Source: an uncultured Planctomycetia bacterium
Lineage (GTDB): Bacteria > Planctomycetota > Phycisphaerae > FEN-1346 > JAACEH01
Direction of reading: 5' to 3'
NCBI GenBank assembly: GCA_903929765.1
Contig: CAIYVX010000082.1
Coordinates: forward strand, 16,974 to 80,973
Length of the DNA: 64,000 nt
In this document: in pieces, positions 1-64,000 of the stretch
Position numbering within the stretch: the stretch's first letter is position 1
Layout of the letters: each line of letters starts with the position of its first letter
Notes under the pieces: model-generated
Database searches by the model: none
Told to the model about the DNA's origin: nothing
What the model saw: the letters and a program-made list of their open reading frames with translations, nothing else
Made by a program: the position numbers and the translations under genes

Positions 1-167
1 TCGCCTTTTTCATCGTGTACGCGGAGCGTAGTTTCGCGCCGCATAACCTTCGAGTACTTCGGATGCTTCACCGTCCGCTTCACCGAAACGGTGATGGTCT
101 TCTGCGACTTGGCGCTGGTGACCACGCCTTCGAGCGTCTCGAGTATTTTCGTCGGGTTCTGACTCAT
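1..167 (-). CDS. rpsQ: 30S ribosomal protein S17, 3' end truncated by the window start
   Basis: Reverse-strand translation from the ATG at 165-167 gives MSQNPTKILETLEGVVTSAKSQKTITVSVKRTVKHPKYSKVMRRETTLRVHDEKGE, a typical S17 N-terminus. The gene follows rpmC with a 4-nt overlap, as in S10 operons. Confidence 0.75.
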   Translation of the reverse strand, partial: MSQNPTKILETLEGVVTSAKSQKTITVSVKRTVKHPKYSKVMRRETTLRVHDEKG

Positions 168-382
168 GCTTTCACGCTCCCACCAGCAGACTGGGCGGCA
201 ATTTCTCGCTCACGCAACACCGTTTTAATCTTGGCCACGTCCTTGCGACCCTTAATAAGTTCGCTGACCTTCACCTTCTCCGTCACCGACTGGGTCCGCA
301 GGTCGAACAGGCGGCGCTCGATCGCTTCCAGTTCCGTCCCGAGTTGCGCCGATGAGTGGTCGCGCACTTCTTTAATCTTCAC
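164..382 (-). CDS. rpmC: 50S ribosomal protein L29
   Basis: The C-terminal 72 aa of the 164..499 ORF (VKIKEVRDHSSAQLGTELEAIERRLFDLRTQSVTEKVKVSELIKGRK...) match the L29 family. I chose the internal GTG start because L29 is about 65-70 aa. Confidence 0.85.
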   Translation of the reverse strand: MKIKEVRDHSSAQLGTELEAIERRLFDLRTQSVTEKVKVSELIKGRKDVAKIKTVLREREIAAQSAGGSVKA

Positions 383-435
383 GCCTGATTCTCCGCTTTC
401 GTAGGGGCACCCCTCGTGGACGCCCTGCCCTGCTA

Positions 436-849
436 CTAGAAACTGTGCCGCCGGACGACGAACCGCGTCTTGACCGGCAGTTTGTGGCTGACGCGACACA
501 ACGTTTCCTTGGCCGTCTCTTCCGAGACGCCGCCGACCTCAACCAGCACCTGGCCCGGCCGGACACACGCGACGTAATATTCTGGTTCGCCCTTGCCCTT
601 GCCCATGCGGGTTTCCAGGGGCTTGGCCGAAACCGGCTTGTGCGGGAACATCCGCATCCAAAGCTTGCCTTCGCGGTGCATGTGGTGCGTCGCCGTGACG
701 CGGCTGGCCTCAATCTGGTTGCCGGTGATCCAGGCCGCTTCGAGCGTCTGGAGGCCGTACTCGCCGAAGGCAACAAAGTTGCCACGGGTGGCGTTGCCAC
801 GAATGCGTCCGCGCTGGGCTTTGCGGAACTTAACTCGCTTTGGCATCAT
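436..849 (-). CDS. rplP: 50S ribosomal protein L16
   Basis: [15 protein letters not shown]...[27 protein letters not shown] matches L16. The start is set at the internal Met before PKRVKF; the exact start is uncertain by 3-6 nt. Confidence 0.9.
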
Positions 850-1492
850 GGCCATCGGCGGCGCCCTCCTCGTACTGCCCCTTGTAAATCCAAACCTTGA
901 TGCCAATCGCGCCGTAAGTCGTGAACGCTTCGGTGAAACCGTAGTCGATGTTGCTCATCAGCGTCTGCAGCGGAATCGACCCGACAATCTGCTTTTCGGT
1001 GCGGCTCATTTCCGCCCCGCCCAGACGACCGGCCAAGACGATCTTCACTCCTAAGGCTCCGTTCTGCATGATCGCTTCGGACCGCATCCGCAACACCCGC
1101 CGGAAAGCCTGGCGTTTCAACAGGTTGTCGGCAATCATCTCAGCGGCGAGCAAGGCGCTGGTGTCCGGGTTCTTGACTTCAATAATGTTCACGACCACCT
1201 TGCGGCTGGTCAGATCTTCGAGTTGCTCGCGCAGCTTGTCAACCTCGGCGCCTTTGCGACCGATGATCAGGCCGGGCCGGGCGGCGTGCAGCACAACCTT
1301 GAGTTCCTCGCGCGTCCGTTCGATCTCTACCTTCGGGATACCGGCGAACCGGTAGTTGTCCTTGATGAACTTCCTGATCTTGAAGTCCTCGATCAGCAGC
1401 ACCGGAAACACCTTTTTGCCGGCGTACCAGCGGCTTTTCCAGTCTTCAGTGATGCCGACCCGGAACCCGATTGGATTAACTTTTTGTCCCAT
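830..1492 (-). CDS. rpsC: 30S ribosomal protein S3
   Basis: [24 protein letters not shown]...KH domain...[12 protein letters not shown] is canonical S3. Confidence 0.95.
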
Positions 1493-1505
1493 GCTCTCCG
1501 GCTTC

Positions 1506-1838
1506 CTACTGTTTTTCGTCCAGTTCGACGATAATGTGACACGTCTGAATCTGTAGCGTATCAGCTCGCCCGCGACCGCGCGCCCAGAACCGCTTCATCG
1601 ACGGCCCCTCATCGACGCGAATGGTCGAAACGACCAGCGCTTCGAGATTGGCTTCCTTCTCGTCGGCGTTGGCCAGGGCCGACTTGATCACCAGGCGGGT
1701 GAAATAGGCCGCCCGCTGCGGCTGAAACTGAAGCTGATCCAAGGCCTGCTGGACCGGCAACCCGCGAACCGTATTGACCACCCGGCGCGCCTTGTGGGCC
1801 GCCATCGGGGCATACCTGTGTTTGGCTATGTATGGCAT
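1506..1838 (-). CDS. rplV: 50S ribosomal protein L22
   Basis: MPYIAKHRYAPMAAHKARRVVNTVRGLPVQQALDQLQF...IIVELDEK matches L22. The start is the internal ATG, preceded by GGAG about 9 nt upstream. The longer Arg-rich N-terminal extension in the track ORF is probably not translated. Confidence 0.9.
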   Translation of the reverse strand: MPYIAKHRYAPMAAHKARRVVNTVRGLPVQQALDQLQFQPQRAAYFTRLVIKSALANADEKEANLEALVVSTIRVDEGPSMKRFWARGRGRADTLQIQTCHIIVELDEKQ

Positions 1839-1878
1839 CGCATCCACTCCAGGGTCCGCTTTCGGACCCGCATTACAC

Positions 1879-2196
1879 TTACGCCTTCGGCGCCGCCGGA
1901 GCCGGGGCCGCCGTCGCGGCCGCTGCCGCCGCCGCACGTCCGCCGGAATGACCGCGGAATACACGTGTCGGCGAGAATTCGCCCAGTTTATGGCCGACCA
2001 TGTCTTCCGTCACATAGACCCGATGAAAAATCTTGCCGTTGTGCACGTTGAAGGTGTGCCCGATGAAGTCCGGCACGATGGTCGAGCGCCGCGACCAGGT
2101 CTGCATCGGCGTCCGCTCGCCGGTGGCGTTCATCTTCTCCACGCGCGTCAGCAACTTCGCGTCCACAAACGGCCCTTTTTTCGTCGAACGACCCAT
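1879..2196 (-). CDS. rpsS: 30S ribosomal protein S19 with an Ala/Pro-rich C-terminal tail
   Basis: [74 protein letters not shown] matches S19. An extra ~20-aa tail ([18 protein letters not shown]) follows. Confidence 0.9.
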
Positions 2197-2243
2197 AGCT
2201 TCCCTCGCTCTGGTCCGGACTCAAGCGGCCCGGACCGGACTGA

Positions 2244-3098
2244 CTATCTAAGTTTCACTTCGCCATAGCGACGGCTGCGGCGCCGCCGAATGATGTTCCG
2301 ACTCGTCGGATTGCGCGGCTTGCGGGTCCGACCGCCCTTGGCCAGCACGCCGGTGGGCGAGCAGGGATGGCGACCGCCGCCGGACCGACCCTCGCCGCCG
2401 CCCAGCGGATGATCCACGGGGTTCTGCGACGTGCCGCGATTGTGCGGCTTGCGGCCACGGTAGCGCGTCCGACCGGCCTTGCCCCAGCGGATGTTCTGAT
2501 AGTCGCCGTTGCCGAGCTTGCCGATGGTGGCCATGCAGTCCAGGTTGACACGCCGTGTTTCGCCGGACGGCATGATGATAGTGGCATCATTGCCTTCCTT
2601 GGCCGAGAGTACCGCCGCACGTCCGGCGGAGCGAATGAACTGGGCGCCGCGACCGCGGTGCAACTCGATGCAGTGAATCTCCAGGCCCGCCGGGATGTTG
2701 CGAATCGGCATAGCATTGCCGGGCTTCGGTTCAACGCGGTCGCCGCTCAGCAGCATCTCGCCGACCTTGATCCCCTCGGGACAGAGAATATAACGCTTCG
2801 CACCGTCGGCGTAGTGCAACAGGGCGATTCGGCAATTGCGGTTCGGATCGTACTCAATCGTAGCCACCTTGGCCGGAATGTCGAACTTTTCGCGTTTGAA
2901 GTCGATCAGGCGGTAAATCAGCCGTGCTCCGCCGCCACGGAACCGCACCGTGTGTACGCCCGTACAGTTGCGGCCGCCGTGCTTCTTGATCCGGAAACTG
3001 AGCGACTTTTCCGGCTTCGACGCCGTCAGATCCGAAAAGTCCTGAACGCTCGAATTGCGGCGCCCGGCGCTCGTCGGATTATAGACCCTGTTTGCCAT
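2244..3098 (-). CDS. rplB: 50S ribosomal protein L2
   Basis: Length and motifs (GRNCTGVHTVRFRGGG...HPLGGGEGR) are typical of L2. Confidence 0.95.
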   Translation of the reverse strand: MANRVYNPTSAGRRNSSVQDFSDLTASKPEKSLSFRIKKHGGRNCTGVHTVRFRGGGARLIYRLIDFKREKFDIPAKVATIEYDPNRNCRIALLHYADGAKRYILCPEGIKVGEMLLSGDRVEPKPGNAMPIRNIPAGLEIHCIELHRGRGAQFIRSAGRAAVLSAKEGNDATIIMPSGETRRVNLDCMATIGKLGNGDYQNIRWGKAGRTRYRGRKPHNRGTSQNPVDHPLGGGEGRSGGGRHPCSPTGVLAKGGRTRKPRNPTSRNIIRRRRSRRYGEVKLR

Positions 3099-3158
3099 CT
3101 CGACCGTCCTCGTCTTAAACCTGTCGGGTCCGTTGACCCGGCCTGCGTAACTTAAGTT

Positions 3159-3440
3159 CTAGAACAAATCAATGTGGTCTTCTTCGTGCAGCGTGACCAC
3201 GGCTCTCTTGAAACTTTTGGTGTGCCCGACCTTCCGGGTCCGCGTGTGACGCACCTTGCCCTTGCGATTCATGGTCCGCACGTTGACCACGCGCACACCG
3301 TAAATCTGCTTGATCGCCGCAGCGATCTCGGCCTTGTTGGCATCCGCATGGACCTCAAAGGGGTACTGATTCAACTCCTCGTTCAAAGAGGTTCCCTTTT
3401 CGGTGATCATCGGACGAACGATAATTTTATACGGATCCAT
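3159..3440 (-). CDS. rplW: 50S ribosomal protein L23
   Basis: MDPYKIIVRPMITEKGTSLNEELNQYPFEVHADANKAEIAAAIKQIYGVRVVNVRTMNRKGKVRH matches L23. The start is the internal ATG, directly after the rplD stop. Confidence 0.9.
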   Translation of the reverse strand: MDPYKIIVRPMITEKGTSLNEELNQYPFEVHADANKAEIAAAIKQIYGVRVVNVRTMNRKGKVRHTRTRKVGHTKSFKRAVVTLHEEDHIDLF

Positions 3441-3442
3441 TG

Positions 3443-4072
3443 CTAGTTGCTCCGTGCCGAAACCAGGGCATCGAACGCCTCGCGGGTGAAAATCAACCGC
3501 TTCGGCCACAGCACTTCCCAGGGATTGAGTTCAGCCACCGGCCGCACCTTCAACCGCGGCAGATTCCGCGAACTCTTCCAGATATTTTCGTTTGGATTAC
3601 CGATGGTCAACAGGCAGGTACTGGAAACTTTCAGGGCTTTGAGAATGGCCGTCATGCTCTTGGTCTTCGGGGCGGCGATCTCCAGAGCCGACAGCACACA
3701 GACCGACCCGTCGATCATCTTCGACAGGAGGGCCGAGTCCAGGGCCGCCCGCCGCGCCTGCTTCGGCATCGACTGGCGGAAGCTCCGGTTCTTCTTGCCG
3801 AAGGCCACACCGCCGCCCCGGCGGACATTGGTCCGGATGGTGCCCATGCGGGCCCGGCCGGTCCCCTTCTGCCGGTAAATCTTCTTCGTCGAGCCGGCCA
3901 CCAGGCCGCGACCCTTCGTCGTCGCCGTGCCTACATGCTGATTGGCCTCGTAGCGGATGATCGCGGCCCGCAACAACTCGCGCCGCACTTTCGACCCGAA
4001 CAGCGCCTCGTCGACCTGCACGGATTCGACCTGGCTGCCATCGGGACTATAGACCGGTATTTCCAACATCAC
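3443..4072 (-). CDS. rplD: 50S ribosomal protein L4
   Basis: MMLEIPVYSPDGSQVESVQVDEALFG...KGTGRARMGTIRTNVRRGGGVAFGKKNR is the L4 family. Confidence 0.95.
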   Translation of the reverse strand: MMLEIPVYSPDGSQVESVQVDEALFGSKVRRELLRAAIIRYEANQHVGTATTKGRGLVAGSTKKIYRQKGTGRARMGTIRTNVRRGGGVAFGKKNRSFRQSMPKQARRAALDSALLSKMIDGSVCVLSALEIAAPKTKSMTAILKALKVSSTCLLTIGNPNENIWKSSRNLPRLKVRPVAELNPWEVLWPKRLIFTREAFDALVSARSN

Positions 4073-4096
4073 GCTATCCTCGGACGTTCCTACGTC

Positions 4097-4732
4097 TTAT
4101 TCCTTGACGCTCTTACGAACCATCACATAGCCGCCTGTGGGACCGGGAATGCTGCCCTTGACGATCAGCAGATTCCTGGCCGCATCGATCTTGATTAACG
4201 TCAGCCGCTCGGCCGTGCGGCGCACATGGCCCATGTGGCCGGACATCTTTTTGCCGGGCAGAATGCCCTTGTCCGGTAGGGCGTTGGAGGCAATGGCCCC
4301 GGGACTGCGATGCTTGCGCTCGGTGCCGTGACTGGCGCACTGGCCGCCGAAGTGCCAGCGTTTCATGACGCCCTGAAAACCTTTACCCTTGGTCGTGCCG
4401 ACCACGTCGACCAGCTTCACGCCCTCAAACGAGCCGACCGTGATGGTCGCGCCCGGCTCGACCGTCTCGCCGGCCGCCAGGCGGAACTCACGGACATAAT
4501 ACATCGGTTTGCCGTTGGTCTTGGCCGCATGGCCGGCCAAAGGCTTCGTGATGCGGGCTTTCTTGAGCGGGTCGAAGCCGAGTTGCATGGCCTGATAGCC
4601 ATCGGTCTCCACGGTTCTGACCTGGAGTACGTGGCACGGCCCCGCCTCGATGAGCGTGACGGGAGAACTTCGGCCCTCGGTGTCAAAAAGCTGAGTCATA
4701 CCCAGCTTTTTGCCAAGAATTGCTGGCGCCAT
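4097..4732 (-). CDS. rplC: 50S ribosomal protein L3
   Basis: MAPAILGKKLGMTQLFDTEG...GKGFQGVMKRWHFGGQCASHG is the L3 family. Confidence 0.95.
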   Translation of the reverse strand: MAPAILGKKLGMTQLFDTEGRSSPVTLIEAGPCHVLQVRTVETDGYQAMQLGFDPLKKARITKPLAGHAAKTNGKPMYYVREFRLAAGETVEPGATITVGSFEGVKLVDVVGTTKGKGFQGVMKRWHFGGQCASHGTERKHRSPGAIASNALPDKGILPGKKMSGHMGHVRRTAERLTLIKIDAARNLLIVKGSIPGPTGGYVMVRKSVKE

Positions 4733-4820
4733 CTCTAAGTTCCTCACTTGCGCGGTAGTCGGGCCGTGGCACGGCCACTATCGCTCGCTAGGACTTCACC
4801 CGCTGGACTGCCGACCAAGG

Positions 4821-5129
4821 TTAAGCCTTGATCTTGATATAAACGCCGGCGGGCATATTCAACTTGTTGAGCGCATCGACCGTCTTGGCCGTCGGCTCTT
4901 CAATATCGATCAGACGCTTGTGCGTCCGAATCTCAAACTGTTCGCGCGACTTCTTGTCCGTGTGCGGCGAACGCAACACCGTGTACCGTTCGATTCTCGT
5001 CGGCAGCGGAATCGGCCCCTTGACCCGGGCCCCGGTCCGCTTGCTGGTCTCGACGATCTCCATCGCGCTGGTATCCAGAACGCGGTGATCGTAGGCTTCC
5101 ATCCGGATACGAATTCGGCCTTCTGGCAT
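4821..5129 (-). CDS. rpsJ: 30S ribosomal protein S10
   Basis: [72 protein letters not shown] is canonical S10. Confidence 0.95.
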
Positions 5130-5255
5130 ATCTTGCTCTCACTCCCGAAAACTGACCCGCCCAGTACGGCCACAGTTCGTTGTTCACTTGTTCCGAAGCC
5201 GCCCTGCCGCCCGACTCCTTCACTCTACCGCATTTACCAATTCGACAGACCGAGC

Positions 5256-5283
5256 AGTCTATCATCCCGAAGCGTTATGTCAA
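5256..5283 (-). promoter_or_regulatory. Candidate sigma70-type promoter for the S10 operon
   Basis: On the minus strand TTGACA (5283-5278) is followed 16 nt later by TAGACT (5261-5256), inside an unusually AT-rich 120-nt leader upstream of rpsJ. It is a pattern match only. Confidence 0.25.
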
Positions 5284-5323
5284 ACAGAAAAATTACTTTT
5301 CTGACACAAAAAATACTATTTTC

Positions 5324-7435
5324 TTACTTCAAGCCGTTCGCGATGTCCTCGGCCACGCTCTCCGGCACCGGTGCGTAAACGTGCGGTTCCATGCTGTAGG
5401 AGGCCCGACCCTGGGTCAAACCACGAATCACAGTTGAATATCCAAACATCTCGCCAAGAGGAACTTCTGCATGAATGATTCGCAGATTGTTCCGCATGTC
5501 GGTGTGGGTGATCGTGGCCCGGCGGCTCATCAGGTCGCCCGTCACGTCGCCGAAAAACTCGTTGGGTGTCACGACTTCGACCTTCATCAGCGGTTCCAGC
5601 AGCGTCACCCCGGCGTGTTCCACGGCCGCCTTGAGGGCAATGGACCCGGCCGCCTCGAAGGCCATTTCGGAGGAGTCCACCGGGTGATCCTTGCCGTCCA
5701 CCAGAGAAACCTTGATATCAATAAGCGGATATCCCGAGACGATGCCGCTCTGGGCTGCGGTGCGGACGCCGGCTTCAACGGCCGGGATGTAGTTCCGTTC
5801 GATGGCCCCCTGGCGAATCTCATTGACGAAGGTCACCGTAATGTCTTCGTCCTCGTTCTTGAAGGGTTCGACCACCAACTTGCAGACGGCGAAGGCTCCG
5901 TGGCCGCCGGTCTGGCGAACAAATTTTCCTTCGGCCTGGGCGGCGCTCTTGATGGTTTCGCGATAGGCCACGCGCGGCCGGCCGACGCGCACGTCGAGAT
6001 TAAAGTCGCGCAGCATCCGGTGCTTCAACACCTCCAGGTGCAACTCGCCCATGCCGGCGACGATGGTCTGGCCGGTCTCGGAGTCGCCGAAGAATTTAAA
6101 CGTCGGATCCTCGCGGGCCAGGATGCGCAGCACCTCGCCCAGGCGGTCCTTCTCGGCGCTCGACTGCGGTTCGATCGACATCGAAATTACCGTCTTGGGG
6201 AAGTGCATCTTTTGCAGCAGCACCGGACGCTTCGGGTCGCAGAGCGTGTCGCCGGTGACCGACTCCTTCGGCCCCACGGCGGCGATGATGTCGCCGGCCA
6301 CGGCCTCGTCGACCCGAATCCGCTCGTCGGCGTGCATCCGCCACAGGCGGCTGACGATTTCCTTCTTGTCACGGTTGACGTTCAGAACCCGCGAGCCGGA
6401 CTTCAGCGTCCCCGAGTAGATGCGAATCCAGGTCAGGTCGCCGTGCTGGTCGCTGGCAATCTTGAAGGCCAGCCCGGCAAACGGTTCATTCGGGTCGGGA
6501 TGAAGTTCGACCATCTCCTCTTTTTTCTCTTTGTCTTTGCTCGGCACGTGAGCCTGGTAAACGCCGATGTCGGCCGGACTCGGCAGGTAGGCCACCACCG
6601 CGTCCAGGAGCGGCTGAATATTCCGTTTTTTCAGGGCCGACCCGCAGAGCACGGGGTTGACCCGGCCGAGGATGGTGCCCTTGCGGATGGCCCGGCGAAT
6701 CATCTCGTTGGTGATCGTCTGATGCTCCAGGTAGGCGTGCATCATTTCATCGTCGAACTCGGCCACGTGTTCGATCAGGTGTTCGCGTTCGATGTGGGCG
6801 GTGACGTGCTGCTCCTCGCTGATCTCCGTCTCTTCGAATTTGTTGCCCATTTCGTCCGTGTAGACGTAACCCTTCTGCTCGATGACGTCGATGAACCCGT
6901 TAAAATCGGCTTCCCGGCCCAGGGGCAGAATCACCGGCACGGGATTGGAGTGCAACCGTTCCTTGATGTCGGCCAACACGCGGGCGAAATCGGCCCCCGT
7001 GCGGTCAAGCTTGTTGATGAAAATCAGGCGCGGCACCTTGTAGCGGTCGGCCTGGCGCCAGACCGTCTCGCTCTGGGCCTCGACCCCGGCCACGCCGCAA
7101 AAAACGGTGATCGCTCCGTCCAGCACGCGCAGCGAACGCTCGACCTCGGCCGTAAAATCGACATGGCCCGGCGTATCGATCAGGTTGATCGTGTGGTCGG
7201 CCCACGGGCAGGTTGTGGCCGCAGCGTGAATGGTGATGCCGCGGGCCTGCTCCTCGGGGTCGAAGTCCATGATGGCCGTGCCCTCGTGGACCTCGCCCAT
7301 CTTGTGCGTCAGCCCCGTGTAATAGAGGATCCGCTCCGTAACCGTGGTCTTGCCGGCGTCGATGTGTGCCATGACACCGATGTTGCGCAGTTGCCGCAGA
7401 TCAAACTGAACTTGAGATTCGCCTTTTTCCGTCAT
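5324..7435 (-). CDS. fusA: Elongation factor G
   Basis: The 703-aa product has the GTPase motifs [17 protein letters not shown] and NKLD followed by EF-G domains II-V. It sits in the conserved rpsL-rpsG-fusA context. Confidence 0.97.
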
Positions 7436-7530
7436 TTGTCCTTACCCATAAAAAGACCGACGGCGAGGTCGTCGCATTCCTGCGGCCGACCTCGCCGTGG
7501 TCGACCGTGGCCTGGGGCCACGGACTCGTG

Positions 7531-8004
7531 TTACCACGCAAAGTGGGCAAAGGCCGTGTTGGCCTCGGCCATCTTATTCACATTTTCCCGAGTGGTCATG
7601 GCGGTGCCTTCCTTGCGATACGCCGCCATCAATTCATCGGCCAGGCGAACGCACATGGCCTTGCCGCCCTTGTCGCGAGCAGCGCCAAGAATCCAGCGGA
7701 TGGCCAGCGACTGCTGGCGCTTCCGGTTAACCTGCATCGGCACCTGGTAGGTGGCCCCGCCGACGCGCTTGGAACGCACTTCGAGGTAAGGCTTGACGTT
7801 GTTCAACGCCGTCTCAAAGACGACGATCGGCTCGGCGTCCTTGATCTTCTTGGCGATGATCTCCAGCGCATCATAGAAGATCCGCTGGGCCACGCTCTTC
7901 TTGCCTTGCCACATCATGCAGTTAATGAACTTGGCCGCCAGAACGTTGCCGAACTTCGGGTCCGGCTTCAACGTCTCGACCGATGCCGTGAATTTCTTCG
8001 CCAT
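7531..8004 (-). CDS. rpsG: 30S ribosomal protein S7
   Basis: [47 protein letters not shown] is the S7 family. Confidence 0.95.
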
Positions 8005-8061
8005 CCGTTATCCTCTTTACCCCTTGCGGCGGCCATAAGGCCCGAGCCGCAAAAAATGTCC

Positions 8062-8433
8062 TTACTTGCCTTTCTTCGCCCCGTACCGTGAACGCGACTG
8101 CTTGCGGGCCTCGACGCCCATCGCGTCGAGTGTGCCGCGGATAATGTGGTAGCGCACGCCGGGCAGATCGCGGACGCGCCCACCGCGCACCAGCACGATC
8201 GAGTGTTCCTGCAGGTTGTGATCGACGCCTGGAATGTAGACGGTCACTTCCTTGCCGTTCGAGAGCCGCACGCGAGCCACTTTCCGCAAGGCCGAGTTCG
8301 GCTTCTTGGGCGTCATGGTCTTTACCAGCGTGCATACGCCGCGCTTGAACGGGTTCCGGTCGAGCACCGGGCTCTTCGACTTGGCCCGGACCTTGTTCCG
8401 ACCCTTCCTGATCAACTGGTTAACTGTGGGCAT
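8062..8433 (-). CDS. rpsL: 30S ribosomal protein S12
   Basis: [69 protein letters not shown] is the S12 family. Confidence 0.95.
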
Positions 8434-8538
8434 CGAAACCGCCTCTCCTGTTTTCAGTCCTTCTTCAACTTCCGGTTATCCCAGCGCCGCCCAAAGGGCC
8501 GACGCGAGTCCCATAGTATAGCACATCTTTTCGGGATT

Positions 8539-12843
<4,305 letters not shown>

Positions 12844-12897
12844 ATTTCCGCTCCTCTGGAAATCCCTCGTCCGGCCCTGAAGCGGCCGGCCAAAGAA

Positions 12898-15800
12898 CTA
12901 AATCCTCTTCTTTTCCATCTGAATGTTCAGGCCCAGGCCCTTGATTTCGTTGCACAGAACGTCGAAGGACACCGGCGTCCCGGCCTCGAGCTTGTTCTTG
13001 CCCATCACGATGGCCTCGTAAATCTTCGTCCGGCCCTCGACGTCGTCGCTCTTTACGGTCAGTAGTTCCTGGAGAATGTGGGCGGCGCCGTACGCCTCCA
13101 GGCCCCACACTTCCATTTCGCCGAACCGCTGACCGCCGCTGCGGGCCTTGCCGCCCAGGGGCTGCTGGGTGATCAAGCTGTACGGCCCCGTGGCCCGGGC
13201 GTGCACCTTGTCGTCGACCAGGTGATGGAGCTTCATCATGTAAATGTACCCAACCGTCACTTGCTGGTCGAACGGCTCGCCCGTGCGCCCGTCGTACATC
13301 TCCACCTTCCCGGAGGACGGCAGACCGGCTTCTTCCAGCAACTCGTGAATCGTGTCTTCCTTGCAGCCGTCGAAAATCGGCGTGATGGCCTGGAAGCCCA
13401 GCAACTTGGCCGCCCAGCCCAGGTGCGTCTCCAGAATCTGCCCGACGTTCATGCGGCTCGGAACGCCCAGCGGGTTCAGCAGAATCTCGACCGGCGTGCC
13501 ATCGGCCTGGAACGGCATGTCCTCTTCCGGCAGAATCCGGGCAATGACGCCCTTGTTGCCGTGCCGGCCGGCCATCTTGTCGCCCACCGAAAGTTTACGC
13601 TTCGTGGCGATGTAAATCTTGACCATTTCCAGCACGCCCGAAGGCAACTCGTCGCCGCGCTTCAGGCGGTTCAACTCACGTTCCCGGTCGTCCAGCAGGG
13701 TCTGCAGTCGCGGCCAGGCCCGCACCACGTAGGCCCGCCCGTCATCAACATTCTTCGACCGCGTCTTCAAGGCATCGTAGTTGAATGCCGACGCTTCACG
13801 CACCAGGTCGGCTTCAACCTGGCTCGTGGCGTACTCGACGCCGTTCTGCGGATCGGCCACCTTGGTGTTCAGCATCACGTTCAGATTTGTGATGATCTCG
13901 CGGAACACGTCGGCGATGCGGGCGTTGATTTCCTTCTCGAACTTGCGGGCTTCGCGCTGCCGGTTCTTCTTGGCGTCCTCGCTCAGGTGCTGGAGCCGCG
14001 AAAAATGGCTGTGCCCGATGACGATGCCCTCGGTGCCCGCCGGCACGGTCAGCGAATCGTTTTTCACGTCCTCGCCCGCACGGCCGAAAATGGCGTGCAG
14101 CAGTTTCTCTTCCGGCGACAGCTCGCTCTTGGATTTCGGACTGACCTTGCCGACCAGCAGGTCGTTCGGGCCGACCCGCGTCCCGACCCGGACCACGCCC
14201 ATTTCGTCCAGATTCCGCAGGGCCTTTTCACTGACGTTGGGAATGTCGCGCGTGAACTCCTCGCGGCCCAACTTCGTCTCGCGGATCTCGACGTCGAACT
14301 CTTCGATATGAATCGACGTGAACCGGTCGTCCTTCAGCAGGCTCTCGCTGATCAGGATGGCGTCCTCGAAGTTAAAGCCGTCCCAGGCCATGAAGCCCAC
14401 CAGGACGTTCTTCCCGAGGGCCAGTTCGCCCTGGTTCGTCCCGGCCCCGTCGGCCACGATCTGTCCCTTCTTCACCTTCTGACCCTGGCGGACGATGGCC
14501 GTCTGGTTCAGGCAGGTCCGCTCGTTCATCCCGACGTACTTGCGCAACTCGTATTCGTCCTCGTCGTCGATGATGATCCGCTGGCTGTCGACGTAGGTCA
14601 CCGTCCCGGCGCGCTTGGTCCGGACCACCAGACCCGAATTCTGGGCCACCGGCTTTTCCATGCCCGTAGCCACGATCGGCGGCTCCGGCCTCAAGAGCGG
14701 CACGGCCTGACGCTGCATGTTCGAACCCATCAAGGCCCGGTTGGCGTCGTCGTGCTCCAGGAACGGAATGAGACTGGCCGAGACGCCGACCAACTGCTTC
14801 GGGCTGACGTCACAATACGTCACGTCCTCGGGCGCCACCTCGCGGAAGTCGCCGCCCTGGCGGCTCAGAACCGTCGTCCCCTTGATTTTCTTATTGTCGT
14901 CCTGCGGCACGTCGGCCGGGGCCAGCACCGCCGCCAGATCCTCGTCGGCCCGCAGGTTCACCACCTCATCGGTGATCTTCGACCGGGACACTTTGCGGTA
15001 AGGCGTGATCAGGAAGCCGTACTCGTCCACCGCGGCAAAGATACTGAGCTGGGCGATCAGACCGATGTTCGTGCCTTCCGGCGTCTCGATCGGACAGATG
15101 CGGCCATAATGGCTGATGTGTACGTCGCGGACCTCGAAGCCCGCACGCTTCCGGTTCAATCCGCCCGGTCCCAGGGCGCTCAAGCGACGCTCGTGGGCCA
15201 GGGTGCTCAGAGCGTTGGTCTGGTCGACCACCTGCGACAACTCGCTCCGGCCGAAGAAAAACTCGATGGCCGACGAAACGCTCTTGGTGTTGATCAGCGT
15301 GCGCGGCGTCATCTCCTTGGGATCTTTGATGCTCATCCGTTCCTGGACGGTGCGGCGCAGCTTCAGGAAGCCCTTGCGGATTTCGTCGCCCGACAATTCG
15401 TCGATGGTCCGCAGGCGGCGATTACCCAGGTCGTCGATATCGTCGACCAGGCCTTCGCCGGCCCGCAGCTTCATGATGTAACGGATCGATTCGATGAAGT
15501 CCTCGGGCCGCAAGGTCATCTCGGTGTCCTTGACCTCGGTCCCGAACTTGCGGTTCAGACGGAACCGGCCCACGCGGCCCAACCGGTAGCGATTCTCGTC
15601 ATAGAATTTCTCAAAGAAAAGCTGCTTGGCCTTGTCGAGGTTCGGCGGGTTGCCGACGCGGAGTCGGGCATAGATCCGCAGCAACGCGTCGTCGTTGGTC
15701 TTCGTCGAATCTTCGGCCAGCGTGTTCAGAATCAGCGGATCGACCACCTTCTGATCGACCACTTCCAACTGCTTAATCGTCGAGTTGCGGATCACGTCCC

Positions 15801-16572
15801 ACTTCTCGCCGATCTGGCGACCGGCCTCGACGATAACCTCGCCCGTCTCCGGGTCGATCACGTCGCCCACCACATACATCTGCTGGGGTTTCTGGCTCGG
15901 CTTGACCTGACTCAGGTTCTGGACTTTGGTCTGGTAGAAGAGCCGGATCAGGTCCACCGAATCGCCGAACTTCGGGTCCATGGCCCGCAGGAACGCCGTG
16001 GCCAGGATCTTGCTCGACTGGTCGATCTTGATGGTCAGAACGTCTTTCTTGGTGACGTTGACCTCGATCCAACTGCCGCGCTCGGGAATGATGCGGCAGG
16101 AGTGCAGGCGCCGGTCGCCGGCCTCCAACTCCACACTGAAGTCGATGCCGGGGCTGCGGTGCAACTGGCTGACGATGACGCGCTCGGCCCCGTTGATGAT
16201 GAATTCGCCGCCGCCCATCATGATCGGCATTTCGCCGAGATAGACGTCCTCTTCGATCACTTCTTCCAGTTGCTTGCCCGACAGGCGAATCCAGATCCGC
16301 AGCGGCATGCCGTAGGTCAGCCGCAACTCGCGGCAATCGGTCGGCCGGTAGCGGGGCTTGCCGAGATCATATTTCACATAATCCAGGGTCAGCGACTCGT
16401 CGTAGGACTTGATCGGAAAAATCTCGCGCAGCGTCGATTCCAGTCCGTGATTCTTGCGCTTTTCCGGATCGACGTCGGCCTGAAGGAACCGCTCGTAAGA
16501 CTTGGTCTGAATCTCCGTCAGGTTCGGGATCTCGATCAAATCCCCCAGACGACCAAAATTGCGGATCTGCAT
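12898..16572 (-). CDS. rpoB: DNA-directed RNA polymerase subunit beta
   Basis: The 1224-aa product carries the rifampicin-cluster and conserved blocks ([15 protein letters not shown]) and is followed by rpoC. Confidence 0.98.
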
Positions 16573-16642
16573 AACGTGTGATCCTCTTCTTAAGAAGGCT
16601 TCAGTCTTCAGACCTCAGACTTCAGGAACGGCAGAACACATG

Positions 16643-16700
16643 CCGGGTGCGCGGCCGAAACCGCTCACCCGGCCTTTTTCTCCAGGCCAACCTCTCCCAA
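16643..16700. terminator. Stem-loop structures in the rplL-rpoB intergenic region (candidate attenuator or processing hairpins)
   Basis: CCGGGTGCGCGGCCGAAACCGCTCACCCGG (16643-16672) is a 7-bp-stem hairpin followed by TTTTT on the plus strand. An adjacent CCTCTC/GAGAGG hairpin lies at about 16682-16700. Many bacteria have a partial terminator at this position. The T-run is on the antisense side, so the orientation and function are uncertain. Confidence 0.25.
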
Positions 16701-16724
16701 GAGAGAGGGGTACAATCGCCGCGA

Positions 16725-17150
16725 CTACTTGATCTCGACGGCCGCGCCGACTTCTTCCAGCTTCTTCTTGAGGTCGGCCGCCTCGTCCTTCGAGACGCCG
16801 GTCTTGACCGGCTTGGGGGCGCCGTCCACCAGGTCTTTGGCTTCCTTGAGACCGAGGCTCGTGATTTCGCGCACGACCTTGATCACCGGAATCTTCTTGT
16901 CGCCAGCGCCCACCAGAATGACGTCGAAGGTCGTCTTCTCGGCCGGGGCCGCGGCAGCCGCCGCCGGAGCCGCCATCATCATGCCGCCCGCCGCCGGCTC
17001 AATGCCGTACTGATTCTTCAGATAATCCTTGAGGTCCCGGGCCTGGAGCACCGTCAGGGCCACCAGCTTGTCGCCCAGTTCCTTGATTTCCGGAGCCACT
17101 GCCGCCGCCGGAGTCGCCACCACCGCCGCTGTTTCTTCCGCCATGTTCAA
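16725..17150 (-). CDS. rplL: 50S ribosomal protein L7/L12
   Basis: The product has an Ala-rich hinge and the C-terminal domain [56 protein letters not shown]. Confidence 0.95.
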
Positions 17151-17250
17151 TCTCCTCGACTTCCCTGGGGCCGACCGTCGCCCCCGTTAATGACCAGATT
17201 CCTTATTTGCACTGCTTCCGACCGCCGGCACCCTGCCGGCACGCCGGCCA

Positions 17251-17784
17251 TCATGCCGCTTGTTTGCCTTCCTCCGTACGTTCGGAGATCTTCTCGATCT
17301 GGCTGGCAATTTGCGACGCCGGGGCGTTGATCGCGCCCACCACGCCGGAAACGGTCGCCAGCAATCCGCCCACCACCATGCCCAGCAGTTCCTCACGACC
17401 GGGCAACTTGCTCAGCGCCGTCACGTCGGTGGCACTGAAGACCAGGCCGTCGCCGGCCCCGCCGCGCAGCACCACCATCTTGAACGGTTTGGCGGCCTCG
17501 ACCAGAACCTTGGCCGTGTCGACCAGCGTTTCGCCGCCATAAATCAGCGTGCTCGGCCCCTCCAGCACCGGACGGGCATAGCTCATCTCCATCGCGTCGA
17601 ACGCCCGACCGCAGAGCGAATTTTTGACCACCAGTGCCCGTACGTCTTTCGCACGGAGGGCGGCACGAAACTTCACGGCGTCTTTCACCGTCAGGCCCTT
17701 GGTCGAGACCACCAGCAGGCCCGGTGCGCCTTTGAGCCGCCGGACGATCTCATCGACCACGAGCTGTTTGACTGCCTTACTCAT
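17251..17784 (-). CDS. rplJ: 50S ribosomal protein L10
   Basis: MSKAVKQLVVDEIVRRLKGAPGLLVVSTKGLTVKDAVKFRAALRAKDVRALVVKNSL is the L10 family and lies upstream of rplL. Confidence 0.95.
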   Translation of the reverse strand: MSKAVKQLVVDEIVRRLKGAPGLLVVSTKGLTVKDAVKFRAALRAKDVRALVVKNSLCGRAFDAMEMSYARPVLEGPSTLIYGGETLVDTAKVLVEAAKPFKMVVLRGGAGDGLVFSATDVTALSKLPGREELLGMVVGGLLATVSGVVGAINAPASQIASQIEKISERTEEGKQAA

Positions 17785-17924
17785 GTCGCTATCCTCGCTT
17801 GAACTTCCACTCTCGAAAAGCCGTTTATGTACACCGCGCTATTGCTCCGGTGAGAAGCGCCGGCCCTCGAAAGCTCGTTCTCCCGAGCCGGCCACCAGAG
17901 TTTTTTCGCGGACGGTTGTCCCGC

Positions 17925-18608
17925 CTACAGCGCCAACTTGATCCCCGGACTCATCGTCGCCGTCAGGGTCAGGCTCTTGATATAGACGCCCTTGACCGCG
18001 GCCGGCCGAATCCGCCGGATGTGTTCCAGGAAGGCATCAACGTTCTGCTTCAGGGCCGGCGCCGCGAACGACACCTTGCCCACAATCACGTGCAGGTTCC
18101 CGCCGTCGTCGTTGCGGAACTCCACCTTGCCGGCCGCAAATTCCTTAACCGCCTGAACCACGTCCGCCGTCACCGTCCCGGCCTTGGGACTGGGCATCTT
18201 GCCTTGCGGTCCGAGCACGCGGCCCAGCTTGCCCACCTTCGACATCAGCGTCGGATGGGCGATAGCCACGTCGAAATCGAGCCAGCCGCCCTGAACCTTG
18301 GCGATCAGATCGTCGGCCCCGGCCTCAATCGCGCCGGCCGCCTTGGCCTGCTCCGCCGCAGCGCCGTCCACGAAACAGATCACCTTCTTGGTGCCGCCGA
18401 TGCCCTGCGGCAGGCTGAGGGCCCCGCGCAACGTCTGGTCGCTCTGCTTCGGATCGATTCCTAAATTCAGGTGCAACTCGACCGTCTGGTCGAATTTCGT
18501 CTTGGGCAGCGCCAGCAGCAGCGCGATCGCCTCGTCCAACGTATATAGACGCGGTTCGACCTTACCCGCCGATTCCCTGAAACGTTTACTGTGCTTGGTA
18601 ATAACCAT
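17925..18608 (-). CDS. rplA: 50S ribosomal protein L1
   Basis: MVITKHSKRFRESAGKVEPRLYTLDEAIALL...GKMPSPKAGTV matches L1. The start is the internal ATG; the 20-aa N-terminal extension in the track ORF is probably not translated. Confidence 0.93.
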   Translation of the reverse strand: MVITKHSKRFRESAGKVEPRLYTLDEAIALLLALPKTKFDQTVELHLNLGIDPKQSDQTLRGALSLPQGIGGTKKVICFVDGAAAEQAKAAGAIEAGADDLIAKVQGGWLDFDVAIAHPTLMSKVGKLGRVLGPQGKMPSPKAGTVTADVVQAVKEFAAGKVEFRNDDGGNLHVIVGKVSFAAPALKQNVDAFLEHIRRIRPAAVKGVYIKSLTLTATMSPGIKLAL

Positions 18609-18689
18609 GTTCGCTCCTTGTGGTTCCGGCGATTCCTGTGGCTCCCGAAGAGCCTCGGAATCTCCCACTCCGAAGAGTTCGTTCGAAGG

Positions 18690-19115
18690 CTAGTCCTTGA
18701 TCGTAATGCCCATGCTGCGGGCCGTTCCGGCCACGATTTTCGCCCCGGCTTCGAGGCTGCCCGCGTTCAGGTCCGCCAACTTCGTCTTGGCGATTTCCAG
18801 AACCTGGGCCATCGTCACCGTACCAACGGTCTGGCTGTGCGGCGTGGGAGAGCCTTGCGCAACGCCGGCCGCCTGCTTCAGCAGCACCGACGCCGGCGGG
18901 CTCTTCAGAATGAAGTCGAAGGTCTTGTCGTGGTAGACGTTGATCTCAACCGGGATCGTCGTCCCGTTGAACTCCCGCGTCCGTTCGTTGAACTGGCTGA
19001 TGAACTGCCCGATGTTGACGCCGTGCTGGCCCAGCGCCGGGCCGACCGGAGGCGCAGGCGTCGCCTTGCCGCCGGGACATTGCAACTTGATCTTGGCCAC
19101 TAATTGCTTCGCCAT
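18690..19115 (-). CDS. rplK: 50S ribosomal protein L11
   Basis: [46 protein letters not shown] is canonical L11. Confidence 0.95.
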
Positions 19116-19177
19116 TGTTCTTCTCTTCCTTTCGCGGTCCGAACGGAACCCTCACCGGGTTCCTCCCGCAACGAGGA

Positions 19178-19744
19178 TTAAACGGCTTCAACCATCCAGT
19201 ATTCGAGTTCGACCGGCGTCGGCCGACCGAAGATCGTCACGATGACCTTGACCAGGCCCTTCGAGGGCACCACTTCGTCGACCACGCCGTCGAAGTTCTC
19301 GAACGGACCTTCCTTGATCTTGACCGAGTCGCCCTTCTTGAAGTCGATCTTCAGCGTCGGCGCCTGGTCCGGGGCCTTGTCCACCTGAATCAGCAGCTTC
19401 TCAACCTCGTGCGTCTCCATGGCCACGGGCTTCGAGTACTTGCCGCCCTCGGTCCCGATAAAATCGCCGACGCCGTTGGTCTCCCGAATCAGGAACCAGG
19501 CCCGCTCGGGAATCGTCCCGTCTTCTTTCACGTCCATTTCGACGAAAACATAGCCGGGATAAAGCTTGCGCTCCATGATGCGGCGCTTGCCGCTCTTCAT
19601 CACCGAGACGCTTTCGGTCGGCACCAGGACGCGCGCGATCTCGCTCTCCAGGCCCTCAATCCGTATCTTCTCCTGGAGCGTCCGGCAGACACTCACTTCC
19701 CGGTTGCTCTGAACGCGAAGGACCAGCCAGCGCTTCGCCATCAA
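19178..19744 (-). CDS. nusG: Transcription termination/antitermination factor NusG
   Basis: The product has an NGN domain (WLVLRVQSNREVSV...) and a C-terminal KOW domain (GDSVKIKEGPFENFDGVV). It sits in the secE-nusG-rplK context. Confidence 0.95.
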   Translation of the reverse strand: MMAKRWLVLRVQSNREVSVCRTLQEKIRIEGLESEIARVLVPTESVSVMKSGKRRIMERKLYPGYVFVEMDVKEDGTIPERAWFLIRETNGVGDFIGTEGGKYSKPVAMETHEVEKLLIQVDKAPDQAPTLKIDFKKGDSVKIKEGPFENFDGVVDEVVPSKGLVKVIVTIFGRPTPVELEYWMVEAV

Positions 19745-19767
19745 AAACCTCGCAGACGCTCAACGGG

Positions 19768-20352
19768 TTAGTAAACGCCTAATTTCTGATTGCCCCAGAT
19801 GACGATCATGTCCGCCAGCCAGATAATCACCGCCAGGATGACCACTGTTGCAATCACCACCGCCGTCGAACCCAGCAACTCCTGCCGGCTCGACCACGAA
19901 ACTTTCTTCATCTCGCTTTCCGTGGCGATCAGGAAGTCGGCGAACCGCTCCTTGTTCACCAGGACGAAAATAAAATATGCCCCGACCAGGAACACCAAAA
20001 ACGGCACGCAATACTGGATGTACATGGCGTAGGGAATCGGGTGGGCCGGGGCCACCTTCCACTTCTTCAGGCCCGCCTTCTCCACCTCGTCAATCATCTG
20101 CTCCGTAACCAGCGTCCCGACCGCGTACTTCGGATTTTCGGTCGTCGGCCAACCGTCCGTCAGCGCCATGCCCTTGGTGTTGTGAATCTCCATCGTCACG
20201 GGCTTGTTACTGGGGATCACCTGCAACAGGTAGGCGTTGATCAGGTAACAAATCGCCCCCAACGCCACCACCAGCCCGACCGCCGTCAGGCTGCGGGTCG
20301 TCTGGCCCTGATTCCTCTTATAGATCGTCGGCAGTACAGGCACTTTTAGCAC
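19768..20352 (-). CDS. secE: Preprotein translocase subunit SecE with an extended N-terminal membrane region
   Basis: The C-terminal ~60 aa (FIFVLVNKERFADFLIATESEMKKVSWSSRQELLGSTAVVIATVVILAVIIWLADMIVIW) match the SecE core. About 130 extra N-terminal residues include additional hydrophobic helices. The gene is syntenic between tRNA-Trp and nusG. Confidence 0.8.
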   Translation of the reverse strand: MLKVPVLPTIYKRNQGQTTRSLTAVGLVVALGAICYLINAYLLQVIPSNKPVTMEIHNTKGMALTDGWPTTENPKYAVGTLVTEQMIDEVEKAGLKKWKVAPAHPIPYAMYIQYCVPFLVFLVGAYFIFVLVNKERFADFLIATESEMKKVSWSSRQELLGSTAVVIATVVILAVIIWLADMIVIWGNQKLGVY

Positions 20353-20460
20353 CTCTTATTATCGTCCGGCATCCGCGACCTCACCTGGCCGCACTCCGGA
20401 CTCTCTTCGGCCCAGCCGCCACCCTGGGGGGCCTCGCTCAGCGGCTCGACCGGCTCTTTG

Positions 20461-20537
20461 TGGCAGGGGCGGAGGGACTCGGACCCCCAACATGCGGTTT
20501 TGGAAACCGCCGCTCTACCAATTGGAGCTACGCCCCT
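20461..20537 (-). tRNA. tRNA-Trp: tRNA-Trp (anticodon CCA)
   Basis: The minus-strand sequence AGGGGCGTAGCTCCAATTGGTAGAGCGGCGGTTTCCAAAACCGCATGTTGGGGGTCCGAGTCCCTCCGCCCCTGCCA folds as a cloverleaf: 7-bp acceptor stem, anticodon loop TTCCAAA, encoded CCA end. It lies between rpmG and secE as in many bacteria. Confidence 0.9.
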
Positions 20538-20570
20538 GTGGATTCTCGTCCGGCCTGCGGCACGGACGGT

Positions 20571-20720
20571 CTACTTCTTCTTCTCCTTGTGCGCCGTGCG
20601 CTTGCGGTCGAACTTGCAATACTTCTTCAGTTCGAGCTTCTTCTGCGCCCGGGAATCGATCTGCGTCCGGTAGTTCCGGTTGCCGCACTCGGTACATTCC
20701 AGTGATACATACTCACGCAT
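20571..20720 (-). CDS. rpmG: 50S ribosomal protein L33
   Basis: MREYVSLECTECGNRNYRTQIDSRAQKKLELKKYCKFDRKRTAHKEKK has the zinc-ribbon CxxC...C motifs of L33. The internal ATG was used. Confidence 0.85.
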   Translation of the reverse strand: MREYVSLECTECGNRNYRTQIDSRAQKKLELKKYCKFDRKRTAHKEKKK

Positions 20721-20812
20721 CGAACACACCCCTGAAAAAGACGATGACGCCGCTACGGCAGGTTCTGCTTCTCGGCCCAACCTGCCGCGCTTCGCTTCGT
20801 TGCTCTAGTTCC

Positions 20813-22021
20813 CTAGGCAATAATCTTGGACACCACGCCGGCCCCGATCGTCCGGCCGCCCTCGCGAATCGCGAAACGCAGCCCTTCCTCCATGGCGATC
20901 GGATACCCAAGTTTCACCTTCACCCGGACGTTGTCGCCCGGCATGCACATGTCGGCCCCGCCGCCCAGTTCCAGGCTTCCCGTCACGTCCGTCGTGCGGA
21001 AATAGAACTGCGGCCGGTAACCCGTGAAGAACGGCGTATGGCGGCCGCCTTCCTCTTTCGTCAGAACGTAAATCTCGCCGTCGAATTCCGTGTGCGGCGT
21101 AATCGAACCAGGCGCCGCAATGACCTGACCGCGCTCGATGTCCGTACGCTCCACGCCGCGGAGCAGAACGCCCACGTTGTCGCCGGCCATGCCTTCGTCC
21201 ATCGTCTTCTGGAAAGCCTCGACGCCCGTGACGGTCGTCTTCTTCGCGTCAGGCGACAGACCGATGATTTCCACCGGATCGCCGACGTGCACTTTGCCGC
21301 GCTCGATACGGCCCGTGGCCACCGTGCCGCGGCCCTTGATCGAGAACACGTCTTCAACCGCCAGCAGGAACGGCTTGTCGACCAGACGCACCGGCTCTGG
21401 AATCGACTTATCCAGGGCCGCAACCAGTTCGAGAATGCACTTGCGGGCTTCCGGCGGACAGTTGAGCACCGTGGCCGGCAGGGCCGAGCCGCGAACGACC
21501 GGAATGTCGTCGCCGGGGAATTCGTACTTCGACAGCAGTTCGCGAATTTCCAGTTCGACCAGGTCCAGCAGTTCCGGATCGTCCACCAGGTCGCACTTAT
21601 TCATGAAGACGACCAGCGCCGGCACGTTCACCTGGCGAGCCAGGAGGACGTGTTCGCGCGTCTGCGGCATCGGGCCGTCGGCGGCCGAAACCACCAGGAT
21701 CGCCCCGTCCATCTGGGCCGCGCCCGTGATCATATTCTTCACGTAATCGGCGTGACCGGGGCAGTCGATGTGGGCATAGTGCCGCGTCGCCGACTGATAT
21801 TCGACGTGCGCGACCGCAATGGTCAGAATCTTCGTCGGATCGCGCCGGCCCTGCGACTCGCTGGCCTTGGCGATTTCGTCGTAGCTCTTGCTCTTGGCCA
21901 GGCCTTCGAGCGACAGCACGTTCAGAAGCGCCGCCGTCAAGGTCGTCTTGCCATGGTCAACGTGCCCGATCGTCCCGACGTTCACGTGCGGCTTGGTCCG
22001 TTGGAAAGTTTCTTTAGCCAT
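20813..22021 (-). CDS. tuf: Elongation factor Tu
   Basis: [32 protein letters not shown]...[26 protein letters not shown]...NKCD is canonical EF-Tu. The start was chosen at the Met before AKETF. Confidence 0.98.
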
Positions 22022-22110
22022 CGCCGATGTCAACCTCCATGAAAAGGTTATTAGTTTCCGTCTCTACACAGTCCGCGGGGACTTCCCGCGGGAACCGATT
22101 CTCTCGTTAC

Positions 22111-22186
<76 letters not shown>

Positions 22187-22373
22187 GACACTTCTGCGGC
22201 TCCTCAAAAATTCGCCGCCCGCCGCTTCCCAGCACTGATAGACGCCCTGCGCAGGGAACGGCCAACGTTAAGACCGCCCATTAAACCGTAAAGAATCGGT
22301 TACGTCAACCGAAAAAAAACAAAATTCCGCTTTTTCACCACAAAAAATGAACCCGCCGTTGACTGACCTGAAA

Positions 22374-23870
22374 CTACTCCACGCGTTCCCAGATCGGCTT
22401 GATCCGCTTTTTGCCGCGCTTGCCCAGTACCACCGGCGTTATGCCCGCGATTTCGCACAGGTAAACCAGCGGCTGCACGTGGTCGCCCGCCAGGCCGAGT
22501 ACATGGTTGCATGGGAACGTCGCCAGGAATTCCTCAAAATCGCAGTCCAGCTTGGCGTGAACGTGCGGCCAGGTCGGCGTCGTCTGAGCGTTGAGCTCTT
22601 TCCGCGTCTCGGCGTCCAGTTCGGTCGACTCGCCCGGCACGATCACCATATACGGCTTCTGGTCCCACAGTCCGAGCCGCGCGAACGTCATCGGCCCCGG
22701 CAGAGCGTCGAACTCCACGCTCGCCCCGCCCGCCTTGAAGTAGAACTTCAGCGCCGGGTGGAGCGTCACCGTCTCGAAATTCTTCTTGGCCGTCAGGCTC
22801 TGCGCCGCAAAATAACTGGCGTGGTTGCCCGAGTTGCACCAGTCCCACAAATCGCGGTCCGGGTGATAGAGCCGCACGTCCATGAACAGCGTCGGATAAC
22901 CACCAGAGATATATTTCATTAGCTGCATGGTTATGGCGGCATAGGCGTCGGCTTCCGTGGCGCAGACCGTCGGCTCCTTCGGCCCGTTCCAGTCGTAAGG
23001 ATCGTTCATCAGCATCTCCGGCACGTCGCCCAGGCAGACGTATTCCGTCATCTCGCGCTGCCCCTTCAGCCCGCAGTAGTCGAAGCCGTTTTCCTCGTTG
23101 ACCTGACGCATGGCGCAGTACAGGCGAATCTGCGTCGAGAGCCTCTCCTCCGTCAGCATGTCGCCGTCCCAGAGAATCCGCTGGCCCAGCAGCCGCTTGA
23201 ACCACTGGAGCCCCTTCTTCACCTCCGCCTCATCCACCTTCTTCATCGCCTCTACGAGCCAGAGCTGGTCGATCTGGTAACAGGTCGTGCCCAGCGACTT
23301 CAGCGTCGGCGTCAGGTGGAAAAACCCGGTTTCCATACCCATCGAGTGGCCGCCGTACAGGCCATAGACCTCGTTCTTGATCGTCGTCCGGGCCTGGGCC
23401 GCCCGAACCCAATCGAACACCTGCTGCTGCGTCGCCGCATCGTTCATGTCGCCCACGATCCGATGCGTGCGCCGCCCCGCCTGCCGCAACGCTCCGTCCG
23501 TGGCCAGCAGGCCCACGTTCCCCGGATACTCCCCGTTATTGTTCGACAGGCTCAGGATCGGCGTATCGACGCCGAAGCAATTCACGAACGGCCAGCACAG
23601 ATACGGAAAATCCCAGACGTTGTAGAGCATGATAATGCTGCGGCACCCCGCCTTGAGCAACTGTTCGCCGATCTGCTGGGCCGACCGCACCGAATGGACC
23701 GTCGAGCGGGCCGCGACCAGATTCACCGTGCTGCCGTCGAGATTCTTGACCTTCTTCTCAATCAGCGCCGCCCAGTCCGCGACGATCTTCAGATTCTCCG
23801 CCTGGTTCGCCTTCCACACCGCGTCCCGCCCGTCGTTCAGCATCACAATTCCAATTGGGGTACTTCGCAT
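22374..23870 (-). CDS. L-fucose / L-arabinose isomerase-family sugar isomerase
   Basis: The 498-aa product resembles the FucI/AraA-type aldose-ketose isomerase family in length and general pattern (from memory, not computed). It is the last gene of a tight 7-gene minus-strand operon. Confidence 0.55.
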   Translation of the reverse strand: MRSTPIGIVMLNDGRDAVWKANQAENLKIVADWAALIEKKVKNLDGSTVNLVAARSTVHSVRSAQQIGEQLLKAGCRSIIMLYNVWDFPYLCWPFVNCFGVDTPILSLSNNNGEYPGNVGLLATDGALRQAGRRTHRIVGDMNDAATQQQVFDWVRAAQARTTIKNEVYGLYGGHSMGMETGFFHLTPTLKSLGTTCYQIDQLWLVEAMKKVDEAEVKKGLQWFKRLLGQRILWDGDMLTEERLSTQIRLYCAMRQVNEENGFDYCGLKGQREMTEYVCLGDVPEMLMNDPYDWNGPKEPTVCATEADAYAAITMQLMKYISGGYPTLFMDVRLYHPDRDLWDWCNSGNHASYFAAQSLTAKKNFETVTLHPALKFYFKAGGASVEFDALPGPMTFARLGLWDQKPYMVIVPGESTELDAETRKELNAQTTPTWPHVHAKLDCDFEEFLATFPCNHVLGLAGDHVQPLVYLCEIAGITPVVLGKRGKKRIKPIWERVE

Positions 23871-23896
23871 GTTTTGTTTCTCCTTATTTTCTGTCC

Positions 23897-24973
23897 TTAC
23901 CGTGGAAACCGTTCCGGCCGCGTCGGCAGTTTCGGAAACTTGCCGTGCGGCTCCGCCTGATACCAGTACGCCGTGCTGGCGATATCATCCGTCAAGGGCT
24001 GGTACCTAAAGTTCGGCCACCAACCCAGAGCCTGCATCGTCACCCGTAAATCTTTCCCAAACCGCACCGGATCCATAATGTGCCAGCGATACAGGCCGTG
24101 CTTCGGCACCTTACCCTCGCCCTTGACAAACAAGGGATAGCCCAGGAACGCCGTCGTGAACGTCTCGCCCAAAGGATTCTGCGGCGTCTGAAAACCCCAC
24201 GCCCCGCCGAAGTAATCCTCCGTCCCCGTGCCGCAAATGGTCGGATCGTCCTTGTCGCCGTCCATGAAAAACTTGATCTCGCCCTCGCCCCACCACCCGT
24301 CCGACATCTGCGTCCAGGCCAGATACGTGCCGACGTACTGCCCCTGCCCTTTCACTCCGTCCAGAATCGTGTGCTCCGGGCACTCGCGCGTCGTCACGCT
24401 CCGCCGCCACTGGGCATGAAAATACGCCGCCTCCGCCGGCACGTCGGTCAGACTATAGTTGATCTGATAGAAGAACCCGTCGATCTTATCGATATGCTGA
24501 TTCTCGATCGTGATGCGGGCCGACTTCCGGAACGGCATCGGCCAGTAGCAATTCATCCCGCCGCTCGCATTCACCGCCACCGCCAGGCTGTCAATCTTGG
24601 TCCGCAGGGCATGACCGCAGGCGAAGAAATCTCCCAGCGGCACTTCCACGCTCGGCGTCGTCTCCCCATCCCAGTAGAAGCGCAGCAGACAATTCCGATA
24701 AGCGACCTCGGCCACCGTCATCCAGATCTGCCCAATGACGCCAGGCCCCTTGATCTCCGCCAGCGTCACCGTCTCGCCCGCTGGCAGAGTAATACAAGGC
24801 CGCGCTTTCCAGCCTCGCCCCAGGTCGCTCGCCGGACCGCCCGGTTCGGGCTTGGCTTTCGCCCCGCCGCCCTTGGCCCCGTCGGGATTCTCCGCCGAAA
24901 TGCTTCGCGTCTGGGCTTTCGACATCAAAAAGATATTGCCCAGCCCCATGGACAGCCCGCTGAATGAATCCAT
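23897..24973 (-). CDS. DUF2961 / GH172-like putative glycoside hydrolase
   Basis: The 358-aa product carries motifs I associate with DUF2961 (ISAENP..., GTGTEDYFGGAWGF, WYQ near the C-terminus). Characterised DUF2961 members are fructofuranosidase / D-arabinofuranosidase-type enzymes (GH172). The assignment is from memory. Confidence 0.55.
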   Translation of the reverse strand: MDSFSGLSMGLGNIFLMSKAQTRSISAENPDGAKGGGAKAKPEPGGPASDLGRGWKARPCITLPAGETVTLAEIKGPGVIGQIWMTVAEVAYRNCLLRFYWDGETTPSVEVPLGDFFACGHALRTKIDSLAVAVNASGGMNCYWPMPFRKSARITIENQHIDKIDGFFYQINYSLTDVPAEAAYFHAQWRRSVTTRECPEHTILDGVKGQGQYVGTYLAWTQMSDGWWGEGEIKFFMDGDKDDPTICGTGTEDYFGGAWGFQTPQNPLGETFTTAFLGYPLFVKGEGKVPKHGLYRWHIMDPVRFGKDLRVTMQALGWWPNFRYQPLTDDIASTAYWYQAEPHGKFPKLPTRPERFPR

Positions 24974-25061
24974 TACGCCATCCCTTACTTTTTTACCGCC
25001 GGGTACGCATCAAAGTGACCCTCGCGGGCCAAGACTGTTCTTAAAGAACTGCTCTTGGCGC

Positions 25062-26111
25062 TCAGGCGCCGCCGACGCTGACCCAACCTCCGGTCTCGGC
25101 CGAGTCGTACATGGCCAAGGCCAGTTCAAGCGTCTTGCGGCCTTCGCGTCCGGTGATTCGCGGATCACGGTTCCGGCGGATCGCCTCGCACAGATCCTCG
25201 ATCAGGTATTGGTGTTCGAAGTACTGAAACGACGCCGCGCCCGCCGCCCCGGTCGGCCCCTGCTGGGCGCCGATCTGGAGCACCGCCGCGTCCTCCGGCC
25301 GCTCGTCCTCGAACTGGAACCGGACCAGCCGTTCGCCCACCAGCACCGCCGTGCCTTTTGATCCGTTGATTTCGATCCGCAAGTCGCTACCCGGGTACAT
25401 GGCGGTCGAGGCCTGCATCACGCCACGGGCCCCGTTGGCGTACTCGAACAGCGCGGTCGTCGAGTCTTCCACCGGCACTCCGGGATGAGCGAGATTGTCC
25501 ATCCTGGCCCAGACCCGGCTGATCGGACCCAGCAGGTAGAGCAAGAGATCGTAGTAATGAAACGCCTGCTGCACCGTCACTCCGGCCCCATGCTCGCGGC
25601 TCGAGCGCCACGAGTCCAGATGATAATAGCTATCCGGTCGGAACCATTTCATATACACGTCGCCCGACAGCAGCGTTCCGAACCGCCCCTGCGCCAGGGC
25701 CTCGCGGATCGGCACAAGGGCCTTGCGGAACCGACAGTTCAGGCAAATAGCCAGCTTCGTCCCCGAGCGGTCAAAAGCCGCGATCAGCCGGTCCGTCTTC
25801 TCCAGCGTCATGTCCGGCGGCTTCTCCACCAGACAATGCTTGCCCGCCGCCGCCACTTTGATCCCCAACTCCGCGTGTGTGGCGTTCGGTGTCAACACGC
25901 TAATCACGTCGAGATCCTTACGGGCGAGCATGGCCTCGGTCGAACTCTCCGCCTCGCAACCGTAGGTTTTCGCGAACTTCGCCAGGCGTTCGCCATTGGG
26001 ATCGCAGGCCGCCACCAGCGTAGTCTCGGCGGAAGCCTGGAGAGCCTTGGCGTGAAAATCGGCCACCAGCCCCGTGCCGATCAGCCCGAAACGCAACCTT
26101 TTATTTTCCAT
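25062..26111 (-). CDS. Gfo/Idh/MocA-family NAD(P)-dependent oxidoreductase
   Basis: The N-terminal Rossmann motif LRFGLIGTGLVADFHAKAL and the conserved EKP motif place it in the family. The product is 349 aa. Confidence 0.85.
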   Translation of the reverse strand: MENKRLRFGLIGTGLVADFHAKALQASAETTLVAACDPNGERLAKFAKTYGCEAESSTEAMLARKDLDVISVLTPNATHAELGIKVAAAGKHCLVEKPPDMTLEKTDRLIAAFDRSGTKLAICLNCRFRKALVPIREALAQGRFGTLLSGDVYMKWFRPDSYYHLDSWRSSREHGAGVTVQQAFHYYDLLLYLLGPISRVWARMDNLAHPGVPVEDSTTALFEYANGARGVMQASTAMYPGSDLRIEINGSKGTAVLVGERLVRFQFEDERPEDAAVLQIGAQQGPTGAAGAASFQYFEHQYLIEDLCEAIRRNRDPRITGREGRKTLELALAMYDSAETGGWVSVGGA

Positions 26112-26125
26112 GACGACCTCCTCGA

Positions 26126-27172
26126 TTAGGGGATCAGGATGGCCTTGAGCCCGCGCTGGGCTTCGACGTCCTCAAACACGGTTTTCCACTTTTCCAGCGG
26201 TTCGCGATGCGAAATCAGAGCTTTCAGATTCAATTGTCCGGACGCGGCCATGGCCAGCGTCCGGTCCCAGCACTCGAAGGCCGTCGAGATGTGGAAATCG
26301 ATCCGGCAATCGCGGAAAATGGCCGCGTCCCATTTGAAAGCAATCTGCGGTTTGCCGGTCATGCCGATGACCGCGATGCGGCCCTGCTTGCGAATGAGTT
26401 GCACCGCCTGGTTGATGGCAGGCTCGGCCCCTGAGGCTTCGACCACCAGGTCGGCCCCGCGTCCGCCCGAAAGTTGTGTCACCAGCGCCGGCAGATCCTG
26501 CTGTTGAACATTGATCGCCTGATCGAAACCGAGCTTCCTGGCCGTCGGCAGGCGCAGTTCCTCATCTCGGTTTGTGCCCGCCACGATCACCGCTTTGGCC
26601 CCGCCCAACCGGGCACACATCGCCGCCATCAGACCGATCGGTCCGGGTCCCAGCACGACCACGACGTCGCCCGGATCGACCCGCGTCCTGAGCAGGACGT
26701 CCTGAAACACGTTGGCCGCCGGTTCCACCACCGCCGCCTCGTCATAGCTCATGCCTTCGGGAATCCGGTGCAGCAGAACCTCAGGCATCACGATGAACTT
26801 GGCGAACGCGCCATCGATGCCCCAGCCCGGACTGCGTTTCTCCGGACAGATCTGCCGGTTCCCCGTGCGGCACAGATAGCACTTGCCGCAAGCCCGCGTA
26901 TGCGGTTCGCCGATGACCCGGTCGCCGACTTTGAATCCCGTGACCTGCGGCCCGACCTCCACGATTTCGCCCGAGAACTCGTGACCCAGGATGACCGGTG
27001 GCCAATAGGGGAATTCGTCATGCAGAATGTGAATGTCGGTGCCGCAAATGCCCGCCGCCTTCACGGCAATCAGCACCTCGTCGCCGCCGCGAATCACCGG
27101 CACCGGCTTGTCCTGCAGTTCGACGTGGCCCACGCCTTTGGCCGTCTTGACCAGCGCCTTCATCGTTGCCAC
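26126..27172 (-). CDS. Zinc-dependent alcohol/polyol dehydrogenase (MDR family, sorbitol/threonine-DH-like)
   Basis: It has the catalytic zinc ligands (C...GHEFSGEIVEVG), the structural-Zn cysteine cluster CGKCYLCRTGNRQIC and the NAD fold GPGPIGLMAAM. Confidence 0.85.
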   Translation of the reverse strand: MATMKALVKTAKGVGHVELQDKPVPVIRGGDEVLIAVKAAGICGTDIHILHDEFPYWPPVILGHEFSGEIVEVGPQVTGFKVGDRVIGEPHTRACGKCYLCRTGNRQICPEKRSPGWGIDGAFAKFIVMPEVLLHRIPEGMSYDEAAVVEPAANVFQDVLLRTRVDPGDVVVVLGPGPIGLMAAMCARLGGAKAVIVAGTNRDEELRLPTARKLGFDQAINVQQQDLPALVTQLSGGRGADLVVEASGAEPAINQAVQLIRKQGRIAVIGMTGKPQIAFKWDAAIFRDCRIDFHISTAFECWDRTLAMAASGQLNLKALISHREPLEKWKTVFEDVEAQRGLKAILIP

Positions 27173-27267
27173 CGCTCCGCTCCTCTCTTATCTCGGGCGC
27201 CCTGGCCCACGCTTGCCTGGCCAGACACGGGAGCCGCTCAGTTGCTGTCCCGCGCGCCCGTATCCCG

Positions 27268-28530
27268 CTATCGTCCAAGTCTCTCGATGGCCAGCACCAG
27301 CGTTTCGGCCGCCCGCAGGATCTCGCCGATCTTGATCTGTTCGTCCTTGCCATGAGCCGTGCCCAGGTCGCCCGGTCCGAAGACCACCGTAGGAATCTCA
27401 AGCTGGTTGGCATAGAACCAGGCGTCGCACGAACCCGTCAGGGCGCTCAGGCACGGTTCCACCCCGACCGACCGCAGGCCGTCCTGGAGGGCCGTCACCA
27501 GCGCATGTCCCGGGTCAAGTTCGTTGCCGTCCGAGTTGAGCATCGGGAACGTCAACTCGAAATGCTCGCGCAGGTATTCATCGTCGGACTGCCGTAGAGC
27601 TTCGGCCATTTCCTTCTGAACCTGGTGCCGCGATTTCGGCGGCAGGAATCCGAAGACGCCCTTCAGGGTGGCCTCGGCCGGCGCCGCCGCCGGCCAGTTC
27701 CCCGCCTCACAGACCCCGAACGTCACGGGCATCGGATTGGCAAAGGCGTCGAACAGCGGATTTCGTCCCCGGCTGGCGGTCAGCAGCCGGTCGTGATAGT
27801 CCTCCAGCACCTGCATGGCCAGGACCGCTTTCTTCAGGGCGCTGACACTCGAACCCGGAGTGCCGCTGTGGCCCGGACGTCCGAAACACTTCAGTTGGAA
27901 CCAGACCGCCCCGCGGACGCTCGGCATGATCCGCAGATTCGACGGTTCCAGCACCACCGCTGCGGCGGCACAGCGCCGTCCGCGCGTAGCTTCCAGATGG
28001 CGAATCATGGCCAGGGTGCCGTTGCCGCCGTTCTCTTCTTCGACTACCAGGTGCGCTTCCACCGGCCCCGGCAACCGCAGATCCAACTCCTTCAGGGCAC
28101 GCATCACGGCATAGATGGTCGCCGCCTGGCCCTTGGCGTCACAGGCCCCGCGGCCGAAAACCGTCTCGCCCTCAACCCGCGGATCGAACGCCCGCTCCTG
28201 CCCCACGCTCGCCGGCACCACGTCCAGGTGCGTATTCAGAAAAACCGCCGGTCCCCGCCCGGCCCCTTGCCGCACCGCCGCCACATTCGGGCGGTCGGCA
28301 TAGGTGAGGCTCGGCAGTTTGAAGGCGTAATCGCGGTCGTTCTGGATGGTCTCGGGAATCGTCACGTCCGTGCTGGAATCGCAGACCGAGGCCAGGGCCT
28401 CGCGCATGATCCCCAGCGCCGGCCCTTCCTGGCCGCGTGTCGATGGCACGGCGATCAAACGGCACAGGAGCGACTGAACGTCGCCGCGCGCTGCTTCAAG
28501 AATCGGACGGAGCCTGTTCTGGTCGATCAT
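27268..28530 (-). CDS. M20-family metallohydrolase (ArgE/DapE-like deacylase)
   Basis: The product has the NTHLDVVP, GRGACDAKG and HLVVEEENGGNG motifs characteristic of M20 peptidases/deacetylases. Confidence 0.8.
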   Translation of the reverse strand: MIDQNRLRPILEAARGDVQSLLCRLIAVPSTRGQEGPALGIMREALASVCDSSTDVTIPETIQNDRDYAFKLPSLTYADRPNVAAVRQGAGRGPAVFLNTHLDVVPASVGQERAFDPRVEGETVFGRGACDAKGQAATIYAVMRALKELDLRLPGPVEAHLVVEEENGGNGTLAMIRHLEATRGRRCAAAAVVLEPSNLRIMPSVRGAVWFQLKCFGRPGHSGTPGSSVSALKKAVLAMQVLEDYHDRLLTASRGRNPLFDAFANPMPVTFGVCEAGNWPAAAPAEATLKGVFGFLPPKSRHQVQKEMAEALRQSDDEYLREHFELTFPMLNSDGNELDPGHALVTALQDGLRSVGVEPCLSALTGSCDAWFYANQLEIPTVVFGPGDLGTAHGKDEQIKIGEILRAAETLVLAIERLGR

Positions 28531-28540
28531 GATTTCCGTC

Positions 28541-29860
28541 CTACAGGCCCTTCAGCACCTTCTCCATGATATCGCACGACCGCTCGGCTTCGTCGCGGCT
28601 GATGACCAGCGGGGGCGCCACGCGAATGACCGAGCCATAGTAGCCCACGCGGCCGACCAGCAGCCCCTGGGCCGCCGCCCGGTTGATGACCTCGACCGTG
28701 AGACCCGGTCCCGGCTCCTTGGTCTTCTTGTCCTTGACGAACTCCAGGCCCATGACCAGCCCCTTGCCGCGCACGTCGCCCAGATAACGGCAGGTCTGCT
28801 GCATTTTACGGAAGCGTCCGAGCATGTACCGGCCGATGGCCACCGCATTGGCGACCAGATGCTCTTCCTCGAAAATGTCCAGCACGGCCAGCGTCCCGGC
28901 GCTGCACAGGGGATTGCCGCCGTGGGTGCTCGACATCTCTCCCGGCGACAGGCAACTGAATATCCGCTCTTCGCTCATCAGCGCTGCGGTCGTCACTCCC
29001 GAACCGATGCCCTTGCCCAGGCAGAGCATGTTCGGCTTCAGTTTCTCATGTTCGAGCGCGAACATCTTGCCAGTCCGGCCGAACGAGGCCTGCACTTCGT
29101 CCAGAATAAATAGCACGTCGTTCGCTCGGCACCACTCCTGGACGCCCGTCAGCCAGCCGTCCGGCGGGAAGATGAACCCGGACGCCCCCTGATATGGTTC
29201 GACGATCAGCCCGCCCACGTCGCCGGCCGTTTCGGTGGCCATCACCTTGTCCAGCCACTGGAGGCAATGCATCTTGCACTTCGGATAGCTCTCGCCGAAC
29301 GGGCAGCGGTAGCAATAGGCATACGGGCTGAAGTACACGCCCGGGAGCATGGTCCCGAAGCCTTTCTTCCCGGACGCCTTGCCGCCCATGCTCGTGGCCC
29401 CCATGGTGCGGCCGTGGAATCCACCCCAGAAACTCATGATTCCATTCCGCCCGGTGTAGCGTTTGGACAGCCGCATCGCCGCTTCCGTCGCCTCGCTCCC
29501 GGTCGTCAGCAGGAAACAGCGGTTCAGGTGCTTGGGCATCAGCCCCACCAGCCGCCGGGCCACTTCCAGCCGGGGCGGCGTCGGAAAATCATAGACGTTC
29601 AAGAGCAGCGACGCCTGCTTCTGGATGGCCGCCACCAGCTTCGGGTGGCAGTGGCCGACGTTGGTCACCAAAACCCCGCTGGTCCAGTCGATAAACTCGC
29701 GGCCATCGACGTCCCACAACTTCGCTCCGCGACCATGATCGAGCACCACCGCCGCCTGTTGGCTCATACAACCGGCCTCATACTCGCGGCTGATCTTCAA
29801 AAGCTCAGCGCTGCGCGGACCGGTGACACTACCCGTGGAACGACTCTGTTTCTTAGCCAT
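28541..29860 (-). CDS. Class-III (acetylornithine / GABA-type) PLP-dependent aminotransferase
   Basis: The 439-aa product has GSEATEAAMRLSK, the PLP-lysine region DEVQASFGRTGK and overall class-III organisation. Confidence 0.85.
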   Translation of the reverse strand: MAKKQSRSTGSVTGPRSAELLKISREYEAGCMSQQAAVVLDHGRGAKLWDVDGREFIDWTSGVLVTNVGHCHPKLVAAIQKQASLLLNVYDFPTPPRLEVARRLVGLMPKHLNRCFLLTTGSEATEAAMRLSKRYTGRNGIMSFWGGFHGRTMGATSMGGKASGKKGFGTMLPGVYFSPYAYCYRCPFGESYPKCKMHCLQWLDKVMATETAGDVGGLIVEPYQGASGFIFPPDGWLTGVQEWCRANDVLFILDEVQASFGRTGKMFALEHEKLKPNMLCLGKGIGSGVTTAALMSEERIFSCLSPGEMSSTHGGNPLCSAGTLAVLDIFEEEHLVANAVAIGRYMLGRFRKMQQTCRYLGDVRGKGLVMGLEFVKDKKTKEPGPGLTVEVINRAAAQGLLVGRVGYYGSVIRVAPPLVISRDEAERSCDIMEKVLKGL

Positions 29861-29905
29861 CGTAGAACTGATCCTTCCTATCTATCCAGAGGCGAGGGCA
29901 CCAAC

Positions 29906-30946
29906 TCAGCCCCGCGCCAGGGCCTTCTCAACTTCCGCATTCACCGTGAACCGAGGCGGCCGGCCTTCCAGGTGCAGAATAATGTTTTCGAGAATCTTCT
30001 CCCGGATGCTCCAACCCGACTCCTCGCTGTACCAGGAGAGGTGAGGCGTCAGCAGGCACTTCGGCGAACCCAGGAGGGGACTGTCCGGAGAAGGCGGCTC
30101 GCGATGATAAACGTCCAGCGCCGCCCCGGCGATCGTGCCCTGGGCGAGCGCCGCCGCCAGGTCCTCATCGACGATGAGCGGCCCGCGCGCTGTATTCACC
30201 AACAGGGCGGTCTTTTTCATCTGGGCCAGCGTGCGCTTGTTGATCAACCCGCGAGTCTCGTCTTTCACGGGGATGTGCAGGGTGAGCACGTCTGCTTCGG
30301 CCAGCACCTTTTCCAGGGACACCGGCTCGACATCCAGTTCCCGGCGACTCTCCGGGCTTAGGTACGGGTCGCAGACGAGGATCTTCATGTCGAACGAGCG
30401 CATCTTGCGCAGCACGCGACTGCCGATACGTCCGCAGCCGACGATGCCCAGAGTTTTGCCCTCCATCAGGCCCACCGGAGCCACGGGCGAGAAATCCCAT
30501 TGCCCCTTGGCCACGCTGGCCGCCATGGAAACCTGCTGCTCGACCAGGTGGCGAGCCGCACACATGATCAGCATGACCGTCTGCTCGGCCACTTCCCCGA
30601 CGCAGTAATCCGGAATGTTCGCTACCCGGATGCCCTTGGCGGTCGCGGCGGCCAGGTCGACGTTGTCGTAGCCGATGCCGTGGCGGATAATCAGCTTGCA
30701 ATTCTGAAGCCGGCCGATAACGCCCGCCGTCATGCGGGCCATGTTCACCACCAGGACGTCGGCCTCACGGATGGCCGGCGCCAATTCCTCCTCCGAGGCG
30801 AACTTGAGCTGGTGTTCCTGCCAGGAAAAATCAAAACCCCGGTTGCGAAGCTGCTCCTTCTCCCAATTGAAGTCAGGTTCCAGGTAGTCGGTGACGACGA
30901 TTTTCGTGGGCACGATGGTAACTCCTGCGCCGAATGGGTTAAACAA
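29906..30946 (-). CDS. D-isomer-specific 2-hydroxyacid dehydrogenase (PGDH/CtBP family)
   Basis: It has the NAD motif GIVGCGRIGSRV and the catalytic R...E...H triad region (ARGPLIVDEDL...PHLSWYSEES). It is the first gene of the operon. Confidence 0.85.
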   Translation of the reverse strand: MFNPFGAGVTIVPTKIVVTDYLEPDFNWEKEQLRNRGFDFSWQEHQLKFASEEELAPAIREADVLVVNMARMTAGVIGRLQNCKLIIRHGIGYDNVDLAAATAKGIRVANIPDYCVGEVAEQTVMLIMCAARHLVEQQVSMAASVAKGQWDFSPVAPVGLMEGKTLGIVGCGRIGSRVLRKMRSFDMKILVCDPYLSPESRRELDVEPVSLEKVLAEADVLTLHIPVKDETRGLINKRTLAQMKKTALLVNTARGPLIVDEDLAAALAQGTIAGAALDVYHREPPSPDSPLLGSPKCLLTPHLSWYSEESGWSIREKILENIILHLEGRPPRFTVNAEVEKALARG

Positions 30947-31129
30947 ATAGGACGATCAAACCCGGGTCGCCAGGACGAAACTGCTGCCGCCCTGGACGAA
31001 CTCCCGCGATAATTCCGGGCCAGATTCTATAGTCCCGACAAGCTCGTGTCCACCAGATTATACCGGAGTTACATCTGGTCTGAGCCGTGCGCAGGAATAG
31101 AGCAGTTCACGATTGAATGGTTACTTCCA

Positions 31130-31175
31130 GGGTGCCACACCTTGGCCCCCGGCTGTATGGGGGCAAGGTCTGTGG
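31130..31175 (+). repeat. Degenerate copy of the REP family H palindrome
   Basis: GGTGCCACACCTTGGCCCCCGGCTGTATGGGGGCAAGGTCTGTGG retains the GGTGCCACAC...CAAGGTCTGTGG outer arms and the inner CCCCCGG/GGGGG palindrome of family H. Confidence 0.4.
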
Positions 31176-31221
31176 AAGGCCGGCATACTTTCCCAGAGAG
31201 AACACCCCATCGTTAACTGCT

Positions 31222-31587
31222 CTAGGAGGCCGAAGCTGCCGGTTTCGCGCTAACGGCGGAGGTTGGTTTCGCCACTGGCGGGACGCCCGCCGCCCAGGCC
31301 CGGTGCGCCCCTGTCGCCGCCAAGCCGCCGGCCAGGTTACGCAACAACGTGTCCGCGTCGTTCAGCTTCTTCGCCGCCGTCGCGCTGTCACCGGTCGTCA
31401 GAGCTTTTTTCGCCGCCGCCACATCCTGCGCCGCTTTGTCCACCGCCTGGCTGCCGCCATGACACGTGACGCAGTGGCTGACGACCTTGGGCGGCGCCGG
31501 GGCCTGGGCCGTCACAGCGTGAACCGCCGCCAGGGCCAGGAACGTCGCGGCCGCCACACCTAGGACCAAAGCAATTGTCTTACTCAT
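31222..31587 (-). CDS. Small secreted mono-haem c-type cytochrome
   Basis: It has a signal peptide (MSKTIALVLGVAAATFLALAAVHA), a single CVTCH haem-binding motif and an Ala/Ser-rich tail. Confidence 0.55.
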   Translation of the reverse strand: MSKTIALVLGVAAATFLALAAVHAVTAQAPAPPKVVSHCVTCHGGSQAVDKAAQDVAAAKKALTTGDSATAAKKLNDADTLLRNLAGGLAATGAHRAWAAGVPPVAKPTSAVSAKPAASAS

Positions 31588-31633
31588 CCACCGCTCCTTT
31601 TATAATGGGGTTCTCACCTCTGAATTGCCCGCT

Positions 31634-32704
31634 TCAGGATTTAGCCTTTTCCGGCGGCGCGTACCACCTCAGGCACCAGTTGCGCCAGCGCCGCTCCAGT
31701 TCCTTATAATTCAGCCCGGGATAGGCCTGCCCCAGCGCTTCTTCCCCCCGCGTGCCGTCCTTCATCAAGTCCAGAAAACGCCGGATGCCGTCCGGGTCGC
31801 GGCTCGCCAGGTAATCGATCAGGCTCATGCTCACCTCATAGGCCTGGATGTCGCTGGGCGGAAACGGTTCGGTCAGTATCCGCTGAATGGAAACGTATGG
31901 CTCCGTTCCCGCCCGCTGGTAAGCCGGAACCTCTTTCCCGACCCGCAGCCCCGGATCGATTTCCACCGTCATGTATTCCGCCAGGCCTTCATGCACCCAG
32001 AGCGGCAGGGGCACCGACTCCCGGTACATCTCCACCAGGGCGTGCGTGCTTTCGTGCACCAGCACGTCCCGGAAATGTTCGATGCCTCCCTCGGCCGGCT
32101 GATAGGTCGCAATGTGCACCAGCCGCGGCCCGCCGGCCTGCCGGGCTTCCAGAACAAAGTACCCGCGCGAGTGCGTCACCAGGTGCCGGTCGAACCGCCG
32201 GGCGAAGGCGTCCAGGGCCTCCTGCTGGGAAAAAACCACCACCAGGCACTTGCCGTCCCACAAGCGTTGCTCGGCGGGAATGGCCAGCCGAGCCATCAGC
32301 TTCGTCCGCAGATCCTCCAGCCAGACGAGGATCGCGTTTCGCATCTTCGGATCAAGATCTGAAAAAAGAATATAATTCTTCGATTCCTTCGCCACCAGCG
32401 CCGTCTGCAAGGTCCGCCGCATCTCCCCCAGCCGGTCACGCTGGCTCTGCACGATGGCCGCCTGGTCGATCTGCGGCCGCGGCGGCAAAGCCTCCGTCGC
32501 CGGCGCCGACAGAATCACCGTCGCCGAAGGCGACGCCACCGGGGCCGCCTGACCTGAGGGCGCTGCCGAACTCCAGACCACCGCGTCGGCCGCCATGCTG
32601 CCGGAGACGAACGAGAGCATGAGAACCAGGACGACTGCCGCTCCTGGAATCCTGCCGTTTATAATTTTTAATTTTTCATTTTGCATTTTGCCTTCTTCCA
32701 TCAC
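31634..32704 (-). CDS. Secreted HExxH-motif protein (putative zinc metallopeptidase, DUF1570-like)
   Basis: It has a signal peptide, HESTHALVEMY...WVHEGLAEY (HExxH plus a downstream Glu), and its start codon overlaps the hflX stop (ATGA). The N-terminal codons (MQNEKLKIIN) are encoded by the AT-rich J element. Confidence 0.55.
   Translation of the reverse strand: MMEEGKMQNEKLKIINGRIPGAAVVLVLMLSFVSGSMAADAVVWSSAAPSGQAAPVASPSATVILSAPATEALPPRPQIDQAAIVQSQRDRLGEMRRTLQTALVAKESKNYILFSDLDPKMRNAILVWLEDLRTKLMARLAIPAEQRLWDGKCLVVVFSQQEALDAFARRFDRHLVTHSRGYFVLEARQAGGPRLVHIATYQPAEGGIEHFRDVLVHESTHALVEMYRESVPLPLWVHEGLAEYMTVEIDPGLRVGKEVPAYQRAGTEPYVSIQRILTEPFPPSDIQAYEVSMSLIDYLASRDPDGIRRFLDLMKDGTRGEEALGQAYPGLNYKELERRWRNWCLRWYAPPEKAKS
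32657..32692. repeat. AT-rich element J, copy 1
   Basis: TTTATAATTTTTAATTTTTCATTTTGCATTTTGCC. Near-identical copies lie at 59698-59735 and 63691-63742 in an otherwise ~65% GC genome. Confidence 0.5.
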
Positions 32705-34029
32705 GACGCCGACTTCCTCGTTTCACCCGCCAGAACTACGCCCGCGCGCTCGGCCGGGTGCAACGTAATCTCCAGCCGCGAAAACTCCCGCAGCAAAAAA
32801 TCCGTCAAATGTTGCGGCAACCGCACCTTCATCACCGTCCGGCTGCCGTCCAGTTCGCACTCCACCCGCCCGGCGTGCCGCGTCACCGCCGACTGCCACG
32901 CCCCGTCCTCGCTCGGACCCTTGATCGTCAGATCCCGCAGCGGACCGCCCAGAATCTCCAGCACCCGTTCCCGCAGCGCCTCGATCCCCCGACCCGTCAC
33001 GGCGCTGGTGAGCACGTTTTCCTGATGGCGGAATTCCAGCACGCGCAACCCGTTCTCGTCCGCCAGCAGATCCGTCTTGTTGAACACCATCAGGACCGGT
33101 TTAGTGCCGCACCCAATTTCCCGCAGCACCACGTTCACCGCCTCAATCTGCCCTTCCACGTCCGCCGCGCTTGAGTCCACGACGTGCAGCAACAAATCCG
33201 CGCTGCGGGCCTCCTCCAGCGTCGCCCGAAACGACGCCACCAGATGGTGCGGCAAGTCGCGCACAAATCCCACCGTGTCGCTCAGCAGCACCCGCAGGTT
33301 GTACGGCAAAGTCCAGGTCCGCGTCCGCGTGTCCAGCGTCGCAAACAGCTTGTCTTCCACGTAAGCATTAGCGTTCGTCAGGGCGTTCAGCAGCGACGAT
33401 TTCCCGGCGTTGGTATACCCCACCAGGCTCACCGCAAACTCTTCCTTGCGCGATTGCACCTGCCGCTCGCGCCGCTCCTGAATCTCCTGAATCCGCCGCT
33501 TCAAATCCACGATGCGCTTCCGCACCAGCCGCCGGTCGGTTTCCAACTGCGTTTCGCCCGGCCCGCGCACCCCGATGCTCCCGCCGCCCTCCAGCCGCGA
33601 CAAATGCGTCCACATCTGCCGCAAGCGCGGATAGGTGTATTCCAATTGCGCCAGTTCGACCTGAAGCTTTGCTTCCGACGTGCGCGCCCGTGTGGCAAAA
33701 ATGTCGAGGATCAATTCGCTGCGGTCCAGCACCTTGACCCCAACCGCCTTTTCGAGGTTCCTGATCTGCCCCGGCGTCAGGTCATTATCAAAAATCACCA
33801 CCGTCGCCTTCCGCGCCACGGCCAGCCGCCCGATCTCCTCGGCCTTGCCTTTGCCGACGTAAAGCCCGGCGTCGGTCATGCGACGGTTCTGCACCACCGT
33901 CCCCACCACCGCTCCGCCCGCCGCCTCCGTCAACCGCGTCAACTCCGCCAGCGGCTCTTCGCCGACATCGGCCTTGCGCTCCGGCAGAATCACCTCCACC
34001 AGAATCGCCCGTTCGCGCGCCACCGTCAT
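32701..34029 (-). CDS. hflX: GTPase HflX
   Basis: It has the HflX N-terminal domain, the G-domain motifs GYTNAGKSSLLNALT, DTVGFV and NKTD, and the expected 442-aa length. Confidence 0.92.
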   Translation of the reverse strand: MTVARERAILVEVILPERKADVGEEPLAELTRLTEAAGGAVVGTVVQNRRMTDAGLYVGKGKAEEIGRLAVARKATVVIFDNDLTPGQIRNLEKAVGVKVLDRSELILDIFATRARTSEAKLQVELAQLEYTYPRLRQMWTHLSRLEGGGSIGVRGPGETQLETDRRLVRKRIVDLKRRIQEIQERRERQVQSRKEEFAVSLVGYTNAGKSSLLNALTNANAYVEDKLFATLDTRTRTWTLPYNLRVLLSDTVGFVRDLPHHLVASFRATLEEARSADLLLHVVDSSAADVEGQIEAVNVVLREIGCGTKPVLMVFNKTDLLADENGLRVLEFRHQENVLTSAVTGRGIEALRERVLEILGGPLRDLTIKGPSEDGAWQSAVTRHAGRVECELDGSRTVMKVRLPQHLTDFLLREFSRLEITLHPAERAGVVLAGETRKSAS

Positions 34030-34147
34030 CGTCGCGCGCTTCGGCTCGTTTATATTCTTTCCCAGGCTTTGTTACCCCTCAAAAAATGCAGTTATTGTAC
34101 ACCTCATTCTATACCTGCCGCGCCTGACATTCAACGCGGCTGCTTCA

Positions 34148-34196
34148 CAGTGGCACGGGCATCTTGCCCGTGAGTCTTAGGGGCATCTTGCCCCTG
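34148..34196 (+). repeat. REP family A, copy 1 (double hairpin)
   Basis: CAGTGGCACGGGCATCTTGCCCGTGAGTCTTAGGGGCATCTTGCCCCTG is two 7-bp-stem hairpins (CACGGGC/GCCCGTG and AGGGGC/GCCCCT). The consensus recurs 8 times in the window. Confidence 0.7.
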
Positions 34197-34208
34197 GTTC
34201 TTCTTTTA

Positions 34209-35633
34209 TTATTGTTTCTTCTCTCCGGGTGCCACACTTTGAAGCCCCGGCTTTGCCGGGGCCAAAGTGTGTGCTTTGTCGCGCTCCTCGCTCTCCTCGA
34301 CAACCACCTTCGGCTCCGGGAACAACCACATCACCAGCCGCCCGTGATTCGACACGGCCGCAGCGGGCAATTCTACCGCCGAATTTCCGTCGAACCACCC
34401 GAACAGCACGCCCACGCCCTGCCGCACATATTGCTGCGCGACCCAGCGCATGGCCCGCCGCCTAAACGCATCCGCCGGCGCTTCCGCCGAAAACGCCGCC
34501 GCGTCGATCGAAACCGCCTCGCTCGTCGGCCGGTACACTTCGTCAACCAGCCCCATCCGCCACGCCCGGCCCGCCAGATAGCACCACGCATCCTCCAGCC
34601 GCGCCCCATCACCTAAACGCACTCCGGGCACACCCGATTGCACCCAAAACATTTTACCACCACTCGAAGGGTAGGTGCTTATATCCCACTCGCCAGCCTC
34701 AAAGGCCAGAATCAGACCAGGGGTAGCAGGAATGTTCTCCACCGACCATTCTCCGCCCTCGTGGCGATGAAGTATCACCCCTTCGTACATCACCCGGTCC
34801 GCCTCGGCCGCCACCAGCGGGCGCGGCTGCAACCGTGCCTTAAAGTACAGCGTCGCTGGACCTGCTCGGAGAGCCGTCACCGCCGCCAGATCTTCCACCA
34901 GGGCCTGACCCGTCGAGCCATCACGGGAAACGACCGAAACTGCATCCACCGAATACAGCGGTTTTTCAACCAGGGCCACGGCCCAGACCGCCCCACCCAA
35001 AGCCACAACAACCATCGCCGCGATCTTAATCCTATGCGAAAAAAGTTCTGCCACCAACGCCAGGCAAACCAGCACCGCCGTCACCGCCAGCGCCGGAATC
35101 AGAAAATGCCAAACGTCAGCCAACTGCCACGACCGCCCCTGAAACAACATCGTTGGAATCTGTCCTTTATTCTGATCCACATATCCAATCAAATCCGGCC
35201 GCACATGCGTCCGCGCCGCCAGACGGTCGAGCAAACTACCTGACGAAGCCGCACCCTGCCCTCCCAAGCTCGGCCTCAGTTTCGCAGGAGCATAGCTAAC
35301 CAACAACTTCCCTGCGGCGTCCAGCCCCTCGATGGCCGAAAGGTTCAGCGACCCGTCGAAATACCACGGCTCAAACGTCACGTCGCCCGTTTGCCGCGCC
35401 GGAATCAGCACGTCCAGCCGGTACTCGAAAAGTTGATTGGTTTTAATCCGCACCTGCCGGATGTCGGCCGCCGAAGTGTTCGCCAGTTGCAGCGCCACCG
35501 GCAGCTTCATCCCCGAAATTCCCACATCCGAGCCGGCGAAACGAACGTTCGCCCCCGTCTCAGCCCGCGCCTCCACACCCAACGCCGCCGAAAACATGAA
35601 AACCAACAGAACGACGAGCGGCAACTTTTTCAT
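34209..35633 (-). CDS. Hypothetical membrane/secreted protein
   Basis: The ORF has a signal peptide (MKKLPLVVLLVFMFSAALG) and two internal hydrophobic helices. I recognise no family. Confidence 0.5.
   Translation of the reverse strand: MKKLPLVVLLVFMFSAALGVEARAETGANVRFAGSDVGISGMKLPVALQLANTSAADIRQVRIKTNQLFEYRLDVLIPARQTGDVTFEPWYFDGSLNLSAIEGLDAAGKLLVSYAPAKLRPSLGGQGAASSGSLLDRLAARTHVRPDLIGYVDQNKGQIPTMLFQGRSWQLADVWHFLIPALAVTAVLVCLALVAELFSHRIKIAAMVVVALGGAVWAVALVEKPLYSVDAVSVVSRDGSTGQALVEDLAAVTALRAGPATLYFKARLQPRPLVAAEADRVMYEGVILHRHEGGEWSVENIPATPGLILAFEAGEWDISTYPSSGGKMFWVQSGVPGVRLGDGARLEDAWCYLAGRAWRMGLVDEVYRPTSEAVSIDAAAFSAEAPADAFRRRAMRWVAQQYVRQGVGVLFGWFDGNSAVELPAAAVSNHGRLVMWLFPEPKVVVEESEERDKAHTLAPAKPGLQSVAPGEKKQ
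34227..34273 (+). repeat. REP family H, copy 1
   Basis: GGGTGCCACACTTTGAAGCCCCGGCTTTGCCGGGGCCAAAGTGTGTG is a nested palindrome. It is near-identical to 63566-63611 and related to the repeats flanking RAYT-1. Confidence 0.7.
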
Positions 35634-35637
35634 GTCA

Positions 35638-37605
35638 TCACAAATCATAAGCCCGCTTCACCCTCAGTATTTCCGCCACGCTCCAGGCCTGAGCGAAACA
35701 GCCGCGCGGCCAGTGCGGCTCGTCCCCATCAAATATCTCCGCCACCGTGCCCAGCGTCCCCTGGTCCAACGTCGCCAGGGCATTGTCGATCACGCCCTGA
35801 GCCTCGCCGTGGGCCACAAACTCCGACTCCGCCGACGCCATCAGGGCATCGACATACGGCCCCAGCAGCCACGGCCAGACCGTCCCCTGGTGATACGCGA
35901 AATCCCGCTCGAACCAATTCCCGATGCACCGGCCCCGGTAATCCCGATCCTCGCGCGCGAGCGTCCGCAGGCCGCACGGCGTCAAAAGTTTCCGCCGCAC
36001 CGTCCCCACCACCGCCCGCGCCCGCTCGCCCGTCACCGGGGCAAAGGGCAGCGACACCGCGAAAAGCTGATTCGGCCGCACCCGGACATCCCGGTTCTTA
36101 CCGTCCACGCAGTCATAAAGGTAGCCGCCCTCAGCGTTCCAGAACGTCTCGCCGAAGGCCGCCGTCGTCCGAGCCCGCCCGCGCACCGCCTCGGGCAATT
36201 TCGCTTTCGTCGCCCACTTTTCGCCCCAGTCCGCCACGATCCCCAGCGCCGACAGCCACAGGGCGTTGATCTCCACCGCCTTGCCGCGCCGCTGCGTAAA
36301 GGGAACGCCCCCGTGCATCGCGTCCATCCAGGTCAGGGCGTGGCCGTCCTCGCCCGCCCAGATCAGCCCGTCGGTGTCCGCATGAATGTGGTGCCGCGTC
36401 CCCGAGTGGTAGCGCCGCACAATTTCCAGAATCGGCTTCCACAGCTTGTCGTGGACGAAGTCCAGGTCGCCCGTCGCCTGCCCATAGGCCCGCGCCGCCT
36501 GGATGAACCAGAGCGACGAATCCACAGAGTTATATGACAACTTCTTGTTGTCGTCCTCGAAGCGGTTCGGCATCATCCCTTCGTCAATGAGGCCGGCGAA
36601 AAGTTCCAGCACCGCCCGGGCCAGGTCGTGCCGCCCCGTCGCCAGGCACAGCCCCGGCAGCGCAACCATCGCGTCGCGGCCCCAGTCCGCGAACCACGGA
36701 TAACCCGCCAGAATGCTCGCCAGAGTCCGCTCCCGGCTCGGCCGTTCCACCAGGAACTGATCCGCCGCGATCACCAGCATCTCTTCACGCTGCCCGCGCG
36801 GCCCCGCCAGCCGTACCAGTTCCCGCCGCCGCGCCAGTTCTCCCTGACACGCCGCCGCGAACGTCAGCGCCGGTTCATCCGCCCCCAGACTCGCCGTCAG
36901 CACCACTTCCTGCCGCGCGTCCAGATCGACCGTCGCCGACCCGACGCGCAACAAATCTTCCACGTCGTCCTGCCCGCGCTCCGTCTCCACGCGATAGCAA
37001 ATCCCCTTGTACCAGATCGGCTCAACCATGATCTCCGCCCCGCCCGCACGAATGAAGAGATCCTGTCCCCCGACACCCGACACCCGCCAGCCCGCGTCCG
37101 CCGGCTCAACATTCAGCCCGTCGCGCCGCCCTTTCAACTCATGAAAACTCCGCATCGCCACAAACGGCGCGAGCACCAGCTTGGCCCCCGCCGGCGCCCC
37201 GGTCACCTGGTACTGAATCATCACGCAATTGGTCCGGTACACCATCAGGACGCGCTTCGTCACCACCGTTTCGCCGACCTGCCAGCGCCAGACCGGCAGC
37301 GGATCGAGCCGGAAGTCGAGCAGCCGCCGATTGCCATCCGGAAAAAATCCGTCGCGATATTCCGTTGTGTTGAGGTAATGTTCGCCCGACGGCAGGACCA
37401 GCATTTCGTCCAGGTGCGACAGCAGGACGTAACGATCCAGCGGCGGATTCAGCGCCGCCACCAAGAGGCCGTGGTACCGCCGCGTGTTGCACCCCACCAG
37501 GCTCGACGAGCAATACCCGCCCAGCCCGTTGGTCAGCAGAAACCCGCGCCGCAACGACCACTCCAAATCCTGAAGATTATCCGCCCCGGCCACAAACGTC
37601 CACAT
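35638..37605 (-). CDS. Glycogen debranching enzyme (archaeal-type GDE; amylo-alpha-1,6-glucosidase family)
   Basis: The 655-aa product combines an N-terminal GDE_N region with a C-terminal (alpha/alpha)6 catalytic domain whose motifs include GYPWFADWGRDAMVALPGL and WMDAMHGG. Confidence 0.8.
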   Translation of the reverse strand: MWTFVAGADNLQDLEWSLRRGFLLTNGLGGYCSSSLVGCNTRRYHGLLVAALNPPLDRYVLLSHLDEMLVLPSGEHYLNTTEYRDGFFPDGNRRLLDFRLDPLPVWRWQVGETVVTKRVLMVYRTNCVMIQYQVTGAPAGAKLVLAPFVAMRSFHELKGRRDGLNVEPADAGWRVSGVGGQDLFIRAGGAEIMVEPIWYKGICYRVETERGQDDVEDLLRVGSATVDLDARQEVVLTASLGADEPALTFAAACQGELARRRELVRLAGPRGQREEMLVIAADQFLVERPSRERTLASILAGYPWFADWGRDAMVALPGLCLATGRHDLARAVLELFAGLIDEGMMPNRFEDDNKKLSYNSVDSSLWFIQAARAYGQATGDLDFVHDKLWKPILEIVRRYHSGTRHHIHADTDGLIWAGEDGHALTWMDAMHGGVPFTQRRGKAVEINALWLSALGIVADWGEKWATKAKLPEAVRGRARTTAAFGETFWNAEGGYLYDCVDGKNRDVRVRPNQLFAVSLPFAPVTGERARAVVGTVRRKLLTPCGLRTLAREDRDYRGRCIGNWFERDFAYHQGTVWPWLLGPYVDALMASAESEFVAHGEAQGVIDNALATLDQGTLGTVAEIFDGDEPHWPRGCFAQAWSVAEILRVKRAYDL

Positions 37606-37661
37606 AGTGACCCCCAGTATACGCTACTGTTGGTATGGTGCAATAGAAGATGACAAATACA

Positions 37662-37710
37662 GGGTGCCACACTTTGTCCCGACCGCCTTTTGGTCGGGCA
37701 AAGTGTGTGG
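37662..37710 (+). repeat. REP family H, copy 2 (RAYT-1 flank)
   Basis: GGGTGCCACACTTTGTCCCGACCGCCTTTTGGTCGGGCAAAGTGTGTGG lies 18 nt downstream of the RAYT-1 stop. Confidence 0.75.
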
Positions 37711-37727
37711 TTGGTCTGCCGGAAACC

Positions 37728-38264
37728 TCAGACCGGAAGAATATCCATCTCTAAACCTTCATGTCGTTCGTACCACGCGGCACTACTCCAGCGCCAGTCC
37801 GCGACCGACTCGACCAGGCCTCGCCGCACCGGATTATTGTGAATGTAATTGAGCTTCTCATAGAGTTCTTCCCGGCTTGTGATATTCCTATCATAACCAC
37901 CTCCTCCCAGCCAGAAGTGCGGCCTTCCCTGAGCGTCGGTGATCCGAGAGAGAATGGGGGCGTTCAACTCGCGCCACCGAGCGAGAACATCTTTCGAGAA
38001 CGGGCGCTTCAGGGCGTGAAGAATAGCCGTGACGGTAAAGTCAGGGAGGTCAGGTGTCAGAAGCAGGTGGAAATGCTCCGGCATAACGACCCAGGCGTAG
38101 AGGGCAAAGTCCGTCTGCCGCCGGACAAAAGACAACCGGTCTACGAAGGCGTCCTTGACGCGATCACTCTTGAACAGCGGCAACCGGCCGTAGCAGGAAC
38201 AAGTCAGGTAGCGAACATGGTTTGGCAACTCGTAGCGTTTAAGAGTTCGACGATTGTCGCTCAT
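37728..38264 (-). CDS. REP-associated tyrosine transposase (RAYT; IS200/Y1-transposase-like HUH enzyme)
   Basis: MSDNRRTLKRYELPNHVRYLTCSCYGRLPLF...LYAWVVMPEHFHLLLTP (HuH motif)...HFWLGGGGYDRNITSREELYEKLNYIHNNPVRRGLVESVADWRWSS (Tyr motif). It is collinear with E. coli RayT/YafM as I recall it. The start is the internal ATG; the upstream part of the track ORF is just the REP translated. Confidence 0.8.
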   Translation of the reverse strand: MSDNRRTLKRYELPNHVRYLTCSCYGRLPLFKSDRVKDAFVDRLSFVRRQTDFALYAWVVMPEHFHLLLTPDLPDFTVTAILHALKRPFSKDVLARWRELNAPILSRITDAQGRPHFWLGGGGYDRNITSREELYEKLNYIHNNPVRRGLVESVADWRWSSAAWYERHEGLEMDILPV

Positions 38265-38324
38265 GACGGGGCATCTCGACCAATCGGCACGAAGTTTATT
38301 CGGAAGATTTACTTGCGGTCCGAA

Positions 38325-38371
38325 CACACACTTTGCCCGGCATACTGCCGCCGGGACAAAGTGTGGCACCC
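38325..38371 (-). repeat. REP family H, copy 3 (RAYT-1 flank, inverted)
   Basis: CACACACTTTGCCCGGCATACTGCCGCCGGGACAAAGTGTGGCACCC is the reverse complement of the copy-2 pattern. The two copies form inverted REPs around RAYT-1. Confidence 0.75.
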
Positions 38372-38403
38372 TCGTTCCAAGGATCCCAAACAATCAGCTG
38401 AAA

Positions 38404-39579
38404 CTACCTCTTCAGCCGCTGCCGGATGTTGTCCAGGACGTTCATGTAGTTGATGTAGGAATCGTACGGTGAATCGTACGGATTGAAGTACTTATGAACG
38501 TCCCCGTCCGCGAACCACTTCGTGCACATGTAATAGAAATGGTCCGACGTCAGCAGCCGCCGCCAGTCGTGCAGCAGGTTCGGATCAGCCTTGTCCTTGA
38601 TCTGCTTCTCCAGCCGGTAGACTTCGTGCAGGGCGTTGGACTGCATGGCGTTGCCGAGCCACGCCGACAGGTCGCGCTCGATGTCCGCCCACGATATCAT
38701 GTGCGGCACGTCCAGCGTCCCCTCCGGCTCGTAGCGGTCCGTCGCCTCCGAGAGGGTCAGAAAATTATTATCCGGGTGCTGCAGCACGATCTCCGGCAAC
38801 TTCTGCATGAACTGGAAAATCCCCGTGTCTTCCCACTGGTGTTCGCCGAAGGTCTCATAGTCCATAAACAGGTTGACCATGTAGCCGTTGCCGTTGACCT
38901 GGTTGACCCACTGCCCGAACTTCTCCGCCGTCAGCGGCCACTCGTTCCACTGGCGGTTCGAGAAGCGGAAGGCGATGTCGTCGCTCAGGCGATAATTCTT
39001 CAGCAGCAGCTTGATGTTGCGCGTGCCCAGCGGCCGGTACATGAACGTCGGGCTGCGGTAGCCCAGAATGTGGTCCGCCCCCTCGGCCAGGATGCCCTTG
39101 AAGCCCATCTCCTCGATGTAGTGCGCCAGATCATTATTATAAATAAGCTCGGTGTTCCGGAAAACCTGCGGCTTGTAGCCGAACACTTCCTGCATCTTGG
39201 CCGCGTGCGAAACCACCTGCTGCCGGAATTCTTCCCGGCTGTACAGGAAGGCCAGCGAGTGGTAATAGGTCTCGTTCAGAAATTCCACGCAACCGGTGGC
39301 CGCCAGTTGCTTGAAGCTCTCGATCACCTCCGGGCAATAGGCCAGGAACTGATCGACCGCGATCCCGGTGATCGAATAGCTGCACCGGAACCGTCCCTGG
39401 TTGCGGCGGATCAGATCCAGCATCACCTGGTTCGCCGGCAGGTAGCACTTGGTGGCCACCTTCCGACAAATTTCCGCATTCTTGTAGTCATCGAAATAAT
39501 ACGGATCGGTGTCAAAGACGGAATAGCGGCGCAACCGGTACGGCTGATGCACTTGGAAATAAAAACACACTGAGGCCAT
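38404..39579 (-). CDS. Glycoside hydrolase family 57 protein (alpha-glucan-acting; amylase/branching-type)
   Basis: The N-terminus CFYFQVHQPYRL and the 391-aa length fit the GH57 catalytic domain as recalled. It sits in a glycogen-gene context. Confidence 0.7.
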   Translation of the reverse strand: MASVCFYFQVHQPYRLRRYSVFDTDPYYFDDYKNAEICRKVATKCYLPANQVMLDLIRRNQGRFRCSYSITGIAVDQFLAYCPEVIESFKQLAATGCVEFLNETYYHSLAFLYSREEFRQQVVSHAAKMQEVFGYKPQVFRNTELIYNNDLAHYIEEMGFKGILAEGADHILGYRSPTFMYRPLGTRNIKLLLKNYRLSDDIAFRFSNRQWNEWPLTAEKFGQWVNQVNGNGYMVNLFMDYETFGEHQWEDTGIFQFMQKLPEIVLQHPDNNFLTLSEATDRYEPEGTLDVPHMISWADIERDLSAWLGNAMQSNALHEVYRLEKQIKDKADPNLLHDWRRLLTSDHFYYMCTKWFADGDVHKYFNPYDSPYDSYINYMNVLDNIRQRLKR

Positions 39580-39616
39580 ATCGTCGTTTCGTCCTTCCCC
39601 CGCAAGTTGTCCTTAC

Positions 39617-39666
39617 CAGTGGCACGGGCGTCCCGCCCGTGAGTCCCACGGCCATCTTGGCCGTGG
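39617..39666 (+). repeat. REP family A, copy 2
   Basis: CAGTGGCACGGGCGTCCCGCCCGTGAGTCCCACGGCCATCTTGGCCGTGG lies between the GH57 and glycogen-synthase genes. Confidence 0.7.
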
Positions 39667-39687
39667 TTGTTTTTGTTTTTTGCGCCA

Positions 39688-41073
39688 CTACGCCTGCGTC
39701 ACCGCCCGCTCGTACACCTTCACACACGCATTGGCCGCGTCATGCCACGAGAACTTCCGCACCTCAAAGTGGGCGTGTTTCTTCAGCGTCTCCTGCAACG
39801 GCGCGTGCCGCAGCACCGCGATGATCTTGTTGGCCATCTCGTTGATGTCCCAGAAATCGACCTTCAGCACGTGCGTCAGCACCTCGCTCACCCCGCTCTG
39901 CTTCGAGATGATCACCGGCACGTTCTGGCTCATCGCCTCCAGCGGCACCAGCCCGAACGGTTCGCTCACGCTCGGCATCACGAACAGGTCGGCCATCCGG
40001 AAAATCTTCTGCACGTCATCGCCCCGCAGGAACCCCGTAAAGAGAATCCGGTGCCCGATCCCCAGGTGCGCCGCCAGTTCGATCACCCGCCGGAACATGT
40101 CCCCGTCCCCGGCCATGACGAACTTCACGTTCCCCATTTTTTCCAAAACCTTCTTCGCCGCCGCCACAAAATATTCCGGCCCCTTCTGCATCGTCATCCG
40201 GCCCAGGAAGAGCACCAGCCGCTCGTCCGAATCGAAATCCACCGGGCCTTCCTGCACCGCCTCGGCCGCCGTCTCGTCGATGTCGATCTGGTTGTGCACC
40301 ACCTCCACCTTCTCCGGGTCCGCCCCGTAGCGCGAAATACAGATGTTCCGCGTCAGGTTCGACACGGCGATGACCTTCGTCGCCCCGTGCATCCCCGCCC
40401 GCTCAATGTCGTAGACGACCTGGTTGACGTTGTCCCCCGACCGGTCGAACTCCGTGCTGTGTACGTGGACCACCAGGGGCTTGCCGGTAATTCCTGCCAC
40501 AGCCAGCGCCGCCGGGAAGGTCATCCAGTCGTGGGCGTGAATCACGTCGAACTCGATCCGGTGAGCGAAGGCCATCAGCAGTTTCGTGTAGCGGTGCACC
40601 TCCGACATCAGGTTCCGCCCGTACTGTCCGGTCAACATGGCGCTTTCGGGTCCCGAGGCGGCGGAGCTTTGCTGCTCCCGCCCGATTTCCCGCAGTTCGC
40701 CCTCGGCCGTCATTTCTTCCAGGAACGCCGTACGTTCCTTTTCCGCCCGCTGGGCATAAGTCCCGGCCGTCGCGTACGGCATGAGGTTAACCTGCACCGG
40801 CACGAACGTCACGTTCTCCATATTCTTCAGCCGGTAGCTCAGCAATCCGCCCGGACCCAGGATCGGCACCCACGGCGCTGCATTGCCGTTGGTCTCCGCC
40901 TTTGGCGCGATCAGCCGCACGTGCGTTGCCAGGTCGCTTCGCACCGCCCGCGGCAGCACGAAAAACACTTCCACGCCCAGTTCGCTCATGGCCCGCGTCA
41001 GTCCATAGCAGGCCACCCCCAGGCCCCCACTGATGAACGGCGGAAATTCCCATCCTAACATCAATACACGCAT
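39688..41073 (-). CDS. glgA: Glycogen (alpha-1,4-glucan) synthase, archaeal/GT5-GT4-like glycosyltransferase
   Basis: MRVLMLGWEFPPFISGGLGVA resembles the Pyrococcus-type glycogen synthase N-terminus (GFEFLPVKVGGLAEA). The C-terminus has GT-B motifs (E...E). The product is 461 aa. Confidence 0.75.
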   Translation of the reverse strand: MRVLMLGWEFPPFISGGLGVACYGLTRAMSELGVEVFFVLPRAVRSDLATHVRLIAPKAETNGNAAPWVPILGPGGLLSYRLKNMENVTFVPVQVNLMPYATAGTYAQRAEKERTAFLEEMTAEGELREIGREQQSSAASGPESAMLTGQYGRNLMSEVHRYTKLLMAFAHRIEFDVIHAHDWMTFPAALAVAGITGKPLVVHVHSTEFDRSGDNVNQVVYDIERAGMHGATKVIAVSNLTRNICISRYGADPEKVEVVHNQIDIDETAAEAVQEGPVDFDSDERLVLFLGRMTMQKGPEYFVAAAKKVLEKMGNVKFVMAGDGDMFRRVIELAAHLGIGHRILFTGFLRGDDVQKIFRMADLFVMPSVSEPFGLVPLEAMSQNVPVIISKQSGVSEVLTHVLKVDFWDINEMANKIIAVLRHAPLQETLKKHAHFEVRKFSWHDAANACVKVYERAVTQA

Positions 41074-41261
41074 GAATAACCTCTCGAGCCCGGCGTCTCC
41101 GCCGGACTCCCATGTCCCGTCCCTGGGTTACTTCGGATTGCCCCCTGGTCGATAGCGGCGTGGTTGTTCCGTCAACGGACGTGCTTCGACTTGCTTGAAG
41201 ATACTCTGCGCGCTGTTTTAAGTCAATCGTTATAAACCAAAATTTTTTCGTGAGCGACAGG

Positions 41262-42278
41262 TTAACTTGTCAGCCGTGCGAACTCCGCCGCGTAGTACGT
41301 CAGAATAATGTCCGCCCCGGCCCGACGAATACTCGTCAGCGTCTCACGAATCGCCGCGCCGCGGTCGATCCACCCCGCCCGCGCCGCCGCTTCGATCATC
41401 GCGTACTCACCGCTCACCTGGTACGCCGCCACCGGCACGCCAAACCGCTGTTTCACCCGCCAGATCACGTCCAGATACGCCAGGGCCGGCTTCACCATCA
41501 CGATGTCGGCGCCTTCCTGCAAATCGTTTTCCACCTCACGCAATGCTTCGTTCCCATTGCGATAATCCATCTGGTACCCGCGCCGGTCGCCGAACTGCGG
41601 CGGACTTTCCGCCGCCTCCCGGAACGGCCCGTAAAAACTCGACGCGAACTTCGCCGCATAAGACATGAGCGGCACGTGGCTCAGGGACGCCGCATCCAGC
41701 GCCTGGCGAATCGCCCCCACCCGCCCGTCCATCATGTCGCTCGGCGCCACCACGTCCGCCCCCGCACGGGCGTGGGCCAGCGCCATCGCCGCCAGGAGCG
41801 GCAACGTCTGATCATTATCTATGACGCGCCGCCCGCCGCGCTCCACCGGCACGCCGCAATGGCCGTGATCGGTATATTCGCACAGGCAGACGTCCGTAAT
41901 CACCGCCAGGTCCGGCAGCGCCTTCTTGAGCGCCCGCACCGCCCGCGGAATCAGCCCGTCCGGATCGACCGCGCTCGTCGCCCCGGCGTCCTTGCGGTCC
42001 GGTATCCCGAACAGAATCACCGCCGGCACGCCCGCCGCCGCCACCTCGCCCGCCCGCTCCACCAGCGTGTCCACCGACCACTGGAACTGCCCCGGCATCG
42101 ACGAAATCGCCCGCCGCTCCCCCCGCCCTTCCCGCACAAACAGCGGCTGCACCAAATCCTTCGCCTCCAGCGTCGTCTCCGCCACCATCTCGCGCAGCAC
42201 TGCCGTGTCCCGCAGCCGCCGCAGACGTGTTATCGGAAAAGCCACGATCCATTCCTCCGCGTGCCGCTTCTTTTTCAC
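41262..42278 (-). CDS. hemB: Porphobilinogen synthase (delta-aminolevulinate dehydratase)
   Basis: PITRLRRLR, DVCLCEYTDHGHCG (Zn site), the active-site lysines and YQVSGEYAM match HemB. The track's start is a GTG lying inside the family-B repeat, so the exact start is uncertain. Confidence 0.93.
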   Translation of the reverse strand: MKKKRHAEEWIVAFPITRLRRLRDTAVLREMVAETTLEAKDLVQPLFVREGRGERRAISSMPGQFQWSVDTLVERAGEVAAAGVPAVILFGIPDRKDAGATSAVDPDGLIPRAVRALKKALPDLAVITDVCLCEYTDHGHCGVPVERGGRRVIDNDQTLPLLAAMALAHARAGADVVAPSDMMDGRVGAIRQALDAASLSHVPLMSYAAKFASSFYGPFREAAESPPQFGDRRGYQMDYRNGNEALREVENDLQEGADIVMVKPALAYLDVIWRVKQRFGVPVAAYQVSGEYAMIEAAARAGWIDRGAAIRETLTSIRRAGADIILTYYAAEFARLTS

Positions 42279-42325
42279 CCCTCTCCCTTGAGGGGAGAGG
42301 GTAGGGTGAGGGTGTTGCTGTTTCT
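42268..42325 (+). repeat. Palindromic element family B, copy 1
   Basis: CTTCTTTTTCACCCCTCTCCCTTGAGGGGAGAGGGTAGGGTGAGGGTG has a core inverted repeat CCCTCTCCC/GGGAGAGGG. It overlaps the hemB 5' end. Confidence 0.7.
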
Positions 42326-42374
42326 TCTGCTTTTGTTGCTGCGCCTTAAGCCTTAAGCCTCAAGCCTGCCTTTC

Positions 42375-43607
42375 CTACTCCTTCTCCAGTTCAAACGCCG
42401 CATGCACCGCCCGCAGCGCCTGTTCCGCGTGATCGCGGCTGATGATGCACGAAATCTTGATCTCGCTCGTCGTGATCATCTGGATGTTGATCTTCGCGTC
42501 GGCCAGGGCCTTGAACATCTTCTGGGCCACGCCCGTGTGGCTCCTCATGCCCACGCCGACAATCGAAACTTTCGATATATTCTTGTCGATTTCGACCGCG
42601 CCCGCCCCGAGTTCTTTGGTCAGACCGTTGGCCACGTCGATCACATCCTCAATGTCGGCCAGGGCCACGGTGAATGACAGGTCGGTCTGCCCTTCGCGCG
42701 AAATGTTCTGAATGATGTCGTCCACCACGATGTTGGCCGACGCGATTTGGTGGAAAATTTCCGCCGCCGCCCCCGGCCGGTCCGGCACCGACCGCAGCGT
42801 CACCTTGGCCAGGTCCCGCGTCATGGCCGCCCCGCGCACCACGATGCCTTCCATGCTCTTTACCTCCTTCGTAATCAGCGTCCCCTCCGCCTCGCTGAAA
42901 CTAGAGCGGACGTGAATCGCTATGTCGTATTTCTTTCCGAACTCAATCGACCGGCTGTGCATCACGCCCGCCCCCAGCGAGGCCAGTTCCAGCATCTCCT
43001 CGTAGCTGATCTCCGTCAGCTTCCGCGCCTCCGGCACTTTCCGCGGATCGGCCGTATACACCCCGTCCACGTCCGTGTAAATCTCGCAAACAACATTTTC
43101 GCTGCCGCACAATTTCAGCGCCGCCGCCAGGGCCACCGCCGTCGTGTCGCTCCCGCCGCGCCCCAGCGTCGTCACGTTCGCGTTCGCGTCCACGCCCTGA
43201 AACCCCGCCACGATCACGATGTTGCCCTTGGCGAACTCCTTCTTGATCCGTTCGCAATCGACGCTCTTGATCCGGGCCTTCGTGTGCACGCTGTCCGTAA
43301 TCATCCCGACCTGGTGACCCGTGAAGCTGATCGCCCCGGCCCCCTCGGCATGAATCGCCATGGCCATCAACGCGATCGAAATCTGCTCGCCCGTCGCCAG
43401 CAACTGGTCCATCTCCCGGGCCGACGGTCGATCCGTAATTTCCTTGGCCAACTCGATCAATTCGTCCGTCGTGTCGCCGCGCGCCGAGACCACCACCACC
43501 ACCTGGTTGCCCCGGTCCCGCGCCGCAATCGCCCGCCGCGCCGCCCGCTTGATCTTCTCGGCCGTCGCCACGCTCGACCCACCGAACTTCTGCACCACCG
43601 TCGCCAT
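42375..43607 (-). CDS. lysC: Aspartate kinase
   Basis: MATVVQKFGGSSV...the kinase domain plus two C-terminal ACT domains. The start is the internal ATG; the upstream extension in the track ORF is a family-D repeat translated. Confidence 0.93.
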   Translation of the reverse strand: MATVVQKFGGSSVATAEKIKRAARRAIAARDRGNQVVVVVSARGDTTDELIELAKEITDRPSAREMDQLLATGEQISIALMAMAIHAEGAGAISFTGHQVGMITDSVHTKARIKSVDCERIKKEFAKGNIVIVAGFQGVDANANVTTLGRGGSDTTAVALAAALKLCGSENVVCEIYTDVDGVYTADPRKVPEARKLTEISYEEMLELASLGAGVMHSRSIEFGKKYDIAIHVRSSFSEAEGTLITKEVKSMEGIVVRGAAMTRDLAKVTLRSVPDRPGAAAEIFHQIASANIVVDDIIQNISREGQTDLSFTVALADIEDVIDVANGLTKELGAGAVEIDKNISKVSIVGVGMRSHTGVAQKMFKALADAKINIQMITTSEIKISCIISRDHAEQALRAVHAAFELEKE

Positions 43608-43631
43608 CAGAACCAACCTTTCAAACCTGTG

Positions 43632-43667
43632 CTGGGTGGCATGGCCGCTTGCGGCCATGCGCATAAC
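43632..43667. repeat. Palindromic element family D (variant)
   Basis: CTGGGTGGCATGGCCGCTTGCGGCCATGCGCATAAC carries the GGGTGGCATGGC...GCCATG hairpin shared with 46233-46271 and 58073-58112. Confidence 0.55.
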
Positions 43668-43673
43668 CCCGCC

Positions 43674-44861
43674 TCACGCCCTCAAAAAATATTCCATCAA
43701 CTCATAACCCACCGGAATCCGGAACCCGCTCGCCGCCGCATGTTTCTCCGTGTACGGCCCCGGCCGCGACGGACTCATCCCCGTCCCGATAATTCCCACC
43801 GGCACCGCATCGTGCGTGTGCGTCCGCAAGCTGATCGGCGTCAGGTGATCCGGCAGAACCATCAGCCGCCACTTCTCCAGCGTTTCCATGTAGCCCAGGA
43901 GCGGCGCCAGAATGTGCCGGTCGATCTGCTGAATCGCCTGAATCTTGTGCTGCGCCGAGCCCTCGTGCCCCGCCTCGTCCGTCGCCTCCACGTGCACGCA
44001 AACGATGTCGCAATCCTCCAGGGCCTTGATCGCCGCCTCGCCTTTGCCCTTGTAATTGGTATCCAGATAGCCCGTCGCCCCCTCGACCTCGATCACCCGC
44101 CAGCCGATGCCCTTGGCCAGCCCGCGCACCAAATCCACCGCCGTGATCGCCTCCCCTTGCAGCTTGTGCAGTTCCCGGAACGGCGTCAGCTTCGGCCGCG
44201 TCCCCTGGCCCCACAGCCAGATCTGCGTCGCCGGCCGCTCGCCCAGATCGCGCCGCACTCGATTTATTTCATGCTCCCCCAAGAGCGCCCGGCTCCCTTC
44301 CATCAGCCGCACCAACTCCGCCGCCCCCGGACCGCGCGGCAAATGCGTCGCCACCTCCTGATCCAGAATGTCGTGCGGCGGAGTCGTCTGAAGCTCGTCC
44401 TTCCCGTGTCCGCGATGCACCAGCAAATGCCGGTACCCGACCCCGTTGTGAAATTCCCACCGGTCGGATCCCAACGCGATGGCGAGTTCCTTAATTATCG
44501 CCGCCCCTTCCTCCGTCGAAATCCCGCCCGCCGTGTTATCCAGCATTTTCCCGTCGATCACCGTCACCAGATTACACCGAAACACCACGTCGTCGTCGCC
44601 AAGCTCGATGTCGCGGGCCAACGCCTCCAGCGGCGCCCGGCCCGTGTAATATTTGTGCGGATCGTAGCCCAGGAGGCTCAGGATCGCCACGTCGCTGCAC
44701 GCCGGCAAATCCTTCGGCGTGTTGCACGTCGTCCCGAACAGACCTTCCATCGACACCCGGTCAAAAGCAGGACACTCCGCCATCTCCAGCGGCGTCCGCC
44801 CCTTCAGCGACGCCTGCGGCAGGTCGCCCGCTCCGTCCGGAATGACAATCGCAAATTTCAT
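43674..44861 (-). CDS. Cofactor-independent phosphoglycerate-mutase-family protein (ApgM-like; possible non-orthologous homoserine kinase)
   Basis: MKFAIVIPDGAGD...the metalloenzyme phosphopentomutase/iPGM-like fold. It is wedged between lysC and hom. A predicted alternative ThrB of this family occupies this genomic position in other bacteria. Confidence 0.8.
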   Translation of the reverse strand: MKFAIVIPDGAGDLPQASLKGRTPLEMAECPAFDRVSMEGLFGTTCNTPKDLPACSDVAILSLLGYDPHKYYTGRAPLEALARDIELGDDDVVFRCNLVTVIDGKMLDNTAGGISTEEGAAIIKELAIALGSDRWEFHNGVGYRHLLVHRGHGKDELQTTPPHDILDQEVATHLPRGPGAAELVRLMEGSRALLGEHEINRVRRDLGERPATQIWLWGQGTRPKLTPFRELHKLQGEAITAVDLVRGLAKGIGWRVIEVEGATGYLDTNYKGKGEAAIKALEDCDIVCVHVEATDEAGHEGSAQHKIQAIQQIDRHILAPLLGYMETLEKWRLMVLPDHLTPISLRTHTHDAVPVGIIGTGMSPSRPGPYTEKHAAASGFRIPVGYELMEYFLRA

Positions 44862-44866
44862 CCCGC

Positions 44867-46174
44867 TCATCGGCTCCGCTCCTCGTCCAGAACTCGTATG
44901 CACACCGGCCGATTATGCACCACGTCCAGCCCGGCAAATTCCTTCAGCGCCACCCGCATGTCCCGTTCCACCGCCAGGTGCGTCATAATCATGAGCGGCA
45001 CGCTCGTCGCCTCCACCGGCTCGTGCTGAAGCACGCTGGCGATGGAAATGTGGTGCGCGCCCAGCACCCCCGTGATCCGCGACAGCACGCCCGGCTGATC
45101 CACCACGTCGAACCGCAGATAATACCGCGACGGCACGTCGTCAATCGACTGCACCGTCCCCTTTCCCGCGATGCTGAAAATGTCCCGCGCCGCAAACGTG
45201 ATCTCCGCCCGGCCCAGGGCCACGTCCACCAGGTCCGCCACCACCGCCGAAGCCGTCGGCCGCTGCCCCGCCCCTGCCCCATAATATAAGGTGTCGCCCG
45301 TCTCGTCGCCGCGCACCATCACCGCGTTGAACGGCCCGTCCACGTGGGCCAGCGGATTGCTGCGCGGCACAAAGGCCGGATGCACCCGCAGGCTCACCCC
45401 GCCGTCCGCCCCGCGCCGCCCGATGGCCAGCAGCTTGATTGTGTAATTCAACTCGGCGGCATAACGCACGTCCGCCGCCTCGATCTTCTGAATCCCTTCG
45501 CAGTGCACGTCCTCGAACCGCGCCGGCACGTCGAACGCCAGCCGCGCCAACACCGTCAGCTTGTGGGCGCTGTCCCCGCCCGACACGTCCAGCGTCGGAT
45601 CCGCCTCCGCATAGCCCTTGGCCTGCGCCTCCGCCAGGGCCTTCTTATAGCTCGTCCCCTGCTTCGTCATGCTCGTCAAAATGTAATTCGACGTCCCGTT
45701 CAGTATCCCCGTCAGCCCGGTGATCCGGTTGGCCACCAGCCCGTCCCGCACCGCCAGAATGAGCGGCAACCCGCCGGCCACCGCCGCCTCAAAACAAATC
45801 GCCTTGCCCAACTCCCGCGCCAACTTCACGAGCGGCTCTCCCCGCTCGGCCAGCAACGCCTTGTTCGCCGTGACCACGTCTTTGCCCGCCCGCAGACAGC
45901 GCTCGACCACGTCGTAAGCCGTCGTCGTCCCGCCGACCAACTCGCACACCACCGTCACTTCCGGGTCGGCCAGCACGCGATCCAGATCGTTGGTCAACAG
46001 TTCCGCCGGAACCTTCACCCCGCGATCCCGCGCCAGCTCTGTGTCGCAAACATATTTCAACTTTAGCCGCACCCCGGCCCGCGCCGCCACGGTCTCGCCG
46101 GACTCCAACAGAATCCGCGCCACCCCGCTGCCCACGGTCCCGAACCCGACTATCGCCACAGTTACCGTCTTCAT
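44867..46174 (-). CDS. hom: Homoserine dehydrogenase
   Basis: MKTVTVAIVGFGTVGSGVARIL, the NAD-binding and catalytic domains, and a C-terminal ACT domain are present. Confidence 0.93.
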   Translation of the reverse strand: MKTVTVAIVGFGTVGSGVARILLESGETVAARAGVRLKLKYVCDTELARDRGVKVPAELLTNDLDRVLADPEVTVVCELVGGTTTAYDVVERCLRAGKDVVTANKALLAERGEPLVKLARELGKAICFEAAVAGGLPLILAVRDGLVANRITGLTGILNGTSNYILTSMTKQGTSYKKALAEAQAKGYAEADPTLDVSGGDSAHKLTVLARLAFDVPARFEDVHCEGIQKIEAADVRYAAELNYTIKLLAIGRRGADGGVSLRVHPAFVPRSNPLAHVDGPFNAVMVRGDETGDTLYYGAGAGQRPTASAVVADLVDVALGRAEITFAARDIFSIAGKGTVQSIDDVPSRYYLRFDVVDQPGVLSRITGVLGAHHISIASVLQHEPVEATSVPLMIMTHLAVERDMRVALKEFAGLDVVHNRPVCIRVLDEERSR

Positions 46175-46232
46175 GGTTTCCCCGGACGCGACTCGCACGT
46201 CGTCTCTTTACCCCTCTCCCCATAAGGGAGGA

Positions 46233-46271
46233 CGGGTGGCATGGCGGCGTCGTTTGCCGCCATGTTTCGCC
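46233..46271. repeat. Palindromic element family D, copy 1
   Basis: GACGGGTGGCATGGCGGCGTCGTTTGCCGCCATGTTTCGCC has the stem CATGGCGGC/GCCGCCATG. Confidence 0.65.
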
Positions 46272-46295
46272 AGTGCCCGTTCTTCGGGTGCCGCC

Positions 46296-46352
46296 GTTTC
46301 TTCACCCCTCTCCCTCGGGAGAGGGTGGCCCGAAGGGCCGGGTGAGGGGTTA
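46296..46352 (+). repeat. Palindromic element family B, copy 2
   Basis: GTTTCTTCACCCCTCTCCCTCGGGAGAGGGTGGCCCGAAGGGCCGGGTGAGGGGTTAG is near-identical to the copy inside valS (56208-56272). Confidence 0.7.
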
Positions 46353-46489
46353 GCTCACCACCTCAAAAACTTCACCAGAACGCCATCATACGCGAGGACA
46401 TGCCCTGCCCGCGCCCTAAGCCCGACCAAAGTATTCCGAATCGCCCCATTTTTCAAGTAAAAACGCTGTGCGTACAGCCTTTGTTGTTC

Positions 46490-46514
46490 GTAGGGACAGG
46501 GCTCTGCCCTGTCC
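46490..46514 (+). repeat. GTAG-type hairpin element family G, copy 1
   Basis: GTAGGGACAGGGCTCTGCCCTGTCC is identical to 63476-63500 and begins with the GTAG tetranucleotide typical of classical REPs. Confidence 0.65.
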
Positions 46515-46543
46515 AGCCGTTTCTTTTGCCGTTGCCGCTTCAC

Positions 46544-46592
46544 CGTGGCACGGGCTTCCCGCCCGTGAGTCGCAGGGGCATCTTGCCCCTGT
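46544..46592 (+). repeat. REP family A, copy 3
   Basis: CGTGGCACGGGCTTCCCGCCCGTGAGTCGCAGGGGCATCTTGCCCCTGTG is present, and its flanking TGCCGTTGCCGCTTCAC... context also matches copy 8. Confidence 0.7.
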
Positions 46593-46670
46593 GCCGTTGT
46601 TCTTGCCGTTGCCGCGTGTAGGGGCAACCCGTGGGTCGCCCGTTGCTGTTGTTTGTTGCTTCTCTCTAGG

Positions 46671-46985
46671 CCCCCGCGCCATCGCCCTCCACTCCGCTCT
46701 CCCCCAGCCGCGAAGCGGCGAAAGTTTTTAGCCGGGCGGCGTCAGCCCCCGGTCCCCGCCGCAAACACATTCTTCTTCTTTTTCTTCTTATTTCTCTTCT
46801 CAGCCGCAGCGCGGCGTCTGATAATAACCACGCGGCGCAAGCCCGTGGTTCCCAACGCGCCGACCCGGCTTTTTTCTTCTTCTTTTTCTTTTCCCAGCCC
46901 CCTCCCCCCGCGCCATCCCCCTCCCCTCCGCTCACCCCCAGCCGCGAAGCGGCGAAAGTTATTAGCCGGGTGGCATAAGCCAGCC
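46671..46985 (+). repeat. Two ~77-nt direct repeats separated by polypyrimidine tracts
   Basis: 46671-46747 is CCCCCGCGCCATCGCCCTCCACTCCGCTCTCCCCCAGCCGCGAAGCGGCGAAAGTTTTTAGCCGGGCGGC. 46903-46985 is the same sequence with 8 substitutions. Between them lie TTCTTCTTCTTTTTCTT tracts and a GC hairpin, with no credible CDS. Confidence 0.6.
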
Positions 46986-47167
46986 ACACCCTGTCCGCGC
47001 AGACATTCACCATCCGCTTTGGCTTGGTTATTAACACATGACAATGTTCATTTTGAGGAGGGCAGGTCGAAGTAAAGGCGGAGCCAGGGTTCAAGGTCTT
47101 CGAGCGCCACGGCCTTGCCTGTAGAGATGAGGAAGGACTTCATGTTCTCGGTGAATCCGTCGCCGTC

Positions 47168-47920
47168 TTAGGAAGCGAGATTCATCTCAATGCCGAATAA
47201 GTTTTTGCCCCGCTCAAACCCGACAGCAAAATCATGCAACTCCCCGACTTCTTCGTATCGGTGAAATCGAAATCGTTCTCGGTACTGTCTGAATGGCGAT
47301 TGACTCATGTAACGCTCGAAAAGATGCTCTTCCTCATCACCCTGCCCAATGATATAGAGACCTGTTTGGAATCGTTTGGGGATTTTTAGCAACCGCAGGA
47401 GCCCGCTTTTCACTTTGGTGCTATGCTCGACTTCGAATGCGTAACGAGGGTAAAGGCCCTCATCGTCCTCGGACAGCCACATTACATCAACGTCTCGCAT
47501 CCTTGAAAGTGGCAAGCCGCTTATGCTGGCCGAGTCATTACGAACTGTGGCAAAAGAATGAATTGGGATTGCACCCATCGAGCGAATGGTCCGGTCAGTC
47601 GCATTGGTGTAGGTTTCATAGCCACATAATCGTCCGATATGAAGAAGCAACCCTTGCTGTTCCCCGTGTGGATCATTTGCGGCTCCATCGACCACAGGAG
47701 GAAGCTGGCCAAACTCAACGAGGCGATATGCCGCCCTTCCCGACGACGAACGAAATGGCTCAAATATCCGGTATTGCCGCACGACGCGACGAACAGTTGC
47801 CTCCCATGTGGCGGTCCGCGGTCGTTGCGGGCTATTCGCCAAGCACTCCGTAAGAGTTTCAAGCGTCGCCTCACCCCCGAGCTGGCGCAAAGCGTCGGCG
47901 ACAATATCTTTCCAAGTCAT
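47168..47920 (-). CDS. HARE-HTH/Mrr_N-type winged-helix protein with a nuclease-like C-terminal domain (candidate Mrr-like type IV restriction protein)
   Basis: The N-terminus MTWKDIVADALRQLGGEATLETLTECLANSPQRPRTATWEATVRRVV matches the Mrr_N/HARE-HTH pattern as recalled. The C-terminus has D...EVEHSTK-type acidic/lysine residues, a possible PD-(D/E)xK variant. The gene lies in a ~50% GC islet. Confidence 0.5.
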   Translation of the reverse strand: MTWKDIVADALRQLGGEATLETLTECLANSPQRPRTATWEATVRRVVRQYRIFEPFRSSSGRAAYRLVEFGQLPPVVDGAANDPHGEQQGLLLHIGRLCGYETYTNATDRTIRSMGAIPIHSFATVRNDSASISGLPLSRMRDVDVMWLSEDDEGLYPRYAFEVEHSTKVKSGLLRLLKIPKRFQTGLYIIGQGDEEEHLFERYMSQSPFRQYRERFRFHRYEEVGELHDFAVGFERGKNLFGIEMNLAS

Positions 47921-47922
47921 AT

Positions 47923-48180
47923 TTATGCCCTGCTAGTTTTGGCGCCCGGTTTCAATTTGGTCACAAACCTTTTACCGGCACGGCCTCTTGAAACTGGCTT
48001 TGCGGAAACAACATTGGTCACCAACGTTGGCCCGACAACGGACATACGGGGGCCTTTGCAACAAAAATCAATTATCGACTCTGGTGGGAGGCACTCTACC
48101 CAATCACGAGCATCAGCCTCATCGTCGCACTCAACAACCATCTTAAAAGGAACAGAAAGGTTCACAAGGAATTCCGGCAT
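47923..48180 (-). CDS. Small hypothetical ORF upstream of the HARE-HTH gene
   Basis: The ORF is 85 aa from the internal ATG. It has low-GC codon usage like its neighbour and no recognisable family. It may be non-coding. Confidence 0.2.
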   Translation of the reverse strand: MPEFLVNLSVPFKMVVECDDEADARDWVECLPPESIIDFCCKGPRMSVVGPTLVTNVVSAKPVSRGRAGKRFVTKLKPGAKTSRA

Positions 48181-48395
48181 TGTATCCTCCTGGAGGGACG
48201 AACTATTATGCACCTCAAAGCTTGCTTGATGCAATAGGCAAATGCCAAACCCGCAAGATTTTTCTCCACCCTCAGACAAATGGGCTGGGAAAGAGGTGAT
48301 AATTGAGTGGCCTGAGCCACAACTCTTTCCACCACACCATTGTTTTTTCTCCTTCATTCGGCGACAATATCCCCATTCTCTCGCGGAGGTCTCTT

Positions 48396-48764
48396 ATGTC
48401 CTACGAACTTCTTGTCACCATGGATTTCGGCGCCGCCCATTCCCTGCGGCAATATAAGGGCAAGTGCGAGCGGCTGCACGGCCACAACTGGCACATCGAC
48501 GTTTGCCTCGCCGCCGACGTCCTCAACCCCGACGGCATGGTCATGGACTTCGTCGAGGCCAAGGCCCTCATCCGCGAAATCCTCTCAAGTTACGATCACT
48601 ATCATCTGAACGAGGTGCCGCCCTTCGACCAGATCAACCCCACCAGCGAGAACCTGGCCCGTGTTCTGTCCGAGCGGCTCCAGCCCGGCCTGCCGCCGGG
48701 CGTCCGCGTCGTCCGCGTCACCGCCTGGGAAAGCGATAATTGCGGCGCGACGTTTATTGTGTAA
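48396..48764 (+). CDS. queD: 6-carboxytetrahydropterin / 6-pyruvoyl-tetrahydropterin synthase family (QueD/PTPS)
   Basis: MSYELLVTMDFGAAHSLRQYKGKCERLHGHNWHIDV has the Cys-x5-His-Gly-His zinc/catalytic motif of the PTPS fold. The product is 122 aa. Confidence 0.85.
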   Translation: MSYELLVTMDFGAAHSLRQYKGKCERLHGHNWHIDVCLAADVLNPDGMVMDFVEAKALIREILSSYDHYHLNEVPPFDQINPTSENLARVLSERLQPGLPPGVRVVRVTAWESDNCGATFIV

Positions 48765-48785
48765 GATGAACGACAAAAGAAGCAA

Positions 48786-48839
48786 CACCCTCACCCTACC
48801 CTCTCCCCTCAAGGGAGAGGGGTGAAGAAGAAAAAGAAG
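48786..48839 (-). repeat. Palindromic element family B, copy 3
   Basis: CACCCTCACCCTACCCTCTCCCCTCAAGGGAGAGGGGTGAAGAAGAAAAAGAAG is the reverse complement of copy 1. It supplies the GTG and lysine codons of the next gene's annotated start. Confidence 0.7.
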
Positions 48840-50150
48840 AGGCAGGCCGTGACCGAACGAAAAATCCGCATCCAACTCGCCCTCGATTTCGCCGACCTGA
48901 GCCGCGCCCTGGCCGTGGCCCGCGCCGCCGTGCCCGAGGGCATCGACATCGTCGAAGCCGGCACGCCGCTCATCAAGAGCGAGGGTCTTAACGCCGTCCG
49001 CGAGTTGCGCCGCCTCTTTCCCGACCGGCCGATCCTGGCCGACCTCAAGACCGCCGACGCGGGCCGCATCGAAATGGAATGCGCCGCCAAGGCCGGGGCC
49101 ACGATGGCCATCTGCCTCGGCGCCGTCAGCGAATCGACCGTCCAGGAATCCATCGAAGCCGGCCGCAATTACGGCATCGAGGTCGGCGTCGACATGCTCG
49201 GCGTCGCCGATTACGTCGCCCTGGCCAAAAAATGCGAAGCCTGGGGCGCCGCCTTCCTCAACGTCCACCTCCCCATCGACGACCAGATGCGCGGCCTCCA
49301 ATCATTCGACCGCCTCCGCCAGATCGCCGAAGCCGTCTCGATTCCCGTCGCCGCCGCCGGGGGACTTAATTCCGAAAACGTCGTCGACGCCATCGCCGCC
49401 GGCGCTGCCATCGTCATCATCGGCGGCGCGATCACCAAGGCCGCCGACGTGGCCCAGGCCACGAGGGACATTCGCCGCGCGGTGGACACGCGGGCCAAAG
49501 TCGCCACCGAACTTTTCCGCCGCGCCGGCGAGACCGACATCCGCGAAGTCCTCGGCCGCGTCTCGGCCGCCAATTTAAGCGACGGGGCACACCGCCTGCC
49601 CTCGCTCGACGGACTCCGCCCGCTCTGGCCGGGCATCCGCTTTTGCGGCCCGGCCCTGACCGTCCGCACCGTCCCCGGCGATTGGTCGAAGCCCGTCCTG
49701 GCCATCGACCAGGCTGAGCCTGGCGACGTTCTCGTCATCGACGCCGGCGGCCGCCCGCCCGCCGTCTGGGGCGAACTGGCCACACAGAGCGCCATCGTCA
49801 ACAAGCTCTCCGGCGCCGTCATCGACGGGGCCGTCCGCGACACCATGGACATCCGCCGCCTCGAATTCCCGATCTTCTCCCGCTGCGTCTCGGCCAACGC
49901 CGGCGAACCCAAGGGCCTCGGCGAAATCGGCCAGCCGATTTTCCTTTCCGGCCAGCGAATCATGACCGGCGACTGGATTCTCGCCGACGACGACGGCGTC
50001 GTGGTTCTGCCCAAGGCCCGGGCGGTGGAAATGGCCAACCGCGCCCAGGACGTTCTGGAAAAAGAAAACCGCCTTCGCGACGAAATCACCAGCGGCCGCA
50101 GCTCGCTCGGCAAAGTCGCCGAACTTTTGCGCTGGGAGAAAAAATCTTAA
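48822..50150 (+). CDS. Fusion protein: 3-hexulose-6-phosphate synthase (HPS/KGPDC-OMPDC fold) N-terminal domain plus RraA/MenG-like (HMG/CHA-aldolase family) C-terminal domain
   Basis: Residues ~15-215 (IQLALDF...DIVEAGTPLIKSEGLNAVRELRRLFPDRPILADLKTADAG...IIGGAITKAAD) align with B. subtilis HxlA as recalled. Residues ~250-420 (GPALTVRTVPGDW...GDVLVIDAGG...WGELATQSAIVNKLSGAVIDGAVRD) match the RraA-like fold. The true start may be downstream of the repeat-derived GTG. Confidence 0.8.
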   Translation: MKKKKKRQAVTERKIRIQLALDFADLSRALAVARAAVPEGIDIVEAGTPLIKSEGLNAVRELRRLFPDRPILADLKTADAGRIEMECAAKAGATMAICLGAVSESTVQESIEAGRNYGIEVGVDMLGVADYVALAKKCEAWGAAFLNVHLPIDDQMRGLQSFDRLRQIAEAVSIPVAAAGGLNSENVVDAIAAGAAIVIIGGAITKAADVAQATRDIRRAVDTRAKVATELFRRAGETDIREVLGRVSAANLSDGAHRLPSLDGLRPLWPGIRFCGPALTVRTVPGDWSKPVLAIDQAEPGDVLVIDAGGRPPAVWGELATQSAIVNKLSGAVIDGAVRDTMDIRRLEFPIFSRCVSANAGEPKGLGEIGQPIFLSGQRIMTGDWILADDDGVVVLPKARAVEMANRAQDVLEKENRLRDEITSGRSSLGKVAELLRWEKKS

Positions 50151-50251
50151 CCCCGCATTTCCCCGTTGTCCCTTACAATCTTTTGTTCGCGCCCGACAAG
50201 TTTGCTCGGTAGAATACGTCCGATTCCGATGTTGAAAAACAGGAGAGAAAT

Positions 50252-51319
50252 ATGGTGCCGACGATCCGATCCGTTGCAGCGTGGTTGTTATTGGCTGTGT
50301 TCCTGGCGACTGCGGGGTGTACTGCGCCATCCACGATGCCAACGGCTCCGAAGGGCGCCGTGACGGGCGCCGCGTCGGCAGCCTCCAGCGCCCAGCCCCC
50401 CTGCCCGGCTACGGCGACCGACCTCAAGGGCGCCTATGCCATGAACGGTGAACTGTACGTCAACACCTTCGGCACGCCGGAGGGCCGGCCGATCACGACC
50501 GGACACCATGACATGAAGCCCTCCTGGTCCAAGACGGGCGACAGTCTCGTCTTCTTCCGCGTCATCGCCTTCGCCAAGCAGGTTCCCGACTGGAAGACCG
50601 CGATCTGCACGATCAAGACCGACGGCTCGGGCTTCCGCCAGCTCACCGACGGAACCCACACCGACTTCAATCCCACCTGGACGCGAGACGGCCAGAACCT
50701 GATCGTCTTGAATCGACAGGACAAACAGGTCGTCGGAACCCACAGTTACGTTGTGATGTTCACCCGCTCCGACGCCGGCCCCGGCGATGAGTACGCCGTG
50801 AGCGACACGCGGACCCCCACCGAGTCCCTCAGTTGCCTCAAGGATGGCCGCGAACTGGTCTGGGCCTTCAGGGGCCTGGGGATCAAACGTGGCTACTTTC
50901 TCATGACGCCCGGCCGAGACAACAGTGCGAAATACGAACCCCTTCAGTGCGAGTTGGCGAACGCGGGCCTGCTCGATCGTGTCAGCGTCTCGCCCGGCGA
51001 GACGAAGATCTGCTTCGAGTTCCAGAGAGGCTCCGGCGCCTACCGCTACCCCGGCCGGATTCTCTACATCGCCGACTTCGACGCCAGGGCGAAAACCATC
51101 ACCAACCCGAAGATCATTGCCAACGAGGCCGGCGACCCGGACACCGTCTATCTCTACCCCCGCTGGACCAGGGACGAGAGTGCGGTCGTTTACCACTGCA
51201 ATAAGACCGGCAAGAATCAGTTGTACCTGTACCGGCTTAAGGACGGATCGACGATCCGCGTTTCGACCAACGCCGGCGCGGATTATATGTTCCCCCACGG
51301 CGAGGCGACGCCGAAATAG
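50252..51319 (+). CDS. Lipoprotein with WD40-like (PD40/TolB-type) beta-propeller repeats
   Basis: It has a lipobox (LATAGC) and recurring PSWSKTGDSLVF / NPTWTRDGQNLIV / YPRWTRDESAVVY blades. Confidence 0.7.
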   Translation: MVPTIRSVAAWLLLAVFLATAGCTAPSTMPTAPKGAVTGAASAASSAQPPCPATATDLKGAYAMNGELYVNTFGTPEGRPITTGHHDMKPSWSKTGDSLVFFRVIAFAKQVPDWKTAICTIKTDGSGFRQLTDGTHTDFNPTWTRDGQNLIVLNRQDKQVVGTHSYVVMFTRSDAGPGDEYAVSDTRTPTESLSCLKDGRELVWAFRGLGIKRGYFLMTPGRDNSAKYEPLQCELANAGLLDRVSVSPGETKICFEFQRGSGAYRYPGRILYIADFDARAKTITNPKIIANEAGDPDTVYLYPRWTRDESAVVYHCNKTGKNQLYLYRLKDGSTIRVSTNAGADYMFPHGEATPK

Positions 51320-51366
51320 GCTTCCTCCGCGGCAGCTTTGCCGTGGGCCGACGAAAGGAACCGAGA

Positions 51367-52443
51367 ATGGCGAAAGAAACTGACCAACTCTCGCGGCGGG
51401 ACATGCTCAAGCTGGCCGCGCAAGCCGCCCTCGTGGCCACAGTTTCGGGCTGCCTCTCGCGGACGGTTACGCCGCCGGTTGTTAAGGTCGCGCCGGTTGA
51501 CCAGCCCGCGCCGGCGGACCAGGCCGTGGCGACCGGGACCATCCCCGCGCGGGCCTTCGGCCGGACCGGCCTGGAACTGCCGATTCTCGGCTTTGGCGGC
51601 GCCGCCCTCCCCGCCACCTGGGGCAATCCGCTCTCGCTCGACGACCGCGTGAAACTGGTTCGCTACGCCTATGATCGCGGCGTGCGCTACTTCGACACCG
51701 CCGGCAACTATTTTGAGAGCGAGTCGATTCTCGGCCAGGGACTGCTGGGCCTCCGTCAGCACGTCCAGTTGGCCACGAAGGTCCAGACGACCATCCCGGC
51801 CGAGGTGCCGAAGGCCGTGGAGAAGTCTCTCCAGCAACTCCAAACGGACTACCTCGACTTCATCCAGATTCACGGCACGCCGGGCCTGGAGCAGATGAGC
51901 GTCAAGCAGGCCATGGCGATCCACGGTGAACTGGTCAAGCTGCGCGACCAGGGCGTCGTCCGACATATCGGGTTCAGCGCCCACTCCTACTTCGACAAGG
52001 CCCTGGCCCTAATCGAGACCGGCGGCTTCGAACAGTGCATGCTGGCGTACGGCTATCTTCCCAAAGGCTACAATCAGGTCTTTGCCGCCAGAATGCTGGA
52101 GCTGCGTAACGCCTGCCTGGCCAAAGCCCATGAGCGGGGCATGGCCATCGTCGCCATGAAGGTCGTTGGCGCCGGGTGTCTCGGCGTACGGGCCGGATCC
52201 TTGGTCCCCGACTTCGACAAAAAACGCCTCACCCAACTGCCCGCCGCCGCGATCCGCTATGTGCTGCAAGACCAGCGGGTTAACCTCCTCGCCATCGGCA
52301 TGCGTCTCAAGCAGGAGATTGACGCGAACATCGGTACGCTTGCGGGGGATACTGCGTTCACCGCCGCAGACCGCGCGCTTCTTGCGGAGTTCTCCGTGCG
52401 CGTGCTGGATAGCGAACCGCTCAAGAAGCTGCGGGTGGACTGA
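51367..52443 (+). CDS. Tat-exported aldo/keto reductase
   Basis: It has a twin-arginine signal (SRRDMLKLAAQAAL), the AKR motifs (RYFDTAGNY, HIGFSAHS) and a 359-aa length. Confidence 0.85.
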   Translation: MAKETDQLSRRDMLKLAAQAALVATVSGCLSRTVTPPVVKVAPVDQPAPADQAVATGTIPARAFGRTGLELPILGFGGAALPATWGNPLSLDDRVKLVRYAYDRGVRYFDTAGNYFESESILGQGLLGLRQHVQLATKVQTTIPAEVPKAVEKSLQQLQTDYLDFIQIHGTPGLEQMSVKQAMAIHGELVKLRDQGVVRHIGFSAHSYFDKALALIETGGFEQCMLAYGYLPKGYNQVFAARMLELRNACLAKAHERGMAIVAMKVVGAGCLGVRAGSLVPDFDKKRLTQLPAAAIRYVLQDQRVNLLAIGMRLKQEIDANIGTLAGDTAFTAADRALLAEFSVRVLDSEPLKKLRVD

Positions 52444-52603
52444 GTTCACCGCCGGGGCCGGGCGTCATTGGTTCATCGCCGCAACACTTTTTATCCCCAA
52501 GGTCTTGATTTCCTGACACGAAGTCCTCAAACTGTTGTCCGAAGAGCCCGGCTTCGTGGCCGGACCAGTCCAAGTGGAAAATATCGGTTAAAAGGAGATT
52601 CTC

Positions 52604-53404
52604 ATGCTCGTAGTTGCCGAACGCCTCAACTGCACCCGTAAACGCATCCGCCAGGCCGTCCTGGACAAGAACGCGGAGTTCGTCCGCGATGAGGCCACCC
52701 GCCAGGCCGCGGCCGGCGCCGCCTATATCGACGTCAACTCCGCCACCGGCGTCGACTCGGAAGTCGACGACATGAAATGGATGATCGAGCAGGTCCGCTC
52801 TGTCACCGCCCTGCCCATCAGCGTCGACACGGCCAACCCCACGGCCATGCGCGTCGGCCTGGAGCTGCACGGCCCCGGCCAGCCCATGCTCAACTCCATC
52901 ACCGGCGAAAGTGAACGCCTGAAGATCATGCTGCCTCTGGCCGCGGCGTTCCACACCAAGGTCGTCGCCCTGGCCATGGACGACACCGGCATGCCCGAAA
53001 CCATCGACGCCCGCTTCGTGGCCATCGAAAAAATTCTTGCCGCCGCCGGCCCTCTCGGCATCAAACGAGAGGACATCTACATCGACCCGCTCATCCGCCC
53101 CATCTCGACCAACCCCACCCACGCCCTGGACTGCCTGGAAACGGTGCGGCGCATCAAGGCCGAGTTCGGCCCGCTCCAGACCACCGGCGGCCTCTCCAAC
53201 GTCAGCTACGGCCTGCCCAAGCGCAACCTCATCAACCGCGTCTTCATCCCCTACATGATCCTCTCCGGCATCGACGCCGCCATCATCGACCCGCTGGAAC
53301 CCGGCATCATGGCCGCCATCTACGCCGCCGAAGCCATCCTCAACCGCGACGAATACTGCATGAACTACATCACCGCCGACCGCGAAGGACGACTGGGACT
53401 ATAG
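52604..53404 (+). CDS. Pterin-binding methyltransferase (MtrH / AcsE-like methyl-tetrahydrofolate or -methanopterin:corrinoid methyltransferase)
   Basis: MLVVAERLNCTRKRIRQAV...IDVN...IYIDPLIRPISTN...GGLSNVSYGLPKRNLINRVF aligns along its whole length with AcsE/MtrH as recalled. Confidence 0.75.
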   Translation: MLVVAERLNCTRKRIRQAVLDKNAEFVRDEATRQAAAGAAYIDVNSATGVDSEVDDMKWMIEQVRSVTALPISVDTANPTAMRVGLELHGPGQPMLNSITGESERLKIMLPLAAAFHTKVVALAMDDTGMPETIDARFVAIEKILAAAGPLGIKREDIYIDPLIRPISTNPTHALDCLETVRRIKAEFGPLQTTGGLSNVSYGLPKRNLINRVFIPYMILSGIDAAIIDPLEPGIMAAIYAAEAILNRDEYCMNYITADREGRLGL

Positions 53405-53445
53405 GCTGCGGTTGCCCTTTCTTTTTCACCCGCACCCCCTTGCCG

Positions 53446-53482
53446 GTGGGTGAAATGGTCTGGCGCAGACAGGCCATGAAAG
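53446..53482. repeat. Hairpin element family E, copy 1
   Basis: GTGGGTGAAATGGTCTGGCGCAGACAGGCCATGAAAG has a ~9-bp stem (CATGGTCYG/CRGGCCATG); a near-identical copy lies at 61696-61731. Confidence 0.6.
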
Positions 53483-53586
53483 AATAACTGTTCGCAAATA
53501 TTGTAGGGTGCGTGCTTGCACGCACCAAAATTAAAAGCTGTTTTCCGCTTGCTGTTGCCGTCGTTTCTTTTATTGAATTTTCTTCT

Positions 53587-53622
53587 TTTGAAGCCCCCAG
53601 CACTACTGGGGGATGCTGTTTC
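53587..53622. repeat. Hairpin element family F, copy 1
   Basis: TTTGAAGCCCCCAGCACTACTGGGGGATGCTGTTTC contains the CCCCCAG/CTGGGGG hairpin. It is paired with family E again at 61565-61731. Confidence 0.6.
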
Positions 53623-53647
53623 TTCTTTTTCTTAGAAATCTTTCGCC

Positions 53648-54133
53648 ATGACCAAAACTTCTTTCACCATCCGCCCCGCCACTCCCGCCGACGCCGACGC
53701 CGTCGTCGCCATGTGGCAGATCATGGTGGACCAGCACCAGGCTTACGATCGCCTGCGCTGGCGCATGAAGCCCAACGCCCCCGCCCTTTGGCGCAAGTTC
53801 TTTCTGGAAGTCCTGGCCAAAAAAGATTCCTTCGCCCTGGTCGCCGTCAACGCCACTGGTCAACCCATTGGCTATCTCGTCGCCAACATCGCCGCTCCGC
53901 CGCCGATCGTGGCCATCCGCTCCCGCGGCGATATCGGCGATCTCTTTGTCCGAAAAGAATATCGCCGCCACGGTCTCGGCCGCCGACTAATGAACCACGC
54001 CGTCAAAATCATGAAGAGCCGCGGCGCCGAATATATCAGCCTCTACGTTGCCGCCTCGAACCGCAGCGCCGTCCGTTTCTACAAAAACCTCGGCCTGAAA
54101 CCGCTCGTGCTGCAGATGTGCAATAAGTTATAA
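53648..54133 (+). CDS. GNAT-family N-acetyltransferase
   Basis: The 161-aa product carries the acetyl-CoA-binding motif RRHGLGRRLM and the GNAT beta-strand pattern. Confidence 0.85.
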   Translation: MTKTSFTIRPATPADADAVVAMWQIMVDQHQAYDRLRWRMKPNAPALWRKFFLEVLAKKDSFALVAVNATGQPIGYLVANIAAPPPIVAIRSRGDIGDLFVRKEYRRHGLGRRLMNHAVKIMKSRGAEYISLYVAASNRSAVRFYKNLGLKPLVLQMCNKL

Positions 54134-54139
54134 TGAAAC

Positions 54140-54186
54140 GTGCCACGGCGGGTCTTGTCCCGCCGTGCGAATGCGGGCCGACGCTC
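54140..54186. repeat. Hairpin element family C, copy 1 (immediately upstream of valS)
   Basis: GTGCCACGGCGGGTCTTGTCCCGCCGTGCGAATGCGGGCCGACGC has the stem CACGGCGGG/CCCGCCGTG. Its partner copy is 66 nt downstream of the valS stop. Confidence 0.65.
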
Positions 54187-54207
54187 GCTAAAAGGATAAT
54201 TGTCCCG

Positions 54208-57200
54208 ATGACCCAACCCGAAACCAACTCCACCAACCCCACCGACCTTCCCACCCAATACGACCCCAAGCTCTTCGAAAAGGAAGTTTACGCCTTCTGG
54301 GAATCTCATAACTATTTCCACGCCGACCCCGCGCGCGGCGGAAAACCCTACGCCATAGCCATCCCGCCCCCCAACGTCACTGCCGCCCTCCACCTCGGCC
54401 ACGCCCTCAACAACACCCTTCAGGACATCCTCGTCCGCTGGCGCCGCCAGCAGGGCTACAACACCCTCTGGATGCCCGGCACCGACCACGCCGGCATCGC
54501 CACCCAGGCCGTCATCGAAAAACGTCTCCTCGCCAACGAAGGCCTGCGCCGCAAAGACCTCGACCCCGACCCCGCCGTCGCCCGCACCAAGTTCGTCGCC
54601 CGCGTTCAGGCCTGGAAAGACGAGTACGAAGCCCGCATCCTCGGCCAGCTCAAAGCCATGGGCTGCTCCTGCGACTGGGACCGCACCCGCTTCACCATGG
54701 ACGAAACCTGCGCCGCCGCCGTCCGCGAAGCCTTTTTCCGCCTCTTCAAAGACGGCCTCATCTATCGCGGCAAACGCCTCGTCAACTGGGACCCCGCCAC
54801 CCAGACCGTCCTCGCCGACGACGAAGTCGAACACGAAACCGTCCAGGGAAATTTCTATTACCTCCGCTACCCGCTGGCTGAAGCCGTTGCTTTACCCAGT
54901 GACACGGGCATCTTGCCCGTGAGTCCCACGGGCGTCCCGCCCGTGGCCGCCGTTTCTTCTTCACCCAGTGGCACGGGCGTCCCGCCCGTGAGTGCCACGG
55001 GCATCTTGCCCGTGGAAGACTTGCCTGTAATCAAGCGTCAGGGTGCCAACCTGCCTCACTGGACTCAATCCGGCGCAACCTATGCCATCACGTTCCGGTT
55101 GGCCGATTCTCTCCCCGCCCAAGTCATTGAATCATGGAAGCATCACCGGGAAGAAATCGAACAAAGAGCCAACTCCCAAGGCCGCAAGATGACCTGGCAG
55201 GAGCGTAAGGAACTCCACCAACTGTACGAATCCCGCATCGACAGCATGCTGAACACCGGTCTTGGGGCGTGTTATCTCAACAATCCGGAAGTAGCCGAAA
55301 TCGTCCAGGACGCACTGAAACATTTCCACGGCGAGCGATACGAACTGATCGCCTGGTCACTCATGCCCAACCACATCCATGCCGTTCTCCGTCCTCTGGG
55401 AGAACACCATCTCGCGGACATCATCCACTCCTGGAAGTCCTTCACGGCTAAGCAAGCCAACAAAATTCTTGGACGAGAAGGACAGTTCTGGATGGAGGAA
55501 TACTACGACCACCTGATTCGCGACGAAGAGGATTTTGGCCATGCGGTAATGTACGCGATCAGCCATCCGGAGCGCGCCGGCCTGGCCGACTGGCCGTGGG
55601 TCGGACTGCAAAAAACGGCACAGGGGCAAGATGCCCCTGCGACTCACGGGCAAGATGCCCGTGCCACTGTTATAACACACATCACCGTCGCCACCACCCG
55701 ACCCGAAACCATGCTCGGCGACACCGCCGTCGCCATGAACCCCCGCGACCCCCGCGCCGCCGCTCTCGTCGGCCAGATGGTTCGCCTCCCCATCGTCGGC
55801 CGCCTCATCCCCATCATCGCCGACGAACACGTCGTCCTCCCCAACCCCGAAGGCGACGAAAAAGCCCGCTTCTCCACCGGCTTCCTCAAAGTCACACCCG
55901 CCCACGACCCCAACGACTGGGACATCGGCCAGCGCCACAAACTCCCGGCCATCAACGTCATGGCCCCCGACGGCTCAATCTCCGACAAGCACGGCTGGAC
56001 CGACTGGGACGCCGTCAAAAATCCTGATGTCGAAAAATTCATTGGCCTCGACCGCTTCATAGCCCGAAAGAAGATCGTCGACTGGTTCGGCGAAAACAAT
56101 CTTCTCGAAGAAGTCCGCCCCTACGCCCACGAAGTCGGCCACTCCTACCGCAGCCATGTCCCCATCGAACCCTACCTCTCCGACCAGTGGTTCATCGCCG
56201 TGAAAAAGCCGTTTCTTCTTCACCCCTCTCCCTCGGGAGAGGGTGGCCCTTCAGGGCCGGGTGAGGGGTTGAGGCCCTTGCCCGTTCCGACCGCGCCCGA
56301 ACTGATCCCCGGCACCGACGTGCCAGTTAATTCTTTAGCCGGCTTGGCCATCAAGCCGCTCCTCGACGGCAAACTCAAATTCGTCCCCGAGCGCTACGCC
56401 CGCAACTACCAGAACTGGCTCGAAAACCTTCGCGACTGGCCCATCTCCCGCCAACTCTGGTGGGGACACCGAATTCCAGTGTGGCAAGGAATCACTGAAT
56501 TTGGATCGAAGGTGTTTGAGGGCAAGGACACAGCAAAATCTCCATTCGGAATAGCCGGCGTAGAAGGAATACACATACAGCACAGAGATGAGGCTGGAAA
56601 ACTGGGACTGTATGCCTCGGTACCGCCCGGCCATCCAGACAAGGAAAAGAAACTGGAGGAGGCTGGCCTAACCCGCGACCCCGACGTCCTCGACACCTGG
56701 TTCTCTTCCGGCCTCTGGCCCATCTCAACCCTCGGTTGGCCGGAACAAACCGACGCGCTGAAATTCTATTACCCCACCTCCGTCCTCTGCACCGCCCGCG
56801 AAATCATCACCCTCTGGGTCAGCCGCATGGTCATGTTCGGCGAATATTTCCAGCACGACCTCCCCTTCCGCACCGTCTACATCCACGCCATGATTCAGGA
56901 CGGCGAAGGCCGCAAAATGTCCAAGAGCCTCGGCAACGGCATCGACCCCCTCGACATCATCGACTCTCACGGGGCCGACGCCATGCGCTTCACCATCGCC
57001 GCCATGACCACCGAAACTCAGGACGTCCGCATGCCGGTCGAAACCCTCACCCTCCGCGACGGCCGCACCGCCAACTCCAGCCCCAAGTTCGACCTCGGCC
57101 GCAACTTCTGCAACAAGCTCTGGAACGCCTCCCGCTTCGCCTTCATGAACCTCGCCGAACTTTCCCCCGAGCCGTTCGACCGCGCAAAAATGCTCCTCGA

Positions 57201-58053
57201 AGACCGCTGGATTCTCTCCCGCCTCACCACCACCGTCGAAGCCGCCACACAGGCCCTCGAAAAGTTCCAGTTCCACGACGCCACCGACGTGATCTACTCT
57301 TTCTTCTGGAACGATTTCTGCGACTGGTACCTCGAAATCACCAAGCCGCGCATGCGCGACGCCGCCACCAGAGCCGTCCCCCAACGCATCCTCGCCTACG
57401 CCCTCGACCGTCTCCTGCGGCTCCTCCACCCCTTCGTCCCGCACATTACCGAGCACCTCTGGACCCACTTCGCCCGCCTCGTCCCCGACCGCTCGCTCGA
57501 CTCTGCGGCCCCCGCCCCACCCGCCGAAGCCTGCATCATCGCCCTTTGGCCCGAGCCGGTCGCCGCTTTTTACGCGCCCCAGGCCGAAACCGATTTCGCC
57601 CTCGTCCAGGCCGTCATCCGCGCCATCCGCAACATCCGTTCGCGCATGAACATCGCCCCGCGCGTCCCGCTCCGCGCCGTCATCCGCTCGAGCGCCGCCG
57701 CCACCGCCCGCCTCTCCGCCGCCGCCGACACCATCCGCCACCTCGCCGCCCTCGAATCTCTTGAGGCCGACCCTGCCGCCGAAAAGCCCAAAGCCTCCGC
57801 CGCCGAAATCGTCGAAGGCCTGGAAGTCTTCGTCCCCCTCGCCGGCGTCATCGACCTCGCCACCGAGCGCGACCGCCTCGCCAAACTCTCGGCCGAGAAG
57901 GATAAGGCCCTCGACAGCGTCCGCAAAAAACTCTCGAACGAAAACTTCGTCGCCCGCGCCAAGCCCGAAATCGTCGCCAGCGAACGCGACCGCGCCGCCA
58001 AGCTCGAATCCGAACTCGCCGCCCTCACAGCCAACATGAAAGATTTGGAATAG
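54208..58053 (+). CDS. valS: Valyl-tRNA synthetase carrying two in-frame repeat-derived insertions (one is a complete REP-RAYT-REP unit)
   Basis: The HIGH (HLGH), KMSKS, TTRPETMLGD (CP1), WCISRQ-like (WPISRQLWWGHRIP) and anticodon-binding regions are present, as is the C-terminal coiled coil. The ORF is uninterrupted for 1282 codons from the chosen ATG, versus about 880-1000 aa typical. Confidence 0.93.
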   Translation: MTQPETNSTNPTDLPTQYDPKLFEKEVYAFWESHNYFHADPARGGKPYAIAIPPPNVTAALHLGHALNNTLQDILVRWRRQQGYNTLWMPGTDHAGIATQAVIEKRLLANEGLRRKDLDPDPAVARTKFVARVQAWKDEYEARILGQLKAMGCSCDWDRTRFTMDETCAAAVREAFFRLFKDGLIYRGKRLVNWDPATQTVLADDEVEHETVQGNFYYLRYPLAEAVALPSDTGILPVSPTGVPPVAAVSSSPSGTGVPPVSATGILPVEDLPVIKRQGANLPHWTQSGATYAITFRLADSLPAQVIESWKHHREEIEQRANSQGRKMTWQERKELHQLYESRIDSMLNTGLGACYLNNPEVAEIVQDALKHFHGERYELIAWSLMPNHIHAVLRPLGEHHLADIIHSWKSFTAKQANKILGREGQFWMEEYYDHLIRDEEDFGHAVMYAISHPERAGLADWPWVGLQKTAQGQDAPATHGQDARATVITHITVATTRPETMLGDTAVAMNPRDPRAAALVGQMVRLPIVGRLIPIIADEHVVLPNPEGDEKARFSTGFLKVTPAHDPNDWDIGQRHKLPAINVMAPDGSISDKHGWTDWDAVKNPDVEKFIGLDRFIARKKIVDWFGENNLLEEVRPYAHEVGHSYRSHVPIEPYLSDQWFIAVKKPFLLHPSPSGEGGPSGPGEGLRPLPVPTAPELIPGTDVPVNSLAGLAIKPLLDGKLKFVPERYARNYQNWLENLRDWPISRQLWWGHRIPVWQGITEFGSKVFEGKDTAKSPFGIAGVEGIHIQHRDEAGKLGLYASVPPGHPDKEKKLEEAGLTRDPDVLDTWFSSGLWPISTLGWPEQTDALKFYYPTSVLCTAREIITLWVSRMVMFGEYFQHDLPFRTVYIHAMIQDGEGRKMSKSLGNGIDPLDIIDSHGADAMRFTIAAMTTETQDVRMPVETLTLRDGRTANSSPKFDLGRNFCNKLWNASRFAFMNLAELSPEPFDRAKMLLEDRWILSRLTTTVEAATQALEKFQFHDATDVIYSFFWNDFCDWYLEITKPRMRDAATRAVPQRILAYALDRLLRLLHPFVPHITEHLWTHFARLVPDRSLDSAAPAPPAEACIIALWPEPVAAFYAPQAETDFALVQAVIRAIRNIRSRMNIAPRVPLRAVIRSSAAATARLSAAADTIRHLAALESLEADPAAEKPKASAAEIVEGLEVFVPLAGVIDLATERDRLAKLSAEKDKALDSVRKKLSNENFVARAKPEIVASERDRAAKLESELAALTANMKDLE
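54897..55669 (+). mobile_element. REP-RAYT-REP composite embedded in frame in valS
   Basis: Two tandem family-A REP doublets (54897-54946, 54966-55015) are followed by a RAYT-like HUH domain (~55012-55605: LPHWTQSGATYAITFRL...AWSLMPNHIHAVL...FWMEEYYDHLIRDEEDFGHAVMYAISHPERAGLADWPWVG) and one inverted family-A REP (55616-55669). The region has no stop codon and no ATG; it is contiguous with the flanking ValRS sequence. Confidence 0.8.
56208..56272 (+). repeat. Palindromic element family B, copy 4, in frame inside valS
   Basis: CCGTTTCTTCTTCACCCCTCTCCCTCGGGAGAGGGTGGCCCTTCAGGGCCGGGTGAGGGGTTGAGG is translated as PFLLHPSPSGEGGPSGPGEGLR. It sits within a ~40-aa insertion relative to the E. coli ValRS region DQWFV...FVPKQY. 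Confidence 0.75.
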
Positions 58054-58072
58054 GTGGACTCACATCCGTCGA

Positions 58073-58112
58073 ACGGGTGGCATGGCGGCCGTCGTTTGCC
58101 GCCATGTTTCGC
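58073..58112. repeat. Palindromic element family D, copy 2
   Basis: GAACGGGTGGCATGGCGGCCGTCGTTTGCCGCCATGTTTCGCC starts 20 nt after the valS stop. Confidence 0.65.
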
Positions 58113-58118
58113 CCCGGG

Positions 58119-58160
58119 TGTGCCACGGCGGGCTTGCCCCGCCGTGCGAATGCCCGCCAA
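58119..58160. repeat. Hairpin element family C, copy 2 (immediately downstream of valS)
   Basis: GTGTGCCACGGCGGGCTTGCCCCGCCGTGCGAATGCCCGCCA matches copy 1 at 54140-54186. Confidence 0.65.
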
Positions 58161-58215
58161 CCCCGGTTGCTCTAAAACGTGTTTTGATTCTTCTTTTTCT
58201 CTTTCCGCAACTCCC

Positions 58216-59607
58216 CTACCTCGGCCCCTCCCCAAAATCCAACCCGAACTTCTTCATCTTCTTATATAGCGTCGTCCGATTGATCTCCAGCACGTCGGCC
58301 GTCACCTGCCGGTTCCAGTTGTTCGCCCGCAGCGTCCGCTCGATGATCTCCTTTTCCGGCACCTCCAGCGCGTCCTTCAGCGGCCGGATCCGCCCGTCCG
58401 TCCCCGCCAGCCCCGCCTTCGGGCTTTCCCCGTGCTTGATAATCGTCGGCGGCAAATCCCCCGCCTCCACCTGCCGCCCCCGCGCCAGCACCGTCACCCG
58501 CTCCATCGCGTTTTCCAGTTCCCGCACATTCCCCGGCCAATCATACGTCTGCATTAGTTGCATCGCCTCGTTCGAGAACCCCAGGATCTTCTTCCCGTTC
58601 CGCTCACAGAACATCTTCAGAAAATGGTCTGCCAGGAGCGGTATGTCGCTCAGCCGCTCCCGCAGCGACGACAACTCAATCGCCACCACGTTGATCCGGT
58701 AATACAAATCCTGCCGGAACTTCCCATCATGCACATCCTGCAACAGGTCGCGATTCGTCGCCAGAATCACCCGCACATCGCTCTTGATGGTCTCCGATCC
58801 GCCCACCCGCTCGAACTCGAACGTCTGTAGCACGCGCAGCAACTTCACCTGAAACGCCGGGCTGGCGGTGGAAATTTCGTCCAGAAAAATCGTCCCCGTG
58901 TTGGCGATCTCAAACTTGCCTTGCCGGTCCGCCACCGCCCCGGTGAACGATCCCTTCGTATGCCCGAACAGTTCCGACTCCAGCAGCGTCTCCGGCAGAG
59001 CCCCGCAGGCCACTTCTATGAAGGGCCGGGCGTTGCGGCTGGACCGCTGGTGAATCGTCCGCGCGATCATGCTCTTGCCCGTCCCGCTCTCGCCGGTGAT
59101 CAGCACCGTCGCCCGCGAATCCGCCACCGCCTCGATCAGGTCGAAAACTCTCAGCATCTTATAATCGTTCCCGATCACGTTGTCGAGCGAGTAACGCATG
59201 TTCAACTGTTGCCGCAGGTTCCGGTTTTCCCCCACCAGGGCCTGCTGTTTCATCGCCCGCTCGATGACCAGTTTGATCTCGTCGTCGATAATCGGCTTGG
59301 TCAGATAATCATATGCCCCCAGCTTGATCGCATCGACCGCCGACTCAATCGTCCCGTACCCCGTAATCATAATCACCGCCGCGTCCGCGTGCCGGTTCTT
59401 GCAGACCTTCAGCAACTCGAACCCGTCCACTCCCGGCATGTTCACGTCGGTAATGACCACGTTGAACGGTTTGGTGTCGAGCCAACTGATCGCCGACTCG
59501 AACTTCTCCGCCGTCTCGACCTCGTACCCTTCCAGCCGCAAAAACTCGCACAGGCTGGTCAGAATAATCCGGTCGTCATCGACCACCAGAATGCTTCCCT
59601 TAGCCAC
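58216..59607 (-). CDS. Sigma-54-dependent response regulator (NtrC/Fis family)
   Basis: It has a receiver domain (DDD...K), an AAA+ sigma54-interaction domain (GESGTGKS, GAFTGA-like GSFTGA, ESELFGH) and a C-terminal Fis HTH. Confidence 0.93.
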   Translation of the reverse strand: MAKGSILVVDDDRIILTSLCEFLRLEGYEVETAEKFESAISWLDTKPFNVVITDVNMPGVDGFELLKVCKNRHADAAVIMITGYGTIESAVDAIKLGAYDYLTKPIIDDEIKLVIERAMKQQALVGENRNLRQQLNMRYSLDNVIGNDYKMLRVFDLIEAVADSRATVLITGESGTGKSMIARTIHQRSSRNARPFIEVACGALPETLLESELFGHTKGSFTGAVADRQGKFEIANTGTIFLDEISTASPAFQVKLLRVLQTFEFERVGGSETIKSDVRVILATNRDLLQDVHDGKFRQDLYYRINVVAIELSSLRERLSDIPLLADHFLKMFCERNGKKILGFSNEAMQLMQTYDWPGNVRELENAMERVTVLARGRQVEAGDLPPTIIKHGESPKAGLAGTDGRIRPLKDALEVPEKEIIERTLRANNWNRQVTADVLEINRTTLYKKMKKFGLDFGEGPR

Positions 59608-59628
59608 GTTTACATCCTTTCCTTGTTA

Positions 59629-59677
59629 CAGTGGCACGGGCGTCTCGCCCGTGAGTCGCAGGGGCATCTTGCCCCTG
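59629..59677 (+). repeat. REP family A, copy 7
   Basis: CAGTGGCACGGGCGTCTCGCCCGTGAGTCGCAGGGGCATCTTGCCCCTG lies between the histidine-kinase and response-regulator genes. Confidence 0.7.
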
Positions 59678-59697
59678 CTTACTGTTTTTGTTTCTTC

Positions 59698-59735
59698 AAT
59701 TTTTAATTTTTCATTTTTAACTTTTAATTTCCCTT
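59698..59735. repeat. AT-rich element J, copy 2
   Basis: CAATTTTTAATTTTTCATTTTTAACTTTTAATTTCCC overlaps the histidine-kinase stop codon. Confidence 0.5.
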
Positions 59736-61475
59736 TTCCTCACGGCTCGCCCACCGCGTCGCAATCCGCACCACGAACTCCGCCCCGCCCGTCGCCCGGT
59801 TCCGCGCCAGCAGCGTCCCGCCCTGCTTTTCCACCAGTTCCTTGCAAATCGCCAGGCCCAGCCCCGTCCCCTGCCCCGCCTCTTTGGTCGAGAAGAACGG
59901 CTCGAAAATATGGTCGAGCGCCTCGTGCGACAACCCCGGCCCGTCGTCCGCCACGGAGATATCCACCGCCCCGTCGATGCACACCGCCCGCACCTGCACC
60001 CGCCCGCCCTGGGGCTGCGCCTCGATCGCGTTCTTGATCAGGTTCGTAAACACCTGATACAGTGAACTTGACTCCATCTCCGGCACGTTGTCCGCAATTT
60101 CCAACTCCAGCGCCACGCCCCGTTCCTGGGCCTTGCCCGACAGCGACGTGATCGCGTCCTCCATCGCCGCCCGCAGCGTCCCGTCGCTCGAAGCCGCCAC
60201 CGTCGAACGCGAAAATTCCAGCAACTCGCTGATGATCCGCACCATCCGCATCAGCCCGCCGCGCGCCGACTCGACGTACCCCACCGCCCGCTGATCCGGC
60301 GTATCCTTCAGCACGCGCACCGCCAGCCCCAGATACCGCAGAATCCCGTCCAGCGGATTATTCAACTCATGTGCAACTTTTGCCGCCAGCTTCCCCACCG
60401 CCGCCAGCCGCTCGCTCGCCGCCAGCCGGTTCTCCATCGACACGTCGCGCGTCACGTCCTCGATCGTCATAATCCCGCCCACCGCCGCCTCGCGCTTGCC
60501 CACCAGCGGCGAAGCCGACAGCCGCAGCACCAGCGGCGCCGCGCCCGTTTTCCCCTGCCCCTGGCTCACCGCGTCAAACGTGCAGACCTGACCCAGCCGC
60601 ACCACGTCACGGAAGATCGCCTGGTAATCCCCGTACCGCGCCGCTATGTCCGTCCGCGCCAAACCATGCAGCACGTTCCGGTCGTCCGGAAAAATCCGTT
60701 CCGCCTCCCGGTTGCGGAAGACGACCGCGAACGACCGGTCGAAGACCACCACCCCCATCGGTATCGATTCAAATATGTTTTCGTTGAACGTCTTGACCTG
60801 GACCAGCTCCGCCGAGGCCCGCGCAAGCTCCTTCGTCGCCTCCACAATCCGCGACCGCAGATCGTAGCTGAAACATTTGAACTGCGTCGCGCTGTCCACC
60901 AGCGCCGCCGAAAAATTCGCCACCACCCCGAGCGCCGCCTGGTCCGCCGTCCCCAGCTTGCGACCGGGAATCGTCGAGGCCACCACCAGAATCCCCACCA
61001 GACGCTCCCCGGTCATCATCGGCACGGCCGCCAGCGCCGTCAGGTGCCCGAACGACAGCCCGAGGCTTTCCTCCGGATCCCCGAGGCACAGCCCCTCGTT
61101 CCGCTCGATCAGAACTTCCGTCACCGGCCGGCTCGCGAAAAAGTCCAGCGTCTGCAGCATGTGCCCCTCGCCCAACGTCGCCCCGGGCTTCAGGGCCTGC
61201 TCCGCATCGTCCCACAACGCCACCGCGCCGCACTGGCAATCCACGAGCGCCGCCGAACGCTGCAGCACCGTCTGCATGAGTTCCGCAGGCTCCGCCACCG
61301 CCGTCAGCTCCGCCCCCAGAGCCGCCAGCGCCGCCAGAATCCGGCCGTCAGGTTGCCCCCGCGAAACATCGGACGTTGTCTTTTTTCTCGCCAAAGCCAA
61401 ACCCCTCGTCAATACGGCTCTTCCGATTCGAAGTTCCTCAAAGATCCTCCGGCCCGCCATGTTGCCATTCCACAT
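59724..61475 (-). CDS. Cytoplasmic GAF-PAS sensor histidine kinase
   Basis: There are no TM segments. It has GAF and PAS-like regions, the HisKA H-box (AHELNNPL) and HATPase_c N/G1/G2 boxes (NLIKNAIEA, DDGPG, GTGLGL). It is adjacent to the NtrC-type regulator. Confidence 0.9.
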   Translation of the reverse strand: MWNGNMAGRRIFEELRIGRAVLTRGLALARKKTTSDVSRGQPDGRILAALAALGAELTAVAEPAELMQTVLQRSAALVDCQCGAVALWDDAEQALKPGATLGEGHMLQTLDFFASRPVTEVLIERNEGLCLGDPEESLGLSFGHLTALAAVPMMTGERLVGILVVASTIPGRKLGTADQAALGVVANFSAALVDSATQFKCFSYDLRSRIVEATKELARASAELVQVKTFNENIFESIPMGVVVFDRSFAVVFRNREAERIFPDDRNVLHGLARTDIAARYGDYQAIFRDVVRLGQVCTFDAVSQGQGKTGAAPLVLRLSASPLVGKREAAVGGIMTIEDVTRDVSMENRLAASERLAAVGKLAAKVAHELNNPLDGILRYLGLAVRVLKDTPDQRAVGYVESARGGLMRMVRIISELLEFSRSTVAASSDGTLRAAMEDAITSLSGKAQERGVALELEIADNVPEMESSSLYQVFTNLIKNAIEAQPQGGRVQVRAVCIDGAVDISVADDGPGLSHEALDHIFEPFFSTKEAGQGTGLGLAICKELVEKQGGTLLARNRATGGAEFVVRIATRWASREEKGN

Positions 61476-61564
61476 CGATTATGTCGGCAGGAAACAACCT
61501 CGGAATGATGCAAAAATACAACATTTTCCGCTGTTAGTCAAGTCGCCGCCCAGCTTTTCTTGCT

Positions 61565-61600
61565 TTTGAAGCCCCCTGCACTGCTGGGGGATGCTGTTGT
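61565..61600. repeat. Hairpin element family F, copy 2
   Basis: TTTGAAGCCCCCTGCACTGCTGGGGGATGCTGTTGT. Confidence 0.6.
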
Positions 61601-61611
61601 TGCCGCTTCAC

Positions 61612-61661
61612 CGTGGCACGGGCGTCCCGCCCGTGAGTCGCAGGGGCATCTTGCCCCTGTG
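61612..61661 (+). repeat. REP family A, copy 8
   Basis: CGTGGCACGGGCGTCCCGCCCGTGAGTCGCAGGGGCATCTTGCCCCTGTG. Confidence 0.7.
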
Positions 61662-61695
61662 CCGTTGCCGTTGTTTCACCGCCAATCCTTAACTG

Positions 61696-61731
61696 TGAGT
61701 GGCATGGTCCGGCGCAGACGGGCCATGAAAG
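61696..61731. repeat. Hairpin element family E, copy 2
   Basis: GTGAGTGGCATGGTCCGGCGCAGACGGGCCATGAAAGG. Confidence 0.6.
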
Positions 61732-61802
61732 GAGGTCGCCGAAAGTGGAACTGTTTCTGTTGTTTCTGTTGTTTTTGCCGTTCCTGAAGTCTGGCGTCAC
61801 TG

Positions 61803-61864
61803 TCCTCAACCGTCCTCAGAACGTCCTCAGAACGTTGACACGCCCCACCGCCCCCGCCTATACT
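61803..61864 (+). promoter_or_regulatory. Candidate purE promoter with three tandem 11-nt direct repeats
   Basis: GTCCTCAACCG / GTCCTCAGAACG / GTCCTCAGAACG (61803-61834) precede TTGACA (61835-61840), an 18-nt spacer and TATACT (61859-61864). The SD AAGGAG lies 7 nt before the purE ATG. Confidence 0.35.
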
Positions 61865-61905
61865 GTGCCGATTCTCAATCGGACCTTTTTGTAAGGAGCC
61901 AATCC

Positions 61906-62409
61906 ATGCCCCGCAGCGACAAACCCCAAGTCAGCATCGTCCTCGGCAGCGACAGCGACCTGCCCGCTATGCAGGAAGCCACCGAAATTCTCAACGACTT
62001 CGCCGTCGATTACGAGGTCCGCATCATCAGCGCCCACCGCTCGCCCGCCCTCGCCCACCAGTACGCCTGCACCCTCGAAGAGCGCGGCGTGGAAGTCGTC
62101 ATCGCCGCCGCCGGCGGCGCCGCCCATCTCGCCGGCGTCGTCGCCAGTTTCACCCCCCTGCCCGTCATCGGCGTCCCGATTGCCACCGCCCTGGCCGGCG
62201 GACTCGACTCGCTCCTCGCCATGGTTCAAATGCCCTCCGGCGTCCCCGTCGCCACCGTCGCCGCCGGCAAGAGCGGCCCGAAAAACGCCGCCCTCCTCGC
62301 CGTCCAGATTCTCGGCGTCAAACTCCCGGCCATGCGAAAAAAAATCAGCGACTACAAGGCGGCCCTGGCCCGCAAGATCGAAGACAAAGACAAACAGTTC
62401 CGAGGATAA
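61906..62409 (+). CDS. purE: N5-carboxyaminoimidazole ribonucleotide mutase
   Basis: VSIVLGSDSDLPAMQEA...RIISAHRSP...VIAAAGGAAHLAGVVA is canonical PurE. The product is 167 aa. Confidence 0.93.
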   Translation: MPRSDKPQVSIVLGSDSDLPAMQEATEILNDFAVDYEVRIISAHRSPALAHQYACTLEERGVEVVIAAAGGAAHLAGVVASFTPLPVIGVPIATALAGGLDSLLAMVQMPSGVPVATVAAGKSGPKNAALLAVQILGVKLPAMRKKISDYKAALARKIEDKDKQFRG

Positions 62410-62410
62410 C

Positions 62411-63460
<1,050 letters not shown>

Positions 63461-63475
63461 TGCCGTTGTTTTTTT

Positions 63476-63500
63476 GTAGGGACAGGGCTCTGCCCTGTCC
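63476..63500 (+). repeat. GTAG-type hairpin element family G, copy 2
   Basis: GTAGGGACAGGGCTCTGCCCTGTCC is followed by a related GTAGGGGCAGAGTTCATCTCTGCCCTGC at 63523-63550. Confidence 0.65.
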
Positions 63501-63565
63501 GGCAGTTGCTGTTGTTTCTTTCGTAGGGGCAGAGTTCATCTCTGCCCTGCTGTTTCTTTTTTTCC

Positions 63566-63611
63566 GGGTGCCACACTTTGAAGCCCCGGCCCTGCCGGGG
63601 CCAAAGTGTGT
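63566..63611 (+). repeat. REP family H, copy 4
   Basis: GGGTGCCACACTTTGAAGCCCCGGCCCTGCCGGGGCCAAAGTGTGT is near-identical to copy 1 at 34227-34273. Confidence 0.7.
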
Positions 63612-63690
63612 TCTTTGCTTCGCTCTACAATCCCCAATCGCCGCAACCCATCCTACTTCCGCCCGCCTCATTTTCTGCTTCTTTCGCTTT

Positions 63691-63742
63691 TACATTTTTA
63701 ATTTTTCATTTTTAATTTTTCATTTTGCATTTTTCATCTCCC
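63691..63742. repeat. AT-rich element J, copy 3
   Basis: TACATTTTTAATTTTTCATTTTTAATTTTTCATTTTGCATTTTTCATCTCCC encodes the last codons and stop of trpC. Confidence 0.5.
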
Positions 63743-64000
63743 GCACTTTCCCCGCCCGATCCTTCGCCCGCATCAGCGTCTCGCCCACCAGCACCGCCTG
63801 CGCCCCCACATTCAGCACGCGCCGCACTTCCGCCGCCCCCGCAATCCCGCTCTCGGCCACCAGCACCCGATCCCCCGGCACCCGCGCCGCCAGCCGCTCC
63901 GTCGTCGCCAGGTCCACCACGAACGTCCGCAAATCCCGGTTATTCACCCCCACCAGAGTCGCCCCCGAAGCCACCGCCCGCTCCAATGCCTCCGCCCCAT
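63720..64000 (-). CDS. trpC: Indole-3-glycerol-phosphate synthase, C-terminal part (5' end beyond the window)
   Basis: LVGVNNRDLRTFVVDLATTERLAARVPGDRVLVAESGIAGAAEVRRVLNVGAQAVLVGETLMRA matches the TrpC C-terminus. The ORF runs off the window edge. Confidence 0.8.
   Translation of the reverse strand, partial: GAEALERAVASGATLVGVNNRDLRTFVVDLATTERLAARVPGDRVLVAESGIAGAAEVRRVLNVGAQAVLVGETLMRAKDRAGKVREMKNAK

Follow-up and report, generated by a model that had tools for sequence, protein, structure and literature searches.

RAYTs are usually held to be domesticated, single-copy and vertically inherited transposases that lie in intergenic DNA. Their IS200/IS605 relatives excise precisely, and IStrons are such transposases combined with introns. 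In-frame insertions of REPs in genes, even within tnpA_REP, have already been documented (PMC6006769, PMC3733652), and REPs inside ORFs, including those of tRNA synthetases, were described by Di Nocera et al. (2013; PMC3733652). 'Unexpectedly long proteins' were discarded as fusions or annotation errors by Quentin et al. (2018; PMC6006769). The literature searched gave examples of REPs lying in frame in genes, RAYT genes among them, but none of a RAYT inside a host gene.

The window, a 64-kb stretch of DNA, contains at approximately 54892–55669 a REP–RAYT–REP cassette, composed of REP doublets with a GT[AG]G foot and of a transposase domain of the class-2 Y1 HUH type, which lies in frame within valS, the gene for valyl-tRNA synthetase (ValRS). 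The cassette resembles the proteobacterial REP/RAYT system (TnpA_REP, REPtron; E. coli YafM/TnpA_REP 4ER8; class 2, PMC6006769) in its Y1 fold with HUH motif and Tyr, in the NH[VI]H and WQ motifs, in the Y-x-x-x-N-P signature of its family (from which the window copy deviates at N), in the inverted GT[AG]G-footed REP hairpins that flank the RAYT and in the intergenic dispersal of doublets of the same family. Known RAYTs, however, exist as separate genes, each with a start and a stop, whereas the valS RAYT has neither, having lost them or never possessed them, and is an internal domain of an essential enzyme. Known RAYTs are also described as vertically inherited single copies, whilst those in valS form host-site-specific lineages with horizontal exchange. 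The features of the locus and of its REP family are as follows.

34154–34196 (+): intergenic REP doublet, same family
39623–39665 (+): intergenic REP doublet, same family
46549–46591 (+): intergenic REP doublet, same family
54208–58053 (+): valS, valyl-tRNA synthetase host gene (100% identity to P0121, Pfam domains, HLGH and KMSKS motifs)
54897–54945 (+): left REP doublet 1, hairpins 54903–54921 and 54927–54945, GTGA foot 54899–54902, read as SDTGILPVSPTGVPPV
54966–55014 (+): left REP doublet 2, hairpins 54972–54990 and 54996–55014, GTGG foot, read as SGTGVPPVSATGILPV
55033–55599 (+): RAYT core domain, 189 aa (KRQGANLPHW...ADWPW), class-2 Y1 HUH transposase (Pfam PF01797, fold, homologues)
55372–55380 (+): HUH motif, His-Ile-His of PNHIH
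55552–55554 (+): catalytic Tyr codon, in MYAISHP (Y-x-x-x-N-P motif, N replaced by H in the window copy)
55621–55669 (-): right REP doublet, inverted, hairpins 55621–55639 and 55645–55663, foot CCAC on the + strand, read as QGQDAPATHGQDARAT
55690–55710 (+): ATTRPET, Thr-rich motif of the ValRS editing (CP1) domain, aligned to ATVRPET of T. thermophilus ValRS (1GAX)
59635–59677 (+): intergenic REP doublet, same family
61617–61659 (+): intergenic REP doublet, same family

The ORF at 54133–58053 (+) is unbroken and, read from the ATG at 54208, encodes a ValRS of 1281 aa. A homology search identified a public protein (P0121) that is 100% identical to the window ValRS in this ATG 54208 version. Pfam domains tRNA-synt_1 (2.6e-121), Anticodon_1 and Val_tRNA-synt_C were found, with PF01797 Y1_Tnp within the same protein; the class I core, the anticodon-binding domain, the C-terminal arm and the HLGH, KMSKS and ATTRPET motifs are all present. 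The spacing from DDEVEH to ATTRPET is 285 aa in the window ValRS versus 30 aa in insert-free relatives, a net gain of 255 aa, and ATTRPET begins seven codons past the end of the cassette. When the closest insert-free relative (P0202) was used, 1GAX was matched at E 8.7e-80, and the cassette is located at the turn of the first β-hairpin of the ValRS editing domain, at the entrance of CP1. Both the frame open from 54208 to 58053 and the insert of about 255 residues ahead of CP1 had been claimed in the original prediction, and both were borne out. A second in-frame palindromic repeat is present in the window valS at 56222–56269.

The insert comprises two REP doublets, the 189-aa RAYT domain and one inverted REP doublet; the layout described earlier, with two + doublets upstream and one inverted downstream, was recovered within the same outer coordinates. 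The outer REP arms are 49 nt long and 86% complementary, and the hairpin CACGGGC-N5-GCCCGTG had 24 matches in the window versus 0.07 expected. The REP units are frame-neutral because they are spaced 24 nt (8 codons) apart. The five intergenic doublets elsewhere in the window share the same REP consensus, GTGG foot included. In 22/22 filled loci examined (the window and 21 others) the cassette ended in 5' GT[AG]G-hairpin ... hairpin-C[CT]AC 3'. In the Sedimentisphaerales loci, almost all REP-type hairpins within ±10 kb belonged to the cassette, and only this window, not those loci over ±10 kb, combined an embedded RAYT with dispersed REPs. Rickettsia palindromic elements and in-ORF REPs are similar in being short palindromes that surface loops of housekeeping proteins accommodate in frame; these, however, are non-coding and 20–150 bp long, whereas the valS cassette carries an autonomous 189-aa enzyme along with its REPs.

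A profile search, which the original prediction had suggested, placed the insert in PF01797 Y1_Tnp, with 26.7 bits for the insert alone versus a cut-off of 23 (23.6 bits in the whole protein). There were 1590 homologues named RayT. By sequence and by fold the best PDB match of the core was 4er8 (TnpA_REP); the best 30 Foldseek PDB matches were all TnpA_REP or IS200/IS605 TnpA, with 4er8_A first (E 1.7e-7), and the AF2 model of the core had a pLDDT above 90. The HUH and catalytic Tyr motifs, read here as PNHIH and MYAISHP, are intact as first reported, and the residues of both are conserved. Both His of the HUH motif were found in 101/101 valS-embedded and 103/103 free copies, and the Tyr in 100/101 embedded copies. 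N at Tyr+4 occurred in 99/101 embedded and 103/103 free copies; the window copy has H at this position (Y-A-I-S-H-P). The core was exactly 189 aa long in 100 of the 101 embedded copies, with zero indels. The embedded RAYT scored 69.9 bits with the NCBIfam RAYT equivalog NF047646, under the cut-off of 80, and its family is a divergent one. The free-standing RAYT at 37731–38264 (-) scored 100.3 bits; it is collinear with the embedded RAYT, as had been noted, at 28% identity. Likeness to IS200/IS605 extends to a related HUH fold (Foldseek E 1e-5 to 1e-3) and subterminal hairpins, and the single-stranded DNA 'peel and paste' chemistry of these elements is likely to be ancestral to that of the cassette. 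IS200/IS605 elements differ in having Y-x-x-x-Q and TnpB, whereas the family of the valS RAYT has Y-x-x-x-N-P (H for N in the window copy), and the cassette lacks TnpB, resides in frame and is not multicopy in the visible sequence.

The embedded RAYT has neither a stop codon nor a start codon at its N-terminus and so departs from the usual form of a free-standing gene. It had been stated that the unit contains no ATG and no stop; the cassette is indeed stop-free, but in-frame ATG codons occur inside the RAYT core (M in KMTW, SMLN, LMPNH, WMEE and VMYA). The GTG at 55012 and the TTG at 55021, put forward as possible RAYT starts, are not conserved across loci, and no internal start codon is conserved across the valS-cassette loci. 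An internal promoter-like (sigma-70-like) site was not found.

The insert might be removed before the enzyme works, through RNA splicing, protein splicing or proteolysis, or precise DNA excision in some cells, leaving a mature ValRS that is insert-free. The 49-nt inverted REP arms could join the valS halves in RNA or in single-stranded DNA, precise excision is known from the IS200/IS605 relatives and pairing of such transposases with introns from IStrons, and clean loss of the cassette does happen over evolutionary time. IStrons (an IS200/IS605-type element with a group I intron, from Clostridioides difficile) likewise place an element of the Y1-transposase family in a gene without destroying it; there, however, a ribozyme splices the mRNA, whereas in the valS cassette no ribozyme or intron was detectable and the frame is conserved. 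An Rfam scan of 54000–58200 at E ≤ 1 gave 0 matches, and a reading as an intron, ribozyme or IStron was rejected on this basis. Inteins offer a parallel in location and spread: they too lie in frame at a conserved site of an essential gene, form site-specific lineages with a nuclease under selection, show patchy distribution, repeated loss and horizontal allele replacement, and have hosts enriched in aminoacyl-tRNA synthetases (aaRS) and enzymes of DNA and nucleotide metabolism. Inteins possess a Hint domain and conserved splice junctions, but the valS cassette has neither and gives no sign of removal from the protein. No Hint or intein domain was matched by Pfam in the window ValRS, and the junction peptides (around LAEAVALPSDTGILPV and HGQDARATVITHITVATTRPETM in the window protein) are REP-encoded, variable and without conserved intein splice-junction residues; the intein reading was rejected accordingly. 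Where inteins carry a LAGLIDADG or HNH double-strand homing endonuclease, the cassette has a single-stranded DNA HUH enzyme and hairpin ends. Removal at the RNA or DNA level would moreover leave unexplained why the insert is in frame and stop-free in 118/118 proteins and 14/14 raw loci, with the frame kept even across REP arrays of variable length. Removal of the insert is on the whole considered very unlikely, although proteolytic release could take place.

Among the best ValRS clusters, 118/120 had an in-frame insert that lies between DDEVEH and ATTRPET and retains PNHxH, in a list that, like the top-80 list, favours sequences with the insert, since the insert was part of the query. Many Phycisphaerae MAGs are carriers, as is the isolate Anaerobaca lacustris (GCA_030012215.1, with valS on JASCXX010000013.1), and all 14 unannotated GTDB valS loci with a cassette (14/14) were in frame and stop-free. 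Two alternatives had been raised initially, a cell that tolerates a ValRS with the insert and a chimeric contig. An assembly chimera or mis-join that placed the RAYT inside valS could be imagined, as the window looks like a metagenome-type assembly and REPs are repeats able to confuse assemblers. The same architecture, however, recurs in an isolate genome and in more than 130 assemblies that were made independently with different pipelines, and therefore is not a chimera; a mis-join would not produce in-frame joins on both sides each time. This alternative has a vanishingly small probability, and the tolerated insert is favoured. Comparison with orthologous valS genes, also proposed at the outset, revealed that relatives share the segment. 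The cassette is not a one-off entry into the valS of one cell but an old valS-specific RAYT lineage that has been gained, lost and swapped among Phycisphaerae.

The synteny rho–valS–BFN–lspA is orthologous in carriers and non-carriers, and dN/dS of the flanking valS was 0.00–0.11; at the level of sequence evolution, these two observations demonstrate a functional host valS. Since the visible sequence amounts to 64 kb of genome, the window valS could in principle be a decaying or redundant paralogue struck by a transposon, with a second valS doing the work. The locus is nevertheless the syntenic valS locus, the flanks evolve at the low dN/dS given above, the HLGH, KMSKS and editing motifs are undamaged, codon usage is strongly biased (C3 about 0.7–0.8) and the frame is open in over 100 lineages, so that this reading is extremely improbable.

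All trees were built by neighbour-joining from short alignments. On the ValRS tree, parsimony needed at least 36 changes to account for cassette presence and absence, and at least 24 switches between RAYT subclades A and B. Pairwise identities of ValRS and RAYT were weakly correlated (r = 0.35), and ValRS pairs that were 92–96% identical carried RAYTs just 56–60% identical. In an alignment of valS DNA from two loci (L001 and L002), the flanks were 92–100% identical and the cassette interior 30–65%, with sharp edges at the REP feet. Another pair (L004 and L031) was colinear over 21 kb at 92–96%, the sole difference being a missing 732-bp cassette of which one REP was left; solo-REP scars are present at the valS site. 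Two loci had no cassette and a canonical loop, yet were 93.7% identical to the RAYT-positive P0122 (L017) and 94.3% identical to P0231 (L032). Compared with the flank, the cassette had a lower dS in two pairs and a higher dS in one; in one further pair it was saturated. The cassette has thus been lost repeatedly, either cleanly or with a solo REP remaining, and is polymorphic among Phycisphaerae; its exchange between valS alleles has also been independent of the gene around it. Empty valS sites were inspected for a motif that might act as target; some have GTGG at their Pro-Val-Glu codons, but nothing convincing resulted.

The RAYT is under purifying selection, with dN/dS of the core at 0.144, 0.194, 0.082, 0.094, 0.099, 0.067 and 0.061 in seven pairs (0.06–0.19). 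Part of this selection could act on proper folding within ValRS and not on nuclease activity. Codon usage of the cassette is foreign, with C3 of 0.39–0.47 versus 0.71–0.79 in valS. A single clade held 100/103 valS RAYTs (Fitch count 5 versus 88 shuffled), and in the bootstrap the Fitch count ranged from 1 to 8 versus 37 shuffled.

The strong purifying selection, the constant length of 189 aa, the one dominant valS-specific clade and the occurrence of the insert in over 100 lineages would also fit an exapted insertion domain, in which a RAYT-like module was recruited once into ValRS and inherited vertically to serve the synthetase or the host; nucleic-acid binding, regulation and moonlighting are examples of the roles that might be envisaged. 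Against this stand the close relatives with a canonical loop and no cassette (L017, L032), the exchange of cassettes between near-identical valS genes, the decoupling of cassette dS from flank dS, the canonical GT[AG]G REPs kept at both ends in every lineage, the foreign codon usage and the occurrence of the family in frame in dozens of unrelated hosts. Patchy presence, solo-REP scars, divergent cassettes in near-identical valS genes and decoupled dS indicate that the cassette is not a fixed domesticated domain, and recruitment of this kind is regarded as unlikely.

Many other housekeeping genes likewise carry a member of this RAYT family in frame at a fixed position. Among 150 family representatives, the RAYT was internal in 42, and a further 39 had a flank of ≥100 aa on one side only. 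In-frame hosts included AlaRS, LeuRS, UvrA, MurC-Ddl, CarB, MetH, IspG and XseA, as well as DinG-like helicases, MenF and DNA methylases. In several hosts the protein's own Pfam domain was matched in two stretches, and the RAYTs clustered by host gene. The nadE-embedded relative (P0001, L087) lies on a contig with several frameshifts and was taken as a RAYT sequence only.

The probable explanation of these data is that the insert is a translated, tolerated and site-specific selfish REP–RAYT cassette for which essential genes serve as safe havens. Frame conservation and selection suggest that the fusion is translated and that aminoacylation is retained. Transcription and translation of valS would run straight through the cassette, with the REP units forming disordered Gly/Pro/Ser/Thr-rich linkers; the REP-encoded flanks had a pLDDT below 50–60 in AF2. 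The AF2 model of ValRS residues 1–900 with the insert was poor (pLDDT 62.7, pTM 0.38), and it was therefore read for disordered linkers only and not for packing or loop geometry. The RAYT would constitute an autonomous folded domain projecting from a surface loop of a ValRS that still works. It is presumably catalytically competent and may act on its cognate REP hairpins in single-stranded DNA, both those flanking the RAYT and those scattered through the genome. With the cassette embedded in an open frame that the cell cannot do without, any nonsense mutation, frameshift or imprecise deletion within it would be lethal, so that only in-frame loss could remove it. The logic of the location would be that of the intein safe haven, but without splicing. 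Exchange between alleles may proceed through recombination in the flanks, where valS is conserved, or through events that the RAYT catalyses at the REP feet.

More tentatively, the cassettes may represent an unrecognised class of selfish element, a possibility that we put at somewhat short of even: REP–RAYT units lacking start and stop, translated and unspliced at fixed sites in essential genes, with site-specific lineages that home between alleles across species through HUH/single-stranded DNA chemistry at the REP feet and are shielded from decay by the frame. The hosts named for this class are ValRS, AlaRS, LeuRS, UvrA, CarB, MurC, MetH and IspG. The proposed homing at REP feet would take the place of a double-strand homing endonuclease.

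A large RAYT family here does the opposite of the textbook RAYT: it has given up its own expression signals, would be read as part of essential enzymes, forms lineages specific to one host site and turns over horizontally. If confirmed, this would be a third route into an essential gene, besides inteins and self-splicing introns, that dispenses with splicing machinery; it would also show where aaRS and other core enzymes naturally permit the insertion of a domain, and provide natural fusions of housekeeping proteins with an HUH domain, which links covalently to single-stranded DNA. This biology is lost in pipelines where a transposase or synthetase of 'unexpectedly long' size is taken for an artefactual fusion and discarded. 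Carriers, non-carriers and solo-REP scars all occur among near-identical valS alleles, and the question of whether REP/RAYT systems are selfish or beneficial becomes testable in the cultured Anaerobaca lacustris.

The valS frame proved unbroken in the window, as originally predicted (ORF 54133..58053, + strand), and its product from the ATG at 54208 (1281 aa) was 100 % identical to the public protein P0121. Pfam recognized a complete ValRS domain set, comprising tRNA-synt_1 (2.6e-121), Anticodon_1 and Val_tRNA-synt_C, and located PF01797 (Y1_Tnp) within it; the insert alone matched this family at 26.7 bits (cut-off 23), the HMM search having been proposed as a check. The insertion, put at about 255 residues in the original prediction, was evident from the spacing of DDEVEH and ATTRPET, which was 285 residues compared with 30 in insert-free relatives. 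The complete unit of REPs around a REP-associated tyrosine transposase (RAYT) that had been claimed within valS was also recovered.

Parts of the valS cassette
54897-54945, + orientation, left REP doublet 1
54966-55014, + orientation, left REP doublet 2
55033-55599, RAYT core of 189 aa, with HUH motif at 55372-55380 and catalytic Tyr at 55552-55554
55621-55669, inverted, right REP doublet

The unit had been described as free of both ATG and stop codons: there was indeed no stop, but in-frame ATGs occurred inside the RAYT core, a start being absent only at its N-terminus. The outer REP arms (49 nt) were 86 % complementary. Alignment with Thermus thermophilus ValRS (1GAX) placed the cassette in the GGG of 'YEVE-GGG-FIEIATVRPET', the turn of a β-hairpin directly ahead of the Thr-rich editing motif. 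Codon usage in the cassette was foreign, with third-position C at 0.39-0.47 versus 0.71-0.79 in valS.

Two further inserted segments were noted in this ValRS. A second, different palindromic repeat lay in frame at 56222-56269 (CCCTCTCCC-TC-GGGAGAGGG, outer arm 56259-56269) and was translated as ...HPSPSGEGGPSGPGEGLRP...; an exact copy was intergenic (46306-46325), with a weak match at 16690-16709, and relatives had other repeat-like peptides or none at this point (e.g. the proteins P0130 and P0122). Between its RIPVW and DPDVLDTWF blocks the protein had an insertion that varied among lineages (~56400-56650, residues ~730-815), with low C3 codon bias in the window; the inserts of relatives were very different and at times much longer (P0124, P0143 and P0239), and neither RAYT nor REP signatures were noticed here.

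The inserted domain is genuinely of RAYT type. A word-indexed database gave 1590 homologues of its core, mostly free-standing proteins of ~200 aa with 50-72 % identity and the source name 'REP element-mobilizing transposase RayT', and 9899 matches at E ≤ 1e-3 were present among 1.84 billion cluster representatives. The closest solved structure by sequence was Escherichia coli TnpA_REP (4er8, E 8.8e-6), which was also the top fold match of the AF2 model (mean pLDDT 82, core >90), followed exclusively by IS200/IS605 transposases. By its NH[VI]H and WQ motifs and the Y-x-x-x-N-P signature of its family, the domain would fall in class 2 as defined by Quentin et al. (PMC6006769). It was divergent, scoring 69.9 bits with the NCBIfam RAYT equivalog model, under the cut-off of 80, and in the window copy the Tyr motif had His where Asn is nearly invariant. 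The free-standing canonical RAYT of the window (37731-38264, - strand) exceeded that cut-off (NF047646, 100.3 bits) and shared 28 % identity with its embedded counterpart. It was bracketed by inverted 17-mers of GGGACAAAGTGTGGCAC (37664-37680 and 38353-38369), and thus has its own distinct terminal repeats; together with the low identity, this indicates two unrelated RAYT systems in the genome.

A chimeric contig, the alternative raised originally, was excluded by the recurrence of the same in-frame insert. In a whole-protein search, whose match lists were skewed towards carriers because the query included the insert, 118 of the 120 top ValRS clusters (identity to the query 52-67 %, its own exact copy excepted) had an insert of 244-346 aa at this site, each with an intact PNHxH, which answers the proposed comparison with orthologous valS genes. 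Carriers included a cultured species of Sedimentisphaerales, Anaerobaca lacustris (P0160, GCA_030012215.1), and in GTDB species representatives 14 valS loci with the cassette were found directly in unannotated DNA, all in frame and stop-free. The carrier loci were the orthologous locus, rho-valS-BFN-lspA. In a ValRS of 1323 aa from a Planctomycetota MAG (P0220) the CP1 site was empty, with the canonical loop, and a complete cassette lay in frame at a second site in the C-terminal part (residues ~915-1140).

The valS cassette is not a fixed, vertically inherited domain. About 58 GTDB representatives had the canonical loop EPVEIDGKxxEHVTV, and presence/absence required at least 36 changes (shuffled mean 52, minimum 40) on a tree computed from 191 ValRS sequences after excision of the insert; like all trees here, it was a neighbour-joining tree of a short alignment. 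Some non-carrier loci lay very close to carriers in ValRS sequence (L017 to P0122, 93.7 %; L032 to P0231, 94.3 %), and locus L031 was 98.3 % identical to the carrier P0156. L031 was colinear with the carrier locus L004 over 21 kb (92-96 % DNA identity), the sole difference being the 732-bp cassette, and kept a single in-frame REP at the site; L055 was a second REP-only case. Such in-frame solo REPs or REP pairs precisely at the cassette site (L031 10546-10696, and L055; EPVEIPRGEGVPPLPSLTYVTV; NGTSGVSPEDMLQKINTGGTPVLPEYITV) represent what was left after a cassette was lost, or else landing pads.

Among carriers, pairwise identities of ValRS and RAYT were weakly correlated (r = 0.35), and RAYTs could be only 56-60 % identical in pairs with 92-96 % identical ValRS (P0124/P0145, 0.561 versus 0.956). 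Between loci L001 and L002 the flanks were 92-100 % identical in DNA and the cassette interior 30-65 %, with sharp edges at the outer REPs. Synonymous divergence of the cassette was decoupled from that of valS in four pairs of loci.

Synonymous divergence (dS) of cassette and valS flanks
L004/L085, cassette 0.22, flanks 0.27-0.50
L005/L086, cassette 0.41, flanks 0.70-0.92
L003/L084, cassette 0.60, flanks 0.08-0.33
L001/L002, cassette saturated, flanks 0.32-0.36

The ValRS tree required at least 24 switches between two deep RAYT subclades (~56-60 % mutual identity). Exchange might run through recombination within the strongly conserved valS sequence on either side, or through RAYT-catalysed events at REP feet already in place; the sharp cassette edges favour the second route, and the mosaic flank dS in L003/L084 shows that recombination happens too.

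The hairpin CACGGGC-N5-GCCCGTG occurred 24 times in the window (0.07 expected), and five intergenic doublets shared consensus, foot and 24-nt spacing with the cassette REPs.

Intergenic REP doublets
34154, +
39623, +
46549, +
59635, +
61617, +

Each had a T-rich tail and adjoined minus-strand ORFs; the inverted doublet of valS scored as terminator-like on the minus strand (55641-55619, then TTTTTT). Dispersed cognate REPs were documented in this window only. In each of the 22 filled loci covered, the cassette ended in canonical REP feet (5' GT[AG]G-hairpin ... hairpin-C[CT]AC 3'), and since REP units are spaced by 24 nt (8 codons), arrays never shift the frame.

Judged from its sequences, the RAYT is kept functional and forms a lineage specific to the valS site. 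The dN/dS of the core in seven informative pairs (0.144, 0.194, 0.082, 0.094, 0.099, 0.067 and 0.061) fell inside the range of ValRS segments (0.00-0.20), and among 101 embedded copies HUH was intact in all, Tyr in 100, and the length precisely 189 aa in 100. Of 103 valS-resident RAYTs, 100 shared one clade when 336 RAYT cores were placed in a tree; three outsiders were nested in that clade: P0001 (nadE), P0243 (Type ISP enzyme) and P0002. Scored for valS residence, the tree had a Fitch count of 5, compared with 88 for shuffled labels (bootstrap range 1-8 versus 37; 40 replicates, subsample). A small second valS group (P0204, P0211 and P0244) adjoined DinG-resident RAYTs, which hints at a second colonization of the same site.

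RAYTs also resided in many other genes. Of the family's 150 top cluster representatives, 42 had an internal RAYT, with host protein of at least 100 aa on each side, and a further 39 had this much on one side only. Hosts identified by Pfam were AlaRS (two sites), LeuRS (inside the editing domain), UvrA, MurC-Ddl, CarB, MetH, IspG/GcpE, XseA, DinG-like helicases, isochorismate synthase, GcvT, a TPP enzyme, GH38, radical-SAM and PHP proteins, and many Type ISP, Eco57I and MmeI DNA methylases, with the host domain split into two matched stretches in several; Sua5 and NadE were present in the homologue search. At least one host, a LeuRS of Candidatus Sumerlaeota, lay beyond Planctomycetota. RAYTs grouped by host gene (AlaRS, LeuRS, IspG, GH38, Sua5, Eco57I, DinG), and REP-encoded junction peptides were common to all these cassettes (N-side G-V/I-P/L/S-P; C-side H/R-G-Q/R-D-A..T). 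In the locus of P0001 (L087 3159-5477, JGI 3300043312 contig) a RAYT separated the CN_hydrolase part of nadE from its NAD-synthase part; it was 79 % identical to valS-resident RAYTs and in frame with the downstream part. Several nadE frameshifts on this contig indicate poor assembly or a decaying gene. The JGI name 'menaquinone-specific isochorismate synthase' on the RAYT homologues P0038, P0095, P0103, P0112, P0246 and P0261 was probably transferred from isochorismate synthases (Chorismate_bind) with an in-frame RAYT.

Most likely, translation of ValRS would run through the cassette, which would be tolerated as an additional domain tethered by flexible linkers in the hairpin turn. In predicted structures the RAYT was a confident autonomous domain and the REP-encoded segments were disordered, the whole-enzyme model being poor. 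Removal of the insert before the enzyme functions is disfavoured by the frame conservation and by the absence of splicing signatures: no intron or ribozyme was found in the valS region and no Hint domain in the window ValRS (Pfam), and the open frame was strictly kept through variable-length REP arrays, which removal at the DNA or RNA level would make pointless. Proteolytic release is possible. Neither a conserved internal start codon in the cassettes nor an internal promoter-like site was found. A redundant valS paralogue that would relieve this copy is disfavoured by the synteny of the locus and strong purifying selection on the valS flanks, the source genome being visible as the 64-kb window only. 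An exapted domain serving the host is likewise disfavoured, given presence/absence polymorphism, cassette swapping, retention of the REPs and the multitude of unrelated hosts. Selection on catalytic residues together with turnover points to an element-level function, in which the RAYT would act on its own REPs as ssDNA, like TnpA_REP.

In-frame REPs have been published in genes, including those of tRNA synthetases (PMC3733652), and inside RAYT genes (PMC6006769), where unexpectedly long proteins were explicitly discarded as 'gene fusions or annotation errors'. Full-text literature searches turned up no host gene reported to carry a RAYT in frame. The REP/RAYT lifestyle in valS appears intein-like, site-specific and non-splicing. 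Because it lies inside an essential frame, the element would be protected from pseudogenization by nonsense mutations, frameshifts or imprecise deletions, a shelter that would equal that of an intein, and there is a substantial chance that in-frame REP/RAYT cassettes deserve the name of a new element class.

Follow-up and report, generated by a model that had tools for sequence, protein, structure and literature searches.

The window, by which we mean the whole 64-kb stretch of DNA analysed here, comes from a Phycisphaerae-type bacterium and carries a ValRS gene (valS) whose reading frame runs through 2 repeat-derived segments, termed family A and family B. The gene, its insertions, and the parts of the second insertion are as follows:

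54133 to 58053, + strand: valS ORF, 1306 aa (Pfam tRNA-synt_1, E 2.8e-121; Anticodon_1; Val_tRNA-synt_C)
54885 to 55669, + strand: family-A insertion in valS, in frame; two REP doublets, a RAYT-like Y1-transposase domain, and an inverted REP doublet
56209 to 56270, + strand: family-B copy in valS; CT-rich leader plus long-variant BoxC/TM element; codons 693–713; peptide PFLLHPSPSGEGGPSGPGEGL
56209 to 56222, + strand: leader CCGTTTCTTCTTCA of the family-B copy
56224 to 56232, + strand: block 1, CCCTCTCCC; pyrimidine arm of hairpin 1, counterpart of the first TMECO block
56235 to 56243, + strand: block 2, GGGAGAGGG; purine arm of hairpin 1
56245 to 56258, + strand: extra hairpin GGCCC-TTCA-GGGCC, within loop 2; the intergenic copy has a GAA loop
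56259 to 56267, + strand: block 3, GGGTGAGGG; third-strand block of the triplex motif
56271 to 56303, + strand: RPLPVPTAPE stretch, from the end of the element to the conserved LIPGTD; it replaces xHLAxKFGxG of relatives

The valS translation contains the HIGH (HLGH) and KMSKS motifs, and its best orthologues are ValRS proteins of Phycisphaerae/Sedimentisphaerales. Identity to these is 69–75% over the 481 residues tested, with every invariant column retained, and a protein database search, with a top hit at 69% identity, returned no uninserted relative closer than this. Upstream of valS lies a GNAT gene, whereas relatives have rho at this position. Further contigs of the same organism, found through the GNAT gene, stop at the valS REP region, short of the family-B site. 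Two other assemblies, L001 (ENA ERZ27313102) and L002 (ENA ERZ18626762), align without gaps over the valS site at 99.9% identity and are identical in the element itself; the 3 assemblies are 4–6 substitutions apart over about 5.4 kb. Because 2 independent metagenome assemblies reproduce the element, an assembly artefact is ruled out.

The initial annotation claimed that valS carries a second, independent repeat-derived insertion in frame, and the family-A segment bears this out. Its translation includes LMPNHIHAVLRP, and Pfam places a Y1_Tnp domain at residues 387–458 (E 6e-5). The flanks of this RAYT-like domain are family-A hairpins and not family B, which has no doublet partner here.

The family-B segment had been described as a palindrome, translated within the valS ORF and near-identical to an intergenic copy. 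Its near identity and its translation in frame are borne out (56209–56270 vs. 46294–46351, with 2 small indels), and the intergenic copy exists, although it starts at 46294 and not at 46296. The element is, however, not a simple palindrome, as it has a three-block triplex motif plus an extra hairpin. Specifically, the 2 copies share the layout CCGTTTCTTC[TTC]ACCCCTCTCCCTCGGGAGAGGGTGGCCC[TTCA/GAA]GGGCCGGGTGAGGGGTT, which spans 62 nt in valS and 58 nt in the intergenic copy; apart from a TTC indel in the leader and the second hairpin's loop, they are identical. The window has two exact occurrences of the 29-nt core CACCCCTCTCCCTCGGGAGAGGGTGGCCC (46303–46331 and 56221–56249), with zero matches expected from 100 dinucleotide-preserving shuffles, and the 17-nt 3' core GGGCCGGGTGAGGGGTT, likewise with zero matches expected from shuffles, is matched exactly at 46335–46351 and 56254–56270. 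Position 56209 is the first base of valS codon 693, and the shared block is translated as PFLLHPSPSGEGGPSGPGEG(L), the whole copy adding about 20 amino acids in frame. In the valS copy, loop 1 measures 2–4 nt and loop 2 measures 15 nt (TGGCCCTTCAGGGCC), the latter being itself a hairpin. The leader also contains GCCGTTTCTTCTTCACCC, the same letters as in the leader of a family-A REP copy at 54946–54966.

The window holds 6 members of the family, of which the valS copy is genic and the other 5 are intergenic; the 4 members besides the near-identical pair are more diverged. The intergenic copies, with one neighbouring gene, are:

16659 to 16710, − strand: diverged long-variant copy, upstream of rpoB
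42274 to 42313, + strand: canonical short TM copy, CCCCTCTCCC TTGAG GGGAGAGGG TA GGGTGAGGG, in the hemB–ask spacer
44867 to 46198, − strand: homoserine dehydrogenase (hom), neighbour of the intergenic long-variant copy
46207 to 46236, + strand: degenerate TM-like remnant, ACCCCTCTCCCCATAAGGGAGGACGGGTGG
46294 to 46351, + strand: near-identical long-variant copy, upstream of hom
48787 to 48826, − strand: canonical short TM copy, upstream of an OMPdecase/RraA-like gene

Judged from its sequence, the valS segment is a copy of the known BoxC/PIT/TM repeat family, in a long variant. This family (TMECO) comprises intrastrand-triplex repeats, present in E. coli and in over 260 further genomes (Holder et al. 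2015, PMC4666352, which cites previous studies of Bachellier and of Hoyne/Maher); TMECO is "always located intergenically" (PMC4666352). The repeat family went unrecognised in the initial annotation. To our knowledge, BoxC/PIT/TM has been regarded since the 1990s as strictly intergenic, and we know of no function or mobilising enzyme for it.

The valS copy has the exact CCCTCTCCC/GGGAGAGGG/GGGTGAGGG blocks of TMECO (compared with Table 1 of PMC4666352), i.e. a pyrimidine block, a complementary purine block, and a second purine block. As with TMECO, this core belongs to a multi-copy, over-represented, and interspersed repeat, with canonical short copies in the window and mostly no adjacent transposase. 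The valS copy differs from TMECO in being located inside an ORF and translated, in its lineage-specific CT-rich leader, and in a loop 2 that forms a 15-nt hairpin; the ITxF search definition allows loops of 1–6 nt, which the copies at 42274–42313 and 48787–48826 have. Long variants with covarying stems are present in many phyla, and we therefore treat the valS copy as a family variant. In other genomes, loop-2 inserts of such variants have a stem of at least 4 bp in 67% of cases, compared with 22% when shuffled, with 58 distinct stems.

The three-block motif is found at no fewer than 120 loci across many phyla, and is intergenic in many phyla. Other phyla, too, have TM copies in frame in unrelated genes, where they lie at linkers and loops; Pfam-checked examples are an Eco57I-type methylase (L109), a PMT_2 membrane protein (L082), and a terminase (L032). 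TM-spanning ORFs in L007, L012, L017, L030, L091, and others were judged spurious by composition (high GC) and were not counted. The G-quadruplex repeats of PMC4692102, considered as an identity for family B, are heptamer SSRs with a different motif.

Within ValRS, the family-B insert maps between residues 364 and 366 of the T. thermophilus enzyme (1GAX). This is a hypervariable and probably surface-exposed loop, located upstream of KMSKS where the CP1/editing domain ends and the CP2 helix begins; it is not beside the anticodon-binding core, which corrects the placement in the initial annotation. Alignment of ValRS orthologues over this region shows that the inserted peptide (segment PSPSGEGGPSGPGEG) is carried by none of 118; the spacer has a canonical length of 43 residues in 73 of the 118 and 62 residues in the window valS. 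The insertion had been put at about 40 residues, and the excess over T. thermophilus ValRS is indeed roughly 43, but 19–20 of these are organism-specific and the remainder (LIxGTDVPVNSLAGLA...) is conserved lineage sequence. In the predicted structure, the insert has a pLDDT of about 41 and no secondary structure, compared with 85–97 in the editing domain. The models are poor overall (mean pLDDT 57.6 for a 481-aa fragment; 68 for 1200 aa, weak around the catalytic core), and are used here solely for stating that the insert is modelled as coil.

Other insertions are present at the same CP2 loop in about 35 of the 118 orthologues, and most of them read as translated repeats, i.e. REP hairpins, AATTG heptamers, or another TM pair. 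For example, the loop holds a REP doublet in L004, a REP hairpin in L005, AATTG-type heptamer repeats in L127 and L128, and an inverted TM pair in L129, with many further insertions visible at the protein level. Orthologues with a repeat-inserted loop are common, and each is the sole valS on its own contig. With so many insertions at one place, the permissive loop that the initial annotation offered as an alternative is strongly supported, and the alignment argues strongly for the CP2 loop as a probable recurrent landing site, or permissive hot spot.

The RPLPVPTAPE stretch downstream of the element could be the native loop itself, the native loop read after a frameshift, or DNA that came in with the element. 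A frameshifted xHLAxKFGxG is no more than a candidate source: the alternative frame, EALARSDRAR, fits E-x-L-A with the rest mismatched, and the real frame also has L at the E-x-L-A position. The native loop is unrecognisable in the window valS and, with the nearest uninserted orthologues at 69–75% identity, the exact junctions cannot be fixed. Candidates for a target-site duplication (GCCGTT / GCCCGTT) were weak and were discarded as evidence.

Our preferred reading, to which we assign a probability of about 0.78, is that the insert is a long-variant BoxC/PIT/TM element that was copied into the ValRS loop and has stayed there as a passenger, selfish or neutral, rather than as an adaptation. 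The comparisons above show copying from intergenic DNA into the loop between the CP1/editing domain and CP2, and the copied unit would comprise the long-variant TM element together with this genome's CT-rich repeat leader. Two of the three frames of the element are stop-free in the valS orientation. Its persistence may be explained by these frames, which would give a Pro/Ser/Gly/Glu-rich and probably disordered peptide, and by a loop that appears tolerant of length change, as suggested by the diversity of orthologues and the low-confidence model. Purifying selection for frame and for absence of stops would then filter the passenger copies. The loop of the second hairpin is usually a 3-nt GNA in this family and is a 4-nt TTCA in valS; since a 3-nt loop would lead reading into GGT TGA right after the element, the 4-nt loop is needed for the present frame. 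The element could have arrived through mobilisation in trans by a TM-moving enzyme, for which a DUF559 Vsr-like endonuclease is a candidate, or through microhomology-mediated template switching; GCCG(TTT) is common to the conserved Lys-Pro codons of valS and to the leader.

A close parallel to such a passenger is in Rickettsia palindromic elements (RPEs), which lie in frame in protein-coding genes (review, PMC10969869). Both are structured repeats with intergenic and genic copies, the genic ones being in frame and stop-free, adding peptide to housekeeping proteins and thought to be compatible with the fold; the valS copy shares with them its absence from orthologues. The 2 differ in that their sequences are unrelated, the valS copy has about 60 nt and RPEs about 150 bp, the phylum is another one, and several unrelated families occupy one loop here. 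REP/REPIN–RAYT systems are likewise short GC-rich intergenic hairpins, and the same valS holds a REP–RAYT–REP unit (family A) in frame. By contrast, family B consists of a hairpin with a third-strand block and not of a REP doublet, and its copy in valS is not adjacent to the RAYT; across genomes, TM motifs flank DUF559 genes instead.

It has been asked whether repeats actively target valS, i.e. whether the DNA of the CP2 loop is a preferred target or an earlier repeat draws later ones. In different lineages, insertions derived from repeats have arisen independently at least five or six times within a few codons downstream of KKPI, and in L004 and L005 the sole REP-A-like hairpin within 7–22 kb is the one in valS. 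The 2 insertion sites in the window valS, against none in about 55 other genes, hint at something beyond passive tolerance, and the microhomology between target and leader points the same way. However, at least three unrelated repeat families (REP, TM, and AATTG heptamers) would need different machineries acting on one target, TM copies also settle in unrelated genes, and neither a common target motif nor a target-site duplication is seen; we regard active targeting as unlikely. A gene in decay, where a redundant valS is under relaxed selection and a second, clean copy does the work, would account for 2 insertions in one gene, one of them with a RAYT-like domain (a 260-aa transposase module), and for the departure from the upstream synteny of relatives. 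This is hard to reconcile with a 3.9-kb ORF free of stops and frameshifts, with the intact motifs and invariant columns, with the few substitutions among the 3 assemblies, and with repeat-inserted orthologues that are the sole valS on their contigs; we consider decay very unlikely.

An exapted insert, whose hairpin, triplex, or G-rich tract, or whose Pro/Gly-rich peptide, has a regulatory or structural role, seems slightly less probable again. Folding of the valS element is somewhat more favourable than that of shuffled sequences (z −2.2), the copy is conserved across the 3 assemblies, and TM oligonucleotides adopt a stable triplex fold in vitro (PMC4666352). Against this, no orthologue among the 118 has kept the copy, its peptide is low-complexity and modelled as disordered, and PIT/TM elements showed neither promoter nor terminator activity and gave no triplex footprint in vivo. 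Rfam gave no match to any family-B copy at gathering thresholds, and a permissive scan of 56100–56400 gave chance-level matches (best 15 bits, best E 0.85). Single-strand folding has modest z-scores (−1.5 to −3.3; ViennaRNA, hairpins only), and folding energy on its own is insufficient to identify the element. The initial annotation also allowed that the peptide might be ancestral ValRS sequence, with the intergenic copies as pseudogene fragments of valS. The shared sequence is all that favours such a reversal, and it is refuted, with a negligible chance remaining, by the absence of the peptide from the orthologues, by the motif being an intergenic repeat across phyla whose architecture is conserved in its own right, and by intergenic copies that have nothing in common with valS outside the element.

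A passenger of this kind means that BoxC/PIT/TM elements can be carried and translated in an essential aminoacyl-tRNA synthetase, and that one ValRS loop has repeatedly taken in unrelated repeat families across a bacterial class, as have other genes in other phyla. It extends "selfish DNA in protein-coding genes", so far mainly known from Rickettsia, to a repeat family that spans phyla, and cautions annotators that low-complexity inserts of this kind are not assembly errors.

TM motifs are physically associated with DUF559 (Vsr-like endonuclease) genes, which they flank in inverted orientation at 48 of 80 metagenome loci, a link for which our literature search found no earlier report. We take DUF559 to be a large domain-of-unknown-function family of which E. 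coli YcjD is a member; its bracketing by TM motifs offers a concrete candidate for the missing TM enzyme, as well as a candidate function for DUF559. The TM copy in valS is solo, with neither a flanked DUF559 ORF nor an inverted partner, and phmmer detects no DUF559-like ORF among all six-frame ORFs of the 64-kb window; the copy could be a non-autonomous derivative of a TM–DUF559 unit. Tentatively, and at somewhat less than even odds, a selfish DUF559 (PD-(D/E)XK) unit may be widespread and have TM repeats as its terminal inverted repeats or its homing targets, with solo and paired copies, that of valS included, as MITE-like derivatives. If so, stop-free Pro/Ser/Gly-rich TM ends would let solo ends or whole units settle in valS, metG, priA, and hrpA without splicing. 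Mobile DNA would then have a way of adding loops or domains to housekeeping proteins that needs no intein, with the ValRS CP2 loop as a natural landing pad. L015 and L197 share the TM–DUF559–TM insertion in metG, which hints that such units may be stably inherited. Inteins and homing endonucleases similarly place a selfish endonuclease unit in frame in essential genes, as TM–DUF559–TM and the REP–RAYT–REP unit of valS do, but here there are no splicing motifs, the insert is presumably kept in the mature protein, and the TM copy in valS, a solo end, has no ORF. Whole TM–DUF559–TM units are found in frame within metG, priA, and hrpA.

The window valS gene, in whose product Pfam recognises a class-I synthetase core, an anticodon-binding domain and the C-terminal arm of ValRS, carries a translated copy of a repeat that is otherwise intergenic in the window. 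Specifically, the 64 kb contain two exact occurrences of the 29-nt string CACCCCTCTCCCTCGGGAGAGGGTGGCCC, at 46303-46331 and 56221-56249 (0 expected in shuffled sequence), each followed by the same 17 nt, GGGCCGGGTGAGGGGTT. Aligned, the two copies differ solely by an extra TTC in the CT-rich leader of the valS copy and by the small-hairpin loop (TTCA there, GAA in the intergenic counterpart). The near-identity claimed by the initial annotation therefore stands, with the intergenic block now placed at 46294-46351. Its claim that the repeat lies inside the valS ORF and is translated is also real, as codon 693 opens at 56209 and the block reads PFLLHPSPSGEGGPSGPGEG(L). By contrast, the element is not a simple palindrome, and consists of a leader, a hairpin, a second small hairpin and a third block. 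Four further family members are present in the window, all intergenic (gene context checked by Pfam).

Features of valS and of the family-B (TM) copies in the window
54133-58053, plus strand: valS ORF, 1306 aa
56209-56270, within valS: block common to the intergenic copy at 46294-46351
Leader of the valS element: CCGTTTCTTCTTCA
Hairpin 1 of the valS element: CCCTCTCCC and complement GGGAGAGGG
Second small hairpin of the valS element: GGCCC-TTCA-GGGCC
Third block of the valS element: GGGTGAGGG
42274-42313, plus strand: canonical short TM copy, without the second hairpin
48787-48826, minus strand: canonical short TM copy, without the second hairpin
16659-16710, minus strand: diverged long TM copy
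46207-46236: degenerate TM remnant
54885-55669, other valS insertion, in frame: a pair of family-A REP doublets with CACGGGCATCTTGCCCGTG-type hairpins, RAYT-like Y1-transposase domain and inverted REP doublet

Searching the literature with the block sequences identifies the element as the BoxC/PIT/"TM" intrastrand-triplex motif (Holder et al. 2015; PMC4666352), with E. coli copies such as CCCTCTCCCTGTGGGAGAGGGCCGGGGTGAGGGC (Table 1 of that study). The motif is found in >260 genomes, its 23 E. coli K-12 copies are "always located intergenically", it has no transposon link, its isolated strand forms a stable triplex in vitro but not in vivo, and it is associated with local genomic instability (PMC4666352). 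An Rfam search returned no family for the element. A three-block degenerate pattern matches at least 120 loci in a species-representative genome collection, and the taxa among the matches listed include Chloroflexota, Planctomycetota, Pseudomonas, Xanthomonas, Acidobacteriota, cyanobacteria and Omnitrophota. The long variant, with its hairpin in loop 2, falls outside the published search definition (1-6-nt loops; PMC4666352), yet it is widespread. Among 91 long variants in the fetched loci, 67% of loop-2 inserts contain a perfect stem of at least 4 bp (22% when shuffled), with 58 different stem sequences and mostly C-GNA-G loops, so the extra hairpin is maintained even as its sequence changes.

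The copied unit is larger than the triplex motif, since the leader GCCGTTTCTTCTTCACCC of the valS element is identical to that of a family-A REP hairpin copy at 54946-54966 in the same gene, and a shorter form precedes the intergenic family-B copy. The leader GCCGTTTCTTC(TTC)ACCC is found before the family-A copy (54946-54966) and the family-B copies (56207-56225 and 46293-46307), and repeats in this genome seem to move together with a common CT-rich module or to insert beside it.

Two independent ENA assemblies of the same organism, reached via a neighbouring response-regulator protein, cover the gene. Contigs of ERZ27313102 (window 55552-60981) and ERZ18626762 (54532-59880) both match it gap-free at 99.9% identity, with zero differences inside the element, so the valS arrangement is not an assembly artefact. 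The latter contig also carries the other valS insertion; the initial annotation had proposed two repeat-derived, in-frame insertions in this gene. This REP-RAYT-REP unit is read through entirely, which adds ~260 residues where the editing domain begins, and its RAYT-like domain matches Pfam Y1_Tnp (residues 387-458; motif LMPNHIHAVLRP). Other assemblies of the organism (L212, L213) break off near valS residue 220, immediately ahead of the REP region, and in relatives (L127, 1887-4834; L128, 6352-8001) valS is often annotated as two ORFs or has an uncalled gap at the equivalent position. This position may be a further hot spot for repeats, or simply one where assemblers and gene callers fail.

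The valS segment could have been ancestral protein sequence, or the intergenic copies could be fragments of valS. In a 5.8-billion-protein database, the best ValRS matches share 69-75% identity and belong to Phycisphaerae/Sedimentisphaerales MAGs. Among the 118 orthologues in which both anchors (DQW[YF] ... F.P.RY) occur, the spacer is exactly 43 residues in 73, of the type IAVKKPI-EHLAEKFGEG-LIEGTDVPVNSLAGLALKPLLDGRLR, compared with 62 in the window, and none of the 118 has the PSPSGEGGPSGPGEG peptide. The segment is thus specific to this organism. Because the copy is nearly identical to its intergenic twin and the family is intergenic across phyla, the gene acquired it from the repeat and not the other way round. 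The reported insertion of ~40 residues needs narrowing: compared with T. thermophilus ValRS (1GAX), 43 residues are extra, falling between its residues 364 and 366, and about half of them are conserved lineage sequence (LIxGTDVPVNS...), leaving an organism-specific excess of 19. Nor is the site beside the anticodon-binding domain; it lies upstream of KMSKS, where the final strand of the CP1/editing domain meets the CP2 helix.

The initial annotation had offered unusually permissive loops or active targeting. Longer spacers are found in ~35 of the 118 orthologues, and most resemble translated repeats; fetched DNA confirmed this for five.

Spacer inserts in ValRS orthologues
KWHGLPAREDTAKMAVPP: 3 proteins
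...GKMPAT, GKMPVT or GKMPVP
..NCGLRIADW.. and PNCRLPIADCRL: a dozen variants
HGRDAHAT, HGQDARAT, GVPPVSP: Phycisphaerales-type group
GDGRGEG...PSLEGRGSEGG: TM-like
L004 (DNA): REP doublet GTGGCATGGGCTTCCAGCCCGTGAAGACACGGCCAAGATGGCCGTGCCAC
L005 (DNA): hairpin CGCGGGCAAGATGCCCGTG
L127 and L128 (DNA): heptamer repeats AATTGTAAATTG... and AATTGCGGATTGCGGATTGCGG
L129 (DNA): inverted pair of degenerate TM motifs, in frame

Repeats of three or more unrelated families have thus entered the same short stretch in different lineages, which points to a tolerant loop more than to a single mechanism that targets repeats to it. In a 1200-residue AlphaFold model (mean pLDDT 68), the insert (residues 587-607) is coil at pLDDT ~41 between strand 579-583 and helix 629-638, with the editing domain at 85-97; a smaller fragment modelled worse. 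Because the model is poor round the catalytic core, it gives weak backing for the insert as coil in a loop. T-rich arrays with a 7-nt period (AATTTTT/CATTTTG) at 32644-32705, 59686-59733 and 63667-63742 of the window share the periodic style of the AATTG-type heptamers of L127 and L128, with a different sequence.

Two of three forward frames and one of three reverse frames of the block are open, giving Pro/Ser/Gly/Glu/Arg-rich peptides. Relative to its twin, the valS copy has an extra 3 nt, which is frame-neutral, and 1 nt more in the hairpin loop. The unusual 4-nt loop is needed to keep the frame open, because the usual 3-nt family loop would read ...GGT TGA right after the element. The first bases of the copied unit (GCCG, possibly GCCGTTT) overlap conserved Lys-Pro codons, and an RPLPVPTAPE stretch follows the element.

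In-frame copies recur in other genes. A scan of 140 TM matches in 120 listed genome loci, seeking stop-free frames that span the motif and extend 80 residues or more to either side, places ~5% of this small sample in coding sequence, and Pfam confirmed several spanning frames as real genes. Two of these in-frame cases (L015 and L108) are TM-ORF-inverted TM units whose ORF is DUF559 (PF04480, E 1e-32 and 4e-37).

In-frame TM copies in other genes
L109: Eco57I-type methylase, solo TM just before GNPPW
L082: PMT_2 membrane glycosyltransferase
L032: phage terminase large subunit, between its two domains
L015, 1777-4515, minus strand: TM-DUF559-TM in metG (MetRS), between the anticodon-binding and tRNA_bind domains
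L197, 1790-4735: TM-DUF559-TM in a second metG, same site; L015 and L197 are related betaproteobacterial contigs
L108, 1774-4404: TM-DUF559-TM in priA (PriA), just before the Walker A motif
L159, 3032-6694: TM-DUF559-TM in hrpA

These units are complete and stop-free within housekeeping genes and lack intein motifs; the endonuclease domain would accordingly be retained in the host protein. In hrpA of L159, a possible second TM-derived peptide, solo and degenerate, is also seen (…AMDNLPSPSGGGNEGGGGFQLTS…).

Across 80 metagenome loci (L130-L209) chosen by DUF559 similarity alone, a TM lies within 200 nt upstream of the match in 29 (nearly always plus strand, ending 15-65 nt before), within 200 nt downstream in 39 (mostly minus strand, starting 5-30 nt after) and on both sides in 20. 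The remaining 342 kb hold only 17 TMs, a ~60-fold enrichment near DUF559. TM/BoxC motifs flank these genes for Vsr-like endonucleases as inverted repeats whose orientation and spacing are fixed. Stand-alone units are found at L035 and L122, the latter with long-variant TMs, and in the E. coli K-12 ycjD (DUF559) region (NC_000913.3 1351204-1351760) a degenerate TM overlaps the ycjD stop codon, with TMECO #9 168 nt downstream. The searched literature on DUF559, ycjD and BoxC makes no mention of this association, and describes YcjD-like proteins only as putative Vsr-related PD-(D/E)XK nucleases. The E. coli pstB-pstA spacer has filled and empty alleles, the short one in about half of 5,426 complete genomes. 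K-12 (3908200-3908830) and strain KOr021 differ there by 92 nt, which hold TMECO #19 and a leader (CTCGGTCGGTC) common to Pseudomonas copies and have a 9/10-nt direct repeat, T[T/C]AACCGTGT, at their ends.

The interpretation of the initial annotation is essentially right: a known repeat family is found in an unreported situation, its long variant being read as protein within an essential gene. The nearest parallel in the literature is offered by the Rickettsia palindromic elements, which sit in frame in many genes (review PMC10969869), and the valS copy behaves like them. A passive mechanism is best supported, in which a repeat copy would have landed in a length-tolerant ValRS loop and survived through being stop-free and in frame. 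The 64-kb window has no DUF559 ORF, and any relevance of DUF559 to the valS copy is therefore inferential; the association offers a testable candidate for how that copy moved.

Structured repeats of several families make a patchwork of this organism's intergenic DNA. An Acido-Lenti-1 RNA match (Rfam; 46706-46752, minus strand; 41.8 bits, gathering score 37) lies within a repeat-packed 1-kb intergenic region, and the 77 nt round it (46671-46747) recur 234 nt away at 91% identity (46905-46981). Two further families are D15, a long hairpin CCACACTTTGAAGCCCCGG...CCGGGGCCAAAGTGTG (34219-34286 and 63558-63625), and D8, GGGACAGGGCTCTGCCCTGTCC hairpins (46484-46528 and 63470-63561).
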